A DNA stretch of 64,000 nucleotides from an uncultured Mycoplasmatota bacterium. Its GTDB lineage: Bacteria; Bacillota_I; Bacilli_A; RF39; UBA660. Shown piece after piece: positions 1 through 64,000 of this stretch (the first letter of the stretch is position 1; each line of letters opens with the position of its first letter). The stretch lies in contig URFW01000001.1 of assembly GCA_900547225.1 (NCBI GenBank), positions 49,106 through 113,105 on the forward strand. The letters are read 5' to 3'. The position numbers were made by a program, and so were the translations under genes. The notes beneath the pieces were generated by a model. It was not told where the DNA came from. It saw only the letters and a list, made by a program, of their open reading frames with translations, and ran no database searches.

Positions 1-558
1 TATAGTGAAACTGATAAGACGAATCCATTAAATGCTTATGGAAAGACAAAGTTTTTAGGCGAAGAAGAGGTAAGAAAGTATGAAAAACATTATGTGGTTA
101 GAATTTCTTGGGTTTATGGTATAAATGGTAATAATTTTGTTAAAACAATGTTAAAGCTATCTGAATCACATAATACATTGACCGTTGTAAATGATCAAAT
201 TGGCTCTCCAACGTATACTAAAGATGTATCAAGACTTCTAGTAGATATGGCTAAGACTGATAAATATGGTACTTATCATGGAACAAATGAGGCTTACTGT
301 TCGTGGGCTGACTTTGCAAGGGAAATATTTAAAATCAATAAAAAAGATGTTAATGTAGTAGGTGTTACTACTGAAGAATATTATAGGGGTAAAAAAATTG
401 CTAAGAGACCACTTAATTCAAAATTATCTAAAGCAAAACTAAAAAATGCGGGTTTTGATTTATTACCTACATGGGAGGATGCACTAGTTAGATATTCTGA
501 TGAATTAGAAAATGAAAAAGAAAAAAAAGAAGTATTTGTAAAGAAAGGAAACAATTAA
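1..558 (+). CDS. rfbD: dTDP-4-dehydrorhamnose reductase, C-terminal part (5' end outside window)
   Basis: Frame 1 is open from base 1 (YSETDKTNPLNAYGKTKFLGEEEV...). It has the SDR catalytic YxxxK (NAYGKTK) and is followed directly by rfbB. The ORF-track start at 94 is an internal GTG. Confidence 0.85.
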   Translation, partial: YSETDKTNPLNAYGKTKFLGEEEVRKYEKHYVVRISWVYGINGNNFVKTMLKLSESHNTLTVVNDQIGSPTYTKDVSRLLVDMAKTDKYGTYHGTNEAYCSWADFAREIFKINKKDVNVVGVTTEEYYRGKKIAKRPLNSKLSKAKLKNAGFDLLPTWEDALVRYSDELENEKEKKEVFVKKGNN

Positions 559-560
559 TT

Positions 561-1586
561 ATGAGTAAATTTTTAATAACTGGAGGAGCTGGATTTATTG
601 GTAGTAATTATTTACACTATGTAGTAGACAAGTATCCAGAAGATGAATTTGTATGTTTAGATGCATTAACTTATGCAGGAAACTATAACAATATTAAGAA
701 ATTAGAAGAAAAACCAAATTATAAATTTGTTAAAATGGACATAAGAGATAAAGATGCTATTTTAGAATTATTTAAAAAAGAAAAATTTGATTACGTAATA
801 AATTTTGCAGCAGAATCACATGTTGATAATTCTATTAAGAATCCAAATATATTTGCAGAAACTAATATTTTAGGTACTATGAATTTACTTAATGCTGCAA
901 AATATATGAGAGATGTGGAAAATCATCCTCTTGTAAGGTACCATCAAGTGTCCACTGATGAGGTTTATGGTGATTTGCCTTTAGATAGACCTGATTTAAA
1001 ATTTACAGAGGAAACTCCTATTCATACATCTAGCCCTTATTCGGCATCAAAAGCAAGTGCTGATTTAGAAGTTTTGGCATATGCTAGAACATTTAAATTA
1101 CCTATAACAATTTCAAGATGTTCAAATAACTATGGACCTTATCAATTTCCTGAAAAATTAATTCCACTTATGGTAAGTAAGGCATTAAATAATGAATCAT
1201 TACCAGTTTATGGTACTGGAGAAAACGTAAGAGATTGGATACACGTTCATGATCATAATGTTGGAGTTGATATGATTGTAAGGCATGGTAAAGAAGGAGA
1301 AATATATAATTTAGGTGGTCACTCTGAAAGAACTAATATTGAAATGGTTAAAACAATATTAAAACAGTTAGGAAAACCAGAAAGCTTAATTACATTTGTT
1401 CAAGATAGAGCAGGTCATGACAGAAGATATGCTATTGATTCTACAAAAGCAGAAAGAGAATTAGGATGGAATAGATCATATACTTTTGATGAAGGTATTA
1501 AAGAAACAATTAATTGGTATGTTGACAATCAAGAATGGATTGATGACATAAAATCTGGTTCTTATAGAAACAGTTATAAAGGATAA
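561..1586 (+). CDS. rfbB: dTDP-glucose 4,6-dehydratase
   Basis: Rossmann motif GGAGFIGSN, catalytic YSASKA, and RmlB-like length and sequence throughout. Confidence 0.95.
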   Translation: MSKFLITGGAGFIGSNYLHYVVDKYPEDEFVCLDALTYAGNYNNIKKLEEKPNYKFVKMDIRDKDAILELFKKEKFDYVINFAAESHVDNSIKNPNIFAETNILGTMNLLNAAKYMRDVENHPLVRYHQVSTDEVYGDLPLDRPDLKFTEETPIHTSSPYSASKASADLEVLAYARTFKLPITISRCSNNYGPYQFPEKLIPLMVSKALNNESLPVYGTGENVRDWIHVHDHNVGVDMIVRHGKEGEIYNLGGHSERTNIEMVKTILKQLGKPESLITFVQDRAGHDRRYAIDSTKAERELGWNRSYTFDEGIKETINWYVDNQEWIDDIKSGSYRNSYKG

Positions 1587-1609
1587 TGGATTTATTCCAT
1601 TATTTTTTA
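1583..1609 (+). terminator. Rho-independent terminator after rfbB
   Basis: ATAATGGA / TCCATTAT hairpin followed by a T-run. Confidence 0.6.
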
Positions 1610-1662
1610 TTTTGCATAATTTTTAATAAATGGTATAATTATTTAGTCAAGAGGTGATTTGA

Positions 1663-2592
1663 TTGAAAATGAATAGTAAAAAAATAGCTGTTTTAATTCC
1701 TTGTTATAATGAATCTAAAACAGTTGCAAAAGTAATAAAAGATTATAAAAAAGCATTACCAGAAGCAGATATATATGTTTATGACAATAATTCTACTGAT
1801 GGTACAGATAAAATAGCAGAAAAAGCAGGTGCTATTGTAAAGTATGAATATCGTCAAGGTAAAGGTAACGTAATAAGAAGTATGTTTAGGGATATAGATG
1901 CTGATTGTTACCTTATGATTGACGGTGATGATACATATCCAGCAGAAAATGCAAAAGAAATGTGTGATTTAATATTAAATAAAAGAGCTGATATGGTAAT
2001 AGGAGATAGATTATCTAGTACTTATTTCACTGAAAATAAAAGACCATTTCATAATTTAGGAAACAAGATGGTTAGATTCTTAATTAATAAGTTGTTTAAC
2101 AATAAGGTTAAAGATATTATGACTGGTTATAGAGCATTTTCTTATGAGTTTGTTAAGGGTTTTCCAGTTTTATCAAAGGGGTTTGAAATAGAAACTGAAA
2201 TGACTATTCATGCGGTTGATAAAAACTTTAAACTAGTAGAAATCCCGGTTAATTATAAAGATAGACCAGAAGGATCAGTTTCTAAATTAAATACTTATAG
2301 TGATGGATTTAAGGTACTAAAAACAATAGCAACTTTATTTAAGGAATATAAACCTGCTGAATTTTTTAATATTATAAGTGTAATATGTTTAATAATATCA
2401 CTTATATTAGGAATTCCTGTTGTAACAGAGTATTTTAAAACGGGATTAGTTCCAAGATTTCCTACTTTAATAGTCTCAGGAATAGCACTTCTTGTTGCGT
2501 TATTATTATGTATAACTGGTATAATTTTACAAGTAATAGTAAAGAAACATAGACAATTATATGAATTATATTTAAATACATTGAGGAAGTAA
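1663..2592 (+). CDS. Family 2 glycosyltransferase with C-terminal TM helices (GtrB/CsbB-like polyprenol-phosphate glycosyltransferase)
   Basis: IPCYNE, YDNNSTDGT and IDGDD motifs of the GT-A fold, plus two hydrophobic C-terminal helices. SD GAGGTGA lies upstream. ATG at 1669 is an alternative start. Confidence 0.85.
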   Translation: MKMNSKKIAVLIPCYNESKTVAKVIKDYKKALPEADIYVYDNNSTDGTDKIAEKAGAIVKYEYRQGKGNVIRSMFRDIDADCYLMIDGDDTYPAENAKEMCDLILNKRADMVIGDRLSSTYFTENKRPFHNLGNKMVRFLINKLFNNKVKDIMTGYRAFSYEFVKGFPVLSKGFEIETEMTIHAVDKNFKLVEIPVNYKDRPEGSVSKLNTYSDGFKVLKTIATLFKEYKPAEFFNIISVICLIISLILGIPVVTEYFKTGLVPRFPTLIVSGIALLVALLLCITGIILQVIVKKHRQLYELYLNTLRK

Positions 2593-2595
2593 AAT

Positions 2596-3030
2596 ATGAA
2601 GAAAATATGGAATTTATATAAGAAGTATGAAGAGATTGTAAATTATTTGGTTGTGGGCGGATTGACAACTATTGTTGCAATTGGATCAAAACTTTTACTT
2701 TTGGCTACCATTTTAGATCAAACAAATGGTTTGGAACTTCAAATAGCAGAAGTTATTTCTTGGTTTTTAGCAGTAACATTTGCCTATGTAACAAACAGAA
2801 TATTTGTATTTAAATCAAAAACAAGTGGAAGTAAATGTGCTAGAGAAATTTTTAATTTCTTTAAAGGTAGAATAGCAACTCAACTTATTCAAATGTTTAT
2901 AATGTGGTTTTTTGTAACACTTCTTGAACTTGATTCTAATGTTTGGGTTCTTGTATTTACTTTGGTTTGCCAAGTTATGCAGATAGTACTTAATTATGTT
3001 ATAAGTAAGTTACTAGTTTTTAAAAAATAA
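2596..3030 (+). CDS. GtrA-family membrane protein
   Basis: 144 aa with 4 TM segments and a typical GtrA N-terminus (YLVVGGLTT). Adjacent to the GT2 gene. Confidence 0.8.
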   Translation: MKKIWNLYKKYEEIVNYLVVGGLTTIVAIGSKLLLLATILDQTNGLELQIAEVISWFLAVTFAYVTNRIFVFKSKTSGSKCAREIFNFFKGRIATQLIQMFIMWFFVTLLELDSNVWVLVFTLVCQVMQIVLNYVISKLLVFKK

Positions 3031-3097
3031 TAAACTAATGAAAGATATATAATTTAATTTAATATACCCTCTAATTTTTGAAAGATTTTTCAGAAAT

Positions 3098-3141
3098 TTA
3101 GGGGGTTTTTTAAATTTTTGGATAATTATTTATGTAGGAGG
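3098..3141 (+). repeat. Copy A (most diverged) of a ~46-nt intergenic element, TTAGGGGG-T-run-AAA...AGGAGG
   Basis: Similar by eye to 4239-4285 and 60618-60663. Its GGGGG arm also closes a terminator-like hairpin with CCCTCTAATTT (3067-3077). Confidence 0.4.
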
Positions 3142-3281
3142 AAGATAAGTATCTTTGTCAAAATAGATTATATAAATAAAAATCGTAAGAAGGATAAGTG
3201 ATGTTAAATTGACGAATTTCACTTGATATTTTTTGTTTTAAAATTTTGAAAGATAGAAACATCATAAAGAAAGGAGAAAAA

Positions 3282-4163
3282 ATGGATTATTATAAGAAAA
3301 TAAAAAAAGAGTTAATAAATAATGAAGTATATAAAAAAGTGAAAGATTATTCAAAAAATAGAAGTGATTTAAATACGTATTATAAAGTTGGAAAGTTGTT
3401 AAATGATGCCGGAAAAAGTTATGGTGAAGGAATAATAAAGAAGTATTCTGATAGATTAACTAAAGAGTTAGGCAAGGGATATGGGTTATCGAATTTAAAA
3501 AATATGAGAAGATTTTACAATGTCGCAAAAAGCCAATCACTGATTGGCCAATTGAGTTGGACACATTACTGTATATTGCTACCTTTAAATGATATAAATA
3601 AGATTAATTATTACATAAAAATAACAGAAGAACAAAACCTATCAGTAAGAAAGTTAAGGGAACGTATAAAGTCCCGTGAATATGAAAGATTAGATGATAA
3701 CACAAAAGAAAAACTAATTAATAAAGAAGAGGTTAATACTGGTGATTTAATAAAGGACCCAATACTTATAAGAAATAAGTTTGATACAAGTAGGATATCA
3801 GAAAAGATGCTTTTAGAAACTATTATGGATAATTTAGAAGAATTTTTAAGTGAGTTTGGTGATGGATATAGTTTTATAAAAAGTGGGTATCCAATAAAAA
3901 TAGGAGATAGATATAACTATATAGATATGCTCTTATATAACATTTATGATAACTGTTATGTTGTAATAGAACTTAAGATAAACGAAATAAAAAAAGAACA
4001 TATAGGACAGATAGAAACGTATATGAACTTTATAGATAAAAATTTAAGAACGATTAATCAAAGTCCTACCATTGGTATTATCGTATGTAAAAAGAAGAAC
4101 GGTTATCTATTTAAATACGTAACTAACAAAAAAATATATGAAAGAAAATATGAATTAGTGTGA
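3282..4163 (+). CDS. DUF1016/YhcG-family PDDEXK nuclease (copy 1)
   Basis: N-terminal helical YhcG-like region (MDYYKKIK...LSWTHY). C-terminal D...E-x-K core (IDMLLY...VVIELK). ATG 3282 has SD AAAGGAG; the track start 3246 is an upstream TTG. Confidence 0.75.
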   Translation: MDYYKKIKKELINNEVYKKVKDYSKNRSDLNTYYKVGKLLNDAGKSYGEGIIKKYSDRLTKELGKGYGLSNLKNMRRFYNVAKSQSLIGQLSWTHYCILLPLNDINKINYYIKITEEQNLSVRKLRERIKSREYERLDDNTKEKLINKEEVNTGDLIKDPILIRNKFDTSRISEKMLLETIMDNLEEFLSEFGDGYSFIKSGYPIKIGDRYNYIDMLLYNIYDNCYVVIELKINEIKKEHIGQIETYMNFIDKNLRTINQSPTIGIIVCKKKNGYLFKYVTNKKIYERKYELV

Positions 4164-4238
4164 AAAGCAAAGAGAAATCCTTGCTTTTTTATTGTATTTA
4201 ATTATTCGACAAAACTTCTTAAATTTTTTTCATATTTC

Positions 4239-4285
4239 TTAGGGGGTTTTTCAAAAATTTGTCTAACTATTAATTTGAAAGGAGG
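4239..4285 (+). repeat. Copy B of the ~46-nt intergenic element
   Basis: Hand alignment gives 41 of 48 columns identical to 60618-60663. It ends in GAAAGGAGG followed only by ATG GTT AAA TAA. Confidence 0.55.
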
Positions 4286-4355
4286 AAATTAATGGTTAAA
4301 TAACTTTGAATTGTTGTAGTTAAAAAATAATCATGAAAAAGAAAGGAAAAAACAT

Positions 4356-4616
4356 ATGACTAGAAAATTTGTTGTTACGATTAAAGAAATAGAAAATGAG
4401 GATAGTGTGGCAAAAAAAACACTTGCAAGAGAAGCGTTCATGAACTTAATTAGGGAAAAAGACAGCTTAGATAACTACGAGGAGGATATAGAAGAATCTG
4501 AAGAAGAAATAGAAGATGAAAACGGTAATAAGAAAAAGTTATACATAGTCTCTAAAAGTTCTCCATATTTAACGAAATTATTTAATGATATTGAATCGTG
4601 GGTGAATAAAGATTGA
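4356..4616 (+). CDS. Small acidic hypothetical protein
   Basis: 86 aa with SD AAAGGAA and a Glu-rich centre. Its stop overlaps the start of the adhesin gene (TTGA). Confidence 0.5.
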   Translation: MTRKFVVTIKEIENEDSVAKKTLAREAFMNLIREKDSLDNYEEDIEESEEEIEDENGNKKKLYIVSKSSPYLTKLFNDIESWVNKD

Positions 4617-6100
4617 AAAAGAAAATAACGCTGCTTCTTCTTGCTGTAATAATGCTTTTACCATTTATAAAAGTAAAGGCATTATCAAATGATTCATACG
4701 TTGATTGGAATTTAGACAGAAGCATATTTGCACATCAATATAGAAATGGAAGTGACCATATCACAAATCTTGCAATGATGACTGTAAATGGTGTTTATGG
4801 TTACTGTATTGAACCTGGAATACTTGCACATAAGGCTTCTTATTATTCATCAACTACTAGCATAAATGATACTCCATTAAGCGGGATAGATACTAAAAGA
4901 TTAAGCCTAATAGGATATTATGGATATGGTTATGAAGGACATAATACAAAAGAGTATTATATGGCAACTCAGGAGCTAATATGGAGGTATATGGGCGTAG
5001 AAAACGTATGGTGGACTGATAAAAAAGTTGGTGGTAATATAATAAATATTGATTCATATAAAAACGAAATATTAAGACTTGTTAATCTATACGATGTAAC
5101 TCCTTCTTTTAATTTTAAAGAAGAATATATGGTAGGAGATGAAATCATTCTTCCTGATAATAACAATGTTTTAAATGGTTATGACGTATTTCAAAATCAA
5201 AACGTTACAAAAGATGGTAATAATATAAAAATAAAGGTATCTGATGGAAATAATAAATTTACTTTAAAAAGAAAAAATAATGGTAAATTAACCAAGTTCT
5301 ATTATAAAAGCGGATATCAAACAATTGGGACGTTTGAGTTCCCTTATGAACACTCTAAAGAGTATGATGTTAAATCATTTTATGGGAAGATAATAATTGA
5401 CAAACTAGATGATGATACTAAAAGCAAAGATAAGTCATCTAGCGAAGCTTCATTAAAAGGAGCAGAATATGGTTTATATGATAAAGATAATAATTTGCTT
5501 CAAACTAAAAAAACAGATAAAGATGGAACGATTATATTTGATAATTTACCTAAAAATAATTACCGAATAAAAGAGATTAGTCCAAGCGTGGGATATACTA
5601 AATCACCAACTATATCATCTACGTTTATTGGAACTGGAACGAGGGAAGTTGTTATAAAATCGTTTGAGAAAATAATTAAAAATAAAATTTATATTACAAA
5701 GGTTTTAGATGATCCAATAAATAATACATGCACACCTGAAGAGGGAATATTATTCTACGTATTTGATATATTGGGAAACCACATAATGGATCTTGTTACA
5801 GATAAAAATGGTAATATAGAGTTTACCTTACCATACGGAACTTATACACTTAGACAAATATCTACTAAAGATGGAGTAGATAAAATAAAAGATAGAATAA
5901 TTGAGGTTAATAAAGATGGAATTACACAAAAAATAGCGTTAGTTAATCATTTTTTACCAAAAGAAAAAGTTCCAGAAGAAAAGAAAGAGGAAATAAAGGA
6001 AGAGGTTTTACCTAATACTGGTAAACATAGCTTTCCATTATATATCATGCTTTTATCTATAAGTTCATTAATTACTATTTATGAAAAATCGCGTAATTAG
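4613..6100 (+). CDS. LPNTG-anchored surface adhesin with thioester domain and Cna-B/SpaA-type repeats
   Basis: Signal peptide present. TED-like Cys in YGYCIEPG (TGT 4805-4807) and Gln in MATQELIW (CAG 4970-4972). CnaB-like GAEYGLYDKDNN...DGTIIFDNLPKNNYRIKEI. C-terminal LPNTG plus hydrophobic helix plus basic tail. Confidence 0.8.
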   Translation: MKKKITLLLLAVIMLLPFIKVKALSNDSYVDWNLDRSIFAHQYRNGSDHITNLAMMTVNGVYGYCIEPGILAHKASYYSSTTSINDTPLSGIDTKRLSLIGYYGYGYEGHNTKEYYMATQELIWRYMGVENVWWTDKKVGGNIINIDSYKNEILRLVNLYDVTPSFNFKEEYMVGDEIILPDNNNVLNGYDVFQNQNVTKDGNNIKIKVSDGNNKFTLKRKNNGKLTKFYYKSGYQTIGTFEFPYEHSKEYDVKSFYGKIIIDKLDDDTKSKDKSSSEASLKGAEYGLYDKDNNLLQTKKTDKDGTIIFDNLPKNNYRIKEISPSVGYTKSPTISSTFIGTGTREVVIKSFEKIIKNKIYITKVLDDPINNTCTPEEGILFYVFDILGNHIMDLVTDKNGNIEFTLPYGTYTLRQISTKDGVDKIKDRIIEVNKDGITQKIALVNHFLPKEKVPEEKKEEIKEEVLPNTGKHSFPLYIMLLSISSLITIYEKSRN

Positions 6101-6620
6101 TTTAGTACTTTTTATAAGCGTATTTTTAATTACAAAGGATTTAGCTTTTATGTTTCTATTAAATACCACAAGTGATAAAATAGTAAGTTCTTATTTTACG
6201 GGTAGTCCAACCTTTAATTATAAAAGTGATATGGTTTTAAATATTCCAAGTATTAACCTTGAAACCGTGGTAAAAAAAGCAGATGATAAATTTAAATTAC
6301 TCGATAGATATTTAGTTTATTATAAAAATAATAATTATAAAAAAGGAATAGTAATACTAGGACATTCTGGTATGGGATATGGTACCTACTTTAATAGATT
6401 AGATGAACTAGATAATAAAAGTGATGTATATATCTATAAAGATAAACTTAAACTAACCTATCAATTTAAGGAAAAAATTGATGTAAAAGAAACGCAGATA
6501 AACATTTTAAATAGTGCTAAAGCAAATGAACTTATACTAATTACATGTAAAAAAAGTGTTAAAGATGAAAGGTTAGTTGTTAAATTAGTGTTAAAAAGTG
6601 CTAAAACCATTGAAAAATAA
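6081..6620 (+). CDS. Sortase-family transpeptidase
   Basis: N-terminal membrane anchor, His in ILGHSG, Cys in LILITCKK (TLxTC-like) and a downstream Arg (DERLVV). Overlaps the adhesin gene by 20 nt. Confidence 0.75.
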   Translation: MKNRVISLVLFISVFLITKDLAFMFLLNTTSDKIVSSYFTGSPTFNYKSDMVLNIPSINLETVVKKADDKFKLLDRYLVYYKNNNYKKGIVILGHSGMGYGTYFNRLDELDNKSDVYIYKDKLKLTYQFKEKIDVKETQINILNSAKANELILITCKKSVKDERLVVKLVLKSAKTIEK

Positions 6621-6731
6621 GCAAAAAATACTATTTTTGCTCTAAAAATACTTGAAATAACTAGTAAAAAATGATACGCTTATATTGTAAGCAAGGTAGC
6701 TTATAGATATGGACAATATGGAGGTTTTATT

Positions 6732-7007
6732 ATGTCAAAACAAGAATTAGTAGAAAAAATGGCTGAAAAAGCTGGATTAACTAAGGCTGATGCTGCTCGT
6801 GCATTAGATGCATTTACTGAAAGTGTAACTGAAGCATTAAAGGCAGGAGACAAAGTTTCATTAGTAGGATTTGGTACTTATGCAACTTCAGAAAGACCAG
6901 CTAGAGAAGGTCGTAACCCAAGAACTGGAGAAACAGTTAAGATTGCTGCTAGAACTGCAGTTACATTCAAAGCTGGTTCTAAGTTAAAAGAAGCTGTAAA
7001 CAAATAA
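6732..7007 (+). CDS. hup: DNA-binding protein HU
   Basis: 91 aa, [21 protein letters not shown]...GRNPRTGE..., canonical HU sequence. Confidence 0.95.
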
Positions 7008-7009
7008 TG

Positions 7010-7038
7010 AAAAACCATGAAAATGGTTTTTTCTTTTT
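7010..7038 (+). terminator. Rho-independent terminator after hup
   Basis: AAAAACCAT-GAAA-ATGGTTTTT followed by a T-run. Confidence 0.7.
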
Positions 7039-7058
7039 GAATTTTTGTTATAATTATA

Positions 7059-8168
7059 ATGGTGATAACTTTGATAGAGAAAGCATGTGAACTTTTACAA
7101 ATGTTTTATTCTTCTGGCTATGAAGCTTATGTAGTTGGAGGTTTTGTAAGAGATATTATTTTAGGAAGAAATAGTTTTGATGTTGATATTGCAACTAATG
7201 CTACACCAAAAGAAGTGCAAATGATATTTAAAGATGTAAAACTTCCGTTTGAGGGGTATGGATCCGTGCATTTAGTATATAAAAAAGTAAATTTTGAAAT
7301 TACAACGTACCGTATGGACCTAGAATATCAAGATAAAAGAAAACCTTCTAAGATAGTTTATACTGATAAATTGATAATTGATTTAAGAAGAAGAGACTTT
7401 ACTATGAACACGTTATGCATGGATAAAAATAAGAACATTATTGACTTATTAAATGCAAGGTGTGATATAGAGAATAAGGTAATAAAAACAGTTGGAAATG
7501 CAAATAGAAGACTAAAAGAAGATTCTCTTAGAATACTTCGTGCAATAAGGTTTGCAACCGAACTTGATTTTTCTATTGATGAAGAATTAAAGGATGCCAT
7601 AATAAATAATAGAGAGCTAGTTAAAGATTTATCATTTTATAGAAAAAAGCAGGAACTAAACAGAATCTTTTCATCTCCTAACGTACTTAAAGGAATTAGT
7701 CTTTTAAAATATTTTTCTTTGGATGAATATTTAGACATAGATTTAAAACATGAAATCGTTAAAACAAGTGATCCAATAGGTATATGGGCGCAGGTTAGTC
7801 CTTCATCCTCATATCCTTTTACATCTAATGAAAAAGACTATTTAAAGGCCATAAATGATGTTTTAACAGATGATGTGATAAATGATATGGAATTGTATAA
7901 AAAGGGCAATTACGTGTGCTTTATTGCTGCTCAAATACTTAATATGGATACTAAAGATATTTATGACAGATGTGATAACTTAGTGATAAAAAAGACATCA
8001 GATATTAAACTTACCGGAAAAGATATAATAGATCTTATTAATCCTAAAGATAAAAGTATTATAAAAAACATAATTAAAGATATTGAAGAAAAAATAATAT
8101 ACAAAGAATTAAACAATAATTATGAAGAGTTAAAACATTACGTGTTAGATAACTATAAGAAATATTGA
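7059..8168 (+). CDS. cca: CCA-adding tRNA nucleotidyltransferase
   Basis: GGFVRD motif, DFTMN and RAIRFA. The start is uncertain; TTG 7071 after GGTGA is an alternative. Confidence 0.85.
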   Translation: MVITLIEKACELLQMFYSSGYEAYVVGGFVRDIILGRNSFDVDIATNATPKEVQMIFKDVKLPFEGYGSVHLVYKKVNFEITTYRMDLEYQDKRKPSKIVYTDKLIIDLRRRDFTMNTLCMDKNKNIIDLLNARCDIENKVIKTVGNANRRLKEDSLRILRAIRFATELDFSIDEELKDAIINNRELVKDLSFYRKKQELNRIFSSPNVLKGISLLKYFSLDEYLDIDLKHEIVKTSDPIGIWAQVSPSSSYPFTSNEKDYLKAINDVLTDDVINDMELYKKGNYVCFIAAQILNMDTKDIYDRCDNLVIKKTSDIKLTGKDIIDLINPKDKSIIKNIIKDIEEKIIYKELNNNYEELKHYVLDNYKKY

Positions 8169-8219
8169 TAATACGCATCCAGTTATGTTATAATCCTTTT
8201 TAGAAAGAGGTGATTTTGT

Positions 8220-8867
8220 ATGCTAAAAAAAGAGTTAATGAACGAACTTAATAATGAAAATCATTATACCGTTCCAAGATATGTTTTATCTTATGCTAAA
8301 GAACTTGGTTTAGATATGGATTCACTTATTTTACTTATTTATTTTTTAAATAAACCAAACAAATCTATATTTGATTATAAAAAGATAATTGAAGATATTA
8401 ATTTTACTGAAAAAGAGCTTTTAAATGCACTATCTACTCTTAAGGATAAGAATATTTTACTTATTCTTATGGAGAAGAATGATTCGGGTGTATTAGAAGA
8501 GAAGGTTGATATAAGTTTGTTTTATGAAATCATATTTTCTAAGATATTAAATAAGGAAACGAAAGAGAATAATGAAAAGGACTTATATGATAACTTTGAA
8601 AAAGAATTTGGAAGAACTCTTTCTCCTATGGAATATGAAATAATTAATTCTTGGAAGGAGCAAAAGATAAGTAACGAACTTATTTTATCTGCGCTTAAAG
8701 AGGCCGTGTTTAATGGAGTTAATAATTTAAGATACATAGATAAAATATTATATGAATGGAATAAAAAAGGCATAAAAAAGCCTACTGACATAATAGAAAA
8801 ACAAAAGGCAAGGGAAGAAGAAAAAACTCCTGAAACTTACGAATATGACTGGTTAAATGAAGACTAG
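8220..8867 (+). CDS. dnaD: DnaD-domain replication initiation/membrane attachment protein
   Basis: C-terminal DnaD/DnaB_2-type repeat (FEKEFGRTLSPMEYEIINSW...YIDKILYEW). SD AGAGGTGA. Confidence 0.65.
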   Translation: MLKKELMNELNNENHYTVPRYVLSYAKELGLDMDSLILLIYFLNKPNKSIFDYKKIIEDINFTEKELLNALSTLKDKNILLILMEKNDSGVLEEKVDISLFYEIIFSKILNKETKENNEKDLYDNFEKEFGRTLSPMEYEIINSWKEQKISNELILSALKEAVFNGVNNLRYIDKILYEWNKKGIKKPTDIIEKQKAREEEKTPETYEYDWLNED

Positions 8868-8890
8868 TCATTTTTTTATGAAATAAAAAA

Positions 8891-8910
8891 GCACCTTAAA
8901 TTTAAGGTAC
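8891..8910. terminator. Bidirectional hairpin between the convergent dnaD-like and ponA genes
   Basis: GCACCTTAAATTTAAGGTAC near-palindrome flanked by A-runs and T-runs. Confidence 0.5.
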
Positions 8911-8914
8911 TTAT

Positions 8915-11632
8915 TTATTCTGTTGTACTAGTTGTGTTAGATGCTGTTACCGTAACATTTCTACTTACCGTTTTACTCTTTCCTTGATAAGTTACTTTAT
9001 AAGTTAATTTATAAGTTCCAAGGATGTTTGTATCAACGCTTCCAGATTCTAGCGTAATAGTTGCCCCATCTGTTACATCAACGGAGTTATATAAAACGAT
9101 TATAGGTTTGTTATCGACAAACGTCTTTCCTTGTTCTATTGTACTATTACTTATTTTAACATCAAAATCACTTGTTACCGAAACTTTGTGTTCAACACCC
9201 TTACTTCTGTTTGTTTTATAGTTAGAGTATGCTGTATATATTACGTATACAGGATTTGAATAGCTTGTTGTATGTGTATATGATGTACTAGTTGTAGTTC
9301 CAACGTATACTTCAGAACCACCGGAACCATCTTTTACATATATGTCATATCCAAGTGTTCCATAGCTGTCATCAAAGTTTAAGTTTACCATGTCTTCAGC
9401 ACTAATACCATTCCATTTTAAGTGTACTGTGTTACCAGATATACTACTTGTAACACCACTTACACTTGGTAGTTGTTCTGCTTGTTCAGTTCCTGTTTCA
9501 TCAGGCCCAGTTCCTTTTCTAAAGTATCCAACAACACCTCCATATAAGGCTTTTTTAAGTGGAATAGAGTTTCTTATAACTGATACCTCTTCGATGCTAG
9601 ATGGTCTTTCAAATGAGCTTCCGTCTTTATCAAATAAGTTTTCTGCTAAATTACGATAGAACTTATCACGAGTTGACCAAGATGATGTAGTACTATGACC
9701 TTTTCTTATATCGGCATAACCATACCAGAATGTTATTGTTTGCTTTGGAGTATATCCACATACCCATAAGTCATTTACCGCTTTACTTGATAAACGATAT
9801 CTCTTTCTAGTTGCTTCATCAAAGTTAGAAGTACCGGTTTTAGCAGCTGTTTGAACACCACTTATACCAGCGGCTGATTTAGCAAGTCCTTCTGTTGCAG
9901 ACCAGTTTAAAGAGTAGTTAATAATGTATGCTGTTGAGTCATTCATAACACGTGTTTTAGCTGCCTTTGTTTCAACTACTTCATCAGTGTCTTTATACAC
10001 AAATTTCTTTATTGTATGAGGTTTAATGTAATAACCACCATTTGAGAATGCTTGATATGCTCCTGCCATTGTCATTGGACTGGTTCTAGATTCTCCTTTT
10101 TTCTTAGAACCGGTAAATGATCCAATAGAGTGAGCCTCATGTATTTTACCATTTTTATCTACTTCTGGAGTAAGTCCGAGGCTACTTGCAAATTTTAATA
10201 TTTTATCATTACCAGCTTCTTTAGATACTTGTTGGAAAGTTTTTAAAGCTGTTACGTTTCTTGAAAGCCCAAGTGCTTGATATAATGGAAGCCTTCCTTT
10301 ATATCCTCCATCTGAGTTAGATATTTTAGTTCCGTCACTATATGTTGTTGGAGTATCGTCAATATAATTAACCGTTCCCCAACCTAAGTATTCAACTGCT
10401 GGACCATAGTCAAATATTGGTTTTGCCGTTGAACCTATTTGTTTATTTGTCATAGTAGCAAAGTTATAAGAACGTTCAGAGTTTTTATTTCTTCCGGCTC
10501 CTACTGCTAATACTTCACCACTTGCTGAGTCAGTCATTACGACACCTGCTTGTGCATTTTCGTTTTCCCATTTCCAAGCCTCACCATTCATAACCTTATT
10601 AACAAAGTCTTGCTTGCTTCTATTCATTGCAGTATAAATCTTAAGTGGGGTAGTATATGGGTTTAAATCATATTCGTTTTCTAACTCCTCAACAACGGTA
10701 TCAATATATCCTTGATACTCAGAGTACGTTCCAGAAGTTTGTGTTTTCTTTATATATGAAGTAATCGGAGAATTTTCTGCAATTTCTTTTTCTTCTTCAG
10801 TTATATAACCATGTCTTTGCATTAGGTAAAGAACCGTTTTTCTTCTTCCTTCAGCACGTTCTGGATAGTTATAAGGATTATAATAAGTTGGTGATTGGAA
10901 TAATCCTGCTATAAATGATGCTTCTGCTAAGTTAAGTTCACTAACTGATTTACCAAAGTAGTTTAATGAGGCCTGCTCAACACCGTAAGCCCCGTTACCT
11001 AAGTAAGAGTCATTAACATAAAATTCTAAAATTTCTTTTTTAGTATATTTTCTTTCTATTTTAAATATTGAAAGATATATATCAGTAAACTTTCTAGTTA
11101 TTCCCTCAAAACCTTTAGATTCAGTAGAAGTGTAGTTATTTTTGGCAATTTGCATTGTAAGAGTTGATGCACCACCACCATTTTTACCAACTAGTTGATA
11201 CATACTTGCTTTCATAAATCTTGCAAGGTCAAAACCATTATGCTGGAAGAATTTAGAGTCTTCTGTTGCAATTATTGCATCTATTAAAACCTCAGGTAAG
11301 TCATCATATGATATTTCAGTTCTGTTTTCGTTACCCATTTTGGTAATTATGTTTCCTTCGGTATCATATAACTCTGACATTTGAGTGAATTTTAAGTTGT
11401 TTGGATCAAATTTAGGAGCCTTTATAATAATATAGGCAAAAAATACTGCCATAAGTGATGCAAAAGCTATTACACAAATAATAAGAATGTTTAAAATCAT
11501 CTTTTTCTTTTTACTTACTTTTCTTTTAGAAGTATTATTTGTACCTTTTATAACTTTCCTTTTAACATCATTTGTTTTAGCCTTAATATTATTTGCAATG
11601 CTACTTGCTTTGCTGCTTCTTTTTTTCATCAT
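8915..11632 (-). CDS. ponA: Bifunctional class A penicillin-binding protein (GT51 glycosyltransferase plus transpeptidase) with C-terminal beta-sandwich extension
   Basis: EDSKFFQHNGFD (GT51), STAKP (SxxK), SRN and KTGT motifs. The ATGA start overlaps the recU stop, as in the Firmicute recU-ponA operon. Confidence 0.9.
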   Translation of the reverse strand: MMKKRSSKASSIANNIKAKTNDVKRKVIKGTNNTSKRKVSKKKKMILNILIICVIAFASLMAVFFAYIIIKAPKFDPNNLKFTQMSELYDTEGNIITKMGNENRTEISYDDLPEVLIDAIIATEDSKFFQHNGFDLARFMKASMYQLVGKNGGGASTLTMQIAKNNYTSTESKGFEGITRKFTDIYLSIFKIERKYTKKEILEFYVNDSYLGNGAYGVEQASLNYFGKSVSELNLAEASFIAGLFQSPTYYNPYNYPERAEGRRKTVLYLMQRHGYITEEEKEIAENSPITSYIKKTQTSGTYSEYQGYIDTVVEELENEYDLNPYTTPLKIYTAMNRSKQDFVNKVMNGEAWKWENENAQAGVVMTDSASGEVLAVGAGRNKNSERSYNFATMTNKQIGSTAKPIFDYGPAVEYLGWGTVNYIDDTPTTYSDGTKISNSDGGYKGRLPLYQALGLSRNVTALKTFQQVSKEAGNDKILKFASSLGLTPEVDKNGKIHEAHSIGSFTGSKKKGESRTSPMTMAGAYQAFSNGGYYIKPHTIKKFVYKDTDEVVETKAAKTRVMNDSTAYIINYSLNWSATEGLAKSAAGISGVQTAAKTGTSNFDEATRKRYRLSSKAVNDLWVCGYTPKQTITFWYGYADIRKGHSTTSSWSTRDKFYRNLAENLFDKDGSSFERPSSIEEVSVIRNSIPLKKALYGGVVGYFRKGTGPDETGTEQAEQLPSVSGVTSSISGNTVHLKWNGISAEDMVNLNFDDSYGTLGYDIYVKDGSGGSEVYVGTTTSTSYTHTTSYSNPVYVIYTAYSNYKTNRSKGVEHKVSVTSDFDVKISNSTIEQGKTFVDNKPIIVLYNSVDVTDGATITLESGSVDTNILGTYKLTYKVTYQGKSKTVSRNVTVTASNTTSTTE

Positions 11633-12216
11633 GATTTATTACCTCCAAAGTATAATTTATCTATTACTTCTATATAGTCTATTCTAGGTGCATACTTTAT
11701 TTTAATCATTGTACCATAATTCTTAAAAAAATCTAATGGAATCGACTTTCTTTTATTATTTTTAATAAATTCTTCTAAGTTTTCCACACTTAAAAAATAC
11801 GTTTCATCAAGCAGAATGAATCTTACTATTATAAATGCAATAGCTCCTTTATTTTTAACATTTATTAAATGTTTTATTTGATGCATATGTATGTTAGCTA
11901 GTGCAAAAGAAGTTTTACTGTTTGTTTCTTTAGCCTCAAAATCAACGTATTTTCCATTATAAATTCCATTATAATCGGTAGTTGATGGAGTCTCAAAATA
12001 AGCCTCTTTTATTTTTCCTAATTTATAGTCAACGTTAACAAGTTTTATAGGAGTAGGTTTTTTATAAACGTATGCAATATCCTTAATTCTATAATACTCA
12101 TTTGCTAAATTTATGTCAGATTCTAAAGCCATACCACGATTTGCAAAACCAGTTTTAATATGATTGCTCTTAGTTTTGTTAAATCTGGTAAAGGAATAGT
12201 TATTTATCACTATCAT
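11629..12216 (-). CDS. recU: Holliday junction resolvase RecU
   Basis: FANRGMALESDIN, VDYKLG...DF.G and FEAKET motifs typical of RecU. Located upstream of ponA. ATG 12216 is preferred over the GTG at 12219. Confidence 0.9.
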   Translation of the reverse strand: MIVINNYSFTRFNKTKSNHIKTGFANRGMALESDINLANEYYRIKDIAYVYKKPTPIKLVNVDYKLGKIKEAYFETPSTTDYNGIYNGKYVDFEAKETNSKTSFALANIHMHQIKHLINVKNKGAIAFIIVRFILLDETYFLSVENLEEFIKNNKRKSIPLDFFKNYGTMIKIKYAPRIDYIEVIDKLYFGGNKS

Positions 12217-12434
12217 CACCTGTTATAATTATACTACATTTATTTATTATTTCTATATAAAATATGAAAAGAATTGTCGAAAATATTAAAATATAATTTT
12301 GTCGTGTTATTATTTATTTGAAAGGAATGTTTTTTATGAAAGATTATACTTTGATGTTTGTTATTATTGATGATTTAATAGACGAAGTAGAAAAAATAGA
12401 AGAAACTTTAATTATAAATCATACACTTAAATAG

Positions 12435-12713
12435 GTGATTTGTTTGGAAAATATAAAAGAGATTTATGATCTTATTCCTTATATAATAATGATAGGAATA
12501 ATTTTAAATATAACAGGTAATTTAATTAAAATGACGTTTAAGGTTCCTAGCAAATACATAGTTTGGATTTTACTTATTTTAAGTTTATTAATTAACTTTA
12601 TTTTTTATGGTTTTACTTTTGAAAGTTTATTTGTGGGCTTTGTAAGCTTTAGTTTTTCCGTGTCTTCTTATGATTTGGTAAAGTATTTTACAAAGATAAG
12701 AAATAGAAAGTAA
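12435..12713 (+). CDS. Small membrane protein (about 3 TM segments), holin-like topology, function unknown
   Basis: ORF with a GTG start, a hydrophobic profile and a basic C-terminal tail. No motif recognised. Confidence 0.4.
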   Translation: MICLENIKEIYDLIPYIIMIGIILNITGNLIKMTFKVPSKYIVWILLILSLLINFIFYGFTFESLFVGFVSFSFSVSSYDLVKYFTKIRNRK

Positions 12714-12793
12714 GTGTTAAGCAAATTAAATTTTATGTAAATTGACAAATGATAAAAAACTTGAGATAATGTTAATTACAGAGGTGGTAAAAA

Positions 12794-13117
12794 ATGTTTA
12801 ATGGTAGAATAGCTTTGTCACCACAAGATATCTTTGATAAAGAATTTAAGATTGATACTCGTGGATATAGACTTCAAGAAGTAGATAAGTATTTAGATCA
12901 AATAATTAAGGATTATGTTGAGTTTATTAACATAATTAAGGAACTTAGAAATGAGAATAAGGCTTTAGAAAGAGAAAACATCGATTTAAAGCATGAACTT
13001 AGAGATTTAAAAGCTAATATTGATATTGTTAAGAAAAGTGAAAAAGAAATTACCAACGTAGATATATTAAGACGTTTATCACAACTGGAAAAATATATAT
13101 ATGATAAAGATGAGTAA
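12794..13117 (+). CDS. gpsB: Cell-cycle protein GpsB (DivIVA domain)
   Basis: IFDKEFKIDTRGYRLQEVDKYLDQIIKDY DivIVA N-domain plus a coiled coil. SD AGAGGTGG. Confidence 0.85.
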   Translation: MFNGRIALSPQDIFDKEFKIDTRGYRLQEVDKYLDQIIKDYVEFINIIKELRNENKALERENIDLKHELRDLKANIDIVKKSEKEITNVDILRRLSQLEKYIYDKDE

Positions 13118-13118
13118 T

Positions 13119-13470
13119 GGTTTTTACGTAAACGCTGCTAATTATTAGTAGAGGAAAGTCCACGCTCACACGGACCTGTAACGGACGTAGTGTTCATGCA
13201 AAGGGAACAAATAACCTTTGGTAGGATTTAATCCTAACGGCGTCGAGGTAGCCTAAGTTTTTAATATGGCTATATTAGGCATAAAGTGCCATAGTGACGA
13301 TTTTGCTTGGAAACTTGCAAAGTGGAACGGGTAAACCCCATGAGTGAGAAACCCAAATTTGGTAGGGGAACTTCTATGAAGGAACAAAAACGGATTAGAA
13401 GATGCTTTTTAAAAGCATAGATAAATGTTTACGACCAGATATCTGGTACAGAACGTGGCTTATTAAAACT
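13119..13470 (+). ncRNA. rnpB: RNase P RNA, type B
   Basis: Universal P4 elements GAGGAAAGTCC (5') and ACAGAACGTGGCTTA (3'). GGTAAACCCC and AGTGCCA-type conserved loops. Terminal pairing GGTTTTTA/TTAAAACT. No ORF. Ends are approximate. Confidence 0.85.
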
Positions 13471-13502
13471 ATTATTTATTTATATAAAGGAGTGAACTTA
13501 AG

Positions 13503-13985
13503 TTGAAGGAGATTGGTGAAAAGCTAAAGGCTGCAAGGGAAGAACACGGTGTTAGTGTTGATGAAGCAGCAGAAGATTTAAACCTTAGAGCTTCACAAAT
13601 AGAAAACATAGAAAAAGGAAACTTAAAGGTATTTAAAGATGTGTTTTATTTAAAATCATTTATTAGATCATACGCCAAGTATTTAGGACTTGATGAAGAT
13701 GCTATAATGGATGAGTTTAACGAGTACTTTTTTGAGGAAACATCAAAGATTCCAATCGCGGAGATAGAAAAGGCTTCACGTGCAAAGGAAAAGGAAAAAG
13801 CATCTGATAAAAAGGTTGCATCTCCATACACGGTAGATGATAAACCAAAGTCAAAGGTGCCCGCTATTATAGTTACACTTATAATTTTATTGTTATTATT
13901 TTTAATAGGATATTTAGTTGTAACGGAATATGTTATTCCTAAAAATGATAATGATAATAGTGTTTTAACTTATTTAGAGAATTAA
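13503..13985 (+). CDS. RodZ-like XRE-HTH membrane protein
   Basis: N-terminal HTH (IGEKLKAAREEHGVSVDEAAEDLNLRASQIENIEKG), then a linker and a single TM. TTG start after AAAGGAG. Confidence 0.65.
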   Translation: MKEIGEKLKAAREEHGVSVDEAAEDLNLRASQIENIEKGNLKVFKDVFYLKSFIRSYAKYLGLDEDAIMDEFNEYFFEETSKIPIAEIEKASRAKEKEKASDKKVASPYTVDDKPKSKVPAIIVTLIILLLLFLIGYLVVTEYVIPKNDNDNSVLTYLEN

Positions 13986-13996
13986 GAGGTGGATAT

Positions 13997-14626
13997 ATGA
14001 ACTTAGCTAATAGAATAACAATGATTAGAATATTTTTAACGGTTTTATTAATCGTTTTATTACTATTCCCATTTTACATGGTAAACATTGAATTTCCAAA
14101 AGTGTTAATTGGTACTATAACGGTAGATATTAAGTATTTTATTGCGGCAGGATTATTTGCTATTGCATCAATTACAGATGCTATTGATGGTCATATTGCA
14201 AGAAGTCGTAATATGGTAACGGATTTTGGTAAAATGACTGATGCAATTGCAGATAAAATGTTAGTTAACTCAAGTTTAATTATTTTAACTGCACAAGGAA
14301 TGGTATCACCTGCTATTACGGTTATAATCGTTTTAAGAGATACTGTTGTAGATACGATTAAGATGATTGCAGGAAGTAAGGGAAAGGTAGTTGCTGCTAT
14401 AAAGTCTGGTAAGATTAAAACAACGTTTTTAATGCTAGGTATAATATTTACCATGTGTTATAATTTACCATTTGAATTATTTAATCTTGATATAGCAAGT
14501 TTCTTACTTGTTTTGGCAACTGTATTTGCAATTATTTCAGGAATTCAGTATTACATAATGAATAAAGATATAATTTTTTCTAAAGAAGAAATATCAGATT
14601 CTGCAAATAAAAAAACACAGAAATAG
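13997..14626 (+). CDS. pgsA: CDP-diacylglycerol--glycerol-3-phosphate 3-phosphatidyltransferase
   Basis: CDP-alcohol phosphatidyltransferase motif DAIDGHIARSRN...G...D..ADK. Confidence 0.9.
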   Translation: MNLANRITMIRIFLTVLLIVLLLFPFYMVNIEFPKVLIGTITVDIKYFIAAGLFAIASITDAIDGHIARSRNMVTDFGKMTDAIADKMLVNSSLIILTAQGMVSPAITVIIVLRDTVVDTIKMIAGSKGKVVAAIKSGKIKTTFLMLGIIFTMCYNLPFELFNLDIASFLLVLATVFAIISGIQYYIMNKDIIFSKEEISDSANKKTQK

Positions 14627-14680
14627 AATTTTAGCTTAGACAAAAAATGAATTTAGTAGAAGAATCATAGTACAAACTTT

Positions 14681-14694
14681 CAAACATTTGTTCG
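14681..14694 (+). promoter_or_regulatory. Cheo/LexA-box-like operator upstream of recA
   Basis: CAAACATTTGTTCG against the Firmicute consensus CGAAC-N4-GTTCG, with one half-site mismatch. It abuts the -35 of the recA promoter. Confidence 0.45.
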
Positions 14695-14703
14695 AAAAAG
14701 TAC

Positions 14704-14732
14704 TTGATTTTTCTTTTTTAATGGATTATAAT
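14704..14732 (+). promoter_or_regulatory. Sigma-A-type promoter of recA
   Basis: TTGATT, 17-nt spacer, TATAAT. Confidence 0.5.
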
Positions 14733-14763
14733 GTTATTGTAATCAATGACTAGGAGGATATTT

Positions 14764-15786
14764 ATGGCAAAGAAAGCTTTAAATGATAAGACTTTAGAAC
14801 AAGTTCTTGCAGACATAGAAAAACAATTTGGTAAGGGTTCAATAATGAAATTAGGTGATGAAAGTCATAATGAAATAGACACGGTATCATCTGGATCTCT
14901 TACTTTAGATATAGCACTTGGTGTTGGGGGTTATCCAAAGGGAAGAATAATTGAAATATATGGACCAGAATCATCAGGTAAAACTACGTTTGCACTTGAG
15001 GCTATTGCAGAGGTACAAAAAGCAGGAGGTAAAGCAGCGTTTATAGATGCAGAGCATGCACTTGATCCAGTTTATGCTAAAAACCTAGGAGTAGATATTA
15101 ATGATTTATTATTATCACAACCAGATACTGGTGAACAAGCACTAGAAATTTGTGAAGCATTAGTTAGAAGTGAAGCTATAAGCATAGTTGTAATAGATTC
15201 GGTTGCAGCACTTGTTCCACAAGCAGAAATAGAAGGTGAAATGGGTGATAGTCACGTAGGACTTCAAGCAAGATTAATGAGTCAGGCTTTAAGAAAGTTA
15301 TCTGGAACTATTAGCAAAACCAATACAATTGCAATATTTATTAATCAGTTAAGAGAAAAAGTAGGTGTTTTATTTGGTAATCCGGAAACTACACCAGGTG
15401 GTAGAGCACTTAAATTCTATTCAACTATTAGATTAGATGTAAGACGTGGTGAACAAATTAAAAATGGAGATAATGTAATAGGTAATAAAACCAACGTTAA
15501 GATAGTAAAAAATAAGGTTGCTCCTCCATTTAAAACTGCATCAGTTGAAATTATGTATGGACAAGGCGTTTCAAGGGAAGCTGAAATACTTGATTTAGCA
15601 TCAGAAATAGGAATTGTTGATAAAAGTGGAGCTTGGTATTCATATAATGGAGAAAAAATTGGCCAAGGTAAGGAGAATGCTAAACAATTCTTAAGAGATA
15701 ATCCTACTATTAAAGAAGAAATAGAAAATAAGGTTCGTGAAAGTCACGGCATTTTAAAACAAGATAAAGAAACAGATAAAAAATAA
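14764..15786 (+). CDS. recA: Recombinase RecA
   Basis: GPESSGKTT Walker A and canonical RecA sequence throughout. ATG 14764 follows SD TAGGAGGA; the track start 14746 lies upstream of the SD. Confidence 0.97.
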
Positions 15787-15917
15787 AATAATAATTGAAA
15801 CTGGTTAATACTGGTTTCTTTTTATATACACATAAAAAAAGACACTTAATACGTATATTTTTTCTTTATATTTAAGACTTTTTAATTAAATTTTGTTATA
15901 ATATTTATGGTGATAAA

Positions 15918-17897
15918 ATGGATAATATAAAATTAAGAATGGATGAATTAATAGATATAATTAATGAAGCTAGTATTAAGTATTATGTAGATGATAATCC
16001 TAGTATTACTGACCAAGAATATGATGATTATTATAATGAATTATTAAAACTTGAAGAGAAATATCCTGATTTAAAAAGAAGTGATTCGCCAACTTTAAGA
16101 GTAGGTGGAAAGGTAGTAGATAAATTTGAAAAGGTAACTCATGAAAGTCCTATGCTTTCGTTTGATGATATATTTAATGAGGATGAAATAGTTCTTTTTG
16201 ATGAAAGAATAAAAAAGACTTGTCATAATGCGACTTATACTTTAGAGCCTAAAATGGACGGGTTATCTGGCTCATTATTATATGAAAAAGGCGTACTTAA
16301 AAGGGCTGCGACAAGGGGAGACGGACTTATCGGAGAAAATATTACTCATAACGTAAAAACTATAAAATCAGTTCCTTTAAGACTTAATAAGGAACTTGAT
16401 ATAGAAGTTCGTGGTGAAATATATATGAGTAAGGCTTCTTTTGAAAAGTGTAATAAAGAAAAAGAAAAAAGAGGTGAAAATTTATTTGCTAACCCAAGAA
16501 ATGCTGCAGCAGGTTCTGTAAGACAATTAGATAGTAAGATTGCTGCAAAAAGAAATCTAGACTTTATGGCTTATTTCATACCTAATCCAGATAAATATGG
16601 TATAAAAACTCAAGGCGAATCTTTAGCATTTTTAAAAGAATTAGGTTTTAAAACCAATTATAATTTAAATGGTCTTGCTAAAGACGTAAATGATATAATT
16701 AATTACATAGACGATTTAGGAAGCAAAAGATCTAATCTTCCTTTTGAAATAGATGGCGTTGTATTAAAGGTTAATAGCTTGGAAGATGAGGCAAAATTAG
16801 GATTTACCGAAAGAGTACCTAGATGGGGAATAGCATATAAATTTCCAGCTGAGGAAGTTTTAACTACTTTAAAAGAAATAAAATTTACAGTCGGAAGAAC
16901 TGGTAAGATAACACCAAATGCTCTTTTTTCACCAGTTCATGTTGCAGGTTCTGTTATATCAAAGGCAACGCTTCATAATGAAGATTATTGTTTAGATAAG
17001 GATGTAAGGGTAGGAGATGTTATCTCAATTAGAAAAGCAGGTGACGTAATACCGGAAGTAGTAGAGGTAAAAAAAGAAAGAAGAACAGGTAAAGAAGTTC
17101 CGTTTAAGATGATAGAAAACTGCCCAATGTGTGCATCAAAACTGGTTAAAGAAGATGCTAACTATTTTTGTAAAAATGATTTATGTCCCGCAAGAAAAAT
17201 GGAAGGATTAATTCATTTTGCATCAAGAAATACGATGAACATAGATGGACTTGGTGAAAGGATCATAGAAGATTTTTATAATATGGGATTTATTAAGTCC
17301 ATATCTGATATATATCTTTTATCAAACCATAAAGAAGACTTAATAGAACTTGAAGGCTTTGGAGAAAAAAGTGTTAACAATTTACTTGAAAGTATTGAAA
17401 ATTCAAAAAACAACTCTTTAGAGAAGGTTCTTTTTGCACTAGGAATAAGACATGTTGGTAAAAAAACTGCTAAAATACTTGCTAAAAGATACAAAAATAT
17501 AGATAATATAATTAATATTAATATGGATGAACTAACAAACGTTAATGATATAGGTGAGATAATAGCTAAAAGTGTAAGAACATATTTTGATGATCCTTTA
17601 AATTTAAAATTAATAGAGGATTTAAAGAAACTAGGCTTAAATTTCGAATATAAAGATGACTCATCAGACGACACATTATCTGGTATGACGTTTGTTTTAA
17701 CAGGAACTTTAGAGAAGTATAAAAGAGAAGAATTAACTAAGATTCTAGAAGATAAGGGTGCTAAGGTAACAAGTTCGGTTACTAAAAAGACAACTGGTGT
17801 TATCGTAGGAGATAAACCTGGCTCAAAATATGATAAAGCATTAAAGCTTGGTGTTAAAATATATAAAGAAGAAGATGTCTTAAACATCATAAAATAA
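15918..17897 (+). CDS. ligA: NAD-dependent DNA ligase
   Basis: Adenylation motif EPKMDGLS, Zn-finger Cys cluster (CPMCASKL...C..C), HhH region and BRCT C-terminus. Confidence 0.97.
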   Translation: MDNIKLRMDELIDIINEASIKYYVDDNPSITDQEYDDYYNELLKLEEKYPDLKRSDSPTLRVGGKVVDKFEKVTHESPMLSFDDIFNEDEIVLFDERIKKTCHNATYTLEPKMDGLSGSLLYEKGVLKRAATRGDGLIGENITHNVKTIKSVPLRLNKELDIEVRGEIYMSKASFEKCNKEKEKRGENLFANPRNAAAGSVRQLDSKIAAKRNLDFMAYFIPNPDKYGIKTQGESLAFLKELGFKTNYNLNGLAKDVNDIINYIDDLGSKRSNLPFEIDGVVLKVNSLEDEAKLGFTERVPRWGIAYKFPAEEVLTTLKEIKFTVGRTGKITPNALFSPVHVAGSVISKATLHNEDYCLDKDVRVGDVISIRKAGDVIPEVVEVKKERRTGKEVPFKMIENCPMCASKLVKEDANYFCKNDLCPARKMEGLIHFASRNTMNIDGLGERIIEDFYNMGFIKSISDIYLLSNHKEDLIELEGFGEKSVNNLLESIENSKNNSLEKVLFALGIRHVGKKTAKILAKRYKNIDNIININMDELTNVNDIGEIIAKSVRTYFDDPLNLKLIEDLKKLGLNFEYKDDSSDDTLSGMTFVLTGTLEKYKREELTKILEDKGAKVTSSVTKKTTGVIVGDKPGSKYDKALKLGVKIYKEEDVLNIIK

Positions 17898-18085
17898 TCA
17901 TAAAAAAATCATATATTAATAGTCAAACTTGACAAATATAAAAATTATGATAGTATATTTATCAGAATTTTTATTGATGTTTGCTTGTACAGAAACATTA
18001 TTATAGCAAGCAGATAAAAGGGTCTTGTTTGCAAAATCAGGACCTTTTATTTTTAGAGTAAAAAGGGAGTTTATGGGAGGACGTT

Positions 18086-20071
18086 ATGGAAAATAAAATG
18101 AACAATAATAAAACAGACATTAATAAAACTAAATACAGGTATTTTTTAGATAATGCAAATAAATTTTTAAGTAAGACTGCTATTACATATGCAATACCAA
18201 TAGAAAAAGGTCCGACAGATGAAGATTCTGTAGATTTAAATAGAATATATAAAGATGTTAAAATTTCAAAAAGAAAATTAATTGAGCAAATAAATATGAC
18301 AGCTGATGCTTTATGGATGATGGGAATAAGAGAAGGGGATATAGTTACAATATGTTCTTCAAATACACCTGAAACAATATATATGGATTATGCTTTAAAT
18401 AAAATAGGTGCAGTTCCTAATTATATATATCCTAATCTTACTGCTGACGAAATGAAATATTTCTTTGAGGAATCAAAAAGTGAATATGTGTTTATGCTAG
18501 GTGAACCTGAAATTAAAAAAACAGTTTTAGAGGGTGCTAATAATACAAGTGTTAAAACAATAATAGAAGCATCTGCTATTGAATCATTTCCAGAGTTGTT
18601 TAAGATGATTGCTAGCAAGAAAAATAAAACAACTGATATAGATGATGATAGGATTTTGAAATGGAAAGATTTTATTAGGTTAGGCAAGGAAAATAAGGGT
18701 GTTTCACAAGAGTGTAAGTATGATGAGAATAAAATGAGCTGTCTTATGCATACAAGTGGTACAACTAGTACACCAAAGGCAGTTATGCAATCTAATAAAA
18801 ATCCGAATGCAATAGTTAGAAATTATGAATTATCTGGCCAAAAGTTTGAGCCAGGGAAACGTTATCTACAAGTGCTTCCAATATTTGTTTCTTTTGGTAA
18901 CTCTACATTTCAAGCAATGTTTTGTAATAATGTTGAAATAGTAATGATACCTGAAATGAATCCTAAAAATTTTCCTGGATTGATAGAAAAATACGAACCA
19001 AATTATTTGACAGTAACACCATCTCATTGGGCAGCTCTTCCAAAAAGTAAGAGAATAGCCAACAAGGATTTAAGTTTCTTTGAGTTAATAGGAACTGGTG
19101 GAGATGGATTTGCTAATATAGAAGATAGAATAAATAGTTATTTAAGGCAACATGGTTGTAATATTCCTATAACCGATGGATATGGATCAACTGAAGTTTC
19201 CGCAATAGCCTTATCTAATTTAGTTAGTTCATATAAAAAGGACAGCCTTGGTAAACCAATGGGTAATGTAAAGGTTGGTATATTTGATCCTGAAACAGGA
19301 GAAAAGTTAGGGGTAGATGAAGTTGGAGAAATTGCTATTTCTGGTGATACGGTAACATTAGGATATTTTAATGACCCAGAAACAACTAGTAAAGTATATA
19401 GAAAACATAATGATGGTAATATATGGGTTCATATGGGAGACTTAGGTAGAATAGATAGTGACGGATTTGGACACTACGAAGGAAGAATTAAAAACGTAAT
19501 CGCTAGAAGATCATTTAAGTTCTCACCACTAGCAGAAGAACAAAAGATAGAATCACATCCAAACGTTGATAAATGCTGTATAGTAGCTATGCCAAGTAAA
19601 GAAGAAGGACAAGTACCAAGTGCGCATATAACTCTTTTCGATTATTCTAAACAGGAAGAAACTTTAAGTGAAATAATAAAAATGTCTGGAGAAATCCAAG
19701 AATTACATAGACCAATTTCTTATAAAATAAGAAAAGAAATGCCAAGAACGAAAAATAACAAATTTAATTTAAATGCTTTAAAAATTGAAGATATTGCTTC
19801 AATGTTTAATGGAGTTATGAGCGCTGAAATAACAGCCTTAAATGATTCAAATTATGATTATAAATTAGAAATAGAAATAAATCCAGAATTAAATTCTGAA
19901 TTACCAAATAATATGGATGGTATAGAAGATAGTATAAGAAAATATGTAACAAGTATGATGATAAGTGAGAAAATCGCTAGATGTAATATTTTATATAACA
20001 TTAAAATAGTGAACAAAAAATATGTTGACTCTGGAGTTCATAGAGAAAAATCATATGTAAAGGCGTTGTAA
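18086..20071 (+). CDS. AMP-binding (ANL family) acyl/aryl-CoA ligase-like enzyme with C-terminal extension
   Basis: AMP-binding signature MHTSGTTSTPKAV, plus DGYGSTE and GDLG..D motifs. An extra C-terminal region of roughly 100 aa has unknown function. Confidence 0.8.
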   Translation: MENKMNNNKTDINKTKYRYFLDNANKFLSKTAITYAIPIEKGPTDEDSVDLNRIYKDVKISKRKLIEQINMTADALWMMGIREGDIVTICSSNTPETIYMDYALNKIGAVPNYIYPNLTADEMKYFFEESKSEYVFMLGEPEIKKTVLEGANNTSVKTIIEASAIESFPELFKMIASKKNKTTDIDDDRILKWKDFIRLGKENKGVSQECKYDENKMSCLMHTSGTTSTPKAVMQSNKNPNAIVRNYELSGQKFEPGKRYLQVLPIFVSFGNSTFQAMFCNNVEIVMIPEMNPKNFPGLIEKYEPNYLTVTPSHWAALPKSKRIANKDLSFFELIGTGGDGFANIEDRINSYLRQHGCNIPITDGYGSTEVSAIALSNLVSSYKKDSLGKPMGNVKVGIFDPETGEKLGVDEVGEIAISGDTVTLGYFNDPETTSKVYRKHNDGNIWVHMGDLGRIDSDGFGHYEGRIKNVIARRSFKFSPLAEEQKIESHPNVDKCCIVAMPSKEEGQVPSAHITLFDYSKQEETLSEIIKMSGEIQELHRPISYKIRKEMPRTKNNKFNLNALKIEDIASMFNGVMSAEITALNDSNYDYKLEIEINPELNSELPNNMDGIEDSIRKYVTSMMISEKIARCNILYNIKIVNKKYVDSGVHREKSYVKAL

Positions 20072-20133
20072 AATTAATATATAAAACATTTCTTTAACTA
20101 TAATTTGTGATATACTTAAGTCGGAGGTATAGT

Positions 20134-20820
20134 ATGAATTCAACGATTTTTTTCTCAGCTTGTAGTTTACTTTATTGCATTTTGTTACTTATTATATTTA
20201 AAGTAAAAAATAAAAGCAATAATAAGAAAAGAAATATTTTAAAGGCACTTCTCCTTATAAACCTATTTGGGTTAATATTAGAAGTTTTAGGAATATTCTT
20301 GGGTGGAAATTACGAACATTTTAAACTATTAAATGATATTGTTTTAAGATTGATATTGGTATATTATTTTACTTGGGTGTTTGTATTTATAATATATGTA
20401 ATGGTAATTTCTAGCGAAAATGAGTATGTTAGTAAAAATAAAATGATTATTTGGTCGATATTATACTTAATAGTATTGATAGTTGGTATGGTTTTACTTT
20501 TAGATTATAATACAAGGAATGGAGTAATAATATATACATCTGGTCCAGCAATAAACGTTGTATACTTTTATTCTTTATTTTGCGATGCTATTGGATTGCT
20601 TTTAATGTTTAAGAATGCAAAAGAAATAAAAGGTTCTAAATATGTCCCACTTTTTGTATTGATATCTTTTGGAACTATAATATCAATGATTCAATCTTCT
20701 CATCCTGAATTGTTGTTATCGTCTACTATGCAAACGTTTGTAACGTATATAATTTACTTTACCATGGAAGATAGTAAAGCAAAAGAAGCAGTAAAAAAAT
20801 TAGAAAAGGAAAAGAAGTAA
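20134..20820 (+). CDS. Polytopic membrane protein, function unknown
   Basis: About 6-7 TM segments. ATG 20134 follows SD GGAGG. Confidence 0.5.
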   Translation: MNSTIFFSACSLLYCILLLIIFKVKNKSNNKKRNILKALLLINLFGLILEVLGIFLGGNYEHFKLLNDIVLRLILVYYFTWVFVFIIYVMVISSENEYVSKNKMIIWSILYLIVLIVGMVLLLDYNTRNGVIIYTSGPAINVVYFYSLFCDAIGLLLMFKNAKEIKGSKYVPLFVLISFGTIISMIQSSHPELLLSSTMQTFVTYIIYFTMEDSKAKEAVKKLEKEKK

Positions 20821-20850
20821 TGCTTTTCTTTTTTAAGGAGGATGATTAAG

Positions 20851-21045
20851 TTGCAACAAAATGTAGAAAATACAATTAACTTATTTGACAAATTATCCAT
20901 GAAGTATTACGGATATTTATATACTGCTTCAATCGCAAAAGAAGCAGCATCAGGAAAAGAAGGTAATGGTGGAATCCTAATAGTAGGTATGATTATAGTT
21001 ATAGTAGGACTAATAGGATTTATATTAACTAAAAATAAAAATTAA
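20851..21045 (+). CDS. Small membrane-anchored hypothetical protein
   Basis: Has a C-terminal TM helix. AAGGAGG abuts ATG 20842 with zero spacing, so TTG 20851 (9-nt spacing) is preferred. The start is uncertain. Confidence 0.35.
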   Translation: MQQNVENTINLFDKLSMKYYGYLYTASIAKEAASGKEGNGGILIVGMIIVIVGLIGFILTKNKN

Positions 21046-21069
21046 CAGAAATAAAGTTTCTGTTTTTTT
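21044..21069 (+). terminator. Rho-independent terminator
   Basis: AACAGAAA-TAAAG-TTTCTGTT followed by a T-run. Confidence 0.6.
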
Positions 21070-21123
21070 ATTGTAATAAAATGATATAATAATATTGATA
21101 AGTGTAAGGAAAGTGTTTAGTGT

Positions 21124-21876
21124 ATGAAAAAGAAATTAATGATAGTATTTTTATTTTTTGCTTTGTTAATTGTTATTTGTCTTATTTTACTTTATAAAGA
21201 TCAAAGGATTACTGTTTTAGGATATCATGATTTTACAGAAGGTGATTCCGTTAGTAATATGCAGATGAATATAAAAAAATTTGACAAGCAAATGAAATAT
21301 TTAAAAGACCATAATTATAATACAATTACTCTTAAACAAATGGATTGTTTTATAAATAAGACTTGCAAAATACCTAGAAAATCTGTTTTAATTACGATGG
21401 ACGATGGGTATAAATCTAATTATGATTTAGCATTTAAAGTACTTAAGAAATATAATTTTAATGGGGTAGTATTTTATATGGGAGTAAATTATAATGGTGG
21501 AAATGAAAACTATATGGATTTAAATATGATTAAGGAAGCTAAAAGAAAATATCCCAACATAGAATTTGCATCTCATTCTTATGATTTACATCATGAAAAT
21601 GATTATTTACTAAGTTATGAAGAAATAAATAATGATTTTAAAAAGATGAATAATGTAATTGATACTAAATATTTTGCGTATCCTTATGGGCATGTTAGCC
21701 ATAACATAGAAAAGGCTTTAAAAGACAATAATTATAAATTAGCATTTACATTTGGTCCAGGAAAAAATCATAGAAAAGTAAAATTAGGTGATGATAAATA
21801 TCATTTGCCAAGACTATTTATATCAAGTGATATGCCTTTTTGGAAGTTTATATTAAGACTGGTTATACCTTATTAA
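21124..21876 (+). CDS. Polysaccharide deacetylase (NodB/CE4 family), membrane anchored
   Basis: TMDDGY and HSYDLHH motifs, with an N-terminal TM. Confidence 0.8.
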   Translation: MKKKLMIVFLFFALLIVICLILLYKDQRITVLGYHDFTEGDSVSNMQMNIKKFDKQMKYLKDHNYNTITLKQMDCFINKTCKIPRKSVLITMDDGYKSNYDLAFKVLKKYNFNGVVFYMGVNYNGGNENYMDLNMIKEAKRKYPNIEFASHSYDLHHENDYLLSYEEINNDFKKMNNVIDTKYFAYPYGHVSHNIEKALKDNNYKLAFTFGPGKNHRKVKLGDDKYHLPRLFISSDMPFWKFILRLVIPY

Positions 21877-21894
21877 AATATGAAAGGATAAGTT

Positions 21895-22293
21895 ATGAAA
21901 TCAGAGATTATTGTAACCGGAATTTTGAAGTGTGATGATTTATTTTTAATAGTTAGAAGAAGCAAAAACGATGATTTTTATCCAGGATCTTGGGAATTTC
22001 CTGGAGGTCATTTAGAAGATGGTGAGACTTTAAATGAAGCACTTAAAAGAGAACTTGAAGAAGAAATAGGATACACTTTGGATTCTATTCCTATTATTAC
22101 TAATTATTTTGATGAAGTAAAAACTTTTGAAAATAAACTTGTTCATAATTTAGAAATAGATTTTATTATTACTGTGGATAAAACAAAATTAAACATAAAA
22201 CTAAGTAATGAACATTCTGAGTATAAATGGGTTAAAAAAGATTCTAGATATTTAGATAATTTTATAAAAAATAAATTAAAGAATATTTATTGA
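21895..22293 (+). CDS. NUDIX hydrolase
   Basis: Nudix box GGHLEDGETLNEALKRELEEEIG. Confidence 0.85.
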   Translation: MKSEIIVTGILKCDDLFLIVRRSKNDDFYPGSWEFPGGHLEDGETLNEALKRELEEEIGYTLDSIPIITNYFDEVKTFENKLVHNLEIDFIITVDKTKLNIKLSNEHSEYKWVKKDSRYLDNFIKNKLKNIY

Positions 22294-22453
22294 CAAAGAA
22301 ATAAAACTATAATATATTATTAGTGTAAATTGCTAAGAGAAAGGAGTGTGATTAATATGAAGAATTTACAAATTATAAGTAATGCAGAATTAATCATGGC
22401 TCCTATCTATTTTAGTTTATAATAGATAAATTTTTGATGTCCTAGATTTTAAG

Positions 22454-22477
22454 TTCTGCATTATGCAGAATTTTTTT
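22454..22477 (+). terminator. Intrinsic terminator/attenuator 22 nt upstream of the ASCH-deaminase gene
   Basis: TTCTGCA-TTA-TGCAGAA followed by T7. Confidence 0.55.
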
Positions 22478-22499
22478 AATAGAGAAAGGGACAAATAAA

Positions 22500-23240
22500 A
22501 TGATAATAAAATTAAATATTAATGATAGGGCAGCTCTTGCTATGAAAAATGGTACAAAAAAAGTAGAAATAAGAGCGGGTGCTAATTATGATAAATTAAA
22601 TTATGGAGATATAATTGAATTTAGTAGTAATAATTTAGGTAAATTTTATGTTAAAGTAGAAGGTATTAATCATTATAATACTTTAGATGAATTATTTACT
22701 CTTGAAGGAACTAGATATACTGTATCATCCACAAATGATAAGAAAGAAGCTATCTTAAATGTGGAAAAAATAGGAGATTATAAAAACATAATAAAAGAAA
22801 ATGGTGTTTATGCAGTTCATATTAAGTATTTATATTCGGAAAATACCGTATGGGAAGAACTATATGATAAGGCTAAAAACATAAGAGACGATAGAGAAGT
22901 ATCAGGTATGATTAGTGCAGGATGTGTTGGAGCGGCAATACTTACTAAAGGTCATAATATATATACTGGAGTTTGTATTGATACAGCATCATCTTTAGGT
23001 ATGTGTGCTGAAAGAAATGCTATAGCAAATATGATTACAAATGGTGAAAATGAAATAGTAAAATTAGTTTGTATTGATTCAAAAGGAAATATAGGCTTTC
23101 CTTGCGGTGCATGCAGAGAATACTTAATGCAACTTTCTAAAAATAGTAAGAATATTGAAATATTAAAAGATAAAGATAACAATGAAATAATTAAATTAGA
23201 AGAATTAATCCCTAATTGGTGGGGATATGATAGAGTATAA
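22500..23240 (+). CDS. Fusion protein: N-terminal ASCH (PUA-like) domain plus C-terminal cytidine/blasticidin-S-type deaminase
   Basis: ASCH-like N-terminus (KKVEIRAG...GDIIEF). Zn-binding CAERNA and PCGACREY motifs in the C-terminal half. Confidence 0.75.
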   Translation: MIIKLNINDRAALAMKNGTKKVEIRAGANYDKLNYGDIIEFSSNNLGKFYVKVEGINHYNTLDELFTLEGTRYTVSSTNDKKEAILNVEKIGDYKNIIKENGVYAVHIKYLYSENTVWEELYDKAKNIRDDREVSGMISAGCVGAAILTKGHNIYTGVCIDTASSLGMCAERNAIANMITNGENEIVKLVCIDSKGNIGFPCGACREYLMQLSKNSKNIEILKDKDNNEIIKLEELIPNWWGYDRV

Positions 23241-24320
23241 ATGAGAAATATAGAATTAGTTATACCTAAATTAGAAGAATATTCTTATGAAGAAAAATTA
23301 AAAAAAGATCCTAATACAATGAGTTATAATGCTGGGTATGATGTTAAATATTCTGGTTATCATTATGATACTGGTTGTATTAATTTTACTGTGGATAAGT
23401 GGAAGGATGCTTATGATAAAAGAATAAAGGAAAATAGATATTTTGCATACATAAAAGATTTTGATATTAATGAATATGTTGGATATGTTAATTACCAATA
23501 TGATAAAGAACAAAATATTTATGAATGTGGTATTTTAATTGAATATAAATATAGAGGTAAAGGTTATTCTAAAGATGCTTTAAAATTACTTATAAAAGAA
23601 GCTTATAATAATGGCATAGAATACTTATACGATACTTTTGAAAAAGATAGAGAAAATACATTAAAATTATTTTTAGACGTTGGATTTAAAATATATAAAG
23701 AAGAAACTTGGAAGAAGTTTAATAAGGATGTATCAGGAGCTATTGTTAGAATAAATACAAGTAGTATATTGCCTAATATTTCTAAGATAAGAAGTATATA
23801 TGATGTTTTTTCTTTTATGGAAAATAATATTAGATATGGATGGTTAGATATCAATAAAAATATTCATATTGGAAACATGAAGAATTTTAGAAAGTTATAC
23901 AGAACTATGACTATTGATGAGATACTAAGTTATGGTATTGGTACATGTATAGATCAAGTTTATTTGATGCACTATATTTTAAATAATATAGGTATAAAAA
24001 ACAAGATGTTTGCGACTAGAATATATGAACCAGATGATTTTGATGATTTAACAAAAGAAGAACATATGCATTGTTTTATACTTTGCTATGCTAATGATAA
24101 GGTTTATCATATAGAGCATCCTAATTGGTATGAAAAAGGAATTTATGAATATAAAAACGAAGATAAAGCACTAAAAACAATAAATGAATATTATGTAAAA
24201 CTATCAAATGGAATTTCAAGACCAATAACTGAATTTTATGATGTTAAGCCAAATATGTCATTTAAGGAATTTAATTGTTATATAAATAGTTTAAATTGTA
24301 ATCATAATTATGATGTTTGA
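23241..24320 (+). CDS. GNAT acetyltransferase fused to a transglutaminase-like/papain-like Cys-His domain
   Basis: GNAT core (YRGKGYSKDALKLLIKEA). C-terminal GIGTCIDQV ... HMHCFIL ... HIEHPN arrangement. Confidence 0.55.
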   Translation: MRNIELVIPKLEEYSYEEKLKKDPNTMSYNAGYDVKYSGYHYDTGCINFTVDKWKDAYDKRIKENRYFAYIKDFDINEYVGYVNYQYDKEQNIYECGILIEYKYRGKGYSKDALKLLIKEAYNNGIEYLYDTFEKDRENTLKLFLDVGFKIYKEETWKKFNKDVSGAIVRINTSSILPNISKIRSIYDVFSFMENNIRYGWLDINKNIHIGNMKNFRKLYRTMTIDEILSYGIGTCIDQVYLMHYILNNIGIKNKMFATRIYEPDDFDDLTKEEHMHCFILCYANDKVYHIEHPNWYEKGIYEYKNEDKALKTINEYYVKLSNGISRPITEFYDVKPNMSFKEFNCYINSLNCNHNYDV

Positions 24321-24332
24321 GGTGTTAAAGAA

Positions 24333-24815
24333 ATGGAAATAATAGAATACAATGATAAATATTTAGAAGATGTTAAAGATTTACTAGTAGAATTAGAAGA
24401 ATATATACTGTCCATAGATGAAGATGCATTAGACCAGTTACATAAAGAATACAGAGATAAAATGGCTATCTTAGATTTAAAAGAGGTAAATGATAATAGT
24501 GGTAAATGCTATTTAATGATAGATGGTGATAAAGTAATTGGATTAATTATGGGATATGTTAGGGTTTATGATAAATATGATTATTTAGATTACAAATGTC
24601 CAAAATGCGGTAAAATATCAGAATTAATTATTTCTAAGCATGCAAGAAGTAAGGGTGTAGGCCAAAAACTAATTAAAAAAATGGAAGAATATTTTAAACA
24701 AATAAATTGTGAATATATCTTAATAGATGTTTTTGCTTATAATAAAAATGCTATTAAATTTTATAATAGGCAAGGGTATCATACAAGGGAGATTATTAAT
24801 ATTAAGAAGATATAA
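24333..24815 (+). CDS. GNAT family N-acetyltransferase
   Basis: ARSKGVGQKLIKKMEE acetyl-CoA binding motif (Q/RxxGxG/A). Confidence 0.8.
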   Translation: MEIIEYNDKYLEDVKDLLVELEEYILSIDEDALDQLHKEYRDKMAILDLKEVNDNSGKCYLMIDGDKVIGLIMGYVRVYDKYDYLDYKCPKCGKISELIISKHARSKGVGQKLIKKMEEYFKQINCEYILIDVFAYNKNAIKFYNRQGYHTREIINIKKI

Positions 24816-24839
24816 AAAATATGAATGGAGACATAATGA

Positions 24840-25340
24840 ATGAATAGTTATAAATGTGTAATAGCGGATAAAGATTTAATTATAAAAAAATGGGATTGTG
24901 AAATAAAAAAACATAATAATTCAAAATTATGGATACAGTTTAAAAAAGAATCACTAAAAAATTTAGATACAAGAATTGTCTATATGGGATTATTAAATGG
25001 TGAAATAATTGCGGAAGCAACAGCGATAGTTTCTGAATATGATTTTAATATGCAAAATAAAGATGGTTTAATAGGAGATAAAAAAGCATATTTAACAGCA
25101 TTTAGAACGAATAAAGAATATGAAAACAAAGGATACTTTTCTAAACTTTATAAATTTATGGAAAATGATTTAAAAAAAAGAGGTTTTAAATATTTAACTC
25201 TTGGAGTAGAACCTTATGAAATAAGAAATATACAAATATATTTTAAATGGGGCTTTATAAAGTATATAAAGACTGATTATGAATATTATTCATCTGGTGA
25301 GAAAGTAATTGTTAATTATTATGAAAAAACATTGAAGTAA
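24840..25340 (+). CDS. GNAT-like acetyltransferase
   Basis: Size and the YENKGYFSKLYKFMEN motif A region. Confidence 0.6.
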   Translation: MNSYKCVIADKDLIIKKWDCEIKKHNNSKLWIQFKKESLKNLDTRIVYMGLLNGEIIAEATAIVSEYDFNMQNKDGLIGDKKAYLTAFRTNKEYENKGYFSKLYKFMENDLKKRGFKYLTLGVEPYEIRNIQIYFKWGFIKYIKTDYEYYSSGEKVIVNYYEKTLK

Positions 25341-25381
25341 TTATGATATAATTAAAATGAATTTAATAAGAGGTATATACT

Positions 25382-25960
25382 ATGAAAAAAGAAATAGAAA
25401 TAACAGTTAGAGTAAATGTCGGTTATGAAAAACTAGAAGAGGAATTAAAACGAAATAATTTTATAAAAAAAGAAGAATATATAGTAAATGATTCATATTT
25501 AATTAATAGTTCAATAAATATAACAGATATGAAAAGTTTAGATATACTTAAGAAATGTGTTTTAGTAAGAGATATAGTTGGAATTTTAAAACAGTTATTA
25601 TATAAATATAAAAAATATGATAGTAATGGAGATATAATTGAACAAGGGAAAATAAAATGTCCTGTTACTGATATAAATAAAGCGATGGAATTTATGAATG
25701 CTATAGGATATGAAAAATTATTTGATATACATGATAAATGTATAGTTTTTGCAAATGATAAAACCGAGTTAGTTGTTCAACTAGTTAATGATAAATATAT
25801 TTTTATAGAAATGGAGTCTGAACCTCAATATATTAACAGAAAATATGAAAATGTAGAAGAATTAAAAGATGATATATGTAGTTATAATCTATCAATAGAT
25901 AAATCTAATTTCTTTGTAAAAAAGGCAGAATTAATTTTAAATGAAACGTTAAATAGATGA
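25382..25960 (+). CDS. CYTH-domain protein (CyaB/thiamine-triphosphatase-like)
   Basis: N-terminal EIEITVRV (ExExK-like) and later VLVRD, LLYKYKKY and IFIEME strands in CYTH order. Confidence 0.5.
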   Translation: MKKEIEITVRVNVGYEKLEEELKRNNFIKKEEYIVNDSYLINSSINITDMKSLDILKKCVLVRDIVGILKQLLYKYKKYDSNGDIIEQGKIKCPVTDINKAMEFMNAIGYEKLFDIHDKCIVFANDKTELVVQLVNDKYIFIEMESEPQYINRKYENVEELKDDICSYNLSIDKSNFFVKKAELILNETLNR

Positions 25961-25975
25961 TAGGAGATGATGCAT

Positions 25976-26530
25976 ATGAAAAAGATAGTTTATGTAACAG
26001 GAAATTGGTCTAAACTTATGAGTGCTAAAAAAATATTAGAACCGCTTGGTATAGAGGTTGAAAACGTTAAAATGGAAACAACGGAAATTCAGGCGGACTC
26101 AACTGAGGAAATTGCAATACATTCTGCAAAAGAAGCAAGTGATAAGTTAAAATGTGCTGTATTAAAGAATGATACAGGTTTGTATGTTGAAGCATTAAAT
26201 GGCTTTCCAGGACCATATACACATTATGTTGATGAAAAAATAGGAGAGGATGGATTGTTGAAACTTCTTGATGGGGTTCAAAATAGAAATGCATGTTTTA
26301 TTGAAGCATTTGCATATTGTGAGTATGGCAAGGAACCTGTCGTATTTAAATCTGTGACAAATGGTAAAATAGCTAGAGAAAAGTCTGGAACTTATGGTTG
26401 GAGTTGGGATTTTATATTTATACCAGATGGATATGATAAAACTATGGCAAATTATCCTGACGATGAAAGATGTTTTATTTGGAATACTGATGCATATAAT
26501 AAACTTGCTGATTTTTTAAAAGAAAAATAA
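25976..26530 (+). CDS. Non-canonical purine NTP pyrophosphatase (Ham1/RdgB/ITPase family)
   Basis: VTGNWSKL...E..ADS...A..KA, then FPGPYT. The third ATG (25976) has proper spacing from AGGAG. Confidence 0.8.
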   Translation: MKKIVYVTGNWSKLMSAKKILEPLGIEVENVKMETTEIQADSTEEIAIHSAKEASDKLKCAVLKNDTGLYVEALNGFPGPYTHYVDEKIGEDGLLKLLDGVQNRNACFIEAFAYCEYGKEPVVFKSVTNGKIAREKSGTYGWSWDFIFIPDGYDKTMANYPDDERCFIWNTDAYNKLADFLKEK

Positions 26531-26540
26531 TTTATAAAAT

Positions 26541-26591
26541 AAAAAATTCAATCTATAGATATTTAAGTATATCTTATGGATTGAATTTTTT
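26541..26591. terminator. Long bidirectional hairpin terminator
   Basis: AAAAAATTCAATC ... GATTGAATTTTTT with an internal extension. Confidence 0.6.
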
Positions 26592-26788
26592 AATTGTTTA
26601 TATTTCTTTCTAAAGAATAAAAACTTTTATTTCCAAAAATATATTCACCTACAATTTTCTTTTTAAAATCAGTATATTTATTATTAGGCATAAAAACAGA
26701 ACCTTTTTCTTAAGATTCTATTTTATATGTAACTAGTTTTTTTAGTGTACAAAATGGGTTTACTTCTTTTTCTAATGCTTTGGTTTTA

Positions 26789-27286
26789 TCATTTTGTTGA
26801 ATTTAAGAATTCTTTACATTTATGGAAGAATGCAACTTGGTCATTTGTTAGTATCTTGAGTTTTTCCATTTTATTTAGTTCTTCGATTGAAAACCATTTT
26901 ATTTCTGTTAGTTCTTCTTTTTGTATATTTAATGAATTGATATTGATATCCATATGTACGTAATACATTTTATAACACTCATCTCCATCGCATCCACTGT
27001 TAAATTCCATTATTTTTTGATTTGAAATATCTAGACTTAATTCTTCTTTTACTTCTGTGATAATTCCTTCATATGGTGTTTCACCGCTTTTAGGGTGCCC
27101 ACCAGTTACTCCCCAGTTTCCACCCTTTTTTTGCACTCTCTTTTGCATTAAAAATTCTCATTTACTGTTTTCAATTGCAATCATGACAACCATAGGATAG
27201 TATCCATTTGGTATTTTATCACCCTTGTAATAAGTTAAATCGGTTTTATTGCTATTGATGTCATATAAATCTCTTTTTTCTTTCAT
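26789..27286 (-). pseudogene. NUDIX hydrolase interrupted by a single in-frame TGA
   Basis: The frame is continuous over 498 nt: MKEKRDLYD...VVMIAIENSK-TGA-EFLMQKRVQKKGGNWGVTGGHPKSGETPYEGIITEVKEELSL (Nudix box). The stop is at 27158-27160 on the minus strand. The ORF track shows only the downstream 119 aa. Confidence 0.7.
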
Positions 27287-27471
27287 ATTAATCTCTATTC
27301 CTTCCATTTTGTTGAAAATACATATACTGTGAACAAAATCATTTTTTTAAATTGTTCTTCAACTTAATTTTATTATTAATAATTTTATGTGTCAAGTTTG
27401 TTGGAGTTATAAAAAATGTGGTTATTTTATGATTCTTGGTAAAATATATGTTAAAAAACAATTTAAAGTTA

Positions 27472-27500
27472 TTGACTTTCAAAAAAAAATATAGTAAATT
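27472..27500 (+). promoter_or_regulatory. Putative sigma-A promoter of the RiPP cassette
   Basis: TTGACT, 17-nt spacer, TAAATT, about 70 nt upstream of the precursor ORF. Confidence 0.4.
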
Positions 27501-27569
27501 CTAGGTAGATAATTAGTTATTGGCAGTATTTATAGTAGCAATTATCAAATATATTATAAGGAGGTTACT

Positions 27570-27662
27570 ATGAAAACAAAAAGACCAATAAAAAAGTGTA
27601 CAATTAATAAAATGTTTGGTTCTTGTCATTTCAGTAAAGGTGATGGTTGGCAAAGTAAATAA
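27570..27662 (+). CDS. RiPP precursor peptide, streptide-like (KGDGW motif), 30 aa: MKTKRPIKKCTINKMFGSCHFSKGDGWQSK
   Basis: Not in the ORF track because it is below the length cut-off. SD AAGGAGG (27558-27564), 5-nt spacer, ATG. It lies 45 nt upstream of a rSAM/SPASM gene. The C-terminal nonapeptide SKGDGWQSK resembles streptide AKGDGWKVM. Confidence 0.7.
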   Translation: MKTKRPIKKCTINKMFGSCHFSKGDGWQSK

Positions 27663-27690
27663 AGGATTATGCCTTTATTTACTTATTTTT
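27657..27690 (+). terminator. Weak hairpin overlapping the precursor stop codon (possible partial terminator or processing signal)
   Basis: AAATAAAGG-ATTATG-CCTTTATTT followed by a T-rich tail. Confidence 0.4.
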
Positions 27691-27707
27691 ATGTATAGGG
27701 AGAATTT

Positions 27708-29051
27708 ATGAAATACAATAATGAATTTATATTAAGATTTGAATTCTTTGGTGGATTAATGTATTCTAGTTTTGATCAGGGTATATATATAATTGACTAT
27801 ATGGATTCAGTATTTTTGGATTGCATAAAGAATAAATATAAGTATGAAACATCTATCAAGATTGTTGAAAAAGTATTTGATTGTGATCATTATAAACCAA
27901 ATATTAAAGAAATGTTAAATTACGGTTTTTTAACTAAATCAAGTGAAATTAAAGATTATGAAAATGATTATAATTGTTGGAATATAAAAGAATATAAAAA
28001 AATTATATCAAAAGCACAAAAAAGAAAATATTTGAGTTCACCTATAGAAGTTAGTATTTATCCATCTAGTTTCTGCCAATTGAATTGTAAATTTTGTTAC
28101 TTTTCTAATAAAAAAAACAAATATGTGAAATGTAATTCAAGTGAGAGCTGGATTAAATTAATCGATGTTTTAAAAGAAAAAAATGTAATATATTTATCAA
28201 TCTTAGGAGGAGAACCAACTCTTTATTATGATATTGATAAAATTTTAATCCATGCAAATAAAATAAAAATGAAGACTACAATAACAACAAATGGATTACA
28301 TATAAAATCAAGTACTTTTGATATTATATGTAAAAGTAAGTATATAACTCCTACTATTTCTATTCAAAGTTTAACAGAACACAACTATAAATATATGGGT
28401 GTAAGTAGTAATAAAATCGTAAAAACAATAGATAAATTTATAGAAAAAGGTAAAATACCAAGAATTAATTCAGTGATATATAATCAAAGTAAAGAAGAAA
28501 TATATGAATTGATTGATTTTTGTGTTTTGAGAGGCATTACTCAATATTCTTTAAATATATATATGCCTTTAGGAAATTCATTGAGAGACAAAGATGACTT
28601 TTCATATTATAAAGAGCTTGATTGTAACATACAATCTTATTTACTGAAGAAGAAGTATAATAACATTTCTGTGAATATACAAGGATGTTTATTTTATTCA
28701 GCATTTTATGATGAATGCGATAGTCCGGTTAAAAATGAATTTGATAAAATAATATATGGCTGTGAAGCAGGTCAAACGAAGGTTGAAATAATGCCTGATG
28801 GCACATTGTTACCTTGTACAGCTTTTGATATAAATGATTTTAATTATGAAAATGTTTTTGAAAAAAATTTTAATGATATATGGGAAAATTCATATAGTTT
28901 GAATATTTTACGAAATTATAAAATAGAAGATAAAAAATGTGCTAAATGTAAATATAATGATTTTTGTAATGGTGGATGTCCTGCATATAATGTAAGAAAA
29001 AATAAATCTTTAACAAAGAAAGGTGATGACAGGTGCAAAGTGGTTTTATAA
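27708..29051 (+). CDS. Radical SAM enzyme with SPASM domain (StrB-like peptide-modifying maturase)
   Basis: CQLNCKFC (CX3CX2C). Full SPASM pattern: CEAGQTKVEIMPDGTLLPC (CX12GX4C), CAKCKYNDFCNGGC (CX2CX5CX3C) and a final Cys in DDRCKV. An N-terminal region of about 110 aa precedes the SAM motif (RRE-like position). Confidence 0.9.
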   Translation: MKYNNEFILRFEFFGGLMYSSFDQGIYIIDYMDSVFLDCIKNKYKYETSIKIVEKVFDCDHYKPNIKEMLNYGFLTKSSEIKDYENDYNCWNIKEYKKIISKAQKRKYLSSPIEVSIYPSSFCQLNCKFCYFSNKKNKYVKCNSSESWIKLIDVLKEKNVIYLSILGGEPTLYYDIDKILIHANKIKMKTTITTNGLHIKSSTFDIICKSKYITPTISIQSLTEHNYKYMGVSSNKIVKTIDKFIEKGKIPRINSVIYNQSKEEIYELIDFCVLRGITQYSLNIYMPLGNSLRDKDDFSYYKELDCNIQSYLLKKKYNNISVNIQGCLFYSAFYDECDSPVKNEFDKIIYGCEAGQTKVEIMPDGTLLPCTAFDINDFNYENVFEKNFNDIWENSYSLNILRNYKIEDKKCAKCKYNDFCNGGCPAYNVRKNKSLTKKGDDRCKVVL

Positions 29052-30781
29052 ATGAAGAAGATTATAAAAATATGAATAAATATGAAGAACAACTATTAGT
29101 TTTAAAGCAATTTGTAAGAGACAATGAATGGTATAATATGCTCAAATTTGATATTGCACTTAACCCGAAGTTAGCTGAAGAAATAGTTGGAATTATAAAA
29201 AGCATAGACATAAATAATTTTAACTCAGATGATTATAAAAATATTATATTAACTTTGAGAAATAAGTGTATGAAATTAAAAAATATGGCTGATTCTACTA
29301 GTGATACAATATTAAAATGGTATAACTATAGATGGGCCTACGCATATTATGGTTTGATTGAAGTAATAACTGAAGGATCTTTAGTTACTGATAAAATATT
29401 AAGCACATTTAAAGAAAAATATGGGAATGCCTATTTAGATTTTATTAAAAAAATCGATAAACATGTACCATCTAGCTTAACAAATTTTTCGGTTTCAAAT
29501 ACAAATGATATAGATTTAAGTGATGAAAATATAAAAATATATTTACTAATGAAATATTTTCAAGACGATCAACATATTTTCCATGAACAAATACTTATAA
29601 AAGATCATCAAAACGCAAGAAGAAATTTTGAGGCTATTGTAAAAAAAGAATATCCTCATCTGAATAAAGTTAATGGTAAAAATTTACTTATGTTAGTTAT
29701 TCTAGATAATATTCCTATAATAGATATTAATATATTATCAAGATTTATAATTGCTACAGGAAATAAGGATTTATCATATATAATTGGTGGTAAGGGATTA
29801 GGTCTTTCTATATTAAATACTAATGGTTTTAATATTCCTAAAACTTATATAATCCCAGTTACATCACTAAAAGAAGAATTATATAAAGGAAAAATTCAAG
29901 AATTGAAAAATATTAACTATTCTGTAAGAAGTTCAGCAACCGTTGAGGATAATGAAAATAATTCATTTGCAGGAATGTTTACATCAGTATTAGATGTTGA
30001 AAAACCAAATTTATCAAAAGCAGTTGAAGTTGTTAAAAGATCAATTAACAATCCAAGAGTTGTTTCATATGTAAATCATTTCAACACAGATAAACCTTAT
30101 ATGTCTGTGGTAATTCAAAAATATAAAGAACCAACACTGTCTGGTGTGTGGATAGGTAATGATATTAATAGTGGATATTTAGAATGGGTAAATGGCAACG
30201 GAGAAAAATTGGTGAGTGGACATGTCAAACCAATATCTGAAAAATGGCCAAATAACAATGAAGAAGATAATTTAATGGTTAAAAATGAATGTGTGGGAAA
30301 TTACTGTTTAGAATTGCAAAGAAAATTAAATGCCAGTGCAGATTTAGAATGGTGTATATTGGATGGTGAATTAGTTTGGTTACAATATAGACCTGTAACA
30401 AAAAAAATAGAATATGAAGAAAACAAGAAAAGTATTGATGGTGAATCATTTGTTGGTGTTGCGGCATCTTCTGGTGAAATAATTGGAAGACCATTTTATT
30501 TGGATGATCCAAATGATGTTGATAAATTTATAGAGGGAAGTATTTTGCTAACAGAATATACAGATCCGGATTGGGTACCTGTCATTCTTAAAAGTTCGGG
30601 AATAATAACGGCTGAAGGTGGATTTTTATCACACACAGCTATCATTTCAAGAGAATTAGGAATTCCTTGTGTAACTGGATTAGGATATGATGTTATAAAC
30701 AAATTAAAAGAAGAAGATCAAATTGAAGTTAATGGAAGTAGTGGATGTGTAAAAAAATATATATTAAAAAGAAAAATATAG
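29033..30781 (+). CDS. PEP-utilising-family enzyme: unknown helical N-domain plus PPDK_N-type ATP-grasp plus swivel phospho-His domain
   Basis: GGKGLGLSILNTNGFNIP and YSVRSSATVEDNENNSFAGMF (PPDK_N/PEP synthase/rifampin phosphotransferase-type). C-terminal TAEGGFLSHTAIISRELGIPCV (mobile His domain). GTG start overlaps the rSAM gene by 19 nt; ATG 29072 is an alternative. Confidence 0.8.
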   Translation: MQSGFINEEDYKNMNKYEEQLLVLKQFVRDNEWYNMLKFDIALNPKLAEEIVGIIKSIDINNFNSDDYKNIILTLRNKCMKLKNMADSTSDTILKWYNYRWAYAYYGLIEVITEGSLVTDKILSTFKEKYGNAYLDFIKKIDKHVPSSLTNFSVSNTNDIDLSDENIKIYLLMKYFQDDQHIFHEQILIKDHQNARRNFEAIVKKEYPHLNKVNGKNLLMLVILDNIPIIDINILSRFIIATGNKDLSYIIGGKGLGLSILNTNGFNIPKTYIIPVTSLKEELYKGKIQELKNINYSVRSSATVEDNENNSFAGMFTSVLDVEKPNLSKAVEVVKRSINNPRVVSYVNHFNTDKPYMSVVIQKYKEPTLSGVWIGNDINSGYLEWVNGNGEKLVSGHVKPISEKWPNNNEEDNLMVKNECVGNYCLELQRKLNASADLEWCILDGELVWLQYRPVTKKIEYEENKKSIDGESFVGVAASSGEIIGRPFYLDDPNDVDKFIEGSILLTEYTDPDWVPVILKSSGIITAEGGFLSHTAIISRELGIPCVTGLGYDVINKLKEEDQIEVNGSSGCVKKYILKRKI

Positions 30782-30797
30782 TAAAAAGGCGAATTAT

Positions 30798-31532
30798 ATG
30801 ATTTTATTTTTAACAAGTAATGTTGGTGGAGTAAAAAAAGAAAATGGCAAAAAATATCCTGTTAGATTTTTCGAAAAAAACAAATTTTTAAATAATTTAA
30901 AAAAGAACTTAACAGAAACGAAAAAATTTTTGTTAATTGCGAGCAATCCAGATGATTATGAAAAGAATGATTTATTTTTGAAAATGGATATAAAAGCATT
31001 GGAATTAAGCGGTTTACATTTTGATGAATATGTTGTATTAGACGGAAGAAATTCAAATAAAGTTAAATCAGTCTTAAATGGTGTAAATTTGATATTTTTA
31101 TGTGGAGGTAATACATTAACACAAAATAATTTTTTAAATCGTATTAATCTAAAAAAATATTTAAAAAAAATTGATTCTGTTGTTGTCGGGATAAGTGCAG
31201 GATCAATTAATTCTGCAAAAAATGTGTTCAATAGTCCAGAAAGTGACACTGATCTGAATAATTCACCTTATTTACAAGGCTTAGAATTAACAAATATAAA
31301 TATTGAACCTCATTTTAGCGTCAATAATTTAAATGATGATTCAAAAAAAATTCAAATGAATGCTATATTATCTGAGTCTAATAATAGACTATTATATGGT
31401 TTGACGGATGGATCATACATTATTAAAAATGGCTCAAAATGTACTTTATATGGAGAAAGTTACAAAATACAAAATGGAAATATTATAAAAATTTGTGAAG
31501 ATGATAATTTTATTGATATTGATGATATTTAA
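30798..31532 (+). CDS. Peptidase family S51 (dipeptidase E/cyanophycinase-like)
   Basis: LCGGNTLTQNNFL, nucleophile motif VVGISAGSINS and IEPHF His motif. Confidence 0.75.
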   Translation: MILFLTSNVGGVKKENGKKYPVRFFEKNKFLNNLKKNLTETKKFLLIASNPDDYEKNDLFLKMDIKALELSGLHFDEYVVLDGRNSNKVKSVLNGVNLIFLCGGNTLTQNNFLNRINLKKYLKKIDSVVVGISAGSINSAKNVFNSPESDTDLNNSPYLQGLELTNINIEPHFSVNNLNDDSKKIQMNAILSESNNRLLYGLTDGSYIIKNGSKCTLYGESYKIQNGNIIKICEDDNFIDIDDI

Positions 31533-31612
31533 AATAATACGGTAATGCATTATAGTAACTTACTATTTGTAAGATTGTTTTCAGATTTTTGATAAAAACC
31601 AATATGCATAAT

Positions 31613-31641
31613 TTGACAATGTCATATAATTTTGATATGCT
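31613..31641 (+). promoter_or_regulatory. Putative promoter of the tyrS leader
   Basis: TTGACA, 17-nt spacer, TATGCT. Confidence 0.45.
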
Positions 31642-31649
31642 TCTTGTAA

Positions 31650-31861
31650 GTTAATTAAAAAGCGATTCATTCGAAGTAATTATTTTAATTTATTTATAGA
31701 AAGCTTATGGTTGATGAAAATAAGTATAGTTAAAGTGATGAATTACAAATGATGATTTTAAACGGATAATCTCGTTAAAGATTAGAGGTAATAAACATTT
31801 ATTACGAATTAAGGTGGTACCACGGTTACTAATCGTCCTTTATTTAAGGATGATTTTTTTG
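31650..31861 (+). promoter_or_regulatory. T-box leader (tyrosine specifier) with intrinsic terminator
   Basis: T-box sequence AATTAAGGTGGTACCACGG (31808-31826). TAC followed by A at 31744-31747 as candidate specifier. Terminator AATCGTCCTT-TATTT-AAGGATGATT plus T-run (31831-31861). Upstream of tyrS. Confidence 0.85.
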
Positions 31862-31881
31862 TTTTAAAGGAGGTGATTTGT

Positions 31882-31989
31882 ATGGATGTTGATTATTACT
31901 ATTATTATTACTTTGAAAATAGTTTTCTAATTAACTTAAATATAAATCATACTGGAGGAATAAAAAAACATGAAAAAAGAATTATTTGA
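31882..31989 (+). CDS. Upstream ORF (35 codons) with six consecutive Tyr codons: MDVDYYYYYYFENSFLINLNINHTGGIKKHEKRII
   Basis: SD AAAGGAGGTGA (31866-31876), 5-nt spacer, ATG. Tyr codons TAT TAC TAT TAT TAT TAC at 31894-31911. Reads through the tyrS SD and start and stops at 31987-31989. Confidence 0.4.
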   Translation: MDVDYYYYYYFENSFLINLNINHTGGIKKHEKRII

Positions 31990-33199
31990 TGTCCTAAAAG
32001 AAAGGGGATATGTAAAAGATTTAACACACGAAAAAGAAATCAGAAATTTAATAAATGGAAAACCTATGACTTTTTATTTGGGTATTGATCCTACCGAGGA
32101 TAGTCTTCATATAGGACATTTTTTTGCACTTACTTTATTTAGGTGGTTACAAGATTTTGGCCATCGTGGAATAATTCTTATTGGTGGTGCGACCGCTTTA
32201 ATTGGAGATCCAACAGGCAAAAGCGATATGAGAAAAATGTTATCTCAGGAAGAAGTTAAACATAATAAAATAGAAGTCAAGCAGCTTGTTAAAAGGTTCG
32301 TTAAAACTAGTGGCGATAATCCTGCTATTATAGTAGATAACGCTGATTGGATATGTGATAAAACGTATGTTAACTTTATGAGAGATGTAGGAGTACATTT
32401 TAACGTTAATATGATGCTTAGTTCAGAGTGTTACAAAAAAAGATTAGAAAGTGGAGGCTTAACTTTTTTGGAAATGGGATATATGCTAATGCAGGCCTTT
32501 GATTTTGTTCATTTAAACAAAGAGTTTGGATGTAAATTACAAATAGGTGGATCAGATCAGTGGGGAAATATTTTAGCTGGTTCTAATTTATCTAGAAAAA
32601 TAGGATTTAGTGAAGGAAAGAAAATAGAACCATTATTTGGAATGGTATGTCCTCTTTTGTTAAAAGCAGATGGAGAAAAAATGGGTAAAACAGCATCAGG
32701 TACTTTATGGGTATCAAGAAATAAGACAACACCATTTGAATTCTTTCAATCATGGATTAATTCATATGATGAAGATGTTGAAAGATCACTTGCATTTTTT
32801 ACTAGAATTGATATGAACGAAATAAAAAATTTATGCAAAAAGGATATAAGGCAAGCTAAGGAGCTATTAGCGTTTGAAGTCACTAAATTAGTACATGGGA
32901 AAGAAGAAGCAGAAAAAGCAAGAGACACTGCAAGATCTTTATTTAGTGGAAATATTTTAATAAATGATATACCTACAAAGGAAATAAATATAGATAATGA
33001 TATATTATTAATTGATTTGTTAGTACTATGTTCTTTGGCTAAGTCTAAAACAGAAGCTAAAAGGTTGATTTTGCAAAATGGAATTAAAATAGATGGAGAA
33101 AAGGAAAAAAATATAGATAAAATTATAAAAATATCAAATAGAGAAATAGTAATTCAAAAAGGAAAGAAATGCTTTATTAAAATAAGATTTGTTAAGTAA
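31970..33199 (+). CDS. tyrS: Tyrosine--tRNA ligase
   Basis: HIGH motif (SLHIGHF), KMSKS-type KMGKT and a C-terminal S4-like domain. Preceded by the T-box. Confidence 0.95.
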   Translation: MKKELFDVLKERGYVKDLTHEKEIRNLINGKPMTFYLGIDPTEDSLHIGHFFALTLFRWLQDFGHRGIILIGGATALIGDPTGKSDMRKMLSQEEVKHNKIEVKQLVKRFVKTSGDNPAIIVDNADWICDKTYVNFMRDVGVHFNVNMMLSSECYKKRLESGGLTFLEMGYMLMQAFDFVHLNKEFGCKLQIGGSDQWGNILAGSNLSRKIGFSEGKKIEPLFGMVCPLLLKADGEKMGKTASGTLWVSRNKTTPFEFFQSWINSYDEDVERSLAFFTRIDMNEIKNLCKKDIRQAKELLAFEVTKLVHGKEEAEKARDTARSLFSGNILINDIPTKEINIDNDILLIDLLVLCSLAKSKTEAKRLILQNGIKIDGEKEKNIDKIIKISNREIVIQKGKKCFIKIRFVK

Positions 33200-33319
33200 A
33201 TTTATAATAATTGCTTGACAAATATGTTAAAACTTGCTATTTTATAAGCAATAAGTGAGTTTGAGTGTGATATTATATCTAGCCTCAAAGGGCAATAAGC
33301 CTACACGTACTTTAAATAA

Positions 33320-33357
33320 GCACGGAGTCACTATAGGAGTGACTTACGTGCTTTTTG
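33320..33357 (+). terminator. Hairpin terminator within the tyrS-GNAT spacer (tyrS terminator and/or leader attenuator)
   Basis: GCACGG-AGTCACT-ATAGG-AGTGACT-TACGTGC followed by TTTTT. Confidence 0.55.
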
Positions 33358-33390
33358 TTTGTCACTTACAAGAAAGGATGGTGAAAAATT

Positions 33391-33873
33391 ATGATAAGAA
33401 AAGCGATTAAAGAAGATGCAAAAGATATTGTTAGAATTAACGTTAATTCTTGGAAGGAAACGTATAGAAAAATATTTCCTACTGATTTTTTAGATAAACT
33501 TGATAGTAAAAATATTTCGGCAATAGAAAGATGTAAGGAAAAAATAGAAGAGTATGTTGTTTATGAACAAGAAGGTAAAATAGTTGCAATGGCGCGATAT
33601 GGAATAAACAAGAAAGGCTATGATAAAGCATATGCTGAAATTTATGCATTATATGTTGATTTAGAATATAAAAATCAAGGTATTGGAACAAAAATGATAG
33701 ATTATATATTTAAAATATTAAAAAATGATTTTAAATATGTATTGATTAGTACTTTAAAAGAAAATAGTGCTAATGAGTTTTATAAAAAAATATGTGGAAA
33801 ACTTATTGGAGAATGTAATTTTTCACTAATGGGAAATAATTATTTAGAGAATTTATATCAATATGTATTATAG
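33391..33873 (+). CDS. GNAT family N-acetyltransferase
   Basis: YKNQGIGTKMIDYIFK motif A. Confidence 0.8.
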   Translation: MIRKAIKEDAKDIVRINVNSWKETYRKIFPTDFLDKLDSKNISAIERCKEKIEEYVVYEQEGKIVAMARYGINKKGYDKAYAEIYALYVDLEYKNQGIGTKMIDYIFKILKNDFKYVLISTLKENSANEFYKKICGKLIGECNFSLMGNNYLENLYQYVL

Positions 33874-33885
33874 GAGGAAGAACTT

Positions 33886-34434
33886 ATGAAATATTTTAAG
33901 AAATTTGTAGGACATAGATTATATTTATCACCAATGAATATTTTAGATGCTGAAAAATATACCATGTGGATGAATGATAGAAGTGTAACGGATCCAACTG
34001 GTAGTACTGTTAAAATTACTTCTATAGAAGGAGAAAAAGAATGGATTACTAATGCGTCCAAAACTGGTGATGCAAACTTTGCAATAGTAGATATTAAAAC
34101 TGATGAACTTTTAGGTAATTGTTCATTGTTAAATATTGATAGAATAAATAGATGTTGTACAGTAGGAATTTTTATTGGAGATGAAGAAAATAGGAATAAA
34201 GGCTATGGAGCGGAAGCGTTAAGATTACTTTTGAATTATGCTTTTAATATGGAAAATATGCATAATGTTAATCTAGAAGTATTTTCATTTAACGAAAGAG
34301 CAATTAAATGTTACTCGAAAGTGGGATTTAAAGAGTATGGAAGAAGACATGAAGTATACTTTTTAGATGGTAAATATCATGATAAGATTGAAATGGAAAT
34401 ATTAGAAAATGATTTTAGAAAAGAAAGTAATTAA
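33886..34434 (+). CDS. GNAT acetyltransferase, RimJ/RimL-like
   Basis: NRNKGYGAEALRLLLNYAF, NERAIKCYSKVGF. Confidence 0.85.
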   Translation: MKYFKKFVGHRLYLSPMNILDAEKYTMWMNDRSVTDPTGSTVKITSIEGEKEWITNASKTGDANFAIVDIKTDELLGNCSLLNIDRINRCCTVGIFIGDEENRNKGYGAEALRLLLNYAFNMENMHNVNLEVFSFNERAIKCYSKVGFKEYGRRHEVYFLDGKYHDKIEMEILENDFRKESN

Positions 34435-34556
34435 ATATATAAGTATAAGCTTATTTTGATGCTACTAATAGTTTTTATAATTAGTAGCATTTTTATATAT
34501 TGAAAAAATATAATATGTAATTTAAAATGATAATAGATATGGAAGGTGATTACGTT

Positions 34557-35261
34557 ATGGAAAAGATAGAGAATGAATACTTTGTAATAAATTATTCTAA
34601 ATCCTTGAGTGAAATAGTTAAAAAAATGATTAGCATTTCTACTAAAAAAGTGCCAGAAATATTTGCATTTTTCCACATTAAAAGTTATAGAAAAGTAACT
34701 GTTAATTTATTTGATAGTATAGATGAATTTAAATATTTTGTATCTGATTTAAGAGGCATTAGTAAAGATCAATTACCAGAATATTGTAAGGGTACTTTTG
34801 ATTGTGGAATGATTAATCATTATATAGAGCCTAACATTATGAAAGGAAGTTTTCTATATAATACTAGAATTTGTTCTATTTTCCATGAATTAGTTCACGT
34901 TATTTATTATGAAATTATTTTAAATAAAAATTATAAAGATAGAGTTATCTGGTTAGATGAGGGACTTGCAATGAATCTATCCGGAGAATTTCAAAATGTT
35001 TTGCTTGATGATATATTAGATAAGGTATTATCATTTAAGGAGATGCCAAACATGAATGAGATTTCTCATGGTTTGGCATTTGTAAATGATAAGTATGATG
35101 GATATATAGCAAGTTTTATTTCAGTAAATTATTTGCTTGAAACGCTAAATAACAATGAATTATTAAACATTATAAAAAACAAGGATATGATATATGAAAT
35201 AGGTGAAGATGTACTTAATAATGCCATTAGATATTATAATGATAAAAAGATAAGGAGATGA
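34557..35261 (+). CDS. Putative zinc metallopeptidase (HExxH, Peptidase_MA_2-like)
   Basis: FHELVHVIY plus downstream WLDEGLAMN. ATG 34557 follows GGAAGGTGA. Confidence 0.55.
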   Translation: MEKIENEYFVINYSKSLSEIVKKMISISTKKVPEIFAFFHIKSYRKVTVNLFDSIDEFKYFVSDLRGISKDQLPEYCKGTFDCGMINHYIEPNIMKGSFLYNTRICSIFHELVHVIYYEIILNKNYKDRVIWLDEGLAMNLSGEFQNVLLDDILDKVLSFKEMPNMNEISHGLAFVNDKYDGYIASFISVNYLLETLNNNELLNIIKNKDMIYEIGEDVLNNAIRYYNDKKIRR

Positions 35262-35266
35262 TAAAG

Positions 35267-35851
35267 ATGGATAAACTAAAACATGTAAAGCCTCTTAAAG
35301 AACACGAAAAAGATGCTATTAATTACATAAAAGAATTTTACGAATATAATTCCAATATAAATGGAGCAGGCAGTTTGCATAGATATTTAAATGATTATGA
35401 TGGTTGGTTAAAAAAGCTAGATGATGATAGGAATCGTATTCCAAGTGAAGAAAAAGTTCCTGCTGAAACTTATTTTTTGGTTAGAGAAAGTGATAATAAA
35501 ATAGTTGGAATGATAAACATTAGATTAGTGTTAAATGAAAGATTAAGAAAAGAAGGAGGCCATATAGGCTACGGAATAAGACCTACTGAAAGAAGAAAGG
35601 GTTATAACAAAATTAATCTTTATTTAGGACTAAAATGTTTAAAGAATCATGGTGTTAAAGAGGCGTTTCTGGACTGTGATAAAGATAATTTAGGATCAGC
35701 AAAAACGATTAAGTCTCTTGGAGGAAGACTAATAGGGGAATATTACAATGATGATATAAAATGCATAGTTCAAGATTATTTGATAGATATAGAAAAATCG
35801 TTAAGTAAAAACGAAAAAATATATGAACCTATAATAGATAAGGAAAAATAA
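35267..35851 (+). CDS. GNAT-like acetyltransferase
   Basis: GGHIGYGIRPTERRKGY and SAKTIKSLGG motifs. The second ATG has proper SD spacing. Confidence 0.65.
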   Translation: MDKLKHVKPLKEHEKDAINYIKEFYEYNSNINGAGSLHRYLNDYDGWLKKLDDDRNRIPSEEKVPAETYFLVRESDNKIVGMINIRLVLNERLRKEGGHIGYGIRPTERRKGYNKINLYLGLKCLKNHGVKEAFLDCDKDNLGSAKTIKSLGGRLIGEYYNDDIKCIVQDYLIDIEKSLSKNEKIYEPIIDKEK

Positions 35852-35852
35852 A

Positions 35853-36416
35853 ATGAACATAGTAGAGCAAATAAAAGAGTATGTAAAAGATGAGTGTAAT
35901 AAGCATAAAAAAGAATCTAAAGATGATTATGATTTTTGGAATGAACATATAAAGTATGTGTATGATAAAGCACTTTTGTTAGCAAAAAAATATGACGCTG
36001 ATATAGAAATAGTATCATTAGGCGCACTTCTTCATGATGTAGCATTAATAAAAAAAGTGGGAAAAAGAAGTGATCATCACATAAACGGTGCAAAAATAGC
36101 CGAAGAAATATTAAATAAATATAATTATCCACAGGAAAAGATAAAACGTGTTAAAAACTGTGTACTTCACCACCGAACAAGTTTTGATGCTGAAAATAAA
36201 GAAGAGGTATGTGTATCTGATGCTGACATATTATCTCATTTTGATAACATACCAATGATATTTGATTATGCGTATAAAAACTATGATGTTAATTTAAGTA
36301 ACATAAGAAGTTTTATAAAACGCTATTTTGAAAATGACTATAATGATTTAAGTGATAAAACAAAGGTTATTTTTAAAGAAGAATATGAAAACATAATGAA
36401 TGTATTATTTAAATAA
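35853..36416 (+). CDS. HD-domain phosphohydrolase
   Basis: GALLHDV (HD), plus later HH and D residues (VLHHRTS, SDAD). Confidence 0.8.
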   Translation: MNIVEQIKEYVKDECNKHKKESKDDYDFWNEHIKYVYDKALLLAKKYDADIEIVSLGALLHDVALIKKVGKRSDHHINGAKIAEEILNKYNYPQEKIKRVKNCVLHHRTSFDAENKEEVCVSDADILSHFDNIPMIFDYAYKNYDVNLSNIRSFIKRYFENDYNDLSDKTKVIFKEEYENIMNVLFK

Positions 36417-36432
36417 AAGGAAGTGATTAAAA

Positions 36433-37203
36433 GTGATAAAGTATAGTAATGAAGAAGGCTTTATAAAAGCTGAAAAAATAAAAAGTATTGATGGTAAAAA
36501 TAGAATAGATAGTTTGCCAGAGATAGCTATCGGTGTTTTTTCTCATCATTTATATGAAGATGTTATAAGTAAATTTCCTTGCGAACCAGTTGGCATTTTA
36601 TCAACTGCTAATATGGAGAGAAAAGTATATAAATTAAATTATAAGGGTAAGGAAATAACGTTTTTTATGGCAGGTGTAAGTGCTCCTTGGATAGCAGGAG
36701 ATATAGAAGAGCTTCATGCATCAGGTGTTAATAAGTTTATAATCTTTGGTAATTGTGGTGTTTTAGATTCTAAAATAGAAGATTGTTCTATTATAATACC
36801 AACTAAAGGATTTAGGGATGAAGGAACAAGTTACCATTATATTGAAGATGACAGTGAAATTATAGACATGGATTTAAAGTATAAATATAAATTTATTGAA
36901 ATATTAAATGAATATTACTTTGACCATACACAAGGATATACATGGACAACTGATGCTATATATAGGGAAACTAAAGAGAAGGTTAATTATTATAAGCAAA
37001 AGGGTGCGGTATGTGTAGAAATGGAAGGTACGGCAATAGCGGCGGTATGTAAAAAACTAAATATAGATTATTTTACGTTTTATTATGCAGGAGATAATTT
37101 AGATGCGGCAGTATGGGATGAGCGAAGTTTAAGTGGCCTTGCAAAAATAGATAAGAAAAAAGAGGTTATGACGCTTGCTTTAGAGTTATCTAGAAAAATA
37201 TAA
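36433..37203 (+). CDS. Nucleoside phosphorylase family protein (PNP_UDP_1)
   Basis: GNCGVL and VCVEMEGTAIAAV motifs. GTG start after AAGGAAG. Confidence 0.7.
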   Translation: MIKYSNEEGFIKAEKIKSIDGKNRIDSLPEIAIGVFSHHLYEDVISKFPCEPVGILSTANMERKVYKLNYKGKEITFFMAGVSAPWIAGDIEELHASGVNKFIIFGNCGVLDSKIEDCSIIIPTKGFRDEGTSYHYIEDDSEIIDMDLKYKYKFIEILNEYYFDHTQGYTWTTDAIYRETKEKVNYYKQKGAVCVEMEGTAIAAVCKKLNIDYFTFYYAGDNLDAAVWDERSLSGLAKIDKKKEVMTLALELSRKI

Positions 37204-37225
37204 AAAGTGGAGGAAGTGATAATTT

Positions 37226-38206
37226 ATGACTAAAATAATAGAAATTAAACACCTATCTAAAACGTTTAAAATAAAAGAAAAAGAAAAGGGATTTAAAGGA
37301 AGTTTAAAATCTATAATTAAACCAAAATACAGGTTGAAAAAGGCAGTTAACAATATTAATTTGTCAATTGATAAAGGAGAAATTATAGCATTTATAGGAC
37401 CTAATGGAGCAGGTAAGTCAACAACTATAAAGATGCTAACTGGTATACTTTGCCCAAGCAGTGGAGGGGCAATAGTCTCAGGAATCAATCCTGCTAAACA
37501 AAGAAAAAAATTAGCATACAAGATAGGAACGGTATTTGGACAAAAAGAGCAATTATGGACTCATTTAACTCCTTATGATAATTTTAAATTTTTTGGAGCG
37601 ATATACGATTTAAAGGACTATGAAATAGAAAAAAGAATAAAAGAGTTAAATGATACTTTAGAGCTTAATGATTTTATAAATACACCAGTTAGAAACCTAT
37701 CATTAGGTCAAAGAATACGTTGTGAAATAGCAGCTAGCTTAATTCATAAACCAGAAATATTATTTTTGGATGAACCAACAATAGGTCTTGATCCTGTTGT
37801 AAAGGAAAATATAAGGGTTTTAATTAAGCGAATGAACAAAGAATTTGGAACAACCATATTTTTAACAAGTCATGATGTTGGTGATATAGAAAAACTTTGT
37901 AAACGTGTAATTATTATAAACGATGGAAAAGTTGTACTTGATGATTCTATGTCAAATTTAAAGTATAATTATTTAAATAAAAAAATAATTGAAGTTAAAA
38001 TGAAAGAAAAAGTTAATTTAAGTGATGAAGATGGTATAACTGTTTTAAAAGATAAAGGCTATAGCCTAAAACTTTCAATTGATGTATCTAAAAAGAGTGT
38101 TTCAGACGTAATAAAAATGTTAGATACAGATAAAATAATTGATATTAATATATCTAATGAGCCACTAGAAAACATAATTGCAAATATATATAAAGGTAGT
38201 AAATGA
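37226..38206 (+). CDS. ABC transporter ATP-binding protein
   Basis: Walker A GPNGAGKST, signature LSLGQR, Walker B LFLDEPT. Confidence 0.9.
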   Translation: MTKIIEIKHLSKTFKIKEKEKGFKGSLKSIIKPKYRLKKAVNNINLSIDKGEIIAFIGPNGAGKSTTIKMLTGILCPSSGGAIVSGINPAKQRKKLAYKIGTVFGQKEQLWTHLTPYDNFKFFGAIYDLKDYEIEKRIKELNDTLELNDFINTPVRNLSLGQRIRCEIAASLIHKPEILFLDEPTIGLDPVVKENIRVLIKRMNKEFGTTIFLTSHDVGDIEKLCKRVIIINDGKVVLDDSMSNLKYNYLNKKIIEVKMKEKVNLSDEDGITVLKDKGYSLKLSIDVSKKSVSDVIKMLDTDKIIDINISNEPLENIIANIYKGSK

Positions 38207-39000
38207 TGAGAAAATATGTTGAAGTATATAAAGCAACATTAATAGAAGAATTACAGTATGCTAAAGGGTTTTTACTTAACTTTATAGGTACTTTAATTCA
38301 TATATTTATATTTTTTGCATTATGGAAATACTTATATTCTAGTGGGGATAAATCTATAATTAATGGTTATACTTTAGTTCAAATGATTTGGTATGTTACT
38401 TTTACCGAGTTTTTAACTAGTTTTTCATCAAGTAATATCTTAAGAAAAACACCAACTAATGACATAGTAAGTGGTAATATAGCCTATGCATTAAATAAGC
38501 CTTATGATTACACAGGTTATATATTTGCAAGATTTTTTGCAGAATCAACAATAAAGGGAATAGTTAACTTAATATGTTCTATAATATTAGGTTTAATTTT
38601 AATAGGGCCAATAAAAACGTTTGATATAAGATTTTTGCCATTTATGATAATAAGTATTATCTTGGCTATAATAGTTGCGGCCTTGATAAGATTAATAATT
38701 AGTTATTTATCTTTTTGGGTGGAAAATTCAGAACCTTTTCAGTGGCTTTTTAAAACGATTTTCTTAATATTCGGTGTTACTTTTCCACTTGAGATGTTTC
38801 CTATGTATATAAGACCAATAATTAGATATTCTCCCGTTTATGCAGCTCTATCAGGTCCTGTTAAAATGATAATTAATTTTAACATAAACGAGTATTTAGG
38901 AGTTATCTTATCTCAATTATTTTACATAGTACTTCTTATTATAATATTAAAATTTGAATATAAGAAAGGAGCTAGAAAGTTAAATGTTAACGGAGGTTAA
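38203..39000 (+). CDS. ABC-2 family permease
   Basis: Six-TM profile. The ATGA start overlaps the ATPase gene. Confidence 0.65.
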   Translation: MMRKYVEVYKATLIEELQYAKGFLLNFIGTLIHIFIFFALWKYLYSSGDKSIINGYTLVQMIWYVTFTEFLTSFSSSNILRKTPTNDIVSGNIAYALNKPYDYTGYIFARFFAESTIKGIVNLICSIILGLILIGPIKTFDIRFLPFMIISIILAIIVAALIRLIISYLSFWVENSEPFQWLFKTIFLIFGVTFPLEMFPMYIRPIIRYSPVYAALSGPVKMIINFNINEYLGVILSQLFYIVLLIIILKFEYKKGARKLNVNGG

Positions 39001-39775
39001 AAATCAATTAAAAGTAAGTTTTCTATCCATTAAATATAGTGCTATAAGGGCAATGACAAATAAAAAGTCATTCTTATTTAGTGTCTTGTTAATGTTTGTA
39101 TCTAATGCTTCCTTTTTGGTACAATGGACAGTTATTTTATCAGTGTCTAGTAGCAGTGATTTATCTATGAAAGAAATATTAATGGTGTGGGGTTTTGCAG
39201 CGACTTCGTTTGGACTTGCCAACATAATATTTGGCGGAGCTATGTTTATTCCATATTATGTAGAAGATGGAAAGCTTGATGCATATTTGGTTCAACCTAA
39301 AAGCGTTTTGCTAAACATTTTAAACTCGCATTGTTCGATGAGTGCTTTTGGAGATTTGATATATGGTTATTTAGTTATTCTTATTGCATCACCTTCTATT
39401 AAAACGTTTATATATTTAACGTTATTTAGCGTTTGTGGTGCGATAACATATACTTCATTTATAGTTATTTTATATTCCTTGTTATTTTTTAGTTTGAATT
39501 TTAGAGAACTTTCTGATACTTTAATTAGGGTTCCGACATCATTTTCAACCTATCCAGAAGGAATATTTAAAGGTTTTATAAAAATACTTTTATATACCGT
39601 ATTTCCAGTAGCATTAATCGTTTATTTGCCAGTAAGAAGTCTTCTTACTAATAATCCTTTAATATTACTTATAGTAGGATTTTTAACAGTGATAATATCA
39701 TTGTTCTCGTTTTTAATATTTAATTTAGGATTGAAAAAATATTCATCAACAAATCTAATGGGTTCAAGAACGTAA
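38984..39775 (+). CDS. ABC-2 family permease (second subunit)
   Basis: Polytopic. Overlaps the preceding permease by 17 nt. Confidence 0.65.
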   Translation: MLTEVKNQLKVSFLSIKYSAIRAMTNKKSFLFSVLLMFVSNASFLVQWTVILSVSSSSDLSMKEILMVWGFAATSFGLANIIFGGAMFIPYYVEDGKLDAYLVQPKSVLLNILNSHCSMSAFGDLIYGYLVILIASPSIKTFIYLTLFSVCGAITYTSFIVILYSLLFFSLNFRELSDTLIRVPTSFSTYPEGIFKGFIKILLYTVFPVALIVYLPVRSLLTNNPLILLIVGFLTVIISLFSFLIFNLGLKKYSSTNLMGSRT

Positions 39776-39919
39776 GACATAAATATTAAACTTATATTTA
39801 TGTCTTATTTTATGCCATAAAATAAGGCTTTTTAAGTCTTTACAATTTTATTTTTCTAATTAAAGTGGAAATAATGCATAATTTATAGTATAATAATTAT
39901 CGTATGAGAGGTGAGGATA

Positions 39920-40390
39920 ATGCTACCAAAAATAAAAAGATTTGTAAGGAATAATAAAAAGCAGGTTAAAACAGGACTTTTAGTTTTATTAGTTATAATT
40001 ATTTTACTTGTACTATACAAATCGTTATTTTATTCGAGTTCAGAAAAATCAGTTTATGGAGTTAGAATAAGAGACATAAATAATCACGAATTTACTGTTT
40101 CCGAAAAGAAAGATGTGCAAGATAAAGTATCTTCAATTGATGGAGTTGAGGAATCAGAAGTAGTAATAAAGGGAAGATTAATTAAGTTTTTTGTTACGTT
40201 TAAGGAAGGTGTATCAACTGATGATATGAAAGCTAAATTTAGTGAAATTTTAAATTACTTAAGTGATGATACAAAAACTTATTATGACTTAGAGTTTTAT
40301 TCAAAGCAAATGCAAGGTGATACTATGAAGTATCCAGTTACAGGATATAAGCATAAGAGTAAAACTGAAATTACATTTGATGTTTTATAA
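39920..40390 (+). CDS. Membrane-anchored hypothetical protein
   Basis: ATG 39920 follows GAGAGGTGAGG. Single N-terminal TM. Confidence 0.45.
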   Translation: MLPKIKRFVRNNKKQVKTGLLVLLVIIILLVLYKSLFYSSSEKSVYGVRIRDINNHEFTVSEKKDVQDKVSSIDGVEESEVVIKGRLIKFFVTFKEGVSTDDMKAKFSEILNYLSDDTKTYYDLEFYSKQMQGDTMKYPVTGYKHKSKTEITFDVL

Positions 40391-40402
40391 GAGGTGGTAG
40401 AA

Positions 40403-42466
40403 ATGAAAAAGAAAAAAAATAATAATTGGATAGTAGGGTTATTCATTCTTGTATTAGTTGGAATTTTAGTTTTATTGATAAATTTTAGTAAAGGCCCAGA
40501 AAACGATTCAAAACTTAATTTGACAGAAAAGAAATGGATAGAAAATAATAAAAAAGAAGTTATAAATATTTCAGTTGCAAATAACATACCAGTATTTAGT
40601 AGTGATGGGGAAGGTGTATTTTTTGACTTTGCATCTAAGTTTGAAGAACAAACTGAATTGTCATTAAACTTAATATCTTATGATGCATCAAGTGATACTG
40701 AAGAAAATGATTTATATTTTGAGGTAGTTAAACAAGATGATTATAAAACAGTAAAAGATAGCGATATGGTATTTTATAAGGACTATTATGTATTAATTTC
40801 AAAAGATAGTGAAAAGATAACGGCTCCTTATGAAATAAGAAATAAAAATATAGGAGTATTATCTAATGATTTAGCAAATGTAAGTTATTACATTTCATCT
40901 GATAATGGTGTTACATATAAGCCTTATCAAAATGTTTTAGAATTACAAAACGCTTTAAAAAATGGCGATGTTAACTATATAGCAGCACCTAAAACAAGGT
41001 TTGAATCATTCATTTTAGAAAATAAATATCACATTGTATATAACATTACTGAAATGAAAGAAGCCTATGTTTTAAAAACATCTAAAGATATTAATAAGCA
41101 TTTAGCTAGCATAGTTAGAAAAAAATACTTAGATTATAAGACAAACAAATTAGAAAAAAAATATAATGAATCATTGATGGATCTATTATTAGAAAAAAAT
41201 AATATTTCAGAAAAATCAAAGGCAGACTTCCTAAGTAAGAGATATGTATTTGGATACTTGGAAAATGAACCTTACACAAATACTATTAATAACAAATTAA
41301 TTGGATTAGATAGTACTTATATTAATTCATTTAGTGATATTACGGGAGCATCATTTACCCTTAAGAAATATCATTCAGTTAAGGATTTAAAAAATGATTT
41401 AAATAGTGGAAAGGTTGATATAGCACCTAACTACTATAATTACTCAGGATTAAGTGGTAAATATGTAACAACTATTTCACCATATGATGAACAGTATGTT
41501 GTTTTAATGCATAAAAATAAAACAGATATTGTTGTTAATTCTGTTAAATCTTTAAAAGACAAGGAAGTTATAACAACTAACTCAACGCTTGCAAAGTATT
41601 TAGAAAAAAATGCAAAAGCTAAAGTAACAGCATATGATAAAGTAAGTACTTTAATAAGTAAGATTAAAAAAGATAGCATTGTTGTTTTAGACCAAAGTGT
41701 ATATGAGATGTATAAAGATAGTAAGCTATCTGATTACCGAGTTATATATAATGATAAAGAAAACTTAGAATATGGATATATGATAAGTGATACTTCAGAA
41801 AACGGAACGTTTAAATCATTATTTACATCTTATATGGAAACAATTAATTACAAACAAATGTATAACGTAGCTTGGAAGGAATACTCAAAGGATTCTAAGG
41901 AAGTAAGTTATGGTTTCGTATATGTTATTATTGCAGTACTTATATTATTCGTATTATATCTATTATTAAGAAATAAAATAAAAATAAAGAAGAAAAATAA
42001 ACGTGAAGAAACAATTAGATACATTGATCCACTTACTTCACTTAAGAATCGTAACTATTTAAATAAGAACTTTAAACGTTGGGGTAATAATGCAATTTAT
42101 CCTCAATCTATAATAGTTGTTAATCTAAATAACTTACGTCATGTAAATGATGTATATGGTCATGAAGAGGGAGATAAGTTAATTAAACTTGCTGCCAATA
42201 TTCTAATTAGAAATCAACTAGAGCAAAGTGATATAATAAGAACTGATGGTAATGAATACTTAATTTATATGGTTGGTTATGAAAAGAATAAGGTTGTATC
42301 TTACATGAGAAAGTTATATAAGGAACTTAAAGAATTACCATATGGTTATGGAGCTACTTTAGGATATAGTATGATTGAAGATGATATAAAAACAATCGAT
42401 GATGCTATAAATGAAGCAGTTCTAGAAATAAGAGCTAATAAAGAGATGTCTGGTAAGAATAAATAG
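40403..42466 (+). CDS. Membrane protein with two extracytoplasmic solute-binding-like domains and a C-terminal degenerate GGDEF domain
   Basis: N-terminal TM, a long external region and a second TM, then DPLTSLKNRNYL...VNDVYGHEEGDKLIK...RTDGNEY (42239-42259) in place of RxGGDEF. Confidence 0.75.
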   Translation: MKKKKNNNWIVGLFILVLVGILVLLINFSKGPENDSKLNLTEKKWIENNKKEVINISVANNIPVFSSDGEGVFFDFASKFEEQTELSLNLISYDASSDTEENDLYFEVVKQDDYKTVKDSDMVFYKDYYVLISKDSEKITAPYEIRNKNIGVLSNDLANVSYYISSDNGVTYKPYQNVLELQNALKNGDVNYIAAPKTRFESFILENKYHIVYNITEMKEAYVLKTSKDINKHLASIVRKKYLDYKTNKLEKKYNESLMDLLLEKNNISEKSKADFLSKRYVFGYLENEPYTNTINNKLIGLDSTYINSFSDITGASFTLKKYHSVKDLKNDLNSGKVDIAPNYYNYSGLSGKYVTTISPYDEQYVVLMHKNKTDIVVNSVKSLKDKEVITTNSTLAKYLEKNAKAKVTAYDKVSTLISKIKKDSIVVLDQSVYEMYKDSKLSDYRVIYNDKENLEYGYMISDTSENGTFKSLFTSYMETINYKQMYNVAWKEYSKDSKEVSYGFVYVIIAVLILFVLYLLLRNKIKIKKKNKREETIRYIDPLTSLKNRNYLNKNFKRWGNNAIYPQSIIVVNLNNLRHVNDVYGHEEGDKLIKLAANILIRNQLEQSDIIRTDGNEYLIYMVGYEKNKVVSYMRKLYKELKELPYGYGATLGYSMIEDDIKTIDDAINEAVLEIRANKEMSGKNK

Positions 42467-42473
42467 GTGACTT

Positions 42474-43322
42474 ATGAAAAGGAAAAAGGAAAAAATAAAG
42501 GGGTCTATAAAAGAAAATATTTCTCTTATGAGTACTCCTTTAATGTCAATATTGCCTGGTCAAATATCATTTTTTGTATTATTATCCATAATCCCATTAA
42601 TAAGTTTATTAGTTATGTTTGCATCAAAACTATCACTTAGTTTTGATTCAGTAACAAACTTTATTACTCATTATGTACCAACTGGGGTTTCAGGATTAAT
42701 AATTTCCATATTTGAACAGCAAAAAGTTGGAACACTTGATATATTATTTATAATAACAGCGTTTTATATAGCAGCTAAAGCAACTCATTCAATAATAATT
42801 GCATCAACACAGATATATGGTGGAAAGCAAAGAAATTTTGTTAGAACCAGAGTAAAAGCTATAATAATGCTTATAATACTAATATTTTTAGTTTTATCAA
42901 TTGTTGGTATTTTATCTGTTGGAAGTAGAATTGTAAATTATATAACAGAGGTAAATGGTACTATATCTCCTTATACATCAATTTTCTACGACATTATTAA
43001 ATGGCCTTTTGTATTCTTTATGATATTTATAGCAATAAAAGTAATATATACAATAGCGCCTAATGTTACAATTCCAAGTAAAAGTGTTAATAAAGGAGCT
43101 TTATTTACTACAATTATATGGGGTGCAACAACGTTTATTTACTCATTTTATGTTACTCATTTAGCAAATTATTCAAAGTTTTATGGTAACTTATCTAACT
43201 TAATAATATTAATGATTTGGATATACTGGATGAGTTATATATTCGTTTTAGGAATGACAATAAATAATTATAAATTAAATGAAGAATTAGAAAAAACTTC
43301 TAAAATAAAAAGTCTTGATTAA
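42474..43322 (+). CDS. YihY/BrkB family membrane protein
   Basis: Six-TM profile with the typical YihY N-terminus (PLMSILPGQISFFVLLSIIPL). Confidence 0.7.
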   Translation: MKRKKEKIKGSIKENISLMSTPLMSILPGQISFFVLLSIIPLISLLVMFASKLSLSFDSVTNFITHYVPTGVSGLIISIFEQQKVGTLDILFIITAFYIAAKATHSIIIASTQIYGGKQRNFVRTRVKAIIMLIILIFLVLSIVGILSVGSRIVNYITEVNGTISPYTSIFYDIIKWPFVFFMIFIAIKVIYTIAPNVTIPSKSVNKGALFTTIIWGATTFIYSFYVTHLANYSKFYGNLSNLIILMIWIYWMSYIFVLGMTINNYKLNEELEKTSKIKSLD

Positions 43323-43378
43323 AAAAGACTTTTTTTATGTTATAATTGTATTGTTAAAAATATGTTTAGGAGGTTATT

Positions 43379-45457
43379 ATGAAAGATAAAATACAAAACT
43401 TTTTAAAACAGACATATTTAAAAATAAAAACAAGAGTAAAAGAAATAAGTTTAATAAGATACATAAAAACTAATGTACTTTTTATAACTTTTGTTTTAAT
43501 AAACCTTATTAACTCTTGGTTACTAAGAATAGTTACAATGGGAAATTTATTTAGTTTTAAAGGAATTATATCAGATTTAGCATTTATACTAATTACTGGT
43601 TCATTTGCATATCTTTTAAAACCAAAGAAACAAATAAGAGTATTAATGCCACTTACGATAGTTATGACGGCAGCTTGTATTATAAATGCTGTATATTATG
43701 AGAATTATGTTTCGTTTGCATCATTTTCACTTTTATCAACAGCATCATTCTTAGGAGATATGAATGGGGATATTGTAACGGGATTAATTCATCTTAAAGA
43801 TGTTATATTAATATTTCCTGTAATAGCACTTCCAGTCGTTCACGTTATCTTAAAAAAGAAAAAGTATTATCCTAAAGTAGAAAAACTTGAAAGACCTAAA
43901 AAAAGATTTTTAAACACCGTAATTTTGGGTGCAGTAATGACATTTTTTACCATTACAATGATGAGTGGATCTGATTATAGTAGGTTAAAAAAACAATGGA
44001 ATAGAGAGTACTTAGTTCAAAGATTTGGTATCTATGTATATCAATTAAATGATGCAATTAAAAGTACTCAGTCTAAGTTTACTAGTATGTTTGGTTATGA
44101 TAGTGCATCTAAAACGGTTAGGGAATTTTATGATGAAAAGAAAAAGACTGATACCGTAAATGATAAAACGAATGAATATAAGAACATATTTGAAGGTAAA
44201 AACATAATTGTTATTCACGCTGAAAGTATGATGACTCAAAATATGACGCTATCATTTAATAATCAGGAGTTAACACCAAACTTAAATAAATTAGCAAGTG
44301 AGGGATTATTCTTCTCAAATTACTATCCACAAGTAAGTGTTGGAACGTCAAGTGATACAGAATTTACCTTTAATACCTCACTTCTTCCAGCGTCAACTGG
44401 TACGGTATTTGTTAACTACTGGAAAAGAACTTATGAAGCGATGCCTAACATATTTAAAAATAAAGGTTATTATACTGCTAGTATGCATGCTAATAACGCA
44501 TCCTTCTGGAATAGAAACGTTATGCATCAAACACTTGGATATGATAAGTTTTATGCAAAAGACTCATTTGATTATTCTAACTCAGATGATATTATGGGAA
44601 TGGGATTATCAGATAAAGCATTCTTTAAACAAGCTACAAATAAAATAAAGAAAATAAGTGAAAAAAATAATAATTACTTTGTAACTTTAATTACTTTATC
44701 AAATCATACTCCTTGGGAAGATGAAGATAAATATGGCGATTACACAGTTGATTATAAATATACTGAAACAGATTCTAATGGAAATACTGTGGAAAAAAGT
44801 TTACCTTACCTAGAAGGGTCTGAGCTTGGTAGATATTATAAATCAGTTCACTATGCAGACTCTGCAATTGGAGAGCTTATAAACGAATTAGATAGTGAAG
44901 GATTATTAGAAAATACGGTTATTGCTATATATGGAGACCATGATGCTAAAATATCTAAAAAACAATATAAACATTTCTATAACTATGATTTTGAGGCTAG
45001 TAAAGCATCTGGTGAAAATGAATACTATGACAGTTCTAATGAAAATTATGTTGATGTAGATTATTATAACTATGAATTAAATAGAAAGGTACCATTTATT
45101 ATTTGGACGAAAAATAGTAGTGGTAATAAATTACTAAATAAAAAGATAGATAAAGTAATGGGTATGTATGATGCAATGCCAACTCTTGCTAATATGTTTA
45201 ACTTTAATTATAAGTATGCACTAGGCCATGATATATTTAATACTGATAATAATATCGTTGTATTTCCTAATGGTAACTGGGTAACTGATAAAATGTATTA
45301 TAATGCACAAAAGGAAGAATACTTACTATTAAAAAATAGTGTTGTAAACGATGATGAGATAGAAAAGAATAAAGAGTATGCTAATAAATTATTAGAAGTT
45401 TCTGATTCGATTATTGTTTATGATTTAGAAGCAGGAGGTAATAATGAAAAAAAGTAA
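43379..45457 (+). CDS. ltaS: LtaS-family lipoteichoic acid synthase (sulfatase domain)
   Basis: Five N-terminal TMs plus an extracellular sulfatase domain (IVIHAESM...GTSSDTEF...SNHTPW...GDHD). Confidence 0.85.
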   Translation: MKDKIQNFLKQTYLKIKTRVKEISLIRYIKTNVLFITFVLINLINSWLLRIVTMGNLFSFKGIISDLAFILITGSFAYLLKPKKQIRVLMPLTIVMTAACIINAVYYENYVSFASFSLLSTASFLGDMNGDIVTGLIHLKDVILIFPVIALPVVHVILKKKKYYPKVEKLERPKKRFLNTVILGAVMTFFTITMMSGSDYSRLKKQWNREYLVQRFGIYVYQLNDAIKSTQSKFTSMFGYDSASKTVREFYDEKKKTDTVNDKTNEYKNIFEGKNIIVIHAESMMTQNMTLSFNNQELTPNLNKLASEGLFFSNYYPQVSVGTSSDTEFTFNTSLLPASTGTVFVNYWKRTYEAMPNIFKNKGYYTASMHANNASFWNRNVMHQTLGYDKFYAKDSFDYSNSDDIMGMGLSDKAFFKQATNKIKKISEKNNNYFVTLITLSNHTPWEDEDKYGDYTVDYKYTETDSNGNTVEKSLPYLEGSELGRYYKSVHYADSAIGELINELDSEGLLENTVIAIYGDHDAKISKKQYKHFYNYDFEASKASGENEYYDSSNENYVDVDYYNYELNRKVPFIIWTKNSSGNKLLNKKIDKVMGMYDAMPTLANMFNFNYKYALGHDIFNTDNNIVVFPNGNWVTDKMYYNAQKEEYLLLKNSVVNDDEIEKNKEYANKLLEVSDSIIVYDLEAGGNNEKK

Positions 45458-46121
45458 AAAGATATTAATTACCCTTATAGTACTAGTATTACTTTTAATT
45501 ATAGGAATGCTAGTTTATATGTTTTTCTTTAAAACTGATGAAAATGAAGTAAAAGTAATTAAAACAATATCTAAGTATGGATATACTTTAGATGAAAATG
45601 AAACTGCGCTTTATAAAGAAGAATTTGAAAAGTTAGATAAAGTTTTATCAGCTAAAGACGTAAATTATGAAGATTATGCTAAAGAAATATCAAAATTATT
45701 TATAATTGATTTTTATACCCTAAGTAATAAGTTATCTAAAAATGATATTGGTGGAACGCAGTTTATCAAGGAAGATATGAGAGATAACTTTATTGATCAA
45801 GCAAGAAGTACGTTTTATAAGTACGTAGAAGTTAAGTCAGATAAAAGAACTCAAAAACTTCCAGAAGTAAGTTTAATAGATGATGTTAAGGTAGAAAATA
45901 CTACGTTTGTTATTAAAGATACTAAAACAACAACTACAACTACTACTAAACGTAGAAGTTATAAGAAAACTGCTACTACAACTGTAAGCGGAACAACAGT
46001 AGATGCTTATAAAGTAACTATCTCTTGGGATTATAAAGAAGATTTAGGCTATGAAAAAGAAGCTAAAATGATTATTATTAAAGATGATAATAATAAGTTA
46101 TATATAGTAGAGATGGATTAA
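45444..46121 (+). CDS. Membrane-anchored extracytoplasmic hypothetical protein
   Basis: N-terminal TM and a Thr-run (KTTTTTTTKRR). Overlaps the ltaS end by 14 nt. Confidence 0.5.
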   Translation: MKKSKKILITLIVLVLLLIIGMLVYMFFFKTDENEVKVIKTISKYGYTLDENETALYKEEFEKLDKVLSAKDVNYEDYAKEISKLFIIDFYTLSNKLSKNDIGGTQFIKEDMRDNFIDQARSTFYKYVEVKSDKRTQKLPEVSLIDDVKVENTTFVIKDTKTTTTTTTKRRSYKKTATTTVSGTTVDAYKVTISWDYKEDLGYEKEAKMIIIKDDNNKLYIVEMD

Positions 46122-46140
46122 TCAAAAAACAAGCTTTAAT

Positions 46141-47406
46141 TTAAGCTTGTTTTTCATTTTTAAATACCATACTTTTATTATAAGTTAAAGCTAATATTAA
46201 TGCTACATAAATGCTGTTTGCGGGATTTACAAATATATGTCCTTGAAATAGGGCAAGAATAAATATAAGTATAATTGATAAACCAATATTAAGTGTTTTT
46301 TTATTTAACTTATATTTGTTACTTAGTATGCCTTTTAAAACGTATACTAATGGATAAAAGAAGATTATAAAGCCAAATATGCCATGTCTATAAAATACAT
46401 CAAAATAGTCCATTTCTACCGTTTTAAGCCTTACTTTATCTGTAGAATAGTTTTCTATATAACCAATTCCAAATGCCTTTTCAAGAATACTAGATTTATT
46501 GTATGCTTTTCTTGTTTTTTCTTCAAATGAAAGTCTTTCAGAGAATATAAAATGATCTATTATGTGCCAAGTAGTTATTTTTCCATTATCTTTTTTTTCT
46601 AAATAATTTATGTGAATAACTAAGTTCTTATAAAAGTGAGTCTTTGGAAATATAAAGAATGATGCTATAAAAACTATTATAACTGGTAATAAGATAATCG
46701 ATAATTTCTTGTATTCTTTTTTTCTTATTAACGTAATAACATAGTAAAGTACGTTTATGCCAATTACTAATATAAACGCAAGTGGCGGAACCTTTGTTCC
46801 TATACCAAATATTACATATAAGTTTATTAATCCTAGTATTATTATTTTTAAGTTTATTTTCTTAATATTAATAAGTAGTATAGGAAGTATAACAGATAAA
46901 ATACTACCTACTGAATTAGCGGATAAAAACCATCCAACAGAACCTATCTTACTTTCGTAGTAGCTGTTAAAACCAATGTTAAATACATTTGGAATAAATA
47001 GACATATTAAATATATTATGTATATTATAAGTAAGTTTTTAGTGTTAAAAAGGGTCTTTTTATAAAGACATATGAGCGTAAGTGTAATAACTACAAAATA
47101 GTAAGTTGTAATTAGGTTTTTAACCTCATAAAATAGGGCAGGATAACCTTTTGTTATTAAAACCGTTGTTATAAACATTATAAAATAAAGTATTAGACAT
47201 CCTAAGTATATATTAAGTTTTTTATTTTTTATATAAAAAATTAAGTATATAAAACTTACCACCATAAATAAGATTCTTATTACTGAACTAAATGTTAGAT
47301 TAATATTAAAATGAAGCATAACGCCTGCGGATAAATCTAAAAATGGCTGTAAATACAAAAATACCATAAATATTTTTTCATAGTTTTTAAATAGTTTTTT
47401 AATCAT
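46141..47406 (-). CDS. O-antigen ligase/polymerase-like polytopic membrane protein
   Basis: About 10-12 TM segments with a larger loop, next to an LCP gene. The family call is tentative. Confidence 0.55.
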   Translation of the reverse strand: MIKKLFKNYEKIFMVFLYLQPFLDLSAGVMLHFNINLTFSSVIRILFMVVSFIYLIFYIKNKKLNIYLGCLILYFIMFITTVLITKGYPALFYEVKNLITTYYFVVITLTLICLYKKTLFNTKNLLIIYIIYLICLFIPNVFNIGFNSYYESKIGSVGWFLSANSVGSILSVILPILLINIKKINLKIIILGLINLYVIFGIGTKVPPLAFILVIGINVLYYVITLIRKKEYKKLSIILLPVIIVFIASFFIFPKTHFYKNLVIHINYLEKKDNGKITTWHIIDHFIFSERLSFEEKTRKAYNKSSILEKAFGIGYIENYSTDKVRLKTVEMDYFDVFYRHGIFGFIIFFYPLVYVLKGILSNKYKLNKKTLNIGLSIILIFILALFQGHIFVNPANSIYVALILALTYNKSMVFKNEKQA

Positions 47407-47463
47407 TATCGCGAACTCCTTTAGCTATAATAACATTATAACATTATCCTAAAAAAAAGGAAC

Positions 47464-49092
47464 TTACTTTTTATAAGTTCCTTTTCCTATTTGTGTATCT
47501 TCATAAGGACTATTTATTGAAAAACTAAATTCTTTGTCCATTTCTGGATTTTTAATTTCAAGGTTAATTTTCATTGCGTCAACAATTTCTTTTAAACTTT
47601 CGGTAGAATACTCAAAGTAGTAAATACCATTAATGGTATTATCATAACCAGATAGATATAGTCTTTGAGTTCCAACAAAGTCTTCACTGTTTATATTTTT
47701 AGAATTAAAGATGATATTTTTAAAGGTATCAAATCCCGTAATCATAGTATCTTTATCAATGTTTGTATCTAAGTTATCTCCTACAATATCAAGTAGTTTA
47801 TATAATTGAGATAAACTTCTTACATCTTTTAATTTATTAGTCATGGCTTTTACTATTTGTTGTTGGTTTTGACCTCTTATAAAATCATTACTTGTGTATT
47901 TAGAATATTTTTTCCCACAGTATTGCGGCCAAGGATGTCTATTTCTCGCAAAGGCTAGAGCTTGCTCTCCGTTTAATGTTTGACGTCCTTTTTCTATGTA
48001 TATTGTATCATTACCAAAATCTCTGTTACTGTTTTGTTCACAGAATGAATATGGAACATCTATATCAACACCGCCTAGGGCATCAACAAGTGATACAACG
48101 CCTTTAAAGTTAACTTTTACCCAGTAATCAATTTTAATACCAGTAAAGTTTGTTATTGTATCCATTACGCAGTCAGCACCATAAGCTCCCGTTGTGTTTA
48201 TTTTATTTTTAGCTTTTGATCTAGTACATACAATAGGTACTCTAGTATCTCTTGGAATACTTAGTATGGTAGCATTCATAGTGTTTGGGTTAAACGTAAT
48301 GAGCATTAACGTATCACCATTAAATGAATTACTTTTTTTAAGTGACGTAGAAGTTGAATCAACTCCCATAATAAGTAAAGTAAAAGGGTCGTTTAACGTT
48401 TTATTTGATTCTGACGTCTTTTTAATTACCTTCTTATTTTTTTCATATATTACCTTTGTATCATTTCCTATGTTTTCATATCCATCTAAACTAGCAAACA
48501 TAGATACGTAAGATGAACTAACAAACATAGCATCTATTTTTTTGTTATATAAGTCTGCAAGCATTGAAGTAAAATCGTCGTAGCTTACAATACTTTTTTT
48601 ATCTATTTTTTTACTTTTTACGATTTCCATAGGAAGTTTATAACCTTCAACGTTGTTGGTATCACTTATCATACCAATTAAGTTTTCATCATCTAAATCA
48701 TTTATTTTATTAATTTTAGAAGAACTTAAAGTAACTAAACTAGTTGAGTATCCAGCTTCTTTATTAGTTATTTTAGATAAAGAATTAGATATTTTACTTA
48801 TGTTTATGCTTGCGAATAACTCACATATAATAAAAATTATAATAAATATAAAATACCAAACATAACTTTTAGTTTTATTTTTCTTTATGCATTTAAAACC
48901 TCTTATAGTAAATATAACCATAAATAATGCTGTTAATATGATAGAAGCATAAACAACGTAGGTCATAAAACTTTTTGACGAATTATAATAACATATTTCT
49001 TTTACGAAGTATATGCTAGATAAATAATAGATTATTAATAAAGGAAATAGTAGTAATACTGCCTTTTTAAATTTCTTTTTTTTCTTTTCCAA
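47464..49092 (-). CDS. LytR-CpsA-Psr (LCP) family cell-wall polymer transferase
   Basis: LLIMGVDS...GDTLMLI...SIPRDT...ALGGVDIDVP...ALAFARNRH. Confidence 0.85.
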   Translation of the reverse strand: MEKKKKKFKKAVLLLFPLLIIYYLSSIYFVKEICYYNSSKSFMTYVVYASIILTALFMVIFTIRGFKCIKKNKTKSYVWYFIFIIIFIICELFASINISKISNSLSKITNKEAGYSTSLVTLSSSKINKINDLDDENLIGMISDTNNVEGYKLPMEIVKSKKIDKKSIVSYDDFTSMLADLYNKKIDAMFVSSSYVSMFASLDGYENIGNDTKVIYEKNKKVIKKTSESNKTLNDPFTLLIMGVDSTSTSLKKSNSFNGDTLMLITFNPNTMNATILSIPRDTRVPIVCTRSKAKNKINTTGAYGADCVMDTITNFTGIKIDYWVKVNFKGVVSLVDALGGVDIDVPYSFCEQNSNRDFGNDTIYIEKGRQTLNGEQALAFARNRHPWPQYCGKKYSKYTSNDFIRGQNQQQIVKAMTNKLKDVRSLSQLYKLLDIVGDNLDTNIDKDTMITGFDTFKNIIFNSKNINSEDFVGTQRLYLSGYDNTINGIYYFEYSTESLKEIVDAMKINLEIKNPEMDKEFSFSINSPYEDTQIGKGTYKK

Positions 49093-49311
49093 AATATCAC
49101 CTCTAGTACTTTATTAGTATACAATAAAATTAGACAAAAAACAACTTTGTTAAAATACCAAAATCATTCATATTAATAGGATGCTTTTAAAACAAAAGAT
49201 TATTCGAAAACGACTTTACAATATTTGACAATTACGTATTTATTTAGACTAAATATTTATATTTTGATGCTTTATTCATGTTATAATTAATGTGAATAGG
49301 AAGGTGTCTTT

Positions 49312-51333
49312 ATGAAGAAATTGATTTATGTTTTTGTTATTTTATTATTTTCTTTTTCTTTCATGATCGAAGTAAAAGCGGATTATAAGACATCAGTATT
49401 AAATAATAAGGGTGCAACTTGTAATTTACATAAGAATTCAACGGGTTACTGTTTATATAAAAATTCAAATTTAAATAGTTATGTGTCAGGTGTTATTTGG
49501 CTTGATACGGGAGATGAAGTAACAATTTTAACGTCATATCCTAAAATAGAGTCTAAGAATAAAGCATTATGCCCAGGAAAGTATCAATATGTCAGTAGAC
49601 AAAGGACTAATGGTAAAACATATTATGGATATTATTGTGATACATATTTATATAGTGGAAATGTATCTGATGATTTAAAAAATACCTTTAAAAATGCTGG
49701 TTTTCCTGAGAGCTATTGGTCTAAATTAGCAGTTATGAAAGAAGCACATCCTAATTGGAATTTTAAATCAATTAATTTAGGAATAGATTTTAATACCGCG
49801 GTTAAAAATGAGAGTATAATAGGTAGAAGTTTAATGCAAGTAACATCAAATGTAAATGATGTAGGATACTTAAACACTAATGAAGGTTCTTATAATTATT
49901 ATACAGATAAGTATAATGCGCTTGATGGAACAACATGGTATGCCGCTAATTATGCTACGGTTGCGTACTATATGGATCCTAGAAACTTCTTAAGTGACAT
50001 GCATGTTTTTCAATTTGAGGGATTATCATTTGATTCATCATTATCCGATGATTTATACAAAAATAGTATTAATACAATTTTCAGTGGTGATTATTTATCA
50101 AGATATTCAAATGACTTTTTATCAGCAGGTAAGGAATCTAAAGTAAACCCAATTTATCTTGCTTCTCTTTCGAGTCAAGAGGTTAGTAATGGAGCTACTG
50201 CTGGAACTGCTATTTCAGGGCTTTATAACGGAATGTATAACTTTTATAACATAGGTGCAACAAGTGGAACAAATGCAGTATATAAGGGTCTTAATTGGGC
50301 TGCTAAGACAGATTCATATTCTTTAAGGCCATGGAATACTCCTTATAAATCAATTGTTGGTGGAGCTAAATGGATTGGAAAGAACTATATAAACATAGGA
50401 CAAAATACAATATATTTTAAAAAATGGGATGTTGTTTCTAACGTAAATAAGGATAGTGGTGAAAATTATGTTCACCAGTATCAAACTAATATAGAGGCTC
50501 CAGCACAAGAAGGACTTTCAACTTATAAGGCAAAAAATAAAAGTAATATACTTGATTTGTCTTACACCTTTTATATACCTATTTATAATAATATGCCCCA
50601 AGAAACTAAACTTCCTAATAAAGGAAACCAGAATAATTATTTAAAAAGTTTGACAATAGATGGCAATAAGGTAGCGGATTTTGATGGAGCAATTTCTAAC
50701 TATAATTATTATACTTCAAATACAAATATAAATATAAGTGCTGAAAAAGTAGCTCAAACGTCAAATGTTTCTGGACTTGGAAGCTATGATGTATCTAATA
50801 ATAAATCGGTAAATGTTACTGTTACCGCTCAAAATGGTAGTGTTAAAACATACGTTATAAACATAGTATATCAAGCACCTTCAAAACCTATAACAGATGA
50901 TTCTAGCGTTCAAGATGTACTAAATGAAGCCGGTATTAAAAACGGAACTTACATAACTGGTTTATCTGTTGGAAGTGATATTAGCATTTTAAAAACAAAA
51001 ATAGCAAACGTAAAGAGCAATGCAAAAGTAACGCTTTTAAGTAGTGATGGTTCTATAAAGAATTCTGGTATAGTAAAAACAGGTGATAAGGTAAAAGTTG
51101 AATTACCTAAAGAAACAAAGACCTATGAAATAGTTATTTATGGGGACGTAAATGGTGATGGAAAAATTTCTGCATCGGATTATGTAAAAATTAAAAATCA
51201 CATAATGGATGTATCTCACTTGTCTGGAGTATATAAATCAGCTTCAGATGTTAATAAAGACGGAAAAATCTCAGCATCGGATTATGTAAAAATCAAGAAT
51301 TATATAATGAATACTGGGATTATAGAGCAGTAG
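49312..51333 (+). CDS. Secreted GH73-like N-acetylglucosaminidase with cadherin-like beta-sandwich domain and C-terminal dockerin-type repeat pair
   Basis: Signal peptide present. NPIYLASLSSQEVSNG...YNFYNIGA (glucosaminidase-like). NNYLKSLTIDGNKV. GDVNGDGKISASDYVKIKNHIM and SDVNKDGKISASDYVKIKNYIM at 51142-51312. Confidence 0.7.
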   Translation: MKKLIYVFVILLFSFSFMIEVKADYKTSVLNNKGATCNLHKNSTGYCLYKNSNLNSYVSGVIWLDTGDEVTILTSYPKIESKNKALCPGKYQYVSRQRTNGKTYYGYYCDTYLYSGNVSDDLKNTFKNAGFPESYWSKLAVMKEAHPNWNFKSINLGIDFNTAVKNESIIGRSLMQVTSNVNDVGYLNTNEGSYNYYTDKYNALDGTTWYAANYATVAYYMDPRNFLSDMHVFQFEGLSFDSSLSDDLYKNSINTIFSGDYLSRYSNDFLSAGKESKVNPIYLASLSSQEVSNGATAGTAISGLYNGMYNFYNIGATSGTNAVYKGLNWAAKTDSYSLRPWNTPYKSIVGGAKWIGKNYINIGQNTIYFKKWDVVSNVNKDSGENYVHQYQTNIEAPAQEGLSTYKAKNKSNILDLSYTFYIPIYNNMPQETKLPNKGNQNNYLKSLTIDGNKVADFDGAISNYNYYTSNTNINISAEKVAQTSNVSGLGSYDVSNNKSVNVTVTAQNGSVKTYVINIVYQAPSKPITDDSSVQDVLNEAGIKNGTYITGLSVGSDISILKTKIANVKSNAKVTLLSSDGSIKNSGIVKTGDKVKVELPKETKTYEIVIYGDVNGDGKISASDYVKIKNHIMDVSHLSGVYKSASDVNKDGKISASDYVKIKNYIMNTGIIEQ

Positions 51334-51341
51334 GAGGATTT

Positions 51342-52913
51342 ATGAAACGAATAAGATATATAATATTTGCATTCATTTTATCTTTTGCTTTTATATTAAA
51401 AATAAATGCATTTAGTGTGACCGGCCCAGCCGAGGTTAATTCAAATTCAAATTTTAATGTTACGGTAGAGGCATCAGGTTTAACAGGAAGGTTTGATATT
51501 TCCACTACTGGATCTATATCAGGTGGAAAAAGCATATGGTTAGAAGATAATTCTACGGTTTTAACTTTCTATGCTGGAACAGCAGGAAGTGGTAGTATAG
51601 TTGTTACTGCAAAGGACGTAGATGAAAATGGTAATGAATTTACTGGAAAAAGAATTTTATATGTAACCGTAAAAGATAAATCTTCAAATAATGCTTCAGC
51701 AGGACAAGGAAGTAGTTCTGGCAAAAGTGGTAATTCTAAAAATAATAATAATAGAACTAAAAATAACACAAAAACTCCATCAGTAGATGTAAATAAAAAA
51801 TATAATTCAAATAATTTTTTAAAAAGTTTAAGTATTGATGGTTATGAACTGGAGCCTTTATTTGATAAAAACAAATTAGAATATAACGTTATGCTAAATG
51901 TTGACACTAAATTGGTAAAAATTAATGCTGAAACAGAAGATTCTCAAGCAAGCATAACAGGTGCAGGTGAAGTAGACGTTGTAGATGGTATTAATAAAAT
52001 AGAGATAATAGTAACAGCAGAAAATGGTAATGAAAGAAGATATGTAATAAATGCAACGGTTAAGGAATTGGATCCAATAAATGTAAAAGTTGATGGTAAA
52101 AAATATACAGTTGTTAGAAAGAAAGGACAAGTAGAAAATATACCAGTTGGTTTTACCGAAACTACTATAAAAATAGGGGACCAAGATGTTTGTGCTTATC
52201 AAAGTGAAATTGCAAAAATACTCTTAGTAGCATTAAAGGATAATGAAGGTAACATAAAGTTATTTATCTATGATAAAAATAAAAATTCATATACTTCCTT
52301 TATGGAAGCTAAAGGTGGAGAAGTTAACTTGCTTATTCTTGATAAGAAGAAAATCAAGGCTCCAACTGACTTTGTTAAGACAAGTTTTAAGATAAATGAT
52401 TTAAAAATAGAAGGATATAAGTATAAATATGATAAGAATGATAATTATTACTTAGTTTATGCCAAAAATTTAGAAACAGGGGACGAAGGCTTCTACTTAT
52501 ATGATAAGAAAAATAATACCTTTTCGAGATATTACAAGGAGTTATCAGACATAAAAGATATGCATACTAAATATGTGTTTTATGTAGCAGCAGCCTTAGC
52601 CTTAATATTTGTTTTAATTATAATATTTAAATTATTTGGTAAGTTTAAATCAAATGACAAAAAGATAGAAAAATACCAAAGAAAAATAGATAAGTTAAAA
52701 GGCAAGATTAAAAATGAAGATTCTAATTATGATTATTCCATTGATGACGTAGATGATGGGCCGGTTATTAAAAGGGTAGAAGAAGATGAATACGTTATGC
52801 CTAAGAAATCTAGGAAGGAAAAGTTAAAAGAATTAGAAGAAGCTAAAAAAAGGTTGGATAAAAATAAACCAAAGTATAGAAGATTATCTTTAGAAGATGA
52901 TGACGAATTATAA
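51342..52913 (+). CDS. Membrane-anchored surface protein with Ig-like N-domain, cadherin-like beta-sandwich domain, C-terminal TM and charged cytoplasmic tail
   Basis: Signal peptide, NNFLKSLSIDGYELEPLFDKNKLEYNV and TM VFYVAAALALIFVLIIIF. Starts 9 nt after the preceding gene. Confidence 0.55.
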   Translation: MKRIRYIIFAFILSFAFILKINAFSVTGPAEVNSNSNFNVTVEASGLTGRFDISTTGSISGGKSIWLEDNSTVLTFYAGTAGSGSIVVTAKDVDENGNEFTGKRILYVTVKDKSSNNASAGQGSSSGKSGNSKNNNNRTKNNTKTPSVDVNKKYNSNNFLKSLSIDGYELEPLFDKNKLEYNVMLNVDTKLVKINAETEDSQASITGAGEVDVVDGINKIEIIVTAENGNERRYVINATVKELDPINVKVDGKKYTVVRKKGQVENIPVGFTETTIKIGDQDVCAYQSEIAKILLVALKDNEGNIKLFIYDKNKNSYTSFMEAKGGEVNLLILDKKKIKAPTDFVKTSFKINDLKIEGYKYKYDKNDNYYLVYAKNLETGDEGFYLYDKKNNTFSRYYKELSDIKDMHTKYVFYVAAALALIFVLIIIFKLFGKFKSNDKKIEKYQRKIDKLKGKIKNEDSNYDYSIDDVDDGPVIKRVEEDEYVMPKKSRKEKLKELEEAKKRLDKNKPKYRRLSLEDDDEL

Positions 52914-52961
52914 TTAAAAATGCACAATCATTGCGCAAAATCATAAAAAAATATACAAAAA

Positions 52962-52994
52962 TGCACAATATTATGAAAATATTGTGCATTTTAT
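52962..52994 (+). terminator. Rho-independent terminator
   Basis: TGCACAATATT-ATGAA-AATATTGTGCA followed by a T-rich tail. Confidence 0.65.
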
Positions 52995-53059
52995 GTTTTT
53001 GTTCGACAATTTTTTTATAAATGGTTCGTATAATAAGTGACTTAAGAAAGGAAAAGTTT

Positions 53060-53995
53060 ATGAACTATTATAAAGAGATAAAGAATTTAATAGAAGAAAA
53101 AGAAGTAAATGATAAAGTTAGATACTTAGAAAGTAATAAAGAAACCATTAAGACTTATTATGAAATAGGAAGGCTTTTAATCGAAGCACAAGATGGCGAA
53201 GAAAAAGCTAAATATGGAGACGGATTAATAAAAAAGTGGTCTAGTGAACTATCTAGAGAATATGGAAAAGGTTATAATTTAACAAATCTAAAAAATATGA
53301 GACAACTTTATTTGATAATTAAAAAAAGTCGCACACCGTGCGACCAATTAACCTTAACTTGGTCACACTGGCGTTATTTATTGCCATTAAAAAATGAAAA
53401 TGAACGTAATTATTACATAAATAGGTGTATTCAAAATAATTTATCCGTAAGAGGATTAATAAATGAAATAAAAACAAAATCATTTGATAGATTATCTTAT
53501 GCAGATAAGAAACACATAAAACTAATAACAGACAAAGAAACTAGTTTGGATATAAAAGATATGATACATGACCCAATATTAATAAATATAGATGACAATG
53601 AAAAAATAAGTGAAAAGGTTTTAAAAAAATACATATTAAAAGAATTAGAACATTTCTTTTTAGAATTAGGTACTGGTTTTACCTTTGTAGGAAGCGAATA
53701 TAAACTCTCATATGATAATAAAAATTATTACGTAGATTTATTACTGTTTAATTATAAACTAATCAGATACATAGTATGTGAACTTAAACTTGGTGAAATA
53801 AAGCCCAGAGATGTTACGCAAACAAAGGTGTATATGATGTTAACCGATAAGTTTTTAAAAAGAAGATTTCATAACGAAACAATAGGCATCATAATAACAC
53901 GTAAAAATGGTAAGTTAGCGTTAGAATACGTAAGTGATCCTAATATATTTGTTACAACGTATAGGCTATATAATAAGGTCTTAACTAACATATAA
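53060..53995 (+). CDS. DUF1016/YhcG-family PDDEXK nuclease (copy 2)
   Basis: Collinear paralogue of 3282-4163 (MNYYKEIK..., LTWSHW, VDLLLF...IVCELK). ATG 53060 follows AAAGGAA. Confidence 0.75.
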   Translation: MNYYKEIKNLIEEKEVNDKVRYLESNKETIKTYYEIGRLLIEAQDGEEKAKYGDGLIKKWSSELSREYGKGYNLTNLKNMRQLYLIIKKSRTPCDQLTLTWSHWRYLLPLKNENERNYYINRCIQNNLSVRGLINEIKTKSFDRLSYADKKHIKLITDKETSLDIKDMIHDPILINIDDNEKISEKVLKKYILKELEHFFLELGTGFTFVGSEYKLSYDNKNYYVDLLLFNYKLIRYIVCELKLGEIKPRDVTQTKVYMMLTDKFLKRRFHNETIGIIITRKNGKLALEYVSDPNIFVTTYRLYNKVLTNI

Positions 53996-54054
53996 ATTAA
54001 AATTTATATACAATTTCTTCTTTATTTGCTATAATCAAGTTAGGTGAAAAATAT

Positions 54055-54525
54055 ATGAAAAAGGTAATTTTTATATCAAGTATGGGTGGTCATTTAACAG
54101 AACTTATGCAACTTAAAAGCATCTTTAAAGATTATGACTACAAACTTGTAACAGAAAAACATAAATCTACAGTTGGGCTTAAAGCAAGATATAAAAGTAA
54201 AATAGATTATCTTCTAACCGGTAATAAAGATCATATATTAAGGTATATTTGGGTATTACCATATAACGTGATAAAAAGTCTTATTTTATTTTTAAAATTT
54301 AAACCAGATGTAATTGTTACAACAGGAGCTCACACGTGTGTTGCAATGTGTTACATTGCTAAAATATTTAAGAGAAAAGTTATTTACATTGAATCATTTG
54401 CAAACATTGAAACAAAAACGTTAACAGGAAAATTAATATATCCTATAGCGGACGTGTTCGTTGTTCAGTGGCATTCAATGCTTAAATTATATCCAAAAGC
54501 TAAATATGAAGGGTGGATATTTTAA
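54055..54525 (+). CDS. Alg14-like / Cps14F-like glycosyltransferase membrane subunit
   Basis: SSMGGHLTEL and TTGAH motifs, about 155 aa. Followed by an Alg13-like partner. Confidence 0.75.
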   Translation: MKKVIFISSMGGHLTELMQLKSIFKDYDYKLVTEKHKSTVGLKARYKSKIDYLLTGNKDHILRYIWVLPYNVIKSLILFLKFKPDVIVTTGAHTCVAMCYIAKIFKRKVIYIESFANIETKTLTGKLIYPIADVFVVQWHSMLKLYPKAKYEGWIF

Positions 54526-55004
54526 TGATATTAGTATTATTAGGAACTCAAGATAAGCCTTTTTTAAGATTGCTTAAAATGGTTTCAAAAGAAATAGATA
54601 AAGGTAACATAAAAGAAAAAGTAGTAGCGCAAACCGGATATACAGCTTTTTCAGATAAAAATATGGAATCATTTGATTTTAAAAACAAAGAAGAAATAGA
54701 AAAACTAATTGATAAGGCTAGAATAATAATCACACATGCTGGTGTTGGGACAATAACGGAGTGCCTAGAAAAAGGAAAAAAGATAATCGTTGTACCAAGA
54801 TTAAAAAAATACCTAGAGCACACAAATGATCATCAAATGCAAATAACAAAGGAATTTGAAATGAAAGGTTATGTTATTGCACTATATGATAAGTCGAGAT
54901 TATCGGCTGCTTTAGAGAAAATAAAAACTTTTAAACCAAAAAAGTATGAATCAAATAGTGAAAACTTTAGGATGAAAATTAAAGATTACATAGATAATAT
55001 CTAA
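54525..55004 (+). CDS. Alg13-like / Cps14G-like GT28 C-terminal-domain glycosyltransferase subunit
   Basis: MILVLLGTQDKPF start and ITHAGVGTI motif. TAATG overlap with the preceding stop; the track start 54513 is an upstream GTG. Confidence 0.75.
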   Translation: MILVLLGTQDKPFLRLLKMVSKEIDKGNIKEKVVAQTGYTAFSDKNMESFDFKNKEEIEKLIDKARIIITHAGVGTITECLEKGKKIIVVPRLKKYLEHTNDHQMQITKEFEMKGYVIALYDKSRLSAALEKIKTFKPKKYESNSENFRMKIKDYIDNI

Positions 55005-55098
55005 AGAATATGATGAGTCATATTCTTTTACTTTACACTTAATTTATAAATTTTTGACGTTTTATAATTACTTTAGTATAATTAAGGAGGTGATATAA

Positions 55099-56226
55099 AT
55101 GAAAAAAGTAACTATTTTAGCACTCCATTTAGGTTATGGAGGTATTGAAAACGCAGTTGCAACATTAGCAAATCTTTTATGTGAAAAATATGAAGTTGAA
55201 ATATTATCGGTATATAGACTATATAACGAGCCAGTTTTTGATATTGATGAAAGAGTAAAAATAAGATATATTTCTAATATTAAACCAAATAAAAAAGAAA
55301 TGAAATTTTACTTAGAAAAGAAAAATTTCAAAATGTTTTTTAAGGGAATTGGTAAATCATTAGAAACTGGATTTGTTAAATATATTAAAACTGCAAGCGT
55401 ACTTAGAAAACTTGATTGCGATGTCATAATTTCTACACGTACAGTTCATAATATGTTAGTATCTAAGTTTGCTCCTAAAAAAATAAGAAAAATAGCTTGG
55501 GAACATAACCATCATAATAATAACAAGAAATACATAAACTCATTAGTTAAATCTTGTAAGGGAGTTAATAACTTAGTTTTGGTTTCAAATGAACTTACTA
55601 AATTTTATGGTAATTACTTAGGAAAAAAAGCGGTTTATATTCCAAACTGTCTTGATAAGCTTCCTAATAAATTATCTAAGTTAGATAGCGAAAACTTAAT
55701 ATCAGTAGGTAGGTTATCAAAGGAAAAAGGTTTTGATGATTTGCTTAAGTTATTTAAAACACTTAGTATAAAACATCCTAATTGGAAACTAAACATTGTT
55801 GGTGATGGAATGGAAAGAGGAAATCTTCTAGAACTTGCAGAAGAATTAAAACTAGGAGATAAAGTAATATTTCACGGATATCAAAATAAAGAATACATAA
55901 ATGAACTACTTTTAAATAGTTCAATATACGTTATGACGTCTCATACCGAGAGCTTTGGTCTTGTTTTAATAGAAGCTATGAGCTACGGAATTCCTTGTCT
56001 TTCATATACGTCAGCACAAGGAGCAAACGAAATAATAGAAAACGGAAAAAGTGGTTATTTAATTGAAAACAGAGATTCTAGCGAAATGGTAAGTAAAATA
56101 GACTTATTAATTACTGATGAAAAACTAAGAAAAAAAATAGGAAAAGAAGCAAGATGTCGTGCTAAAGATTTTAGCGGCGAAGTAGTTCTTGAAAAATGGA
56201 GCAAATTAATTAATAAAAGAAAGTAG
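55099..56226 (+). CDS. Family 4 (GT-B) glycosyltransferase
   Basis: SHTESFGLVLIEAMSYGIPC (EX7E region). Confidence 0.85.
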   Translation: MKKVTILALHLGYGGIENAVATLANLLCEKYEVEILSVYRLYNEPVFDIDERVKIRYISNIKPNKKEMKFYLEKKNFKMFFKGIGKSLETGFVKYIKTASVLRKLDCDVIISTRTVHNMLVSKFAPKKIRKIAWEHNHHNNNKKYINSLVKSCKGVNNLVLVSNELTKFYGNYLGKKAVYIPNCLDKLPNKLSKLDSENLISVGRLSKEKGFDDLLKLFKTLSIKHPNWKLNIVGDGMERGNLLELAEELKLGDKVIFHGYQNKEYINELLLNSSIYVMTSHTESFGLVLIEAMSYGIPCLSYTSAQGANEIIENGKSGYLIENRDSSEMVSKIDLLITDEKLRKKIGKEARCRAKDFSGEVVLEKWSKLINKRK

Positions 56227-56242
56227 AAAGTAGGCGGTAAAT

Positions 56243-57151
56243 ATGAAATTATCTGTTGTAGTACCTTGTTATAATGAAGTAGCAAACGTAAGTGAATTCG
56301 AAAGTGAGTTATCTAAAACGCTTTTAAAAGAAAAAATAACTTACGAAATAATATTTGTAGATGATGGAAGTACGGATGACACTTATAATAAATTATCCTC
56401 ACTTAATAAAGCAAATAAAAACGTAAAAGTAATTAGATTTTCAAGAAATTTTGGAAAAGAATCTGCTATGCTTGCGGGACTTAAAAATGCAAGTGGAAGT
56501 TATGTTGCAATAATGGATGCTGATTTACAGCACACACCAGAAATGCTCATTTTAATGTATAAAAAGTTAATTAATGATGATAGTTTTGATTGCTGCTGTG
56601 CATATAAATCAAACAGGGAAGATGAAGGCTCTTTAAAAAGAACTTTAACTTCATTATTTTATAAAATAAATAATAAAATATCAGACGTTAAATTACTACC
56701 TGGGGCAAGTGACTTTAGGGTGTTTAAAAAGTCAGTTTGTGATGCTATTACATCTCTTGATGAAAAAACAAGATTTCTAAAGGGAATGTTTTCATGGGTA
56801 GGATTTAACACGATATATGTTCCTTACATGCCAGAAAAAAGAATGTATGGAACTTCTAAATGGTCATTATTTAAACTACTTAAGTATTCACTTGGAGGAA
56901 TAATATCGTTTTCAACTAAACCTATAAAATCAGTATTTATAATTGGTGTGCTTGCACTTATAGTTGGATTACTTAACTTTATTTTAATGGGCAATTTAGC
57001 TAATAGAACGATAATTTTATTTATCTCTCTTATTATGTTATCCATTGGCATAATATCGCTTTATGTATCTAGAATATACAGTAATATTTTAAATAGACCT
57101 TGCTATATAATAAAAGAAAAATTAGGATTTAACGATAAAAGTTCAAAGTAA
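56243..57151 (+). CDS. Family 2 glycosyltransferase with C-terminal TM pair (GtrB-like)
   Basis: VVVPCYNE, VDDGSTDDT and MDADLQH, plus two C-terminal TMs. Confidence 0.85.
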   Translation: MKLSVVVPCYNEVANVSEFESELSKTLLKEKITYEIIFVDDGSTDDTYNKLSSLNKANKNVKVIRFSRNFGKESAMLAGLKNASGSYVAIMDADLQHTPEMLILMYKKLINDDSFDCCCAYKSNREDEGSLKRTLTSLFYKINNKISDVKLLPGASDFRVFKKSVCDAITSLDEKTRFLKGMFSWVGFNTIYVPYMPEKRMYGTSKWSLFKLLKYSLGGIISFSTKPIKSVFIIGVLALIVGLLNFILMGNLANRTIILFISLIMLSIGIISLYVSRIYSNILNRPCYIIKEKLGFNDKSSK

Positions 57152-57216
57152 ATGTTAAAAATAGTATTTGGCTGTTTTTCTAATTTATGATAAACTAATG
57201 ATAGTGGTGATTTATT

Positions 57217-58344
57217 ATGCAAAATGAAATATTTGAAGTATTAAAAATAGTTGTTATAGTAGCAGTCTTTACGGCACTACTTTTTCCAATGGTAAAATGG
57301 ATTAGTTATCACGTTGGAGCACTTGATTATCCAAATGAAAGAAAGGTTCATAAAAAACCAATGCCAGTTATGGGTGGTCTTATGATATACCTAGGTTTCT
57401 TGTTTGGATATATGCTTTTTGCACCTCAAAGTACTCAGATGTTAGCTATTTTAATAGCAAGCTTTATAGTGGTAATAACCGGAATACTAGACGTTATAAA
57501 GCCTCTTCGTGCAAGAGAAAAATTAGTAGGTCAGGTAGTTGCAGCTTTAATAATAGTTTTTTATGGAAAGATACTTTTAAATGATATATCATTTTTTGGA
57601 TATTATTTTGACTTTGGATGGCTTGCTTATCCAATTACAATAGTGTTTATTGTAGCTGTTATGAATTGTATTAACTTAATAGATGGTTTAGATGGACTAG
57701 CAGATGGTATATCAATGATATTCTTTATAACGATAGGGGTTTTAGCATTTATTATGCATAACTTAGGAAGCCTTGAAATTACTATTGCCTTTATTATGAT
57801 AGGAGCTTGTCTTGGATTTTTAATATTTAACTTTAATCCTGCTAAAATATTTATGGGTGAGATAGGTTCTATGTTTTTAGGATTTATGATAGCGGTTGTT
57901 TGTCTTTTAGGATTTAAGGCGGTAACCCTTACATCACTTGTTGTTCCAATGCTTATTTTGGCAATTCCGATACTCGATACTTTATTTGCAATCCTAAGAA
58001 GAATTATTCATCATAAGCCAATATATGAAGCAGACAGGCAGCATCTTCATCATCAACTTTTAAATAAGAAATTCTCACAGAAAACAACCGTTTTAATAAT
58101 ATATGCGGTAAGTATTTTGTTTTCTTCAGCATCCGTTTTTTATGTATTAAAAGATAGAAAAATAGGCGCAATAATATACATCATTTTAGTGCTTCTTATA
58201 ACCTGGGTCGTTTTAGCGACTAACATAGTTACTGATAACGCAAAGTTAAATTTAAAGAAAATACATTTTCCAGTAAAGAAAAAAGACAACGTAAAAAAGA
58301 AAACTTTAAACAAAAAGAAAAAGGTAAATAAGGCCAAGAAATAA
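57217..58344 (+). CDS. tagO: Undecaprenyl-phosphate N-acetylhexosamine-1-phosphate transferase (WecA/TagO family)
   Basis: MraY/WecA motifs NLIDGLDGLA and HHQL, a polytopic profile and a Lys-rich tail. Confidence 0.85.
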   Translation: MQNEIFEVLKIVVIVAVFTALLFPMVKWISYHVGALDYPNERKVHKKPMPVMGGLMIYLGFLFGYMLFAPQSTQMLAILIASFIVVITGILDVIKPLRAREKLVGQVVAALIIVFYGKILLNDISFFGYYFDFGWLAYPITIVFIVAVMNCINLIDGLDGLADGISMIFFITIGVLAFIMHNLGSLEITIAFIMIGACLGFLIFNFNPAKIFMGEIGSMFLGFMIAVVCLLGFKAVTLTSLVVPMLILAIPILDTLFAILRRIIHHKPIYEADRQHLHHQLLNKKFSQKTTVLIIYAVSILFSSASVFYVLKDRKIGAIIYIILVLLITWVVLATNIVTDNAKLNLKKIHFPVKKKDNVKKKTLNKKKKVNKAKK

Positions 58345-58418
58345 TTACTTGGTCTTTTTCATTTGACTTTTATACTGAGTTTTTGTTATTATATATTCTA
58401 CTTATTGGAGGAAATTAT

Positions 58419-58874
58419 ATGAGATCAAAAATCGAAGAAAGTTGTAGAATATTAGGACTTGATAGTACTTATAGTTTTTCACAGTTAGTTAGTGCATACG
58501 TTAGAGTTTGTGCTTTAAAAGATGAAATTCCAGGACGTTATAAAAATGCTTTTTATATTCTTTATGAACATATTATTAATTTAACAACCGATCAAGGTAT
58601 AATTAAAGAAATTATGTCACAAACTAAGTCCATTTCCCAAATGTCAGAAGAGTCTAGTTCAGAAAGATCAATGCTAAATGCTAGATTAAGAAACTTTTTA
58701 TTAATCTATGATATAGAAAATGGTTTAGAAGAGCCAGAACAAAGATTGAATAGAATAAAAGAAAATTTGAGAAACGCACCATTTGATTATGAGAATTATC
58801 CAAAAGAAACCCTTAGATTATGGGAGTTATATAGTGCGTATAAGGATGGATCAAGTATTATTAAATCAAAATAA
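58419..58874 (+). CDS. Hypothetical cytoplasmic protein
   Basis: ATG 58419 follows GGAGGAA. No motif recognised. Confidence 0.45.
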   Translation: MRSKIEESCRILGLDSTYSFSQLVSAYVRVCALKDEIPGRYKNAFYILYEHIINLTTDQGIIKEIMSQTKSISQMSEESSSERSMLNARLRNFLLIYDIENGLEEPEQRLNRIKENLRNAPFDYENYPKETLRLWELYSAYKDGSSIIKSK

Positions 58875-58946
58875 ATGGGTTAATGTTCATCAAAAGTTGC
58901 ACATTAACTTTTTTTTGTGGTATTATTAATAATAGGAGGAATTCTT

Positions 58947-59519
58947 ATGAACGGTAATGGCAAAATAAAATTTTATGGTATGGATGGTAGTTCATTAATT
59001 GATATTGAAAATAATTCCACTGAAAAATTAGATGACTTAAAAGAAGTTAAAACATCTGAAAATTTTAATAGAGCATTAAAATCAGTGATGGAAAAAGATA
59101 TAAATATTTTAAAATCCAAATTAACTAGTACAATAAAAGACATAAAAAAAAGATGTGCTAAGTGTGATTACTTTGATTTAGATCAAATAGATGATAATAT
59201 AAAAAGTATTGAATTTATAATAACACAAGTAGAAAATATAATAAGTGATTTAATAATAAAAAAGGATGGAATAAAAGTTGGTTTATTTTCATCTAATAAA
59301 AAGGCAAAAAAAGACCAAATAAAAAAGTTGGAAGATACTATAATTTATATTTCCAATAGACAAAATGAAATAATAGGTATAAAAAATGAATATGATAAAT
59401 TAATCAGTAGAAATGAAAACATAACTGGTTTGGACTTCGAGGAAGTTAATGAGAAAAAAGAAGAGAAGGAAGATCCTTTAGAAAGAACAATAAATTTTTA
59501 CATGGCAAAGCAAGGCTGA
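58947..59519 (+). CDS. Hypothetical coiled-coil protein
   Basis: ATG 58947 follows TAGGAGGA. Lys/Glu/Ile-rich heptad-like sequence. Confidence 0.45.
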   Translation: MNGNGKIKFYGMDGSSLIDIENNSTEKLDDLKEVKTSENFNRALKSVMEKDINILKSKLTSTIKDIKKRCAKCDYFDLDQIDDNIKSIEFIITQVENIISDLIIKKDGIKVGLFSSNKKAKKDQIKKLEDTIIYISNRQNEIIGIKNEYDKLISRNENITGLDFEEVNEKKEEKEDPLERTINFYMAKQG

Positions 59520-59553
59520 TGCTTTGCTTTATATTTAAGAAAGCAGGATAATT

Positions 59554-60567
59554 ATGAAAGTACTTTTATATACTGAAAATGAAAAAATGATTGGAAAATC
59601 TGGACTTGGTAAAGCAATAAAACATCAAATGAAGGCACTTTCTTATGCAGGGGTACCTTACACAACTAATCCTTCTGATGACTATGATATACTTCATATT
59701 AATACTTATTTTCCGAAGTCATATAGACTTGCTAAAAAAGCTAAAAAACGTGGTAAAAAAATAGTTTATCACGCCCATTCAACTGAAGAAGATTATAAAA
59801 ATGGTTTCATTTTAGCAAATAAGACGTCTAAGTTATTTAAAAAATGGTTAATTAAATGTTATAGTCTAGGTGATGTTATAGTAACACCAACACCTTATTC
59901 TAAAAGACTCTTAAAAGGCTATAAGGGGCTTACTGATAAGAAAATAGTAGATGTATCAAATGGTATAGAATTAGATTTCTTTAAGGAAGATAAGCATCTT
60001 AAAAATGAGTTTAGAAAAAAGTATGGTTATAAAGATACTGATAAAGTTATTTTTGGAATAGGCCTTTACATCGAAAGAAAGGGAATAGTAGACTTTGTTG
60101 AACTAGCTAAAAGAATGAAAGAGTATAAATTTATTTGGTTTGGATATAGTCCTCTTGCAGCAGCAACTAAACCAGTAAAAAAAGCTGTTCATACAAAGCT
60201 TGATAATTTAACGTTTGCAGGCTACGTAGAACCATCTATGATTAAATCAGCAATGAACGGAGCGGACTTATTTTTATTCCCAACTCTTGAAGAGACAGAA
60301 GGAATTCCTATAATAGAAGCTTGTGCATGTAAGTGTGATGCTATTATAAGAGATATTCCTATATTTGATGGTTGGCTTAAAGATGGTAAAAACGTATATA
60401 AAGCAAAAGACGTAGATGAATTTGAAAGAAAGATAAGACTTTTCTTTGATGGTAAACTTAAGAGTTTAGCATCAAACTCATATGAAGTTGCAGAAGAAAG
60501 AGATTTAAAAAACATAGGAAATAAATTAAAAAACATATATGAAGAAGTAATGCACTCTAGCAAATAA
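59554..60567 (+). CDS. Family 4 (GT-B) glycosyltransferase
   Basis: FPTLEETEGIPIIEACAC (EX7E region). Confidence 0.8.
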   Translation: MKVLLYTENEKMIGKSGLGKAIKHQMKALSYAGVPYTTNPSDDYDILHINTYFPKSYRLAKKAKKRGKKIVYHAHSTEEDYKNGFILANKTSKLFKKWLIKCYSLGDVIVTPTPYSKRLLKGYKGLTDKKIVDVSNGIELDFFKEDKHLKNEFRKKYGYKDTDKVIFGIGLYIERKGIVDFVELAKRMKEYKFIWFGYSPLAAATKPVKKAVHTKLDNLTFAGYVEPSMIKSAMNGADLFLFPTLEETEGIPIIEACACKCDAIIRDIPIFDGWLKDGKNVYKAKDVDEFERKIRLFFDGKLKSLASNSYEVAEERDLKNIGNKLKNIYEEVMHSSK

Positions 60568-60617
60568 TAGAGTGTTTTTTTTGTAAAAAGATAAAAAAAT
60601 GATTTTTTTTAATCATT

Positions 60618-60663
60618 TTAGGGGGATTTTTTAAAAAGTGTCTAACTATAAATATGAAAGGAG
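60618..60663 (+). repeat. Copy C of the ~46-nt element, here forming the 5' UTR/SD of the ORF6N gene
   Basis: TTAGGGGGATTTTTTAAAAAGTGTCTAACTATAAATATGAAAGGAG, with 41 of 48 aligned columns matching copy B. Confidence 0.55.
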
Positions 60664-60667
60664 ATTT

Positions 60668-61928
60668 ATGATAGAGGAACAAATAGATATAAAAAATTTA
60701 ATATATGAAGTAGGTGGTAAAGAAGTAATGTTAGATAGTGATTTGGCATACCTATTAGGATATAAGAATGGAACTAAAGATTTAAATAAAATGGTAAAGA
60801 GAAATATTGATAAGTTTGATGATAAATTTTATTTTAGAATATCAAAAGATGATTATGACAAATTACTGAAAAATTATAGTTTGCGGTTCCAAAAAGAAAA
60901 CACAAATAAAAGAAGATTCTCGCCATATGTATTTACAAAAAAAGGTGTAGAAACACTGCTTAAGTTAATTAAAAATAAAAATATTATGGTAAATAAAGAA
61001 GACGTAATAAAGGCTTTTGATAAAGAAAATAAATATTCTCGAAATCCAGTAAATATAAGAGATTTGATATATGAGATAGATGGTAAAGAAGTAATGTTAG
61101 ACAGTGATTTAGCATATCTTTATGGATGTAAAAATGGTACTAAAGAAATCAATCAGGCGGTTAAAAATAATCCTGAAAAATTTCCTGAAAGATATTGTTT
61201 TAAAGTTCCTAAAGCGATAAACAATTTTAATTTGCGGTCAAAAATTTTGACCACAAATAATATGAATAGAAGTGTACCAACTTTATTTACAGAGCAGGGA
61301 ATATATATGTTAGCAACTATTCTTAAAACCAAAAAAGCGGGCAGAAGCCACAATAAGAATAATGGATACCTTTGTTAACATGAGAAAACTTATAAATCAA
61401 AACAAGGACATACTTAAAAGAATGATATCATACGAGAACAAAAACGATTATATAGAAAAAGCATTAAAAGAACAAAAAAATAGGATAGATGAACTATTTA
61501 ATAAATTCGAGAGAAAAGAAAGCGTTAAAAGCAAATTGTTTTTTAACGGACAAATATATGATTCATATAGTCTTTTAGTGGATATAATAACATCTTCAAA
61601 AGAAAATATGATTATAATAGATAACTATGTAGATAAAGTAGTATTAGATATATTATCAAAGAAAAATGATGGTGTAAATGTAACCATAGTAACAGACAAA
61701 AACAAATGTAGATTAACTAATACGGATTTATTTAAGTTTAATAAAGAGTACCCAAAACTAGTAGTTATTTATGATAATACATTTCATGATAGGTTTATAA
61801 TAATAGATGATAAAGACTTATATCATATAGGATCATCACTAAAAGATGTAGGATGTAAGACTTTTGCGATAAATAAAATAGAAGATAAAAGGATACTTGT
61901 AAGTTTATTAGAAAACTATAATAAATAA
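60668..61928 (+). pseudogene. Tandem ORF6N (KilA-N-like) domain protein with conserved C-terminal HDRF...GSSLKD domain, split by a +1 frameshift
   Basis: Two ORF6N repeats (IYEVGGKEVMLDSDLAYLLG... and IYEIDGKEVMLDSDLAYLYG...). Removing one G from GCGGGC (61337-61342) joins ...ILKTKKA to AEATIRIMDTFVNMRK... of the 61362-61928 ORF. Confidence 0.65.
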
Positions 61929-61957
61929 AAACAAGTATTTTCACTTTTTATAATTAA

Positions 61958-62000
61958 ATCTATTAAATACAATATTTAGTATTCACAAAAATATAATAAA
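61958..62000. repeat. Direct repeat R1 (decayed copy of the 3' part of the small ORF at 62182-62331)
   Basis: 36 of 43 positions identical to 62217-62259 by hand alignment. Confidence 0.5.
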
Positions 62001-62181
62001 CATATAAATTCAGAAAGTTTTATTCAAACTCTTAACGATTATTATGATTTATGATACTTTTTATATCGATTAGTACTCAGGAAACTTTCGAAGCTCTGGG
62101 TCGTTTTTTATTAAAGATGATATTCCATGAGAAATTTAATATCAAAAGTTTATTATGATAAGTTATCTAAAAGATATTGTT

Positions 62182-62331
62182 TTACCTTTTACAATTATTA
62201 TTGCAATTACAATTACATCCATTAAATATAACACTTAGTATCCAAAATAATATAATAAATGGTAGGAATATAATAAACAGTATTATGAATAATGGTAAAA
62301 AAATTAAAAATAATAGGAATAAACACCACAT
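62182..62331 (-). CDS. Possible 49-aa hydrophobic peptide with Cys-rich tail: MWCLFLLFLIFLPLFIILFIIFLPFIILFWILSVIFNGCNCNCNNNCKR
   Basis: Minus-strand ORF below the track cut-off. AAAGGATGTGA lies upstream of the ATG. Located in an otherwise ORF-free 500-nt spacer. AT-rich DNA makes chance ORFs likely. Confidence 0.25.
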   Translation of the reverse strand: MWCLFLLFLIFLPLFIILFIIFLPFIILFWILSVIFNGCNCNCNNNCKR

Positions 62332-62445
62332 ATTTTTCACATCCTTTAATTATTAAGATGCAAATAAAATAATAATAGTAATAGCAACTATACCAATTAT
62401 TTGATATTTATGTTATACTCTAAATAGTCGTTTGGAGGTAATAAA

Positions 62446-63153
62446 ATGGATTATAAGATTCCTAATCACGTTGCAATTATAATGGATGGTAATGGAAGAT
62501 GGGCACAAAAAAGAGGATTAAAACGTACTAAAGGACATCAAAGGGGTGCTAAAGTCCTAAAAAAGATATCTGAGTATGTTTATGATAAAAAAATAAAAGT
62601 ATTAAGTGTTTTTGCTTTTTCAACAGAAAACTGGAAAAGAGATAAAGAAGAAGTAGATTATTTAATGGATTTATTTATAAAAGTATTTAAGGATAACTTT
62701 AAATCGATAAAAGAAAAAGGCGTTAAAATAGTTTTTTCAGGTCTTAAAACAAAACTTAATGATAAGGTATTAAAAGAAATGGAAAAGATGACTGAAGAAA
62801 CTAAAAATAATAAAAACGGAGTATTTAACATCTGTTTAAATTATGGTGGTCAAGATGAAATAGTAGAAGCTACTAAAAAAATAGTAAGTGATGTAAAAGA
62901 AGGTAAAATAAAAATTGATGATATAAATAAAGATATGTATAACAGTTATTTATTTAATGATTTACCACCAATAGATTTAATGATAAGAACTAGTGGTGAA
63001 TTTAGAATAAGTAACTTTATGTTATGGCAAATGGCGTATGCAGAACTTTATTTTACAGACGTTTTATGGCCTGATTTTGATGAAAAAGAACTAGATAAAG
63101 CAATTGATTCATTTAATAAAAGAGACAGAAGATTTGGAGGAGTAAAGAAGTAG
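62446..63153 (+). CDS. uppS: Undecaprenyl diphosphate synthase
   Basis: HVAIIMDGNGRWA, FSTENW, RTSGE.R.SNF.LWQ motifs. Confidence 0.95.
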   Translation: MDYKIPNHVAIIMDGNGRWAQKRGLKRTKGHQRGAKVLKKISEYVYDKKIKVLSVFAFSTENWKRDKEEVDYLMDLFIKVFKDNFKSIKEKGVKIVFSGLKTKLNDKVLKEMEKMTEETKNNKNGVFNICLNYGGQDEIVEATKKIVSDVKEGKIKIDDINKDMYNSYLFNDLPPIDLMIRTSGEFRISNFMLWQMAYAELYFTDVLWPDFDEKELDKAIDSFNKRDRRFGGVKK

Positions 63154-63201
63154 ATATGCTTCTTTTTCTTTACATAAAAAAAGTAGAAACATATTTTGTT
63201 T

Positions 63202-63621
63202 CTACTTAATGTAACCATTAGTTTTAAATCTTTCTATGGTATCTTCCTTACTTGTTTCTCCAACTATTCTGTTTAATGTTGTTTCTTCTTCACCATTTGT
63301 TATAAATGCAATTGTAGGAGTACCAGATATACTTATATACTCATTAAATTCATTGTATTCCTTTTTACTCAATTTGCTATTATCTAAGTGATATATAGTT
63401 ATTTTATATTCTTTTAAAACACTTTTTAAAGTAGGTAAGTAAGATATGCAGTGTGAGCAGTTTTCATTACCAACATAAAGAGCAAAAGTCTCTTTATTAG
63501 CCATTTTCTCTTTAAAATCATCAAGAGATATTTCTTTCATGTATTTATCACTTGATGTACATCCTGTTAATAATATTACTAACGTAAATATAAGTACTAT
63601 ACTTTTAAAAATTCTTTTCAT
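63202..63621 (-). CDS. Thioredoxin-fold lipoprotein
   Basis: Lipobox LLTGC and a CSHC redox motif. ATG 63621 follows AGGTGA; the track start 63648 is upstream. Confidence 0.75.
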   Translation of the reverse strand: MKRIFKSIVLIFTLVILLTGCTSSDKYMKEISLDDFKEKMANKETFALYVGNENCSHCISYLPTLKSVLKEYKITIYHLDNSKLSKKEYNEFNEYISISGTPTIAFITNGEEETTLNRIVGETSKEDTIERFKTNGYIK

Positions 63622-63773
63622 AAAAATCACCTGTAATAATTTTATCACTTATTTTTTTATTTAACAATAAAAATGTTTTGTATTAGTCGTTTTGTGTCTA
63701 TATTTGTCTAATAAAAAATATCATAATTGACTTTATTAAATATTTTATATATATTCATATTAGGAGTATTTAT

Positions 63774-64000
63774 ATGATAATAGAAGAAAAAGATAGAAAA
63801 AACAAATATAAAAAGTTCAAAAAATACATTGACAATAAGGATGCTATAATAGAAACAGATCCAATAAACGAATTAGAAGAAGCATTTATAAAAGCATTTA
63901 ACGAAAAAGAAGTAAAAAAGAGGTATGAGTTCATATATGATTATATGTGTAAATACCTAGATAATAATGTATGCGTTTTATGTGATTTTAAAAATGATAA
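63774..64000 (+). CDS. Hypothetical protein, N-terminal fragment (runs off the window)
   Basis: ATG after TAGGAG. MIIEEKDRKNKYKKF...YMCKYLDNNVCVLCDFKNDK is open to the window end. Confidence 0.35.
   Translation, partial: MIIEEKDRKNKYKKFKKYIDNKDAIIETDPINELEEAFIKAFNEKEVKKRYEFIYDYMCKYLDNNVCVLCDFKND

What the first reader, a model, noticed from the sequence alone, without database searches (positions are those of the whole stretch)
27570..27662. Unannotated 30-aa precursor whose last nine residues mirror streptide and which also carries two Cys
The translation is MKTKRPIKKCTINKMFGSCHFSKGDGWQSK, with SD AAGGAGG 5 nt upstream. The C-terminal SKGDGWQSK aligns residue for residue with AKGDGWKVM, with K23 and W27 at the crosslink positions. 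Unlike streptide precursors as I remember them, the upstream part is strongly basic and has Cys10 and Cys19. These could be extra rSAM substrates (thioether) or a disulfide. Ser18, Ser22, Ser29 and Thr11 offer hydroxyl acceptors for a phosphotransferase.
Basis: partly seen in the sequence, partly recalled or inferred. Interest (0 to 1): 0.8.

Follow-up and report, generated by a model that had tools for sequence, protein, structure and literature searches.

The report
Streptide-like peptide with dikinase partner
The 30-codon gene is a real, conserved precursor of a streptide-type cyclic peptide, but it belongs to an apparently undescribed branch of that family in which the usual exporter gene is replaced by an ATP-driven phosphotransferase, found mainly in uncultured gut bacteria.

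Summary
Window 27570-27662(+) encodes MKTKRPIKKCTINKMFGSCHFSKGDGWQSK behind an AAGGAGG ribosome-binding site. KGDGW occurs once in all six frames (0.001 expected). A K-x3-W short ORF lies upstream of nearly every homologous rSAM gene retrieved, across Bacilli/'Tenericutes' MAGs, Clostridia, streptococci and CPR bacteria. The KGDGW codons show pS 0.58 and pN 0.

The adjacent rSAM/SPASM enzyme matches SuiB end to end (E 8e-72), so a Lys23-Trp27 crosslink is the likely reaction (inferred).

This is not a classic str operon. There is no StrC-type exporter and no Rgg. Instead, a 582-aa dikinase-type enzyme follows: a new helical domain, an ATP-grasp and a swivel His534, without a PEP/pyruvate barrel. 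Its start codon lies inside the rSAM's last conserved codons, a 19-nt overlap kept across phyla. This enzyme family recurs in at least three other rSAM/YcaO peptide cluster types.

Its acceptor site is unknown. Cys19 alternates with Ser.

The S51 peptidase is a resident neighbour. Strains 98-99% identical in the flanks lack the 5.5-kb island 25308-30781.

I found no description in the searchable literature. Verdict: new variant of a known kind.

The parts
27558..27564 (+). Shine-Dalgarno AAGGAGG, 5 nt before the precursor ATG
   Evidence: Read directly. A GGAGG-type SD 5-9 nt upstream is present in all 19 related precursor loci.
27570..27662 (+). Precursor peptide gene (30 aa): basic leader (about residues 1-17), recognition/core region FGSCHFSKGDGW, tail QSK. 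Lys23 and Trp27 are the predicted crosslink partners.
   Evidence: (pS 0.58 / pN 0 on KGDGW).
27653..27694 (+). 13-bp hairpin overlapping the stop codon, followed by a T-run. Terminator/attenuator-like element between the precursor and the rSAM gene.
   Evidence: dG -14.9, z -2.2. A hairpin at the same position but with a different sequence occurs in L001-L004, L041, L043, L046, L049 and in classic streptide loci. Function is inferred.
27708..29051 (+). StrB/SuiB-type radical SAM/SPASM peptide cyclase (447 aa) with N-terminal RRE-like region
   Evidence: Pfam Radical_SAM + SPASM. TIGR04080 is the best hit at 284 bits, below the 500-bit cutoff. SuiB 5v1q E 8e-72 over residues 5-443. CX3CX2C (C123/127/130) plus 8 further invariant Cys.
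29033..30781 (+). Dikinase-type phosphotransferase (582 aa): novel all-helical N-domain (1-~250), ATP-grasp (PPDK_N, ~250-465), swivel phosphohistidine domain (TAEGGFLSH, His534). No PEP/pyruvate TIM barrel. GTG start lies inside the rSAM's last conserved R-C codons (19-nt overlap).
   Evidence: pLDDT 90; PPDK/RPH top folds; N-domain has no PDB match; conserved overlap; co-occurrence.
26789..27307 (-). NUDIX hydrolase gene, divergent from the precursor, interrupted by an in-frame TGA at 27158-27160 where homologs have Gly. Possible accessory gene, probably inactivated here.
   Evidence: It is 42% identical to the NUDIX domain upstream of the precursor in L003 and to the NUDIX domain fused to the dikinase in L035 (P0083).
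25308..30781 (.). Strain-variable 5,474-bp island carrying a 192-aa ORF, a Ham1-like NTPase, NUDIX, the precursor, the rSAM and the dikinase. The right edge is the dikinase stop codon.
   Evidence: Four contigs 98-99% identical in both flanks have about 206 bp of unrelated remnant in its place.
30798..31532 (+). Peptidase S51 (244 aa). Resident gene next to tyrS, NOT a dedicated cluster component, although it may be co-transcribed here.
   Evidence: Pfam; present, at >=90% identity, in strains that lack the island.

Best explanation
The ORF is the precursor (StrA-like) of a streptide-family radical-SAM RiPP, carried on a small strain-variable island in an uncultured, low-GC gut Bacillota ('Tenericutes'/RF39-like; this affiliation is inferred).

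Proposed pathway:
1. The peptide is translated from its own SD. A hairpin at its stop codon probably lets more precursor than enzyme transcript accumulate (inferred).
2. The adjacent SuiB-like rSAM/SPASM enzyme binds the KxF-x-S-C-H-F leader/recognition stretch and joins Lys23 to Trp27 by a C-C bond, as StrB, SuiB and AgaB do (inferred from homology, not shown).
3. A translationally coupled three-domain dikinase uses ATP to load its swivel His534 and passes a phosphoryl group to an acceptor bound by its novel helical N-domain. The acceptor is most probably the (crosslinked) peptide (inferred). The acceptor atom is unknown. The only side-chain nucleophile kept in all partner precursors, apart from the crosslinked Lys and Trp, is the Cys/Ser 4-5 residues before the Lys.
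4. No dedicated exporter or leader peptidase is encoded, so trimming and export, if any, use unlinked functions.

Sub-claim confidences: genuine KxxxW precursor 0.95; Lys-Trp crosslink 0.8; dikinase acts on the peptide 0.55.
For: Precursor:
- Exact ORF and SD.
- Motif unique in the window.
- A K-x3-W ORF lies upstream of the rSAM in 24 of 26 loci in the first scan and in the further metagenome loci, across phyla.
- Codon-level purifying selection: KGDGW pS 0.58 / pN 0, with Ser codon-family switches.

rSAM:
- Full-length match to SuiB.
- TIGR04080 is the best NCBIfam hit.
- All Fe-S Cys are invariant.

Dikinase:
- It directly follows the rSAM in 16 loci from at least 13 lineages.
- Its identity tracks that of the rSAM (66/69, 53/53, 45/48, 39/39 %).
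- The 19-nt overlap with the start codon inside the R-C codons is kept in 9 loci.
- ATP-grasp and T-x-x-G-G-x-x-x-H motifs are invariant in 45 homologs.
- The confident model resembles PPDK and RPH.
- Dikinases of this type phosphorylate hydroxyl substrates via the swivel His (PMC12167813).
- 9 of 10 independently sampled contexts of the dikinase family hold rSAM and/or YcaO genes plus a 39-52-aa ORF.

rSAM tree: exporter-type (classic) enzymes form one clade, dikinase-type enzymes form the rest.
Against: - No chemistry was observed. The crosslink and the phosphoryl transfer are both inferred from homology.
- The rSAM and the precursor score below NCBIfam's equivalog cutoffs (284 < 500; 13.8 < 35), so identical regiochemistry is not guaranteed.
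- No residue that is conserved specifically in dikinase-type precursors stands out as acceptor. Ser/Cys at K-4 is also present in streptococcal precursors. Asp is absent from L051's KGKQW core.
- The N-domain has no structural relative, so peptide binding is a guess.
- One family member (L068) sits in no visible RiPP context.
- In L035 the dikinase persists although strA and strB have decayed, so it is not strictly tied to KxxxW peptides.
- Expression is untested.
Confidence: 0.8

Rival explanations
1. Self-protection or prodrug logic. The dikinase is not a biosynthetic tailoring enzyme. Like rifampin phosphotransferase, it inactivates the mature cyclic peptide (or a competitor's) inside the cell by phosphorylation, and a phosphatase reactivates it on or after release.
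For: Closest structural and functional relatives are resistance or scavenging dikinases. Phosphatase-type genes sit next to the dikinase in some loci: HAD in L002, PP2C in L035. No exporter or immunity gene lies in the island. The dikinase survives where strA/strB have decayed.
Against: The conserved translational coupling to the rSAM gene and co-inheritance fit a pathway enzyme better. Phosphatase neighbours are not conserved. Streptide itself has no known toxicity ('function not characterized', PMC13361665).
Confidence: 0.2
2. Peptide-derived intracellular metabolite or cofactor. As with PQQ and mycofactocin (SPASM rSAM enzyme plus peptidases, no exporter), the crosslinked Lys-Trp unit is excised and phosphorylated to give a small molecule used inside genome-reduced cells.
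For: No exporter in any dikinase-type locus, whereas classic loci always carry an MFS gene. Peptidases sit next to the cluster in several loci: M16/PqqF-like in L023 and L024, S51 in the window. The system occurs in reduced-genome lineages: CPR loci L006 and L067, and 'Tenericutes' MAGs. The tails after Trp are highly variable, and in L002 the peptide ends at Trp.
Against: The island is strain-variable within one species, which is unusual for an essential cofactor. S51 is a resident gene, not part of the island. No partner enzyme that would use such a cofactor is linked. An ABC-2 exporter lies 6.4 kb away, and general peptide exporters could serve.
Confidence: 0.1
3. One reading: Cys10 and Cys19 form a disulfide, or are additional rSAM substrates (thioether), making a bicyclic product.
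For: Cys19 is invariant in the Bacilli/'Tenericutes' clade (10 distinct sequences). Other dikinase-associated precursors are Cys-rich.
Against: Cys10 is confined to this species. Cys19 is Ser in L023, L024, L053, L006 and L067, and in streptococci. There is only one rSAM gene, and it is SuiB-like. By analogy with streptide, whose mature form starts at K-1, position K-4 would be removed with the leader (PMC9389541).
Confidence: 0.07
4. An ordinary orthologue of the streptococcal str operon, i.e. already known. The downstream genes are unrelated metabolic neighbours.
For: Same core motif and the same rSAM family.
Against: No StrC/MFS gene and no Rgg. Both gene products fall below the NCBIfam equivalog cutoffs. 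The rSAM lies outside the classic clade. The dikinase gene overlaps the rSAM gene in a conserved way across phyla and co-varies with it. The dikinase lacks the TIM barrel needed for PEP synthase or PPDK activity.
Confidence: 0.03

Closest known systems
Streptide / KxxxW RaS-RiPPs (StrA-StrB-StrC of S. thermophilus; SuiA/SuiB; AgaA/AgaB; TIGR04079/TIGR04080)
   Same: Short precursor ending in K-G-D-G-W. A homologous leader segment (KV[LF]xS..). An rSAM/SPASM cyclase homologous over its full length to SuiB with all Fe-S ligands. Precursor immediately upstream of the rSAM with a hairpin between them.
   Different: No StrC exporter/peptidase and no Rgg/SHP regulator. A dikinase gene is translationally coupled to the rSAM. 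The leader is basic, not acidic, and has a conserved Cys at K-4. Both proteins fall below the NCBIfam cutoffs. The hosts are uncultured gut Bacilli, Clostridia and CPR bacteria, not streptococci. The cluster lies on a strain-variable island.
Rifampin phosphotransferase and small-molecule dikinases (RPH; HpeHI, CreHI, PpsAB)
   Same: ATP-grasp plus swivel His domain with T/SxxGGxxxH. A third domain that binds the acceptor. No PEP/pyruvate barrel. Top structural matches.
   Different: The domain order is helical domain, ATP-grasp, swivel (RPH: ATP-grasp, RIF-binding, swivel). The helical domain has no detectable similarity to the RIF-binding domain or to any PDB fold. The genomic context is peptide maturation, not antibiotic resistance or aromatic catabolism.
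PEP synthase / pyruvate phosphate dikinase
   Same: PPDK_N and PEP-utilizers domains. These are the best sequence hits in NCBIfam and the PDB.
   Different: It lacks the C-terminal PEP/pyruvate TIM barrel, has an extra N-terminal domain, and scores far below the equivalog cutoffs (158 versus 598 bits). It cannot be a PEP synthase.
Kinase-tailored RiPPs (HPr-kinase-like lasso peptide kinases; LanL / class III-IV lanthipeptide kinase domains). Recalled from my own knowledge, not tested here.
   Same: ATP-dependent phosphorylation of a ribosomal peptide as a tailoring or activation step.
   Different: Those are P-loop or protein-kinase folds that transfer the gamma-phosphate directly. This enzyme is a His-swivel dikinase (ATP to AMP). 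I found no paper reporting this class in RiPP pathways.
PQQ and mycofactocin pathways
   Same: SPASM rSAM enzyme crosslinking a short peptide. Peptidases nearby. No exporter.
   Different: There is no evidence for excision to a cofactor. The island is strain-variable. The rSAM is much closer to SuiB (E 8e-72) than to PqqE (E 1e-7).

Membership tests
Streptide / KxxxW RaS-RiPP family | Short precursor with a K-x3-W (KGDGW) core near the C-terminus | tested here: met
   KGDGW at residues 23-27. It aligns without gaps to StrA/SuiA-type peptides.
Streptide / KxxxW RaS-RiPP family | Adjacent StrB/SuiB-type rSAM/SPASM enzyme with an RRE-like N-terminus and three Fe-S clusters | tested here: met
   SuiB 5v1q E 8e-72 over residues 5-443. 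11 invariant Cys. TIGR04080 is the top NCBIfam hit.
Streptide / KxxxW RaS-RiPP family | Scores above NCBIfam curated cutoffs (TIGR04079 >= 35 bits; TIGR04080 >= 500 bits) | tested here: not met
   13.8 and 284.3 bits. It is a relative outside the curated equivalog.
Streptide / KxxxW RaS-RiPP family | StrC-type exporter/peptidase as the third gene | tested here: not met
   The third gene is a dikinase. MFS genes are found only in the classic loci L005, L013 and L022. There is no transporter on the island.
Streptide / KxxxW RaS-RiPP family | Rgg/SHP quorum-sensing control | tested here: not met
   No HTH/Rgg-type gene on the island. SHP-like ORFs were not specifically searched for.
Streptide / KxxxW RaS-RiPP family | Lys C-beta to Trp C7 crosslink in the product | not testable with these tools
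   Needs MS/NMR of the enzymatic product.
Small-molecule dikinases (RPH / HpeHI / PpsAB type) | ATP-grasp (PPDK_N) nucleotide-binding domain with conserved motifs | tested here: met
   PF01326 E 9.5e-26. GGK and RSSAxxED motifs are invariant in 45 homologs. The fold matches the PPDK/RPH ATP-grasp.
Small-molecule dikinases (RPH / HpeHI / PpsAB type) | Swivel domain with T/SxxGGxxxH phosphohistidine | tested here: met
   PF00391 E 1.2e-21. TAEGGFLSH with invariant H534. The motif is as defined in PMC12167813.
Small-molecule dikinases (RPH / HpeHI / PpsAB type) | Acceptor-binding domain homologous to the RIF-binding/HpeH substrate domain | tested here: not met
   The separately modelled N-domain (pLDDT 92.7) has no PDB match better than E 2.3 and TM 0.29.
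PEP synthase / PPDK | C-terminal PEP/pyruvate-binding TIM barrel (PEP-utilizers_C) | tested here: not met
   The protein ends about 10 residues after the swivel domain. There is no such Pfam hit and the NCBIfam scores are far below the cutoffs.

The most novel reading that the evidence does not exclude
The His-swivel dikinase is a previously unrecognised class of RiPP-pathway enzyme. It is translationally coupled to rSAM maturases and ATP-phosphorylates, or otherwise activates, rSAM/YcaO-modified peptides. It operates in at least four precursor families (KGDGW, GNGNCSDCC, GGNYC, GCTGNGNC) in uncultured gut Bacilli, Clostridia and CPR bacteria. On this reading the well-studied streptococcal str operon is a derived, exporter-bearing offshoot of a broader dikinase-linked family, whose products may act inside the cell.
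Probability: 0.4. Interest if true: 0.8.

Novelty: new variant of a known kind. Interest (0 to 1): 0.62.

Why it matters
Streptide was the founding example of Lys-Trp crosslinked RaS-RiPPs. As of a 2026 review it is catalogued only from streptococci, and its function is still uncharacterised.

This locus shows three things:
- The family extends into uncultured human-gut 'Tenericutes'/Bacilli, Clostridia and CPR bacteria.
- Outside the streptococcal/classic clade, the conserved third gene is a dikinase-type phosphotransferase, not an exporter.
- The same enzyme family partners several other rSAM/YcaO peptide clusters.

If the dikinase modifies the peptide, that adds a new enzyme class and possibly a new modification to RiPP chemistry. 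It would also give a handle on what streptide-like peptides do. The system is small (three genes, about 3.2 kb) and can be tested directly by heterologous expression.

Tried and rejected
1. S51 peptidase as the cluster's leader peptidase: rejected. Strains with 98-99% identical flanks keep S51 next to tyrS but lack the island. S51 genes do recur near dikinase genes in another cluster type, but they are only about 27% identical to this one.

2. Asp25 carboxylate as the acceptor (G-D/N-G motif, aspartimide idea): weakened. L051's dikinase-linked precursor has KGKQW, with no Asp or Asn.

4. NUDIX as an obligatory partner: unresolved. There are three different arrangements in related lineages, including a fusion. 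However, the gene carries a premature TGA in the window and is absent from the more distant loci.

5. The 192-aa island ORF as a CYTH/triphosphatase (guessed from its EIEITVRV start): no support from Pfam or the PDB.

6. The N-domain as a homolog of the RIF-binding domain: no fold match.

The representative search returned only the allelic variant, one multi-core protein and two spurious repeat proteins.

8. Island as a mobile element: no flanking repeats, no GC anomaly, no integrase.

9. Literature: eight searches, plus targeted reading of four papers on streptide and rSAM-RiPPs (a fifth, on SuiB, was not held), found no description of a dikinase in streptide-type or other RiPP clusters. Subscription-only papers are not covered.

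10. The promoter scan is uninformative in this AT-rich DNA: 46 sites versus 44 in shuffles.

Full report
1. OBSERVATION

Window 27570-27662(+) translates to MKTKRPIKKCTINKMFGSCHFSKGDGWQSK*. AAGGAGG lies at 27558-27564, five bases before the ATG.

KGDGW occurs exactly once in the six-frame translation of the 64-kb, 27% GC window. About 0.001 occurrences are expected from composition.

The match covers not only A/S-KGDGW but also the upstream K-V-[LF]-x-S-[SC] segment.

2. THE ORF IS A REAL, SELECTED GENE

I searched from the neighbouring rSAM protein, not from the peptide. This gave 34 loci from species-representative genomes and 26 from metagenomes.

A short ORF carrying K-x3-W lies directly upstream of the rSAM gene in essentially every locus that has upstream sequence. 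These include:
- 'Tenericutes'/Bacilli MAGs (L001-L004, L041-L050);
- other Bacilli (L021);
- Clostridia/Lachnospiraceae (L013, L023, L024, L053);
- Clostridium zeae (L005) and Peptostreptococcaceae (L022);
- streptococci (L007-L019);
- two CPR lineages (Saccharibacteria L006, Patescibacteria L067).

L051 and L052 carry KGKQW and KGDKW, so K-x3-W is the true invariant.

All 19 dikinase-type precursor genes have a GGAGG-type SD. Over 13 distinct sequences, the five KGDGW codons show pS = 0.58 with pN = 0. The 12-codon core gives pN/pS = 0.31. Ser22 switches between the AGY and TCN codon families.

The exact peptide is called on 85 public contigs, and a K3A allele on 6 more.

3. ANATOMY OF THE LOCUS

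- A 13-bp hairpin plus T-run overlaps the precursor stop codon (27653-27694). Hairpins at the same place but of unrelated sequence occur in nine relatives and in classic streptide loci. This suggests an attenuator that sets the precursor:enzyme ratio (inferred).
- The rSAM gene (27708-29051) follows.
- A 582-aa gene follows, with its GTG start at 29033. That start lies inside the rSAM's final conserved Arg-Cys codons.
- The same 19-nt overlap (AGATGT, or AGGTGC in the window) is kept in L002, L003, L021, L023, L024, L041, L046 and L053, i.e. across Bacilli and Clostridia.
- tyrS downstream has its own promoter-like site and a T-box leader (31653-31843, 89.7 bits), so it is a separate transcription unit.

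4. THE rSAM ENZYME

It has Radical_SAM and SPASM domains. Its best NCBIfam model is TIGR04080, 'KxxxW cyclic peptide radical SAM maturase', at 284 bits, below the 500-bit equivalog cutoff.

It aligns with SuiB (PDB 5v1q) over residues 5-443 at E = 8e-72. The next best solved structures are SkfB (3e-11) and PqqE (1e-7).

In a 27-sequence alignment that includes an S. suis enzyme, CX3CX2C (C123/127/130) and eight further Cys are invariant. That is enough for the two auxiliary clusters reported for this family (PMC5491770, PMC9389541).

A Lys23-Trp27 C-C crosslink is therefore the best inference. It remains an inference.

5. THE THIRD GENE IS A DIKINASE-TYPE PHOSPHOTRANSFERASE, NOT STRC

Domains and motifs:
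- Pfam finds PPDK_N (ATP-grasp) and the PEP-utilizers swivel domain, but no PEP/pyruvate barrel.
- The GGKG start of the ATP-grasp lies at about residue 250.
- The phosphohistidine motif is TAEGGFLSH (His534). It matches the T/SxxGGxxxH signature of small-molecule dikinases, which phosphorylate hydroxyl substrates with ATP to AMP (PMC12167813).
- These motifs are invariant in 45 homologs.

Structure:
- An AlphaFold model (pLDDT 90, pTM 0.88) shows an all-helical N-domain (about 1-250), then the ATP-grasp, then the swivel domain.
- Foldseek ranks PPDK and rifampin phosphotransferase first.
- Modelled alone (pLDDT 92.7), the N-domain has no PDB match better than E = 2.3. It has its own invariant residues (E114, D142, S147, Y170, K174, D178). 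It is the natural candidate for the acceptor-binding domain.

6. TWO ARCHITECTURES IN THE FAMILY

Classic loci (L005, L013, L022) carry an MFS transporter after the rSAM. In streptococci this position is taken by the exporter StrC, according to the literature.

Dikinase-type loci are the window, L002-L004, L006, L021, L023, L024, L041-L046, L048-L051, L053 and L067. They carry the dikinase and no transporter.

The identities of the rSAM and the dikinase to the window's proteins fall in step (66/69, 53/53, 45/48, 39/39, 31/37 %), so the pair is inherited as a unit.

In an NJ tree of the rSAM proteins, the exporter-type enzymes form one clade. The dikinase-type enzymes make up the remainder (midpoint-rooted, so the polarity is tentative).

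The gene after the dikinase varies: S51 peptidase, an ABC-F-like ATPase, a HAD hydrolase, an M16 peptidase, DNA ligase.

7. S51 IS NOT PART OF THE CLUSTER; THE CLUSTER IS A STRAIN-VARIABLE ISLAND

Four contigs carrying an S51 protein at least 90% identical to the window's are 98-99% identical to the window on both sides. They lack window 25308-30781 and have about 206 bp of an unrelated gene remnant there instead.

The island carries a 192-aa ORF of unknown family, a Ham1-like NTPase, a NUDIX gene, the precursor, the rSAM and the dikinase. Its right edge is the dikinase stop codon.

It has no flanking repeats and no GC anomaly.

8. WHAT THE DIKINASE ACTS ON

I sampled the dikinase family independently of the rSAM. 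This gave ten distinct contexts. Nine of them hold rSAM and/or YcaO genes plus a 39-52-aa ORF:
- KGDGW + StrB-like rSAM (L067);
- aminotransferase + three rSAMs + dikinase + ...NKTLSMSMAGNGNCSDCC + YcaO, with or without S51 (L037/38, L069, L070, L075, L077);
- rSAM/SPASM + dikinase + ...GGNYCQD or ...GGNYCGDVC + YcaO (L039/40, L076);
- a dikinase-NUDIX fusion next to ...ACNNLDACGCTGNGNC + rSAM + PP2C + APH. In this locus only a decayed C-terminal remnant of strB survives upstream (L035/36).

Only L068 shows no peptide context.

The family is therefore a recurrent partner of rSAM-modified peptides. A role on the peptide is the most economical reading (my estimate: 0.55).

The acceptor cannot be read from conservation:
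- Thr11, Ser18, Ser22, Ser29 and Cys10 all vary.
- Asp is missing in L051.
- The one nucleophile kept in all dikinase-type precursors, besides Lys and Trp, is Cys/Ser at K-4 or K-5. But streptococcal precursors have Ser there too.
- By analogy with streptide, that position would belong to the removed leader.

9. RIVAL READINGS

- An RPH-like self-protection or prodrug kinase (0.2).
- A PQQ/mycofactocin-like intracellular product (0.1). This is suggested by the absence of exporters and by the presence in genome-reduced lineages. It is weakened by the island's strain variability.
- An ordinary str operon (0.03).
- A spurious ORF is excluded by the conservation evidence in section 2.

10. COMPARISON WITH WHAT IS KNOWN, AND NOVELTY

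The locus works like streptide at its first step, and it passes the two structural membership tests (motif and rSAM). It fails the curated score cutoffs, lacks StrC and Rgg/SHP, and carries a conserved additional enzyme.

The dikinase works like RPH or HpeHI in its ATP-grasp and swivel parts, but it has an unrelated acceptor domain.

A 2026 review lists streptides only from streptococci, with function not characterised. Eight literature searches, plus targeted reading, found no report of a dikinase in any RiPP cluster. Subscription-only literature is not covered, so prior description cannot be excluded.

Interest is 0.62.

Noticed in passing
window 25308-30781: The whole peptide cluster, plus a 192-aa ORF, a Ham1-like NTPase and a NUDIX gene, forms a 5,474-bp island. 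Contigs 98-99% identical on both sides lack it and carry about 206 bp of a histidine-phosphatase-like remnant instead. No flanking repeats and no GC anomaly.
   Followed up: yes
window 26789-27307 (-), TGA at 27158-27160: The NUDIX gene divergent from the precursor has an in-frame TGA where orthologs have Gly (ENSK-G-EFL). This is probably a GGA to TGA nonsense mutation. TGA is used as a stop elsewhere in the window.
   Followed up: partly
L035 5001-7250 and L036 (P0083 and relatives, ~745 aa): In a related lineage the dikinase is fused to the orthologous NUDIX domain. Upstream, only a decayed C-terminal fragment of the StrB-like rSAM remains (…KCVKCKYSNF*NGGCPVYN…). A different 44-aa Cys-rich precursor plus rSAM, PP2C and APH follows.
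   Followed up: partly
L037, L038, L069, L070, L075, L077: A recurrent, apparently undescribed cluster: aminotransferase, three rSAM genes, the dikinase homolog, a 40-aa ORF ending …NKTLSMSMAGNGNCSDCC, a divergent YcaO and often an S51 peptidase.
   Followed up: partly
L039, L040, L076: Another dikinase-linked cluster type: rSAM/SPASM (not seen on the short L076 contig), dikinase, a 39-40-aa ORF ending …GGNYCQD or …GGNYCGDVC, and YcaO. In L039/40 an AAA_33 kinase and a Ham1-like gene follow. A Ham1-like gene is also on the window's island.
   Followed up: no
P0243 (183 aa): A protein with three tandem repeats of EDVFDRAHFAKGDGWKTM behind a hydrophobic N-terminus. It may be a multi-core streptide-like precursor.
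   Followed up: no
window 31653-31843 (+): T-box leader upstream of tyrS, at 89.7 bits, just under Rfam's gathering score of 93. It has a terminator-like hairpin at 31831-31855.
   Followed up: partly
window 13120-13467 (+): RNase P RNA class B (290 bits), consistent with a Bacillota/Mollicutes-type host.
   Followed up: no
window 37204-39778: A second strain-variable segment encoding an ABC-2-type exporter (ATPase plus two membrane proteins). It is present in L073, which lacks the peptide island, and absent in L071, L072 and L074. It therefore varies independently of the cluster.
   Followed up: partly
window 23241-25340 and 33391-35851: An unusual concentration of GNAT acetyltransferase genes (at least six) flanking the island and tyrS. 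They are resident in related strains.
   Followed up: no
window 25382-25960 (+): A 192-aa island ORF with no Pfam, NCBIfam-type or PDB sequence match. Its EIEITVRV start suggested a CYTH/triphosphate-tunnel fold, but nothing supports that.
   Followed up: partly
window 29033-29780 (dikinase residues 1-~250): A confidently modelled all-helical domain (pLDDT 92.7) with no structural neighbour in the PDB (best Foldseek E 2.3). Its invariant residues are E114, D142, S147, Y170, K174 and D178.
   Followed up: yes
L071-L073 around 2372-2785 vs window 22289: Related strains carry an extra 137-aa NUDIX gene between the window's NUDIX (21895-22293) and the deaminase gene. The window and L074 lack it.
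   Followed up: no

What the first reader, a model, noticed from the sequence alone, without database searches (positions are those of the whole stretch)
29033..30781. PEP-utilising (ATP-grasp plus swivel-His) enzyme translationally coupled to the rSAM gene: a candidate peptide phosphotransferase
The protein has three parts. There is an N-terminal helical region of about 230 aa with no motif I recognise. Then comes a PPDK_N-type ATP-grasp (GGKGLGLS..., VRSSATVEDNENNSFAGMF). Last is a PEP-utilisers mobile domain with the phospho-His motif GGFLSHTAIISRELGIP. No PEP/pyruvate-binding TIM barrel is present. The same ATP-grasp plus swivel-His logic is used by rifampin phosphotransferase to phosphorylate a small-molecule hydroxyl. 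The start overlaps the rSAM stop by 19 nt, which argues for co-function. My inference is ATP-dependent phosphorylation, or another phosphoryl or nucleotidyl transfer, onto the peptide, with the novel N-domain as the substrate-binding module.
Basis: inference. Interest (0 to 1): 0.7.

Follow-up and report, generated by a model that had tools for sequence, protein, structure and literature searches.

The report
Dikinase-type enzyme locked to peptide-crosslinking genes
A 582-residue ATP-driven phosphate-transfer enzyme with a previously unseen front domain sits, overlapping by 19 bases, behind a streptide-type peptide-crosslinking gene; this pairing recurs in very different bacteria, so it is probably a new kind of peptide-modifying (or peptide-neutralising) enzyme, although no experiment has yet shown what it phosphorylates.

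Summary
ORF 29033-30781 (+) encodes 582 aa. It has a PPDK_N ATP-grasp, a PEP-utilizers swivel domain with His534 in GGFLSH, no TIM barrel, and a 245-aa all-helical N-domain. It overlaps the upstream rSAM gene by 19 nt.

- **Upstream genes.** The rSAM is a full-length homologue of SuiB/StrB, the Lys-Trp crosslinker. A 30-aa gene before it ends in FSKGDGWQSK and carries the streptide K-GDG-W motif.
- **Recurrence.** The trio of KGDGW peptide, StrB-like rSAM and this enzyme recurs in gut "Tenericutes" MAGs, Saccharibacteria and another Patescibacteria MAG. More distant family members sit beside other rSAM/SPASM, YcaO and PqqD genes with Cys-rich peptides.
- **Linkage.** An rSAM is linked in 13 of 22 family lineages, against 2 of 132 control PEPS-like loci.
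- **N-domain.** It has no Pfam, PDB-sequence or PDB-fold match. It occurs only in this architecture, in 112 clusters among 1.84 billion representatives.
- **Literature.** No paper in the held library links such an enzyme to RiPPs.

Best reading: ATP phosphorylates His534, which passes the phosphate to the peptide product.

Caveats: 9 of 22 lineages are orphans with intact catalytic residues. This keeps a self-protection role and a peptide-independent role open. The acceptor atom is unknown.

The parts
27570..27662 (+). Precursor peptide gene, 30 aa: MKTKRPIKKCTINKMFGSCHFSKGDGWQSK. It carries the streptide-type K-GDG-W motif near its C-terminus, and an AAGGAGG ribosome-binding site lies upstream.
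   Evidence: The core F[SA]KGDGW is conserved in small ORFs at the same position in L005, L006, L008, L085, L088 and L094.
27653..27684 (+). Terminator-like hairpin (13-bp stem) overlapping the precursor stop codon. It is a probable attenuator between the precursor and enzyme genes.
   Evidence: Folding gives dG -14.3 kcal/mol, z -3.0. A hairpin at the same position is seen in L005 (z -6.2) and less clearly in L006 (z -1.9; 13 of 200 shuffles fold as well).
27708..29051 (+). Radical SAM/SPASM maturase, 447 aa, StrB/SuiB-like. It is the presumed Lys-Trp crosslinker.
   Evidence: Pfam finds Radical_SAM and SPASM. The best NCBIfam hit is TIGR04080, the KxxxW cyclic peptide maturase, at 284 bits, below the cut-off of 500. 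It aligns end to end with SuiB 5v1q, E 8e-72.
29033..29767 (+). PEP-utilising enzyme, N-terminal all-alpha domain (residues 1-245). It is the presumed acceptor-binding and acceptor-site domain. Invariant residues are E114, L135, D142, S147, Y170, K174 and D178; E110, S116, Y134 and Q177 are nearly invariant.
   Evidence: The AF2 model has pLDDT 92.5 and ten helices. There is no Pfam hit, no PDB sequence hit and no PDB fold hit (best E 1.3, TM 0.25 or lower). This domain diverges fastest: 29% mean pairwise identity against 48% for the other domains.
29768..30427 (+). PEP-utilising enzyme, PPDK_N-type ATP-grasp (residues about 246-465). The motifs GGK254, R299-SSA, D437-x-E439 and Q451-x-R453-P are all invariant in the family.
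30428..30781 (+). PEP-utilising enzyme, linker plus swivel phospho-His domain (residues 466-582, then the stop codon). The catalytic His534 in GGFLSH lies at 30632-30634.
30798..31532 (+). Peptidase_S51 gene, 244 aa, 16 nt downstream. It is the last gene before the tyrS T-box leader and is possibly part of the operon, for example as a processing peptidase. Membership is uncertain.
   Evidence: Pfam gives 55.9 bits. No terminator-like site was found between it and the enzyme. The T-box at 31653-31843 starts the next transcription unit. This gene is not conserved next to homologues. The S51 gene in L090 is not detectably orthologous.
26786..27307 (-). NUDIX gene with an in-frame TGA, a probable pseudogene, divergently placed upstream of the cassette. 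Its orthologue is adjacent in L005/L096 and is fused to the enzyme's C-terminus in L001. A functional link is doubtful.

Best explanation
The gene encodes a dikinase-type phosphotransferase (ATP-grasp plus swivel His) that works in the same pathway as the StrB-like radical SAM enzyme on the KGDGW peptide.

**Proposed sequence of events**
1. The 30-aa precursor is crosslinked Lys-to-Trp by the rSAM. This is inferred from homology to SuiB/StrB and from the identical K-GDG-W motif.
2. The ATP-grasp uses ATP to phosphorylate His534 on the mobile domain. This is inferred from fully conserved catalytic residues and from the established PPDK/PEPS/RPH mechanism, in which the beta-phosphate goes to His and the gamma-phosphate goes to water or Pi.
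3. The swivel domain carries the phosphate to an acceptor bound in the family-specific all-alpha N-domain. I take that acceptor to be a group on the ribosomal peptide. This step is inference.

**Possible outcomes of the transfer**
- A stable phospho-peptide.
- An activated acyl- or imidoyl-phosphate that is then displaced, following PigC or succinyl-CoA-synthetase logic. Candidate acceptors are the Asp of GDG, or Asn in the type-2 cores, or the C-terminal carboxylate.

I commit to a maturation (tailoring) role as the single most likely reading. The probability that the enzyme acts on the peptide at all, as tailoring or self-protection, is about 0.6 to 0.65.
For: - **Domains and catalytic residues.** They are intact and invariant across 32 diverse members: GGK254, R299, D437/E439, Q451/R453 and H534.
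- **Fold.** Foldseek matches PPDK (E 7e-15) and RPH (E 5e-14).
- **Translational coupling.** A 19-nt overlap with the rSAM is conserved in the window, L005, L006, L085 and L094. Overlaps or gaps of 8 nt or less occur in L088, L008 and L090; in L010 the overlap is 17 nt.
- **The cassette crosses phyla.** The trio of F[SA]KGDGW precursor, StrB-like rSAM and this enzyme occurs in 'Tenericutes' UMGS855 and UMGS841, a Saccharibacteria MAG (L008) and a Patescibacteria MAG (L088).
- **Co-divergence.** Enzyme and rSAM identities to the window fall together: 69/66, 53/53, 42/31, 39/31 and 37/31 %.
- **Other peptide-maturation contexts.** Distant members sit inside other RiPP-type operons.
  - L090 and L010: two or three rSAM/SPASM genes, the enzyme, then a ...AGNGNCSDCC peptide; L090 also carries an annotated YcaO gene (no domain search was run on L010's downstream ORF).
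  - L092 and L176: rSAM/SPASM, YcaO and a ...GGNYC.D peptide.
  - L009: PqqD, rSAM/SPASM and a B12-rSAM.
- **Statistics.** An rSAM lies within 2.5 kb in 13 of 22 family lineages against 2 of 132 control PEPS-like loci, Fisher p 2e-11.
- **N-domain behaviour.** It is confined to this architecture (112 clusters). It evolves faster than the catalytic domains (29% vs 48%), as expected for a substrate-specific module. It keeps about ten invariant or nearly invariant polar residues, as expected for a shared acceptor site.
- **Hairpin.** A hairpin follows the precursor gene, as in many bacteriocin and RiPP operons.
Against: - No biochemical data exist for any member.
- Nine of 22 lineages (L003, L007, L087, L011, L012, L099, L177, L178, L179) have no rSAM or recognisable peptide within 5-8 kb. 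They still keep all catalytic and N-domain invariants. These orphans are nested inside the StrB-linked clade.
- In L001 only a stop-interrupted 3' remnant of the StrB-like gene survives, while the enzyme is intact. A dedicated tailoring enzyme would normally be lost together with its substrate.
- No acceptor residue is strictly shared by all associated peptides.
Confidence: 0.4

Rival explanations
1. Self-protection (immunity) enzyme. Like rifampin phosphotransferase, it would inactivate the mature peptide, its own or a neighbour's, by ATP-dependent phosphorylation inside the cell. It would travel with the biosynthetic genes but would also be useful alone.
For: - The closest functional analogue with the same catalytic logic is an antibiotic-inactivating enzyme (PMC4844700).
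- The orphan pattern fits the way immunity genes outlive bacteriocin genes. Orphans are intact, nested within linked clades, and persist after StrB decay in L001.
Against: - Streptide-type peptides have no known antibacterial activity. This rests on my reading of PMC9389541, where the function is not established.
- A cytoplasmic ATP-dependent enzyme protects only against peptides that enter the cell.
- Translational coupling directly behind the rSAM, or directly before the precursor in type-2 operons, is more typical of core biosynthetic partners.
Confidence: 0.22
2. Peptide-independent enzyme. It would phosphorylate a small metabolite or xenobiotic bound by the N-domain. Its linkage to rSAM genes would reflect an indirect connection, such as a shared cofactor, handling of rSAM by-products, or co-regulation. 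It could also reflect inheritance of a gene pair by horizontal transfer.
For: - About 41% of lineages are orphans with conserved active sites.
- All characterised TIM-barrel-less relatives with an extra domain act on small molecules: rifampin, prodiginine precursors and hydroxyphenylethanones (PMC4844700, PMC12167813, PMC13534948).
- The window's neighbourhood is full of small detoxifying or house-cleaning genes, including GNATs, NUDIX, a deaminase and Ham1.
Against: - Linkage recurs with at least three non-orthologous rSAM/SPASM types and different peptide classes, always inside the operon. It is 40-fold enriched over controls.
- The N-domain matches no known small-molecule-binding fold.
Confidence: 0.25
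3. Regulatory or protein-directed kinase. Like M. tuberculosis VadK, a PPDK derivative without the TIM barrel, it would autophosphorylate on His and act on a protein partner. Here the partner could be the rSAM enzyme itself.
For: - VadK shows that truncated PPDK derivatives can autophosphorylate and bind enzymes (PMC13400623).
- Conserved translational coupling suggests stoichiometric production with the rSAM.
- Separately, in PTS Enzyme I a helical subdomain docks the protein acceptor HPr next to a homologous swivel His. This rests on established knowledge.
Against: - The partner rSAMs are not orthologous across the family, and orphans lack any rSAM.
- There is no sequence relation of the N-domain to the EI HPr-binding domain.
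- The score against the VadK-type model PRK05878 is only 71.8 bits against a cut-off of 456.
Confidence: 0.08

Closest known systems
Rifampin phosphotransferase (RPH; e.g. RPH-Lm, PDB 5hv1/5fbs; PMC4844700)
   Same: - It has three domains: an ATP-grasp, a swivel phospho-His domain and a dedicated acceptor-binding domain, with no PEP/pyruvate TIM barrel.
- The Foldseek match is E 5e-14. HMMER against RPH chains gives E 2e-25.
   Different: - The acceptor domain is N-terminal here, not central.
- The acceptor domain is only about 245 aa and has no detectable fold or sequence similarity to the RIF-binding domain.
- The NCBIfam RPH model scores 112 bits against a cut-off of 999.
- The genomic context is a peptide-maturation operon, not a stand-alone resistance gene.
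PEP synthase / pyruvate phosphate dikinase
   Same: The ATP-grasp and mobile His domain are homologous, with all nucleotide, Mg and His motifs conserved. The best structural match is PPDK 1kbl.
   Different: - It lacks the C-terminal PEP/pyruvate TIM barrel.
- It has an extra N-terminal domain.
- It scores 157.7 bits against a cut-off of 598 for PEP synthase.
Prodiginine condensing enzymes PigC/RedH/HapC
   Same: They are PPDK-like ATP-grasp plus phospho-His enzymes recruited to secondary metabolism. Phosphorylation activates a substrate for a later bond-forming step (PMC13534948). This offers a mechanistic model for activation rather than decoration.
   Different: - The domain order and substrate domain are different.
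- Scores are 111-115 bits against cut-offs of 1300-1350.
- Their substrates are small pyrroles, not peptides.
Streptide (str/sui/aga) RaS-RiPP clusters of streptococci
   Same: - The precursor carries the K-GDG-W motif.
- The rSAM/SPASM enzyme is homologous over its full length to SuiB, E 8e-72 (PMC9389541).
   Different: - No StrC peptidase/transporter gene lies next to the cassette, and none was seen among the genes scanned from 21.1 to 35.3 kb. No shp/rgg genes were recognised there either, but I did not search for them specifically.
- The third gene is this dikinase-type enzyme instead.
- The hosts are uncultured gut 'Tenericutes' and Patescibacteria.
- The rSAM scores 284 bits, below the TIGR04080 cut-off of 500.
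VadK (Rv1127c) of M. tuberculosis
   Same: It is a PPDK derivative without the TIM barrel that autophosphorylates on the swivel His (PMC13400623).
   Different: - VadK has no counterpart of the N-domain.
- It is only distantly related: PRK05878 scores 71.8 bits against a cut-off of 456.
- Its context is metabolic regulation.

Membership tests
PPDK/PEPS/RPH superfamily (ATP-grasp + swivel phospho-His phosphotransferases) | PPDK_N-type ATP-grasp nucleotide-binding domain | tested here: met
   Pfam PF01326 scores 91.3 bits against a cut-off of 27. Foldseek matches PPDK and RPH at E 1e-14 to 1e-13.
PPDK/PEPS/RPH superfamily (ATP-grasp + swivel phospho-His phosphotransferases) | Conserved nucleotide/Mg residues: GGK Lys, RSS Arg, D-x-E and Q-x-R | tested here: met
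   K254, R299, D437, E439, Q451 and R453 are invariant in 32 family members. They align to the same motifs in PEP synthase chains.
PPDK/PEPS/RPH superfamily (ATP-grasp + swivel phospho-His phosphotransferases) | PEP-utilizers mobile domain with a catalytic His in GG-x-x-[STC]-H | tested here: met
   PF00391 scores 76.6 bits against a cut-off of 23.1. GGFLSH534 aligns to GGRTSH of PEP synthase and is invariant.
PPDK/PEPS/RPH superfamily (ATP-grasp + swivel phospho-His phosphotransferases) | ATP-dependent autophosphorylation on the His | not testable with these tools
   This needs purified protein and labelled ATP.
PEP synthase / PPDK proper | C-terminal PEP/pyruvate-binding TIM barrel (PEP-utilizers_C) | tested here: not met
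   There is no PF02896 hit. The protein ends at residue 582, just after the swivel domain.
PEP synthase / PPDK proper | Score above the NCBIfam equivalog cut-off | tested here: not met
   NF005057 scores 157.7 against 598, and TIGR01418 scores 142.7 against 739.75.
Rifampin phosphotransferase | Central rifampin-binding domain between the ATP-grasp and the His domain | tested here: not met
   The extra domain is N-terminal. The N-domain model finds no PDB match at all, although RPH entries are in the library (best E 1.3).
Rifampin phosphotransferase | Score above the NCBIfam cut-off (NF041857) | tested here: not met
   It scores 112.3 bits against a cut-off of 999.
Streptide-type (KxxxW) RaS-RiPP cluster | Precursor peptide with Lys and Trp in a K-GDG-W motif | tested here: met
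   The window peptide is ...CHFSKGDGWQSK. The same motif occurs in six related loci. The motif is as described in PMC9389541.
Streptide-type (KxxxW) RaS-RiPP cluster | StrB/SuiB-type rSAM with a SPASM domain | tested here: inconclusive
   The alignment to SuiB 5v1q is full-length at E 8e-72, and TIGR04080 is the best family. The score of 284 bits is below the curated cut-off of 500. The protein is homologous, but not within the curated equivalog.
Streptide-type (KxxxW) RaS-RiPP cluster | StrC peptidase/transporter in the operon | tested here: not met
   The genes after the rSAM are the dikinase-type enzyme and an S51 peptidase. No transporter was seen among the genes scanned from 21.1 to 35.3 kb.
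Streptide-type (KxxxW) RaS-RiPP cluster | Lys C-beta to Trp C7 crosslink in the product | not testable with these tools
   This needs MS and NMR of the product.
RiPP biosynthetic operon (generic) | Small precursor gene next to maturase genes, conserved across lineages | tested here: met
   A hairpin follows the precursor gene.

The most novel reading that the evidence does not exclude
This family would be the first dikinase-type (ATP-grasp to phospho-His to acceptor) enzyme class in ribosomal peptide maturation. A novel all-alpha domain would present an rSAM-crosslinked peptide to the swivel His. The peptide would then be phosphorylated, or activated through an acyl/imidoyl phosphate for a further ring closure or amidation. 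The result would be a modified streptide-like product in gut 'Tenericutes'-type Bacilli and in Patescibacteria, which are groups with tiny genomes and almost no known natural products.
Probability: 0.4. Interest if true: 0.8.

Novelty: new variant of a known kind. Interest (0 to 1): 0.66.

Why it matters
**If the enzyme acts on the peptide**
- It adds a new catalytic logic, phospho-His relay from ATP, to the RiPP tailoring repertoire. The known ATP-using routes are YcaO, ATP-grasp ligases and LanL/APH-type kinases.
- It defines a new protein domain for binding peptide substrates.

**Shown already by the sequence data**
- Streptide-type Lys-Trp peptides are not confined to quorum-sensing streptococci. 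They occur, with a different accessory enzyme, in uncultured gut Bacilli and in Saccharibacteria and other Patescibacteria.

**Testability**
- The cassette has three small genes and could be tested directly by heterologous expression.

**If it turns out to be an immunity enzyme**
- It would be a new peptide-inactivating resistance mechanism related to rifampin phosphotransferase.

Tried and rejected
- **NUDIX fusion as a Rosetta-stone link (rejected).** Fused forms (P0004, P0007, P0009, P0011) all belong to one narrow lineage at about 68-69% identity. The L001 locus shows a rearrangement: the NUDIX domain that lies upstream in its sister locus L005 now follows the enzyme, and the StrB-like gene is reduced to a remnant.
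- **Ham1 and S51 as conserved partners (not supported).** Ham1 recurs only in L092. The S51 gene in L090 is not detectably orthologous to the window's. The window region is generally rich in GNAT, NUDIX and deaminase genes.
- **Alternative genetic code (rejected).** The in-frame TGA in the NUDIX gene aligns with Gly, which raised the question. TGA ends 10 of 64 long ORFs, and long ORFs are intact under table 11.
- **Anti-phage defence component (no support).** There was no PADLOC hit. The N-domain has no homologue in 50,697 phage or 72,556 plasmid records.
- **N-domain as an RRE/PqqD, as the EI HPr-binding domain or as the RPH rifampin domain (no support).** Pfam at E up to 10, a PDB profile search and Foldseek all found nothing.
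- **Metagenome scan with the N-domain alignment (failed).** The alignment had no conserved stretch to search with. The full-length alignment was used instead.
- **Literature (nothing found).** Six full-text searches found no paper connecting PPDK_N/PEP-utilizers enzymes with RiPPs, streptide or SPASM clusters. Haft & Basu 2011 (PMC3133131) is not held.


Full report
**1. Observation**

The ORF at 29033..30781 (+) is real. It has a GTG start and encodes 582 aa. An AGGTGA site lies about 7 nt upstream of the start.

The ORF overlaps the stop of the upstream ORF 27708..29051 by 19 nt. The N-terminus aligns with homologues from residue 1. The 19-nt overlap is reproduced in L005, L006, L085 and L094.

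The quoted motifs are all present:
- GGKGLGL at residues 252-258.
- VRSSATVEDNENNSFAGMF at residues 298-316.
- GGFLSH534TAIISRELGIP at residues 529-545.

Pfam gives PPDK_N (91 bits) and PEP-utilizers (77 bits). It gives no PEP-utilizers_C TIM barrel.

The window is a low-GC genome (24-30% GC) that uses the standard bacterial code. It carries a class B RNase P RNA. The nearest genome records are 'uncultured Tenericutes' gut MAGs UMGS855 and UMGS841.

**2. What surrounds it**

A 30-aa ORF lies 46 nt upstream of the rSAM gene, behind an AAGGAGG site. It encodes MKTKRPIKKCTINKMFGSCHFSKGDGWQSK. A 13-bp hairpin overlaps its stop codon (dG -14.3, z -3.0).

The rSAM/SPASM protein has TIGR04080 (KxxxW cyclic-peptide maturase) as its best family. 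It scores 284 bits, below the cut-off of 500. It aligns end to end with SuiB at E 8e-72.

According to PMC9389541, StrB, SuiB and AgaB install a Lys-Cbeta to Trp-C7 crosslink in precursors with a K-GDG-W motif. Streptococcal clusters consist of StrA, StrB and a peptidase/transporter, StrC.

The window cluster is therefore streptide-like, but its third gene is the PEP-utilising enzyme. A Peptidase_S51 gene follows 16 nt later. After that comes the T-box leader of tyrS at 31653-31843, which marks the next transcription unit.

**3. The enzyme itself**

*Models and fold.* AlphaFold2 with a 32-sequence alignment gives a confident model (pLDDT 89.6). Foldseek places it with PPDK (1kbl, E 7e-15) and rifampin phosphotransferase (5hv3, E 5e-14). 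It also matches HpeI, the ATP-grasp subunit of a two-component small-molecule kinase.

*Catalytic residues.* All catalytic positions are invariant across the family:
- K254 in GGK.
- R299 in RSSA.
- D437 and E439.
- Q451 and R453.
- H534.

*N-domain.* Residues 1-245 form ten helices, modelled at pLDDT 92.5. Several searches found nothing:
- No Pfam match at E up to 10 except a chance DUF hit.
- No PDB sequence match.
- No PDB fold match (best E 1.3, TM 0.25 or lower).

The N-domain is therefore not the RPH rifampin-binding domain, not an RRE/PqqD domain and not the HPr-binding domain of Enzyme I.

A profile of the N-domain was run against 1.84 billion representative proteins. It finds only 112 clusters, and the domain is always at the N-terminus of proteins of about 545-640 aa, or of fragments.

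The N-domain diverges faster than the catalytic domains (29% vs 48% mean pairwise identity). It nevertheless keeps about ten invariant or nearly invariant polar residues: E110, E114, S116, Y134, D142, S147, Y170, K174, Q177 and D178. This pattern is expected for a specificity module built around a common acceptor site.

**4. Genomic association**

This is the key result.

*Type 1 cassettes.* The trio of F[SA]KGDGW precursor, StrB-like rSAM and this enzyme is found in the following loci:

| Locus | Source | Enzyme identity to window |
|---|---|---|
| window | – | 100% |
| L005/L096 | UMGS855 | 69% |
| L006/L097 and L085 | UMGS841 (L006) and related metagenome contigs | 53-55% |
| L094 | metagenome contig; an M16-type peptidase gene follows | 42% |
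| L088 | Patescibacteria MAG | 39% |
| L008 | Saccharibacteria MAG | 37% |

Enzyme and rSAM identities to the window fall together: 69/66, 53/53, 42/31, 39/31 and 37/31 %.

*Type 2 operons.* More distant members lie in different peptide-maturation operons:
- L090 and L010: two or three rSAM or rSAM/SPASM genes, the enzyme, then a ...NVNKTLSMSMAGNGNCSDCC peptide. L090 also carries annotated YcaO and Peptidase_S51 genes; no domain search was run on L010's downstream genes.
- L092 and L176: rSAM/SPASM genes, YcaO and a ...GGNYC[QG]D peptide that overlaps the 3' end of the enzyme gene.
- L009: the enzyme, PqqD, an rSAM/SPASM and a B12-rSAM.
- L101: a small Cys-Cys ORF (a possible precursor), an rSAM, an ABC-F ATPase and the enzyme.

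*Statistics.* Counting near-identical loci once, 13 of 22 lineages have an rSAM within 2.5 kb. Among other PEPS-like loci fetched by the same scans, 2 of 132 do. Fisher's exact test gives p 2e-11.

**5. The complication**

Nine lineages (L003, L007, L087, L011, L012, L099, L177, L178, L179) show no rSAM or recognisable precursor within 5-8 kb.

Two points make these orphans informative:
- They are nested inside the StrB-linked clade. L003, for example, is 66% identical to the window enzyme, closer than the linked L006.
- They keep all invariant residues. P0008, P0024, P0025, P0048, P0065 and P0080 are all in alignment A1.

In L001 the enzyme is intact and fused to a NUDIX domain. Of the StrB-like gene only a stop-interrupted 3' remnant survives upstream: NYKIKDVKCVKCKYSNF*NGGCPVYN.... 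A different Cys-rich peptide (...TGNGNC) and another rSAM follow downstream.

The enzyme has therefore repeatedly outlived the loss of its StrB-type partner.

**6. Mechanism**

*Shown by sequence, structure and context.* The enzyme is a catalytically intact ATP-grasp plus swivel-His phosphotransferase with a private third domain. It is embedded in rSAM-dependent peptide-maturation operons.

*Established for the superfamily.* ATP phosphorylates the swivel His with its beta-phosphate. The His domain then delivers the phosphate to an acceptor bound in the third domain. The sources are the PPDK/PEPS/RPH literature and PMC4844700.

*Inferred.* The acceptor is the ribosomal peptide, after or independently of the Lys-Trp crosslink.

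The associated cores share no single residue. All lie at the extreme C-terminus of the precursor and are Gly-rich with Asp or Asn: GDG, GNGN, GGNY. In the KGDGW peptides, position -4 is always Cys or Ser and position -3 is basic. Candidate acceptors are:
- An Asx side chain.
- The C-terminal carboxylate.
- The Ser/Cys at position -4.

Carboxylate phosphorylation by a phospho-His has precedent in succinyl-CoA synthetase and ATP-citrate lyase, whose ATP-grasp domains also appear among the fold matches. PigC-type enzymes show that such phosphorylation can serve to activate a substrate rather than decorate it (PMC13534948).

*Probabilities.*

| Reading | Probability |
|---|---|
| Maturation (tailoring) role | about 0.40 |
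| Self-protection, RPH-like inactivation; explains the orphans well | about 0.22 |
| Peptide-independent substrate | about 0.25 |
| Protein-directed or regulatory role, VadK-like (PMC13400623) | about 0.08 |

**7. Comparison and novelty**

The enzyme belongs to the PPDK/PEPS/RPH superfamily. It fails the defining tests of every characterised family within it:
- It has no TIM barrel.
- It has no rifampin-type domain.
- All curated NCBIfam cut-offs are missed by wide margins.

It works most like RPH or PigC. It differs in the position and fold of the acceptor domain, and its context is ribosomal peptides.

Database names for family members are only generic, such as 'PEP-utilizing enzyme' and 'pyruvate, water dikinase'. 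Six full-text searches found no paper linking such enzymes to RiPPs or streptide.

I rate it a new variant of a known kind. The catalytic machinery is known, while the domain, the family and the biological context are new.

**8. Verdict**

Co-function with the rSAM/peptide system is strongly supported by comparative genomics. The peptide as acceptor and the nature of the modification remain inference. The orphan pattern is a real counter-signal. Interest is 0.66.

Noticed in passing
window 26786-27307 (-): A NUDIX gene carries an in-frame TGA (IENSK*EFLMQ) where orthologues have Gly (IENSKGEFLFQ). This looks like a GGA-to-TGA nonsense mutation and hence a pseudogene. TGA is an ordinary stop in this window.
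   Followed up: partly
L001 5880-5990 and 6001-8250: In a sister lineage, only a stop-interrupted 3' remnant of the StrB-like rSAM gene survives upstream of the enzyme. The enzyme has also acquired the NUDIX domain as a C-terminal fusion (749 aa). This suggests a duplication and deletion rearrangement of the cassette.
   Followed up: partly
L090 839-9788; L010 3565-9591; L092 2465-8638; L176 5001-10965: A second class of operons contains the same enzyme family. They carry two or three rSAM or rSAM/SPASM genes and short peptides ending in AGNGNCSDCC or GGNYC[QG]D; L090, L092 and L176 also carry a YcaO gene. The N-x-x-C spacing recalls NxxC-type Asn-Cys thioether peptides. These operons appear uncharacterised.
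   Followed up: partly
L008 17-145; L088 3440-3601: Streptide-type KGDGW precursors and StrB-like rSAM genes occur in a Saccharibacteria MAG and another Patescibacteria MAG. The peptides are ...EASRFAKGDGWSPNQ and ...EASKFAKGDGWSN. These groups are not known for RaS-RiPPs.
   Followed up: partly
window 31653-31843 (+): A T-box leader (89.7 bits, just under the Rfam gathering score of 93; E 2.6e-20) lies upstream of the tyrosyl-tRNA synthetase-like gene at 31970-33199. A terminator-like hairpin sits at 31831-31855.
   Followed up: yes
window 13120-13467 (+): A bacterial RNase P RNA of class B (290 bits) is present. This is consistent with a low-GC Bacillota or 'Tenericutes' host.
   Followed up: no
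window 21124-26530 and 33391-35261: The cassette lies in a dense run of small modifying or house-cleaning genes. They include a polysaccharide deacetylase, an intact NUDIX gene, a deaminase-domain protein, five GNAT acetyltransferases, a Ham1 ITPase and an MA-type peptidase.
   Followed up: partly
L083 4416-8705: In a Micrarchaeia MAG, a short ORF containing only a PPDK_N-like ATP-grasp lies directly after two rSAM genes. It is one of only two control loci with rSAM linkage and may be an independent or split version of the association.
   Followed up: no
L006 3487-4257; L097 7763-8533: In the UMGS841 lineage a Cof-type HAD phosphatase gene (Hydrolase_3) is inserted directly downstream of the enzyme. 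It is absent from the close relative L085. It could remove a phosphate installed by the enzyme, or it could be coincidental.
   Followed up: no
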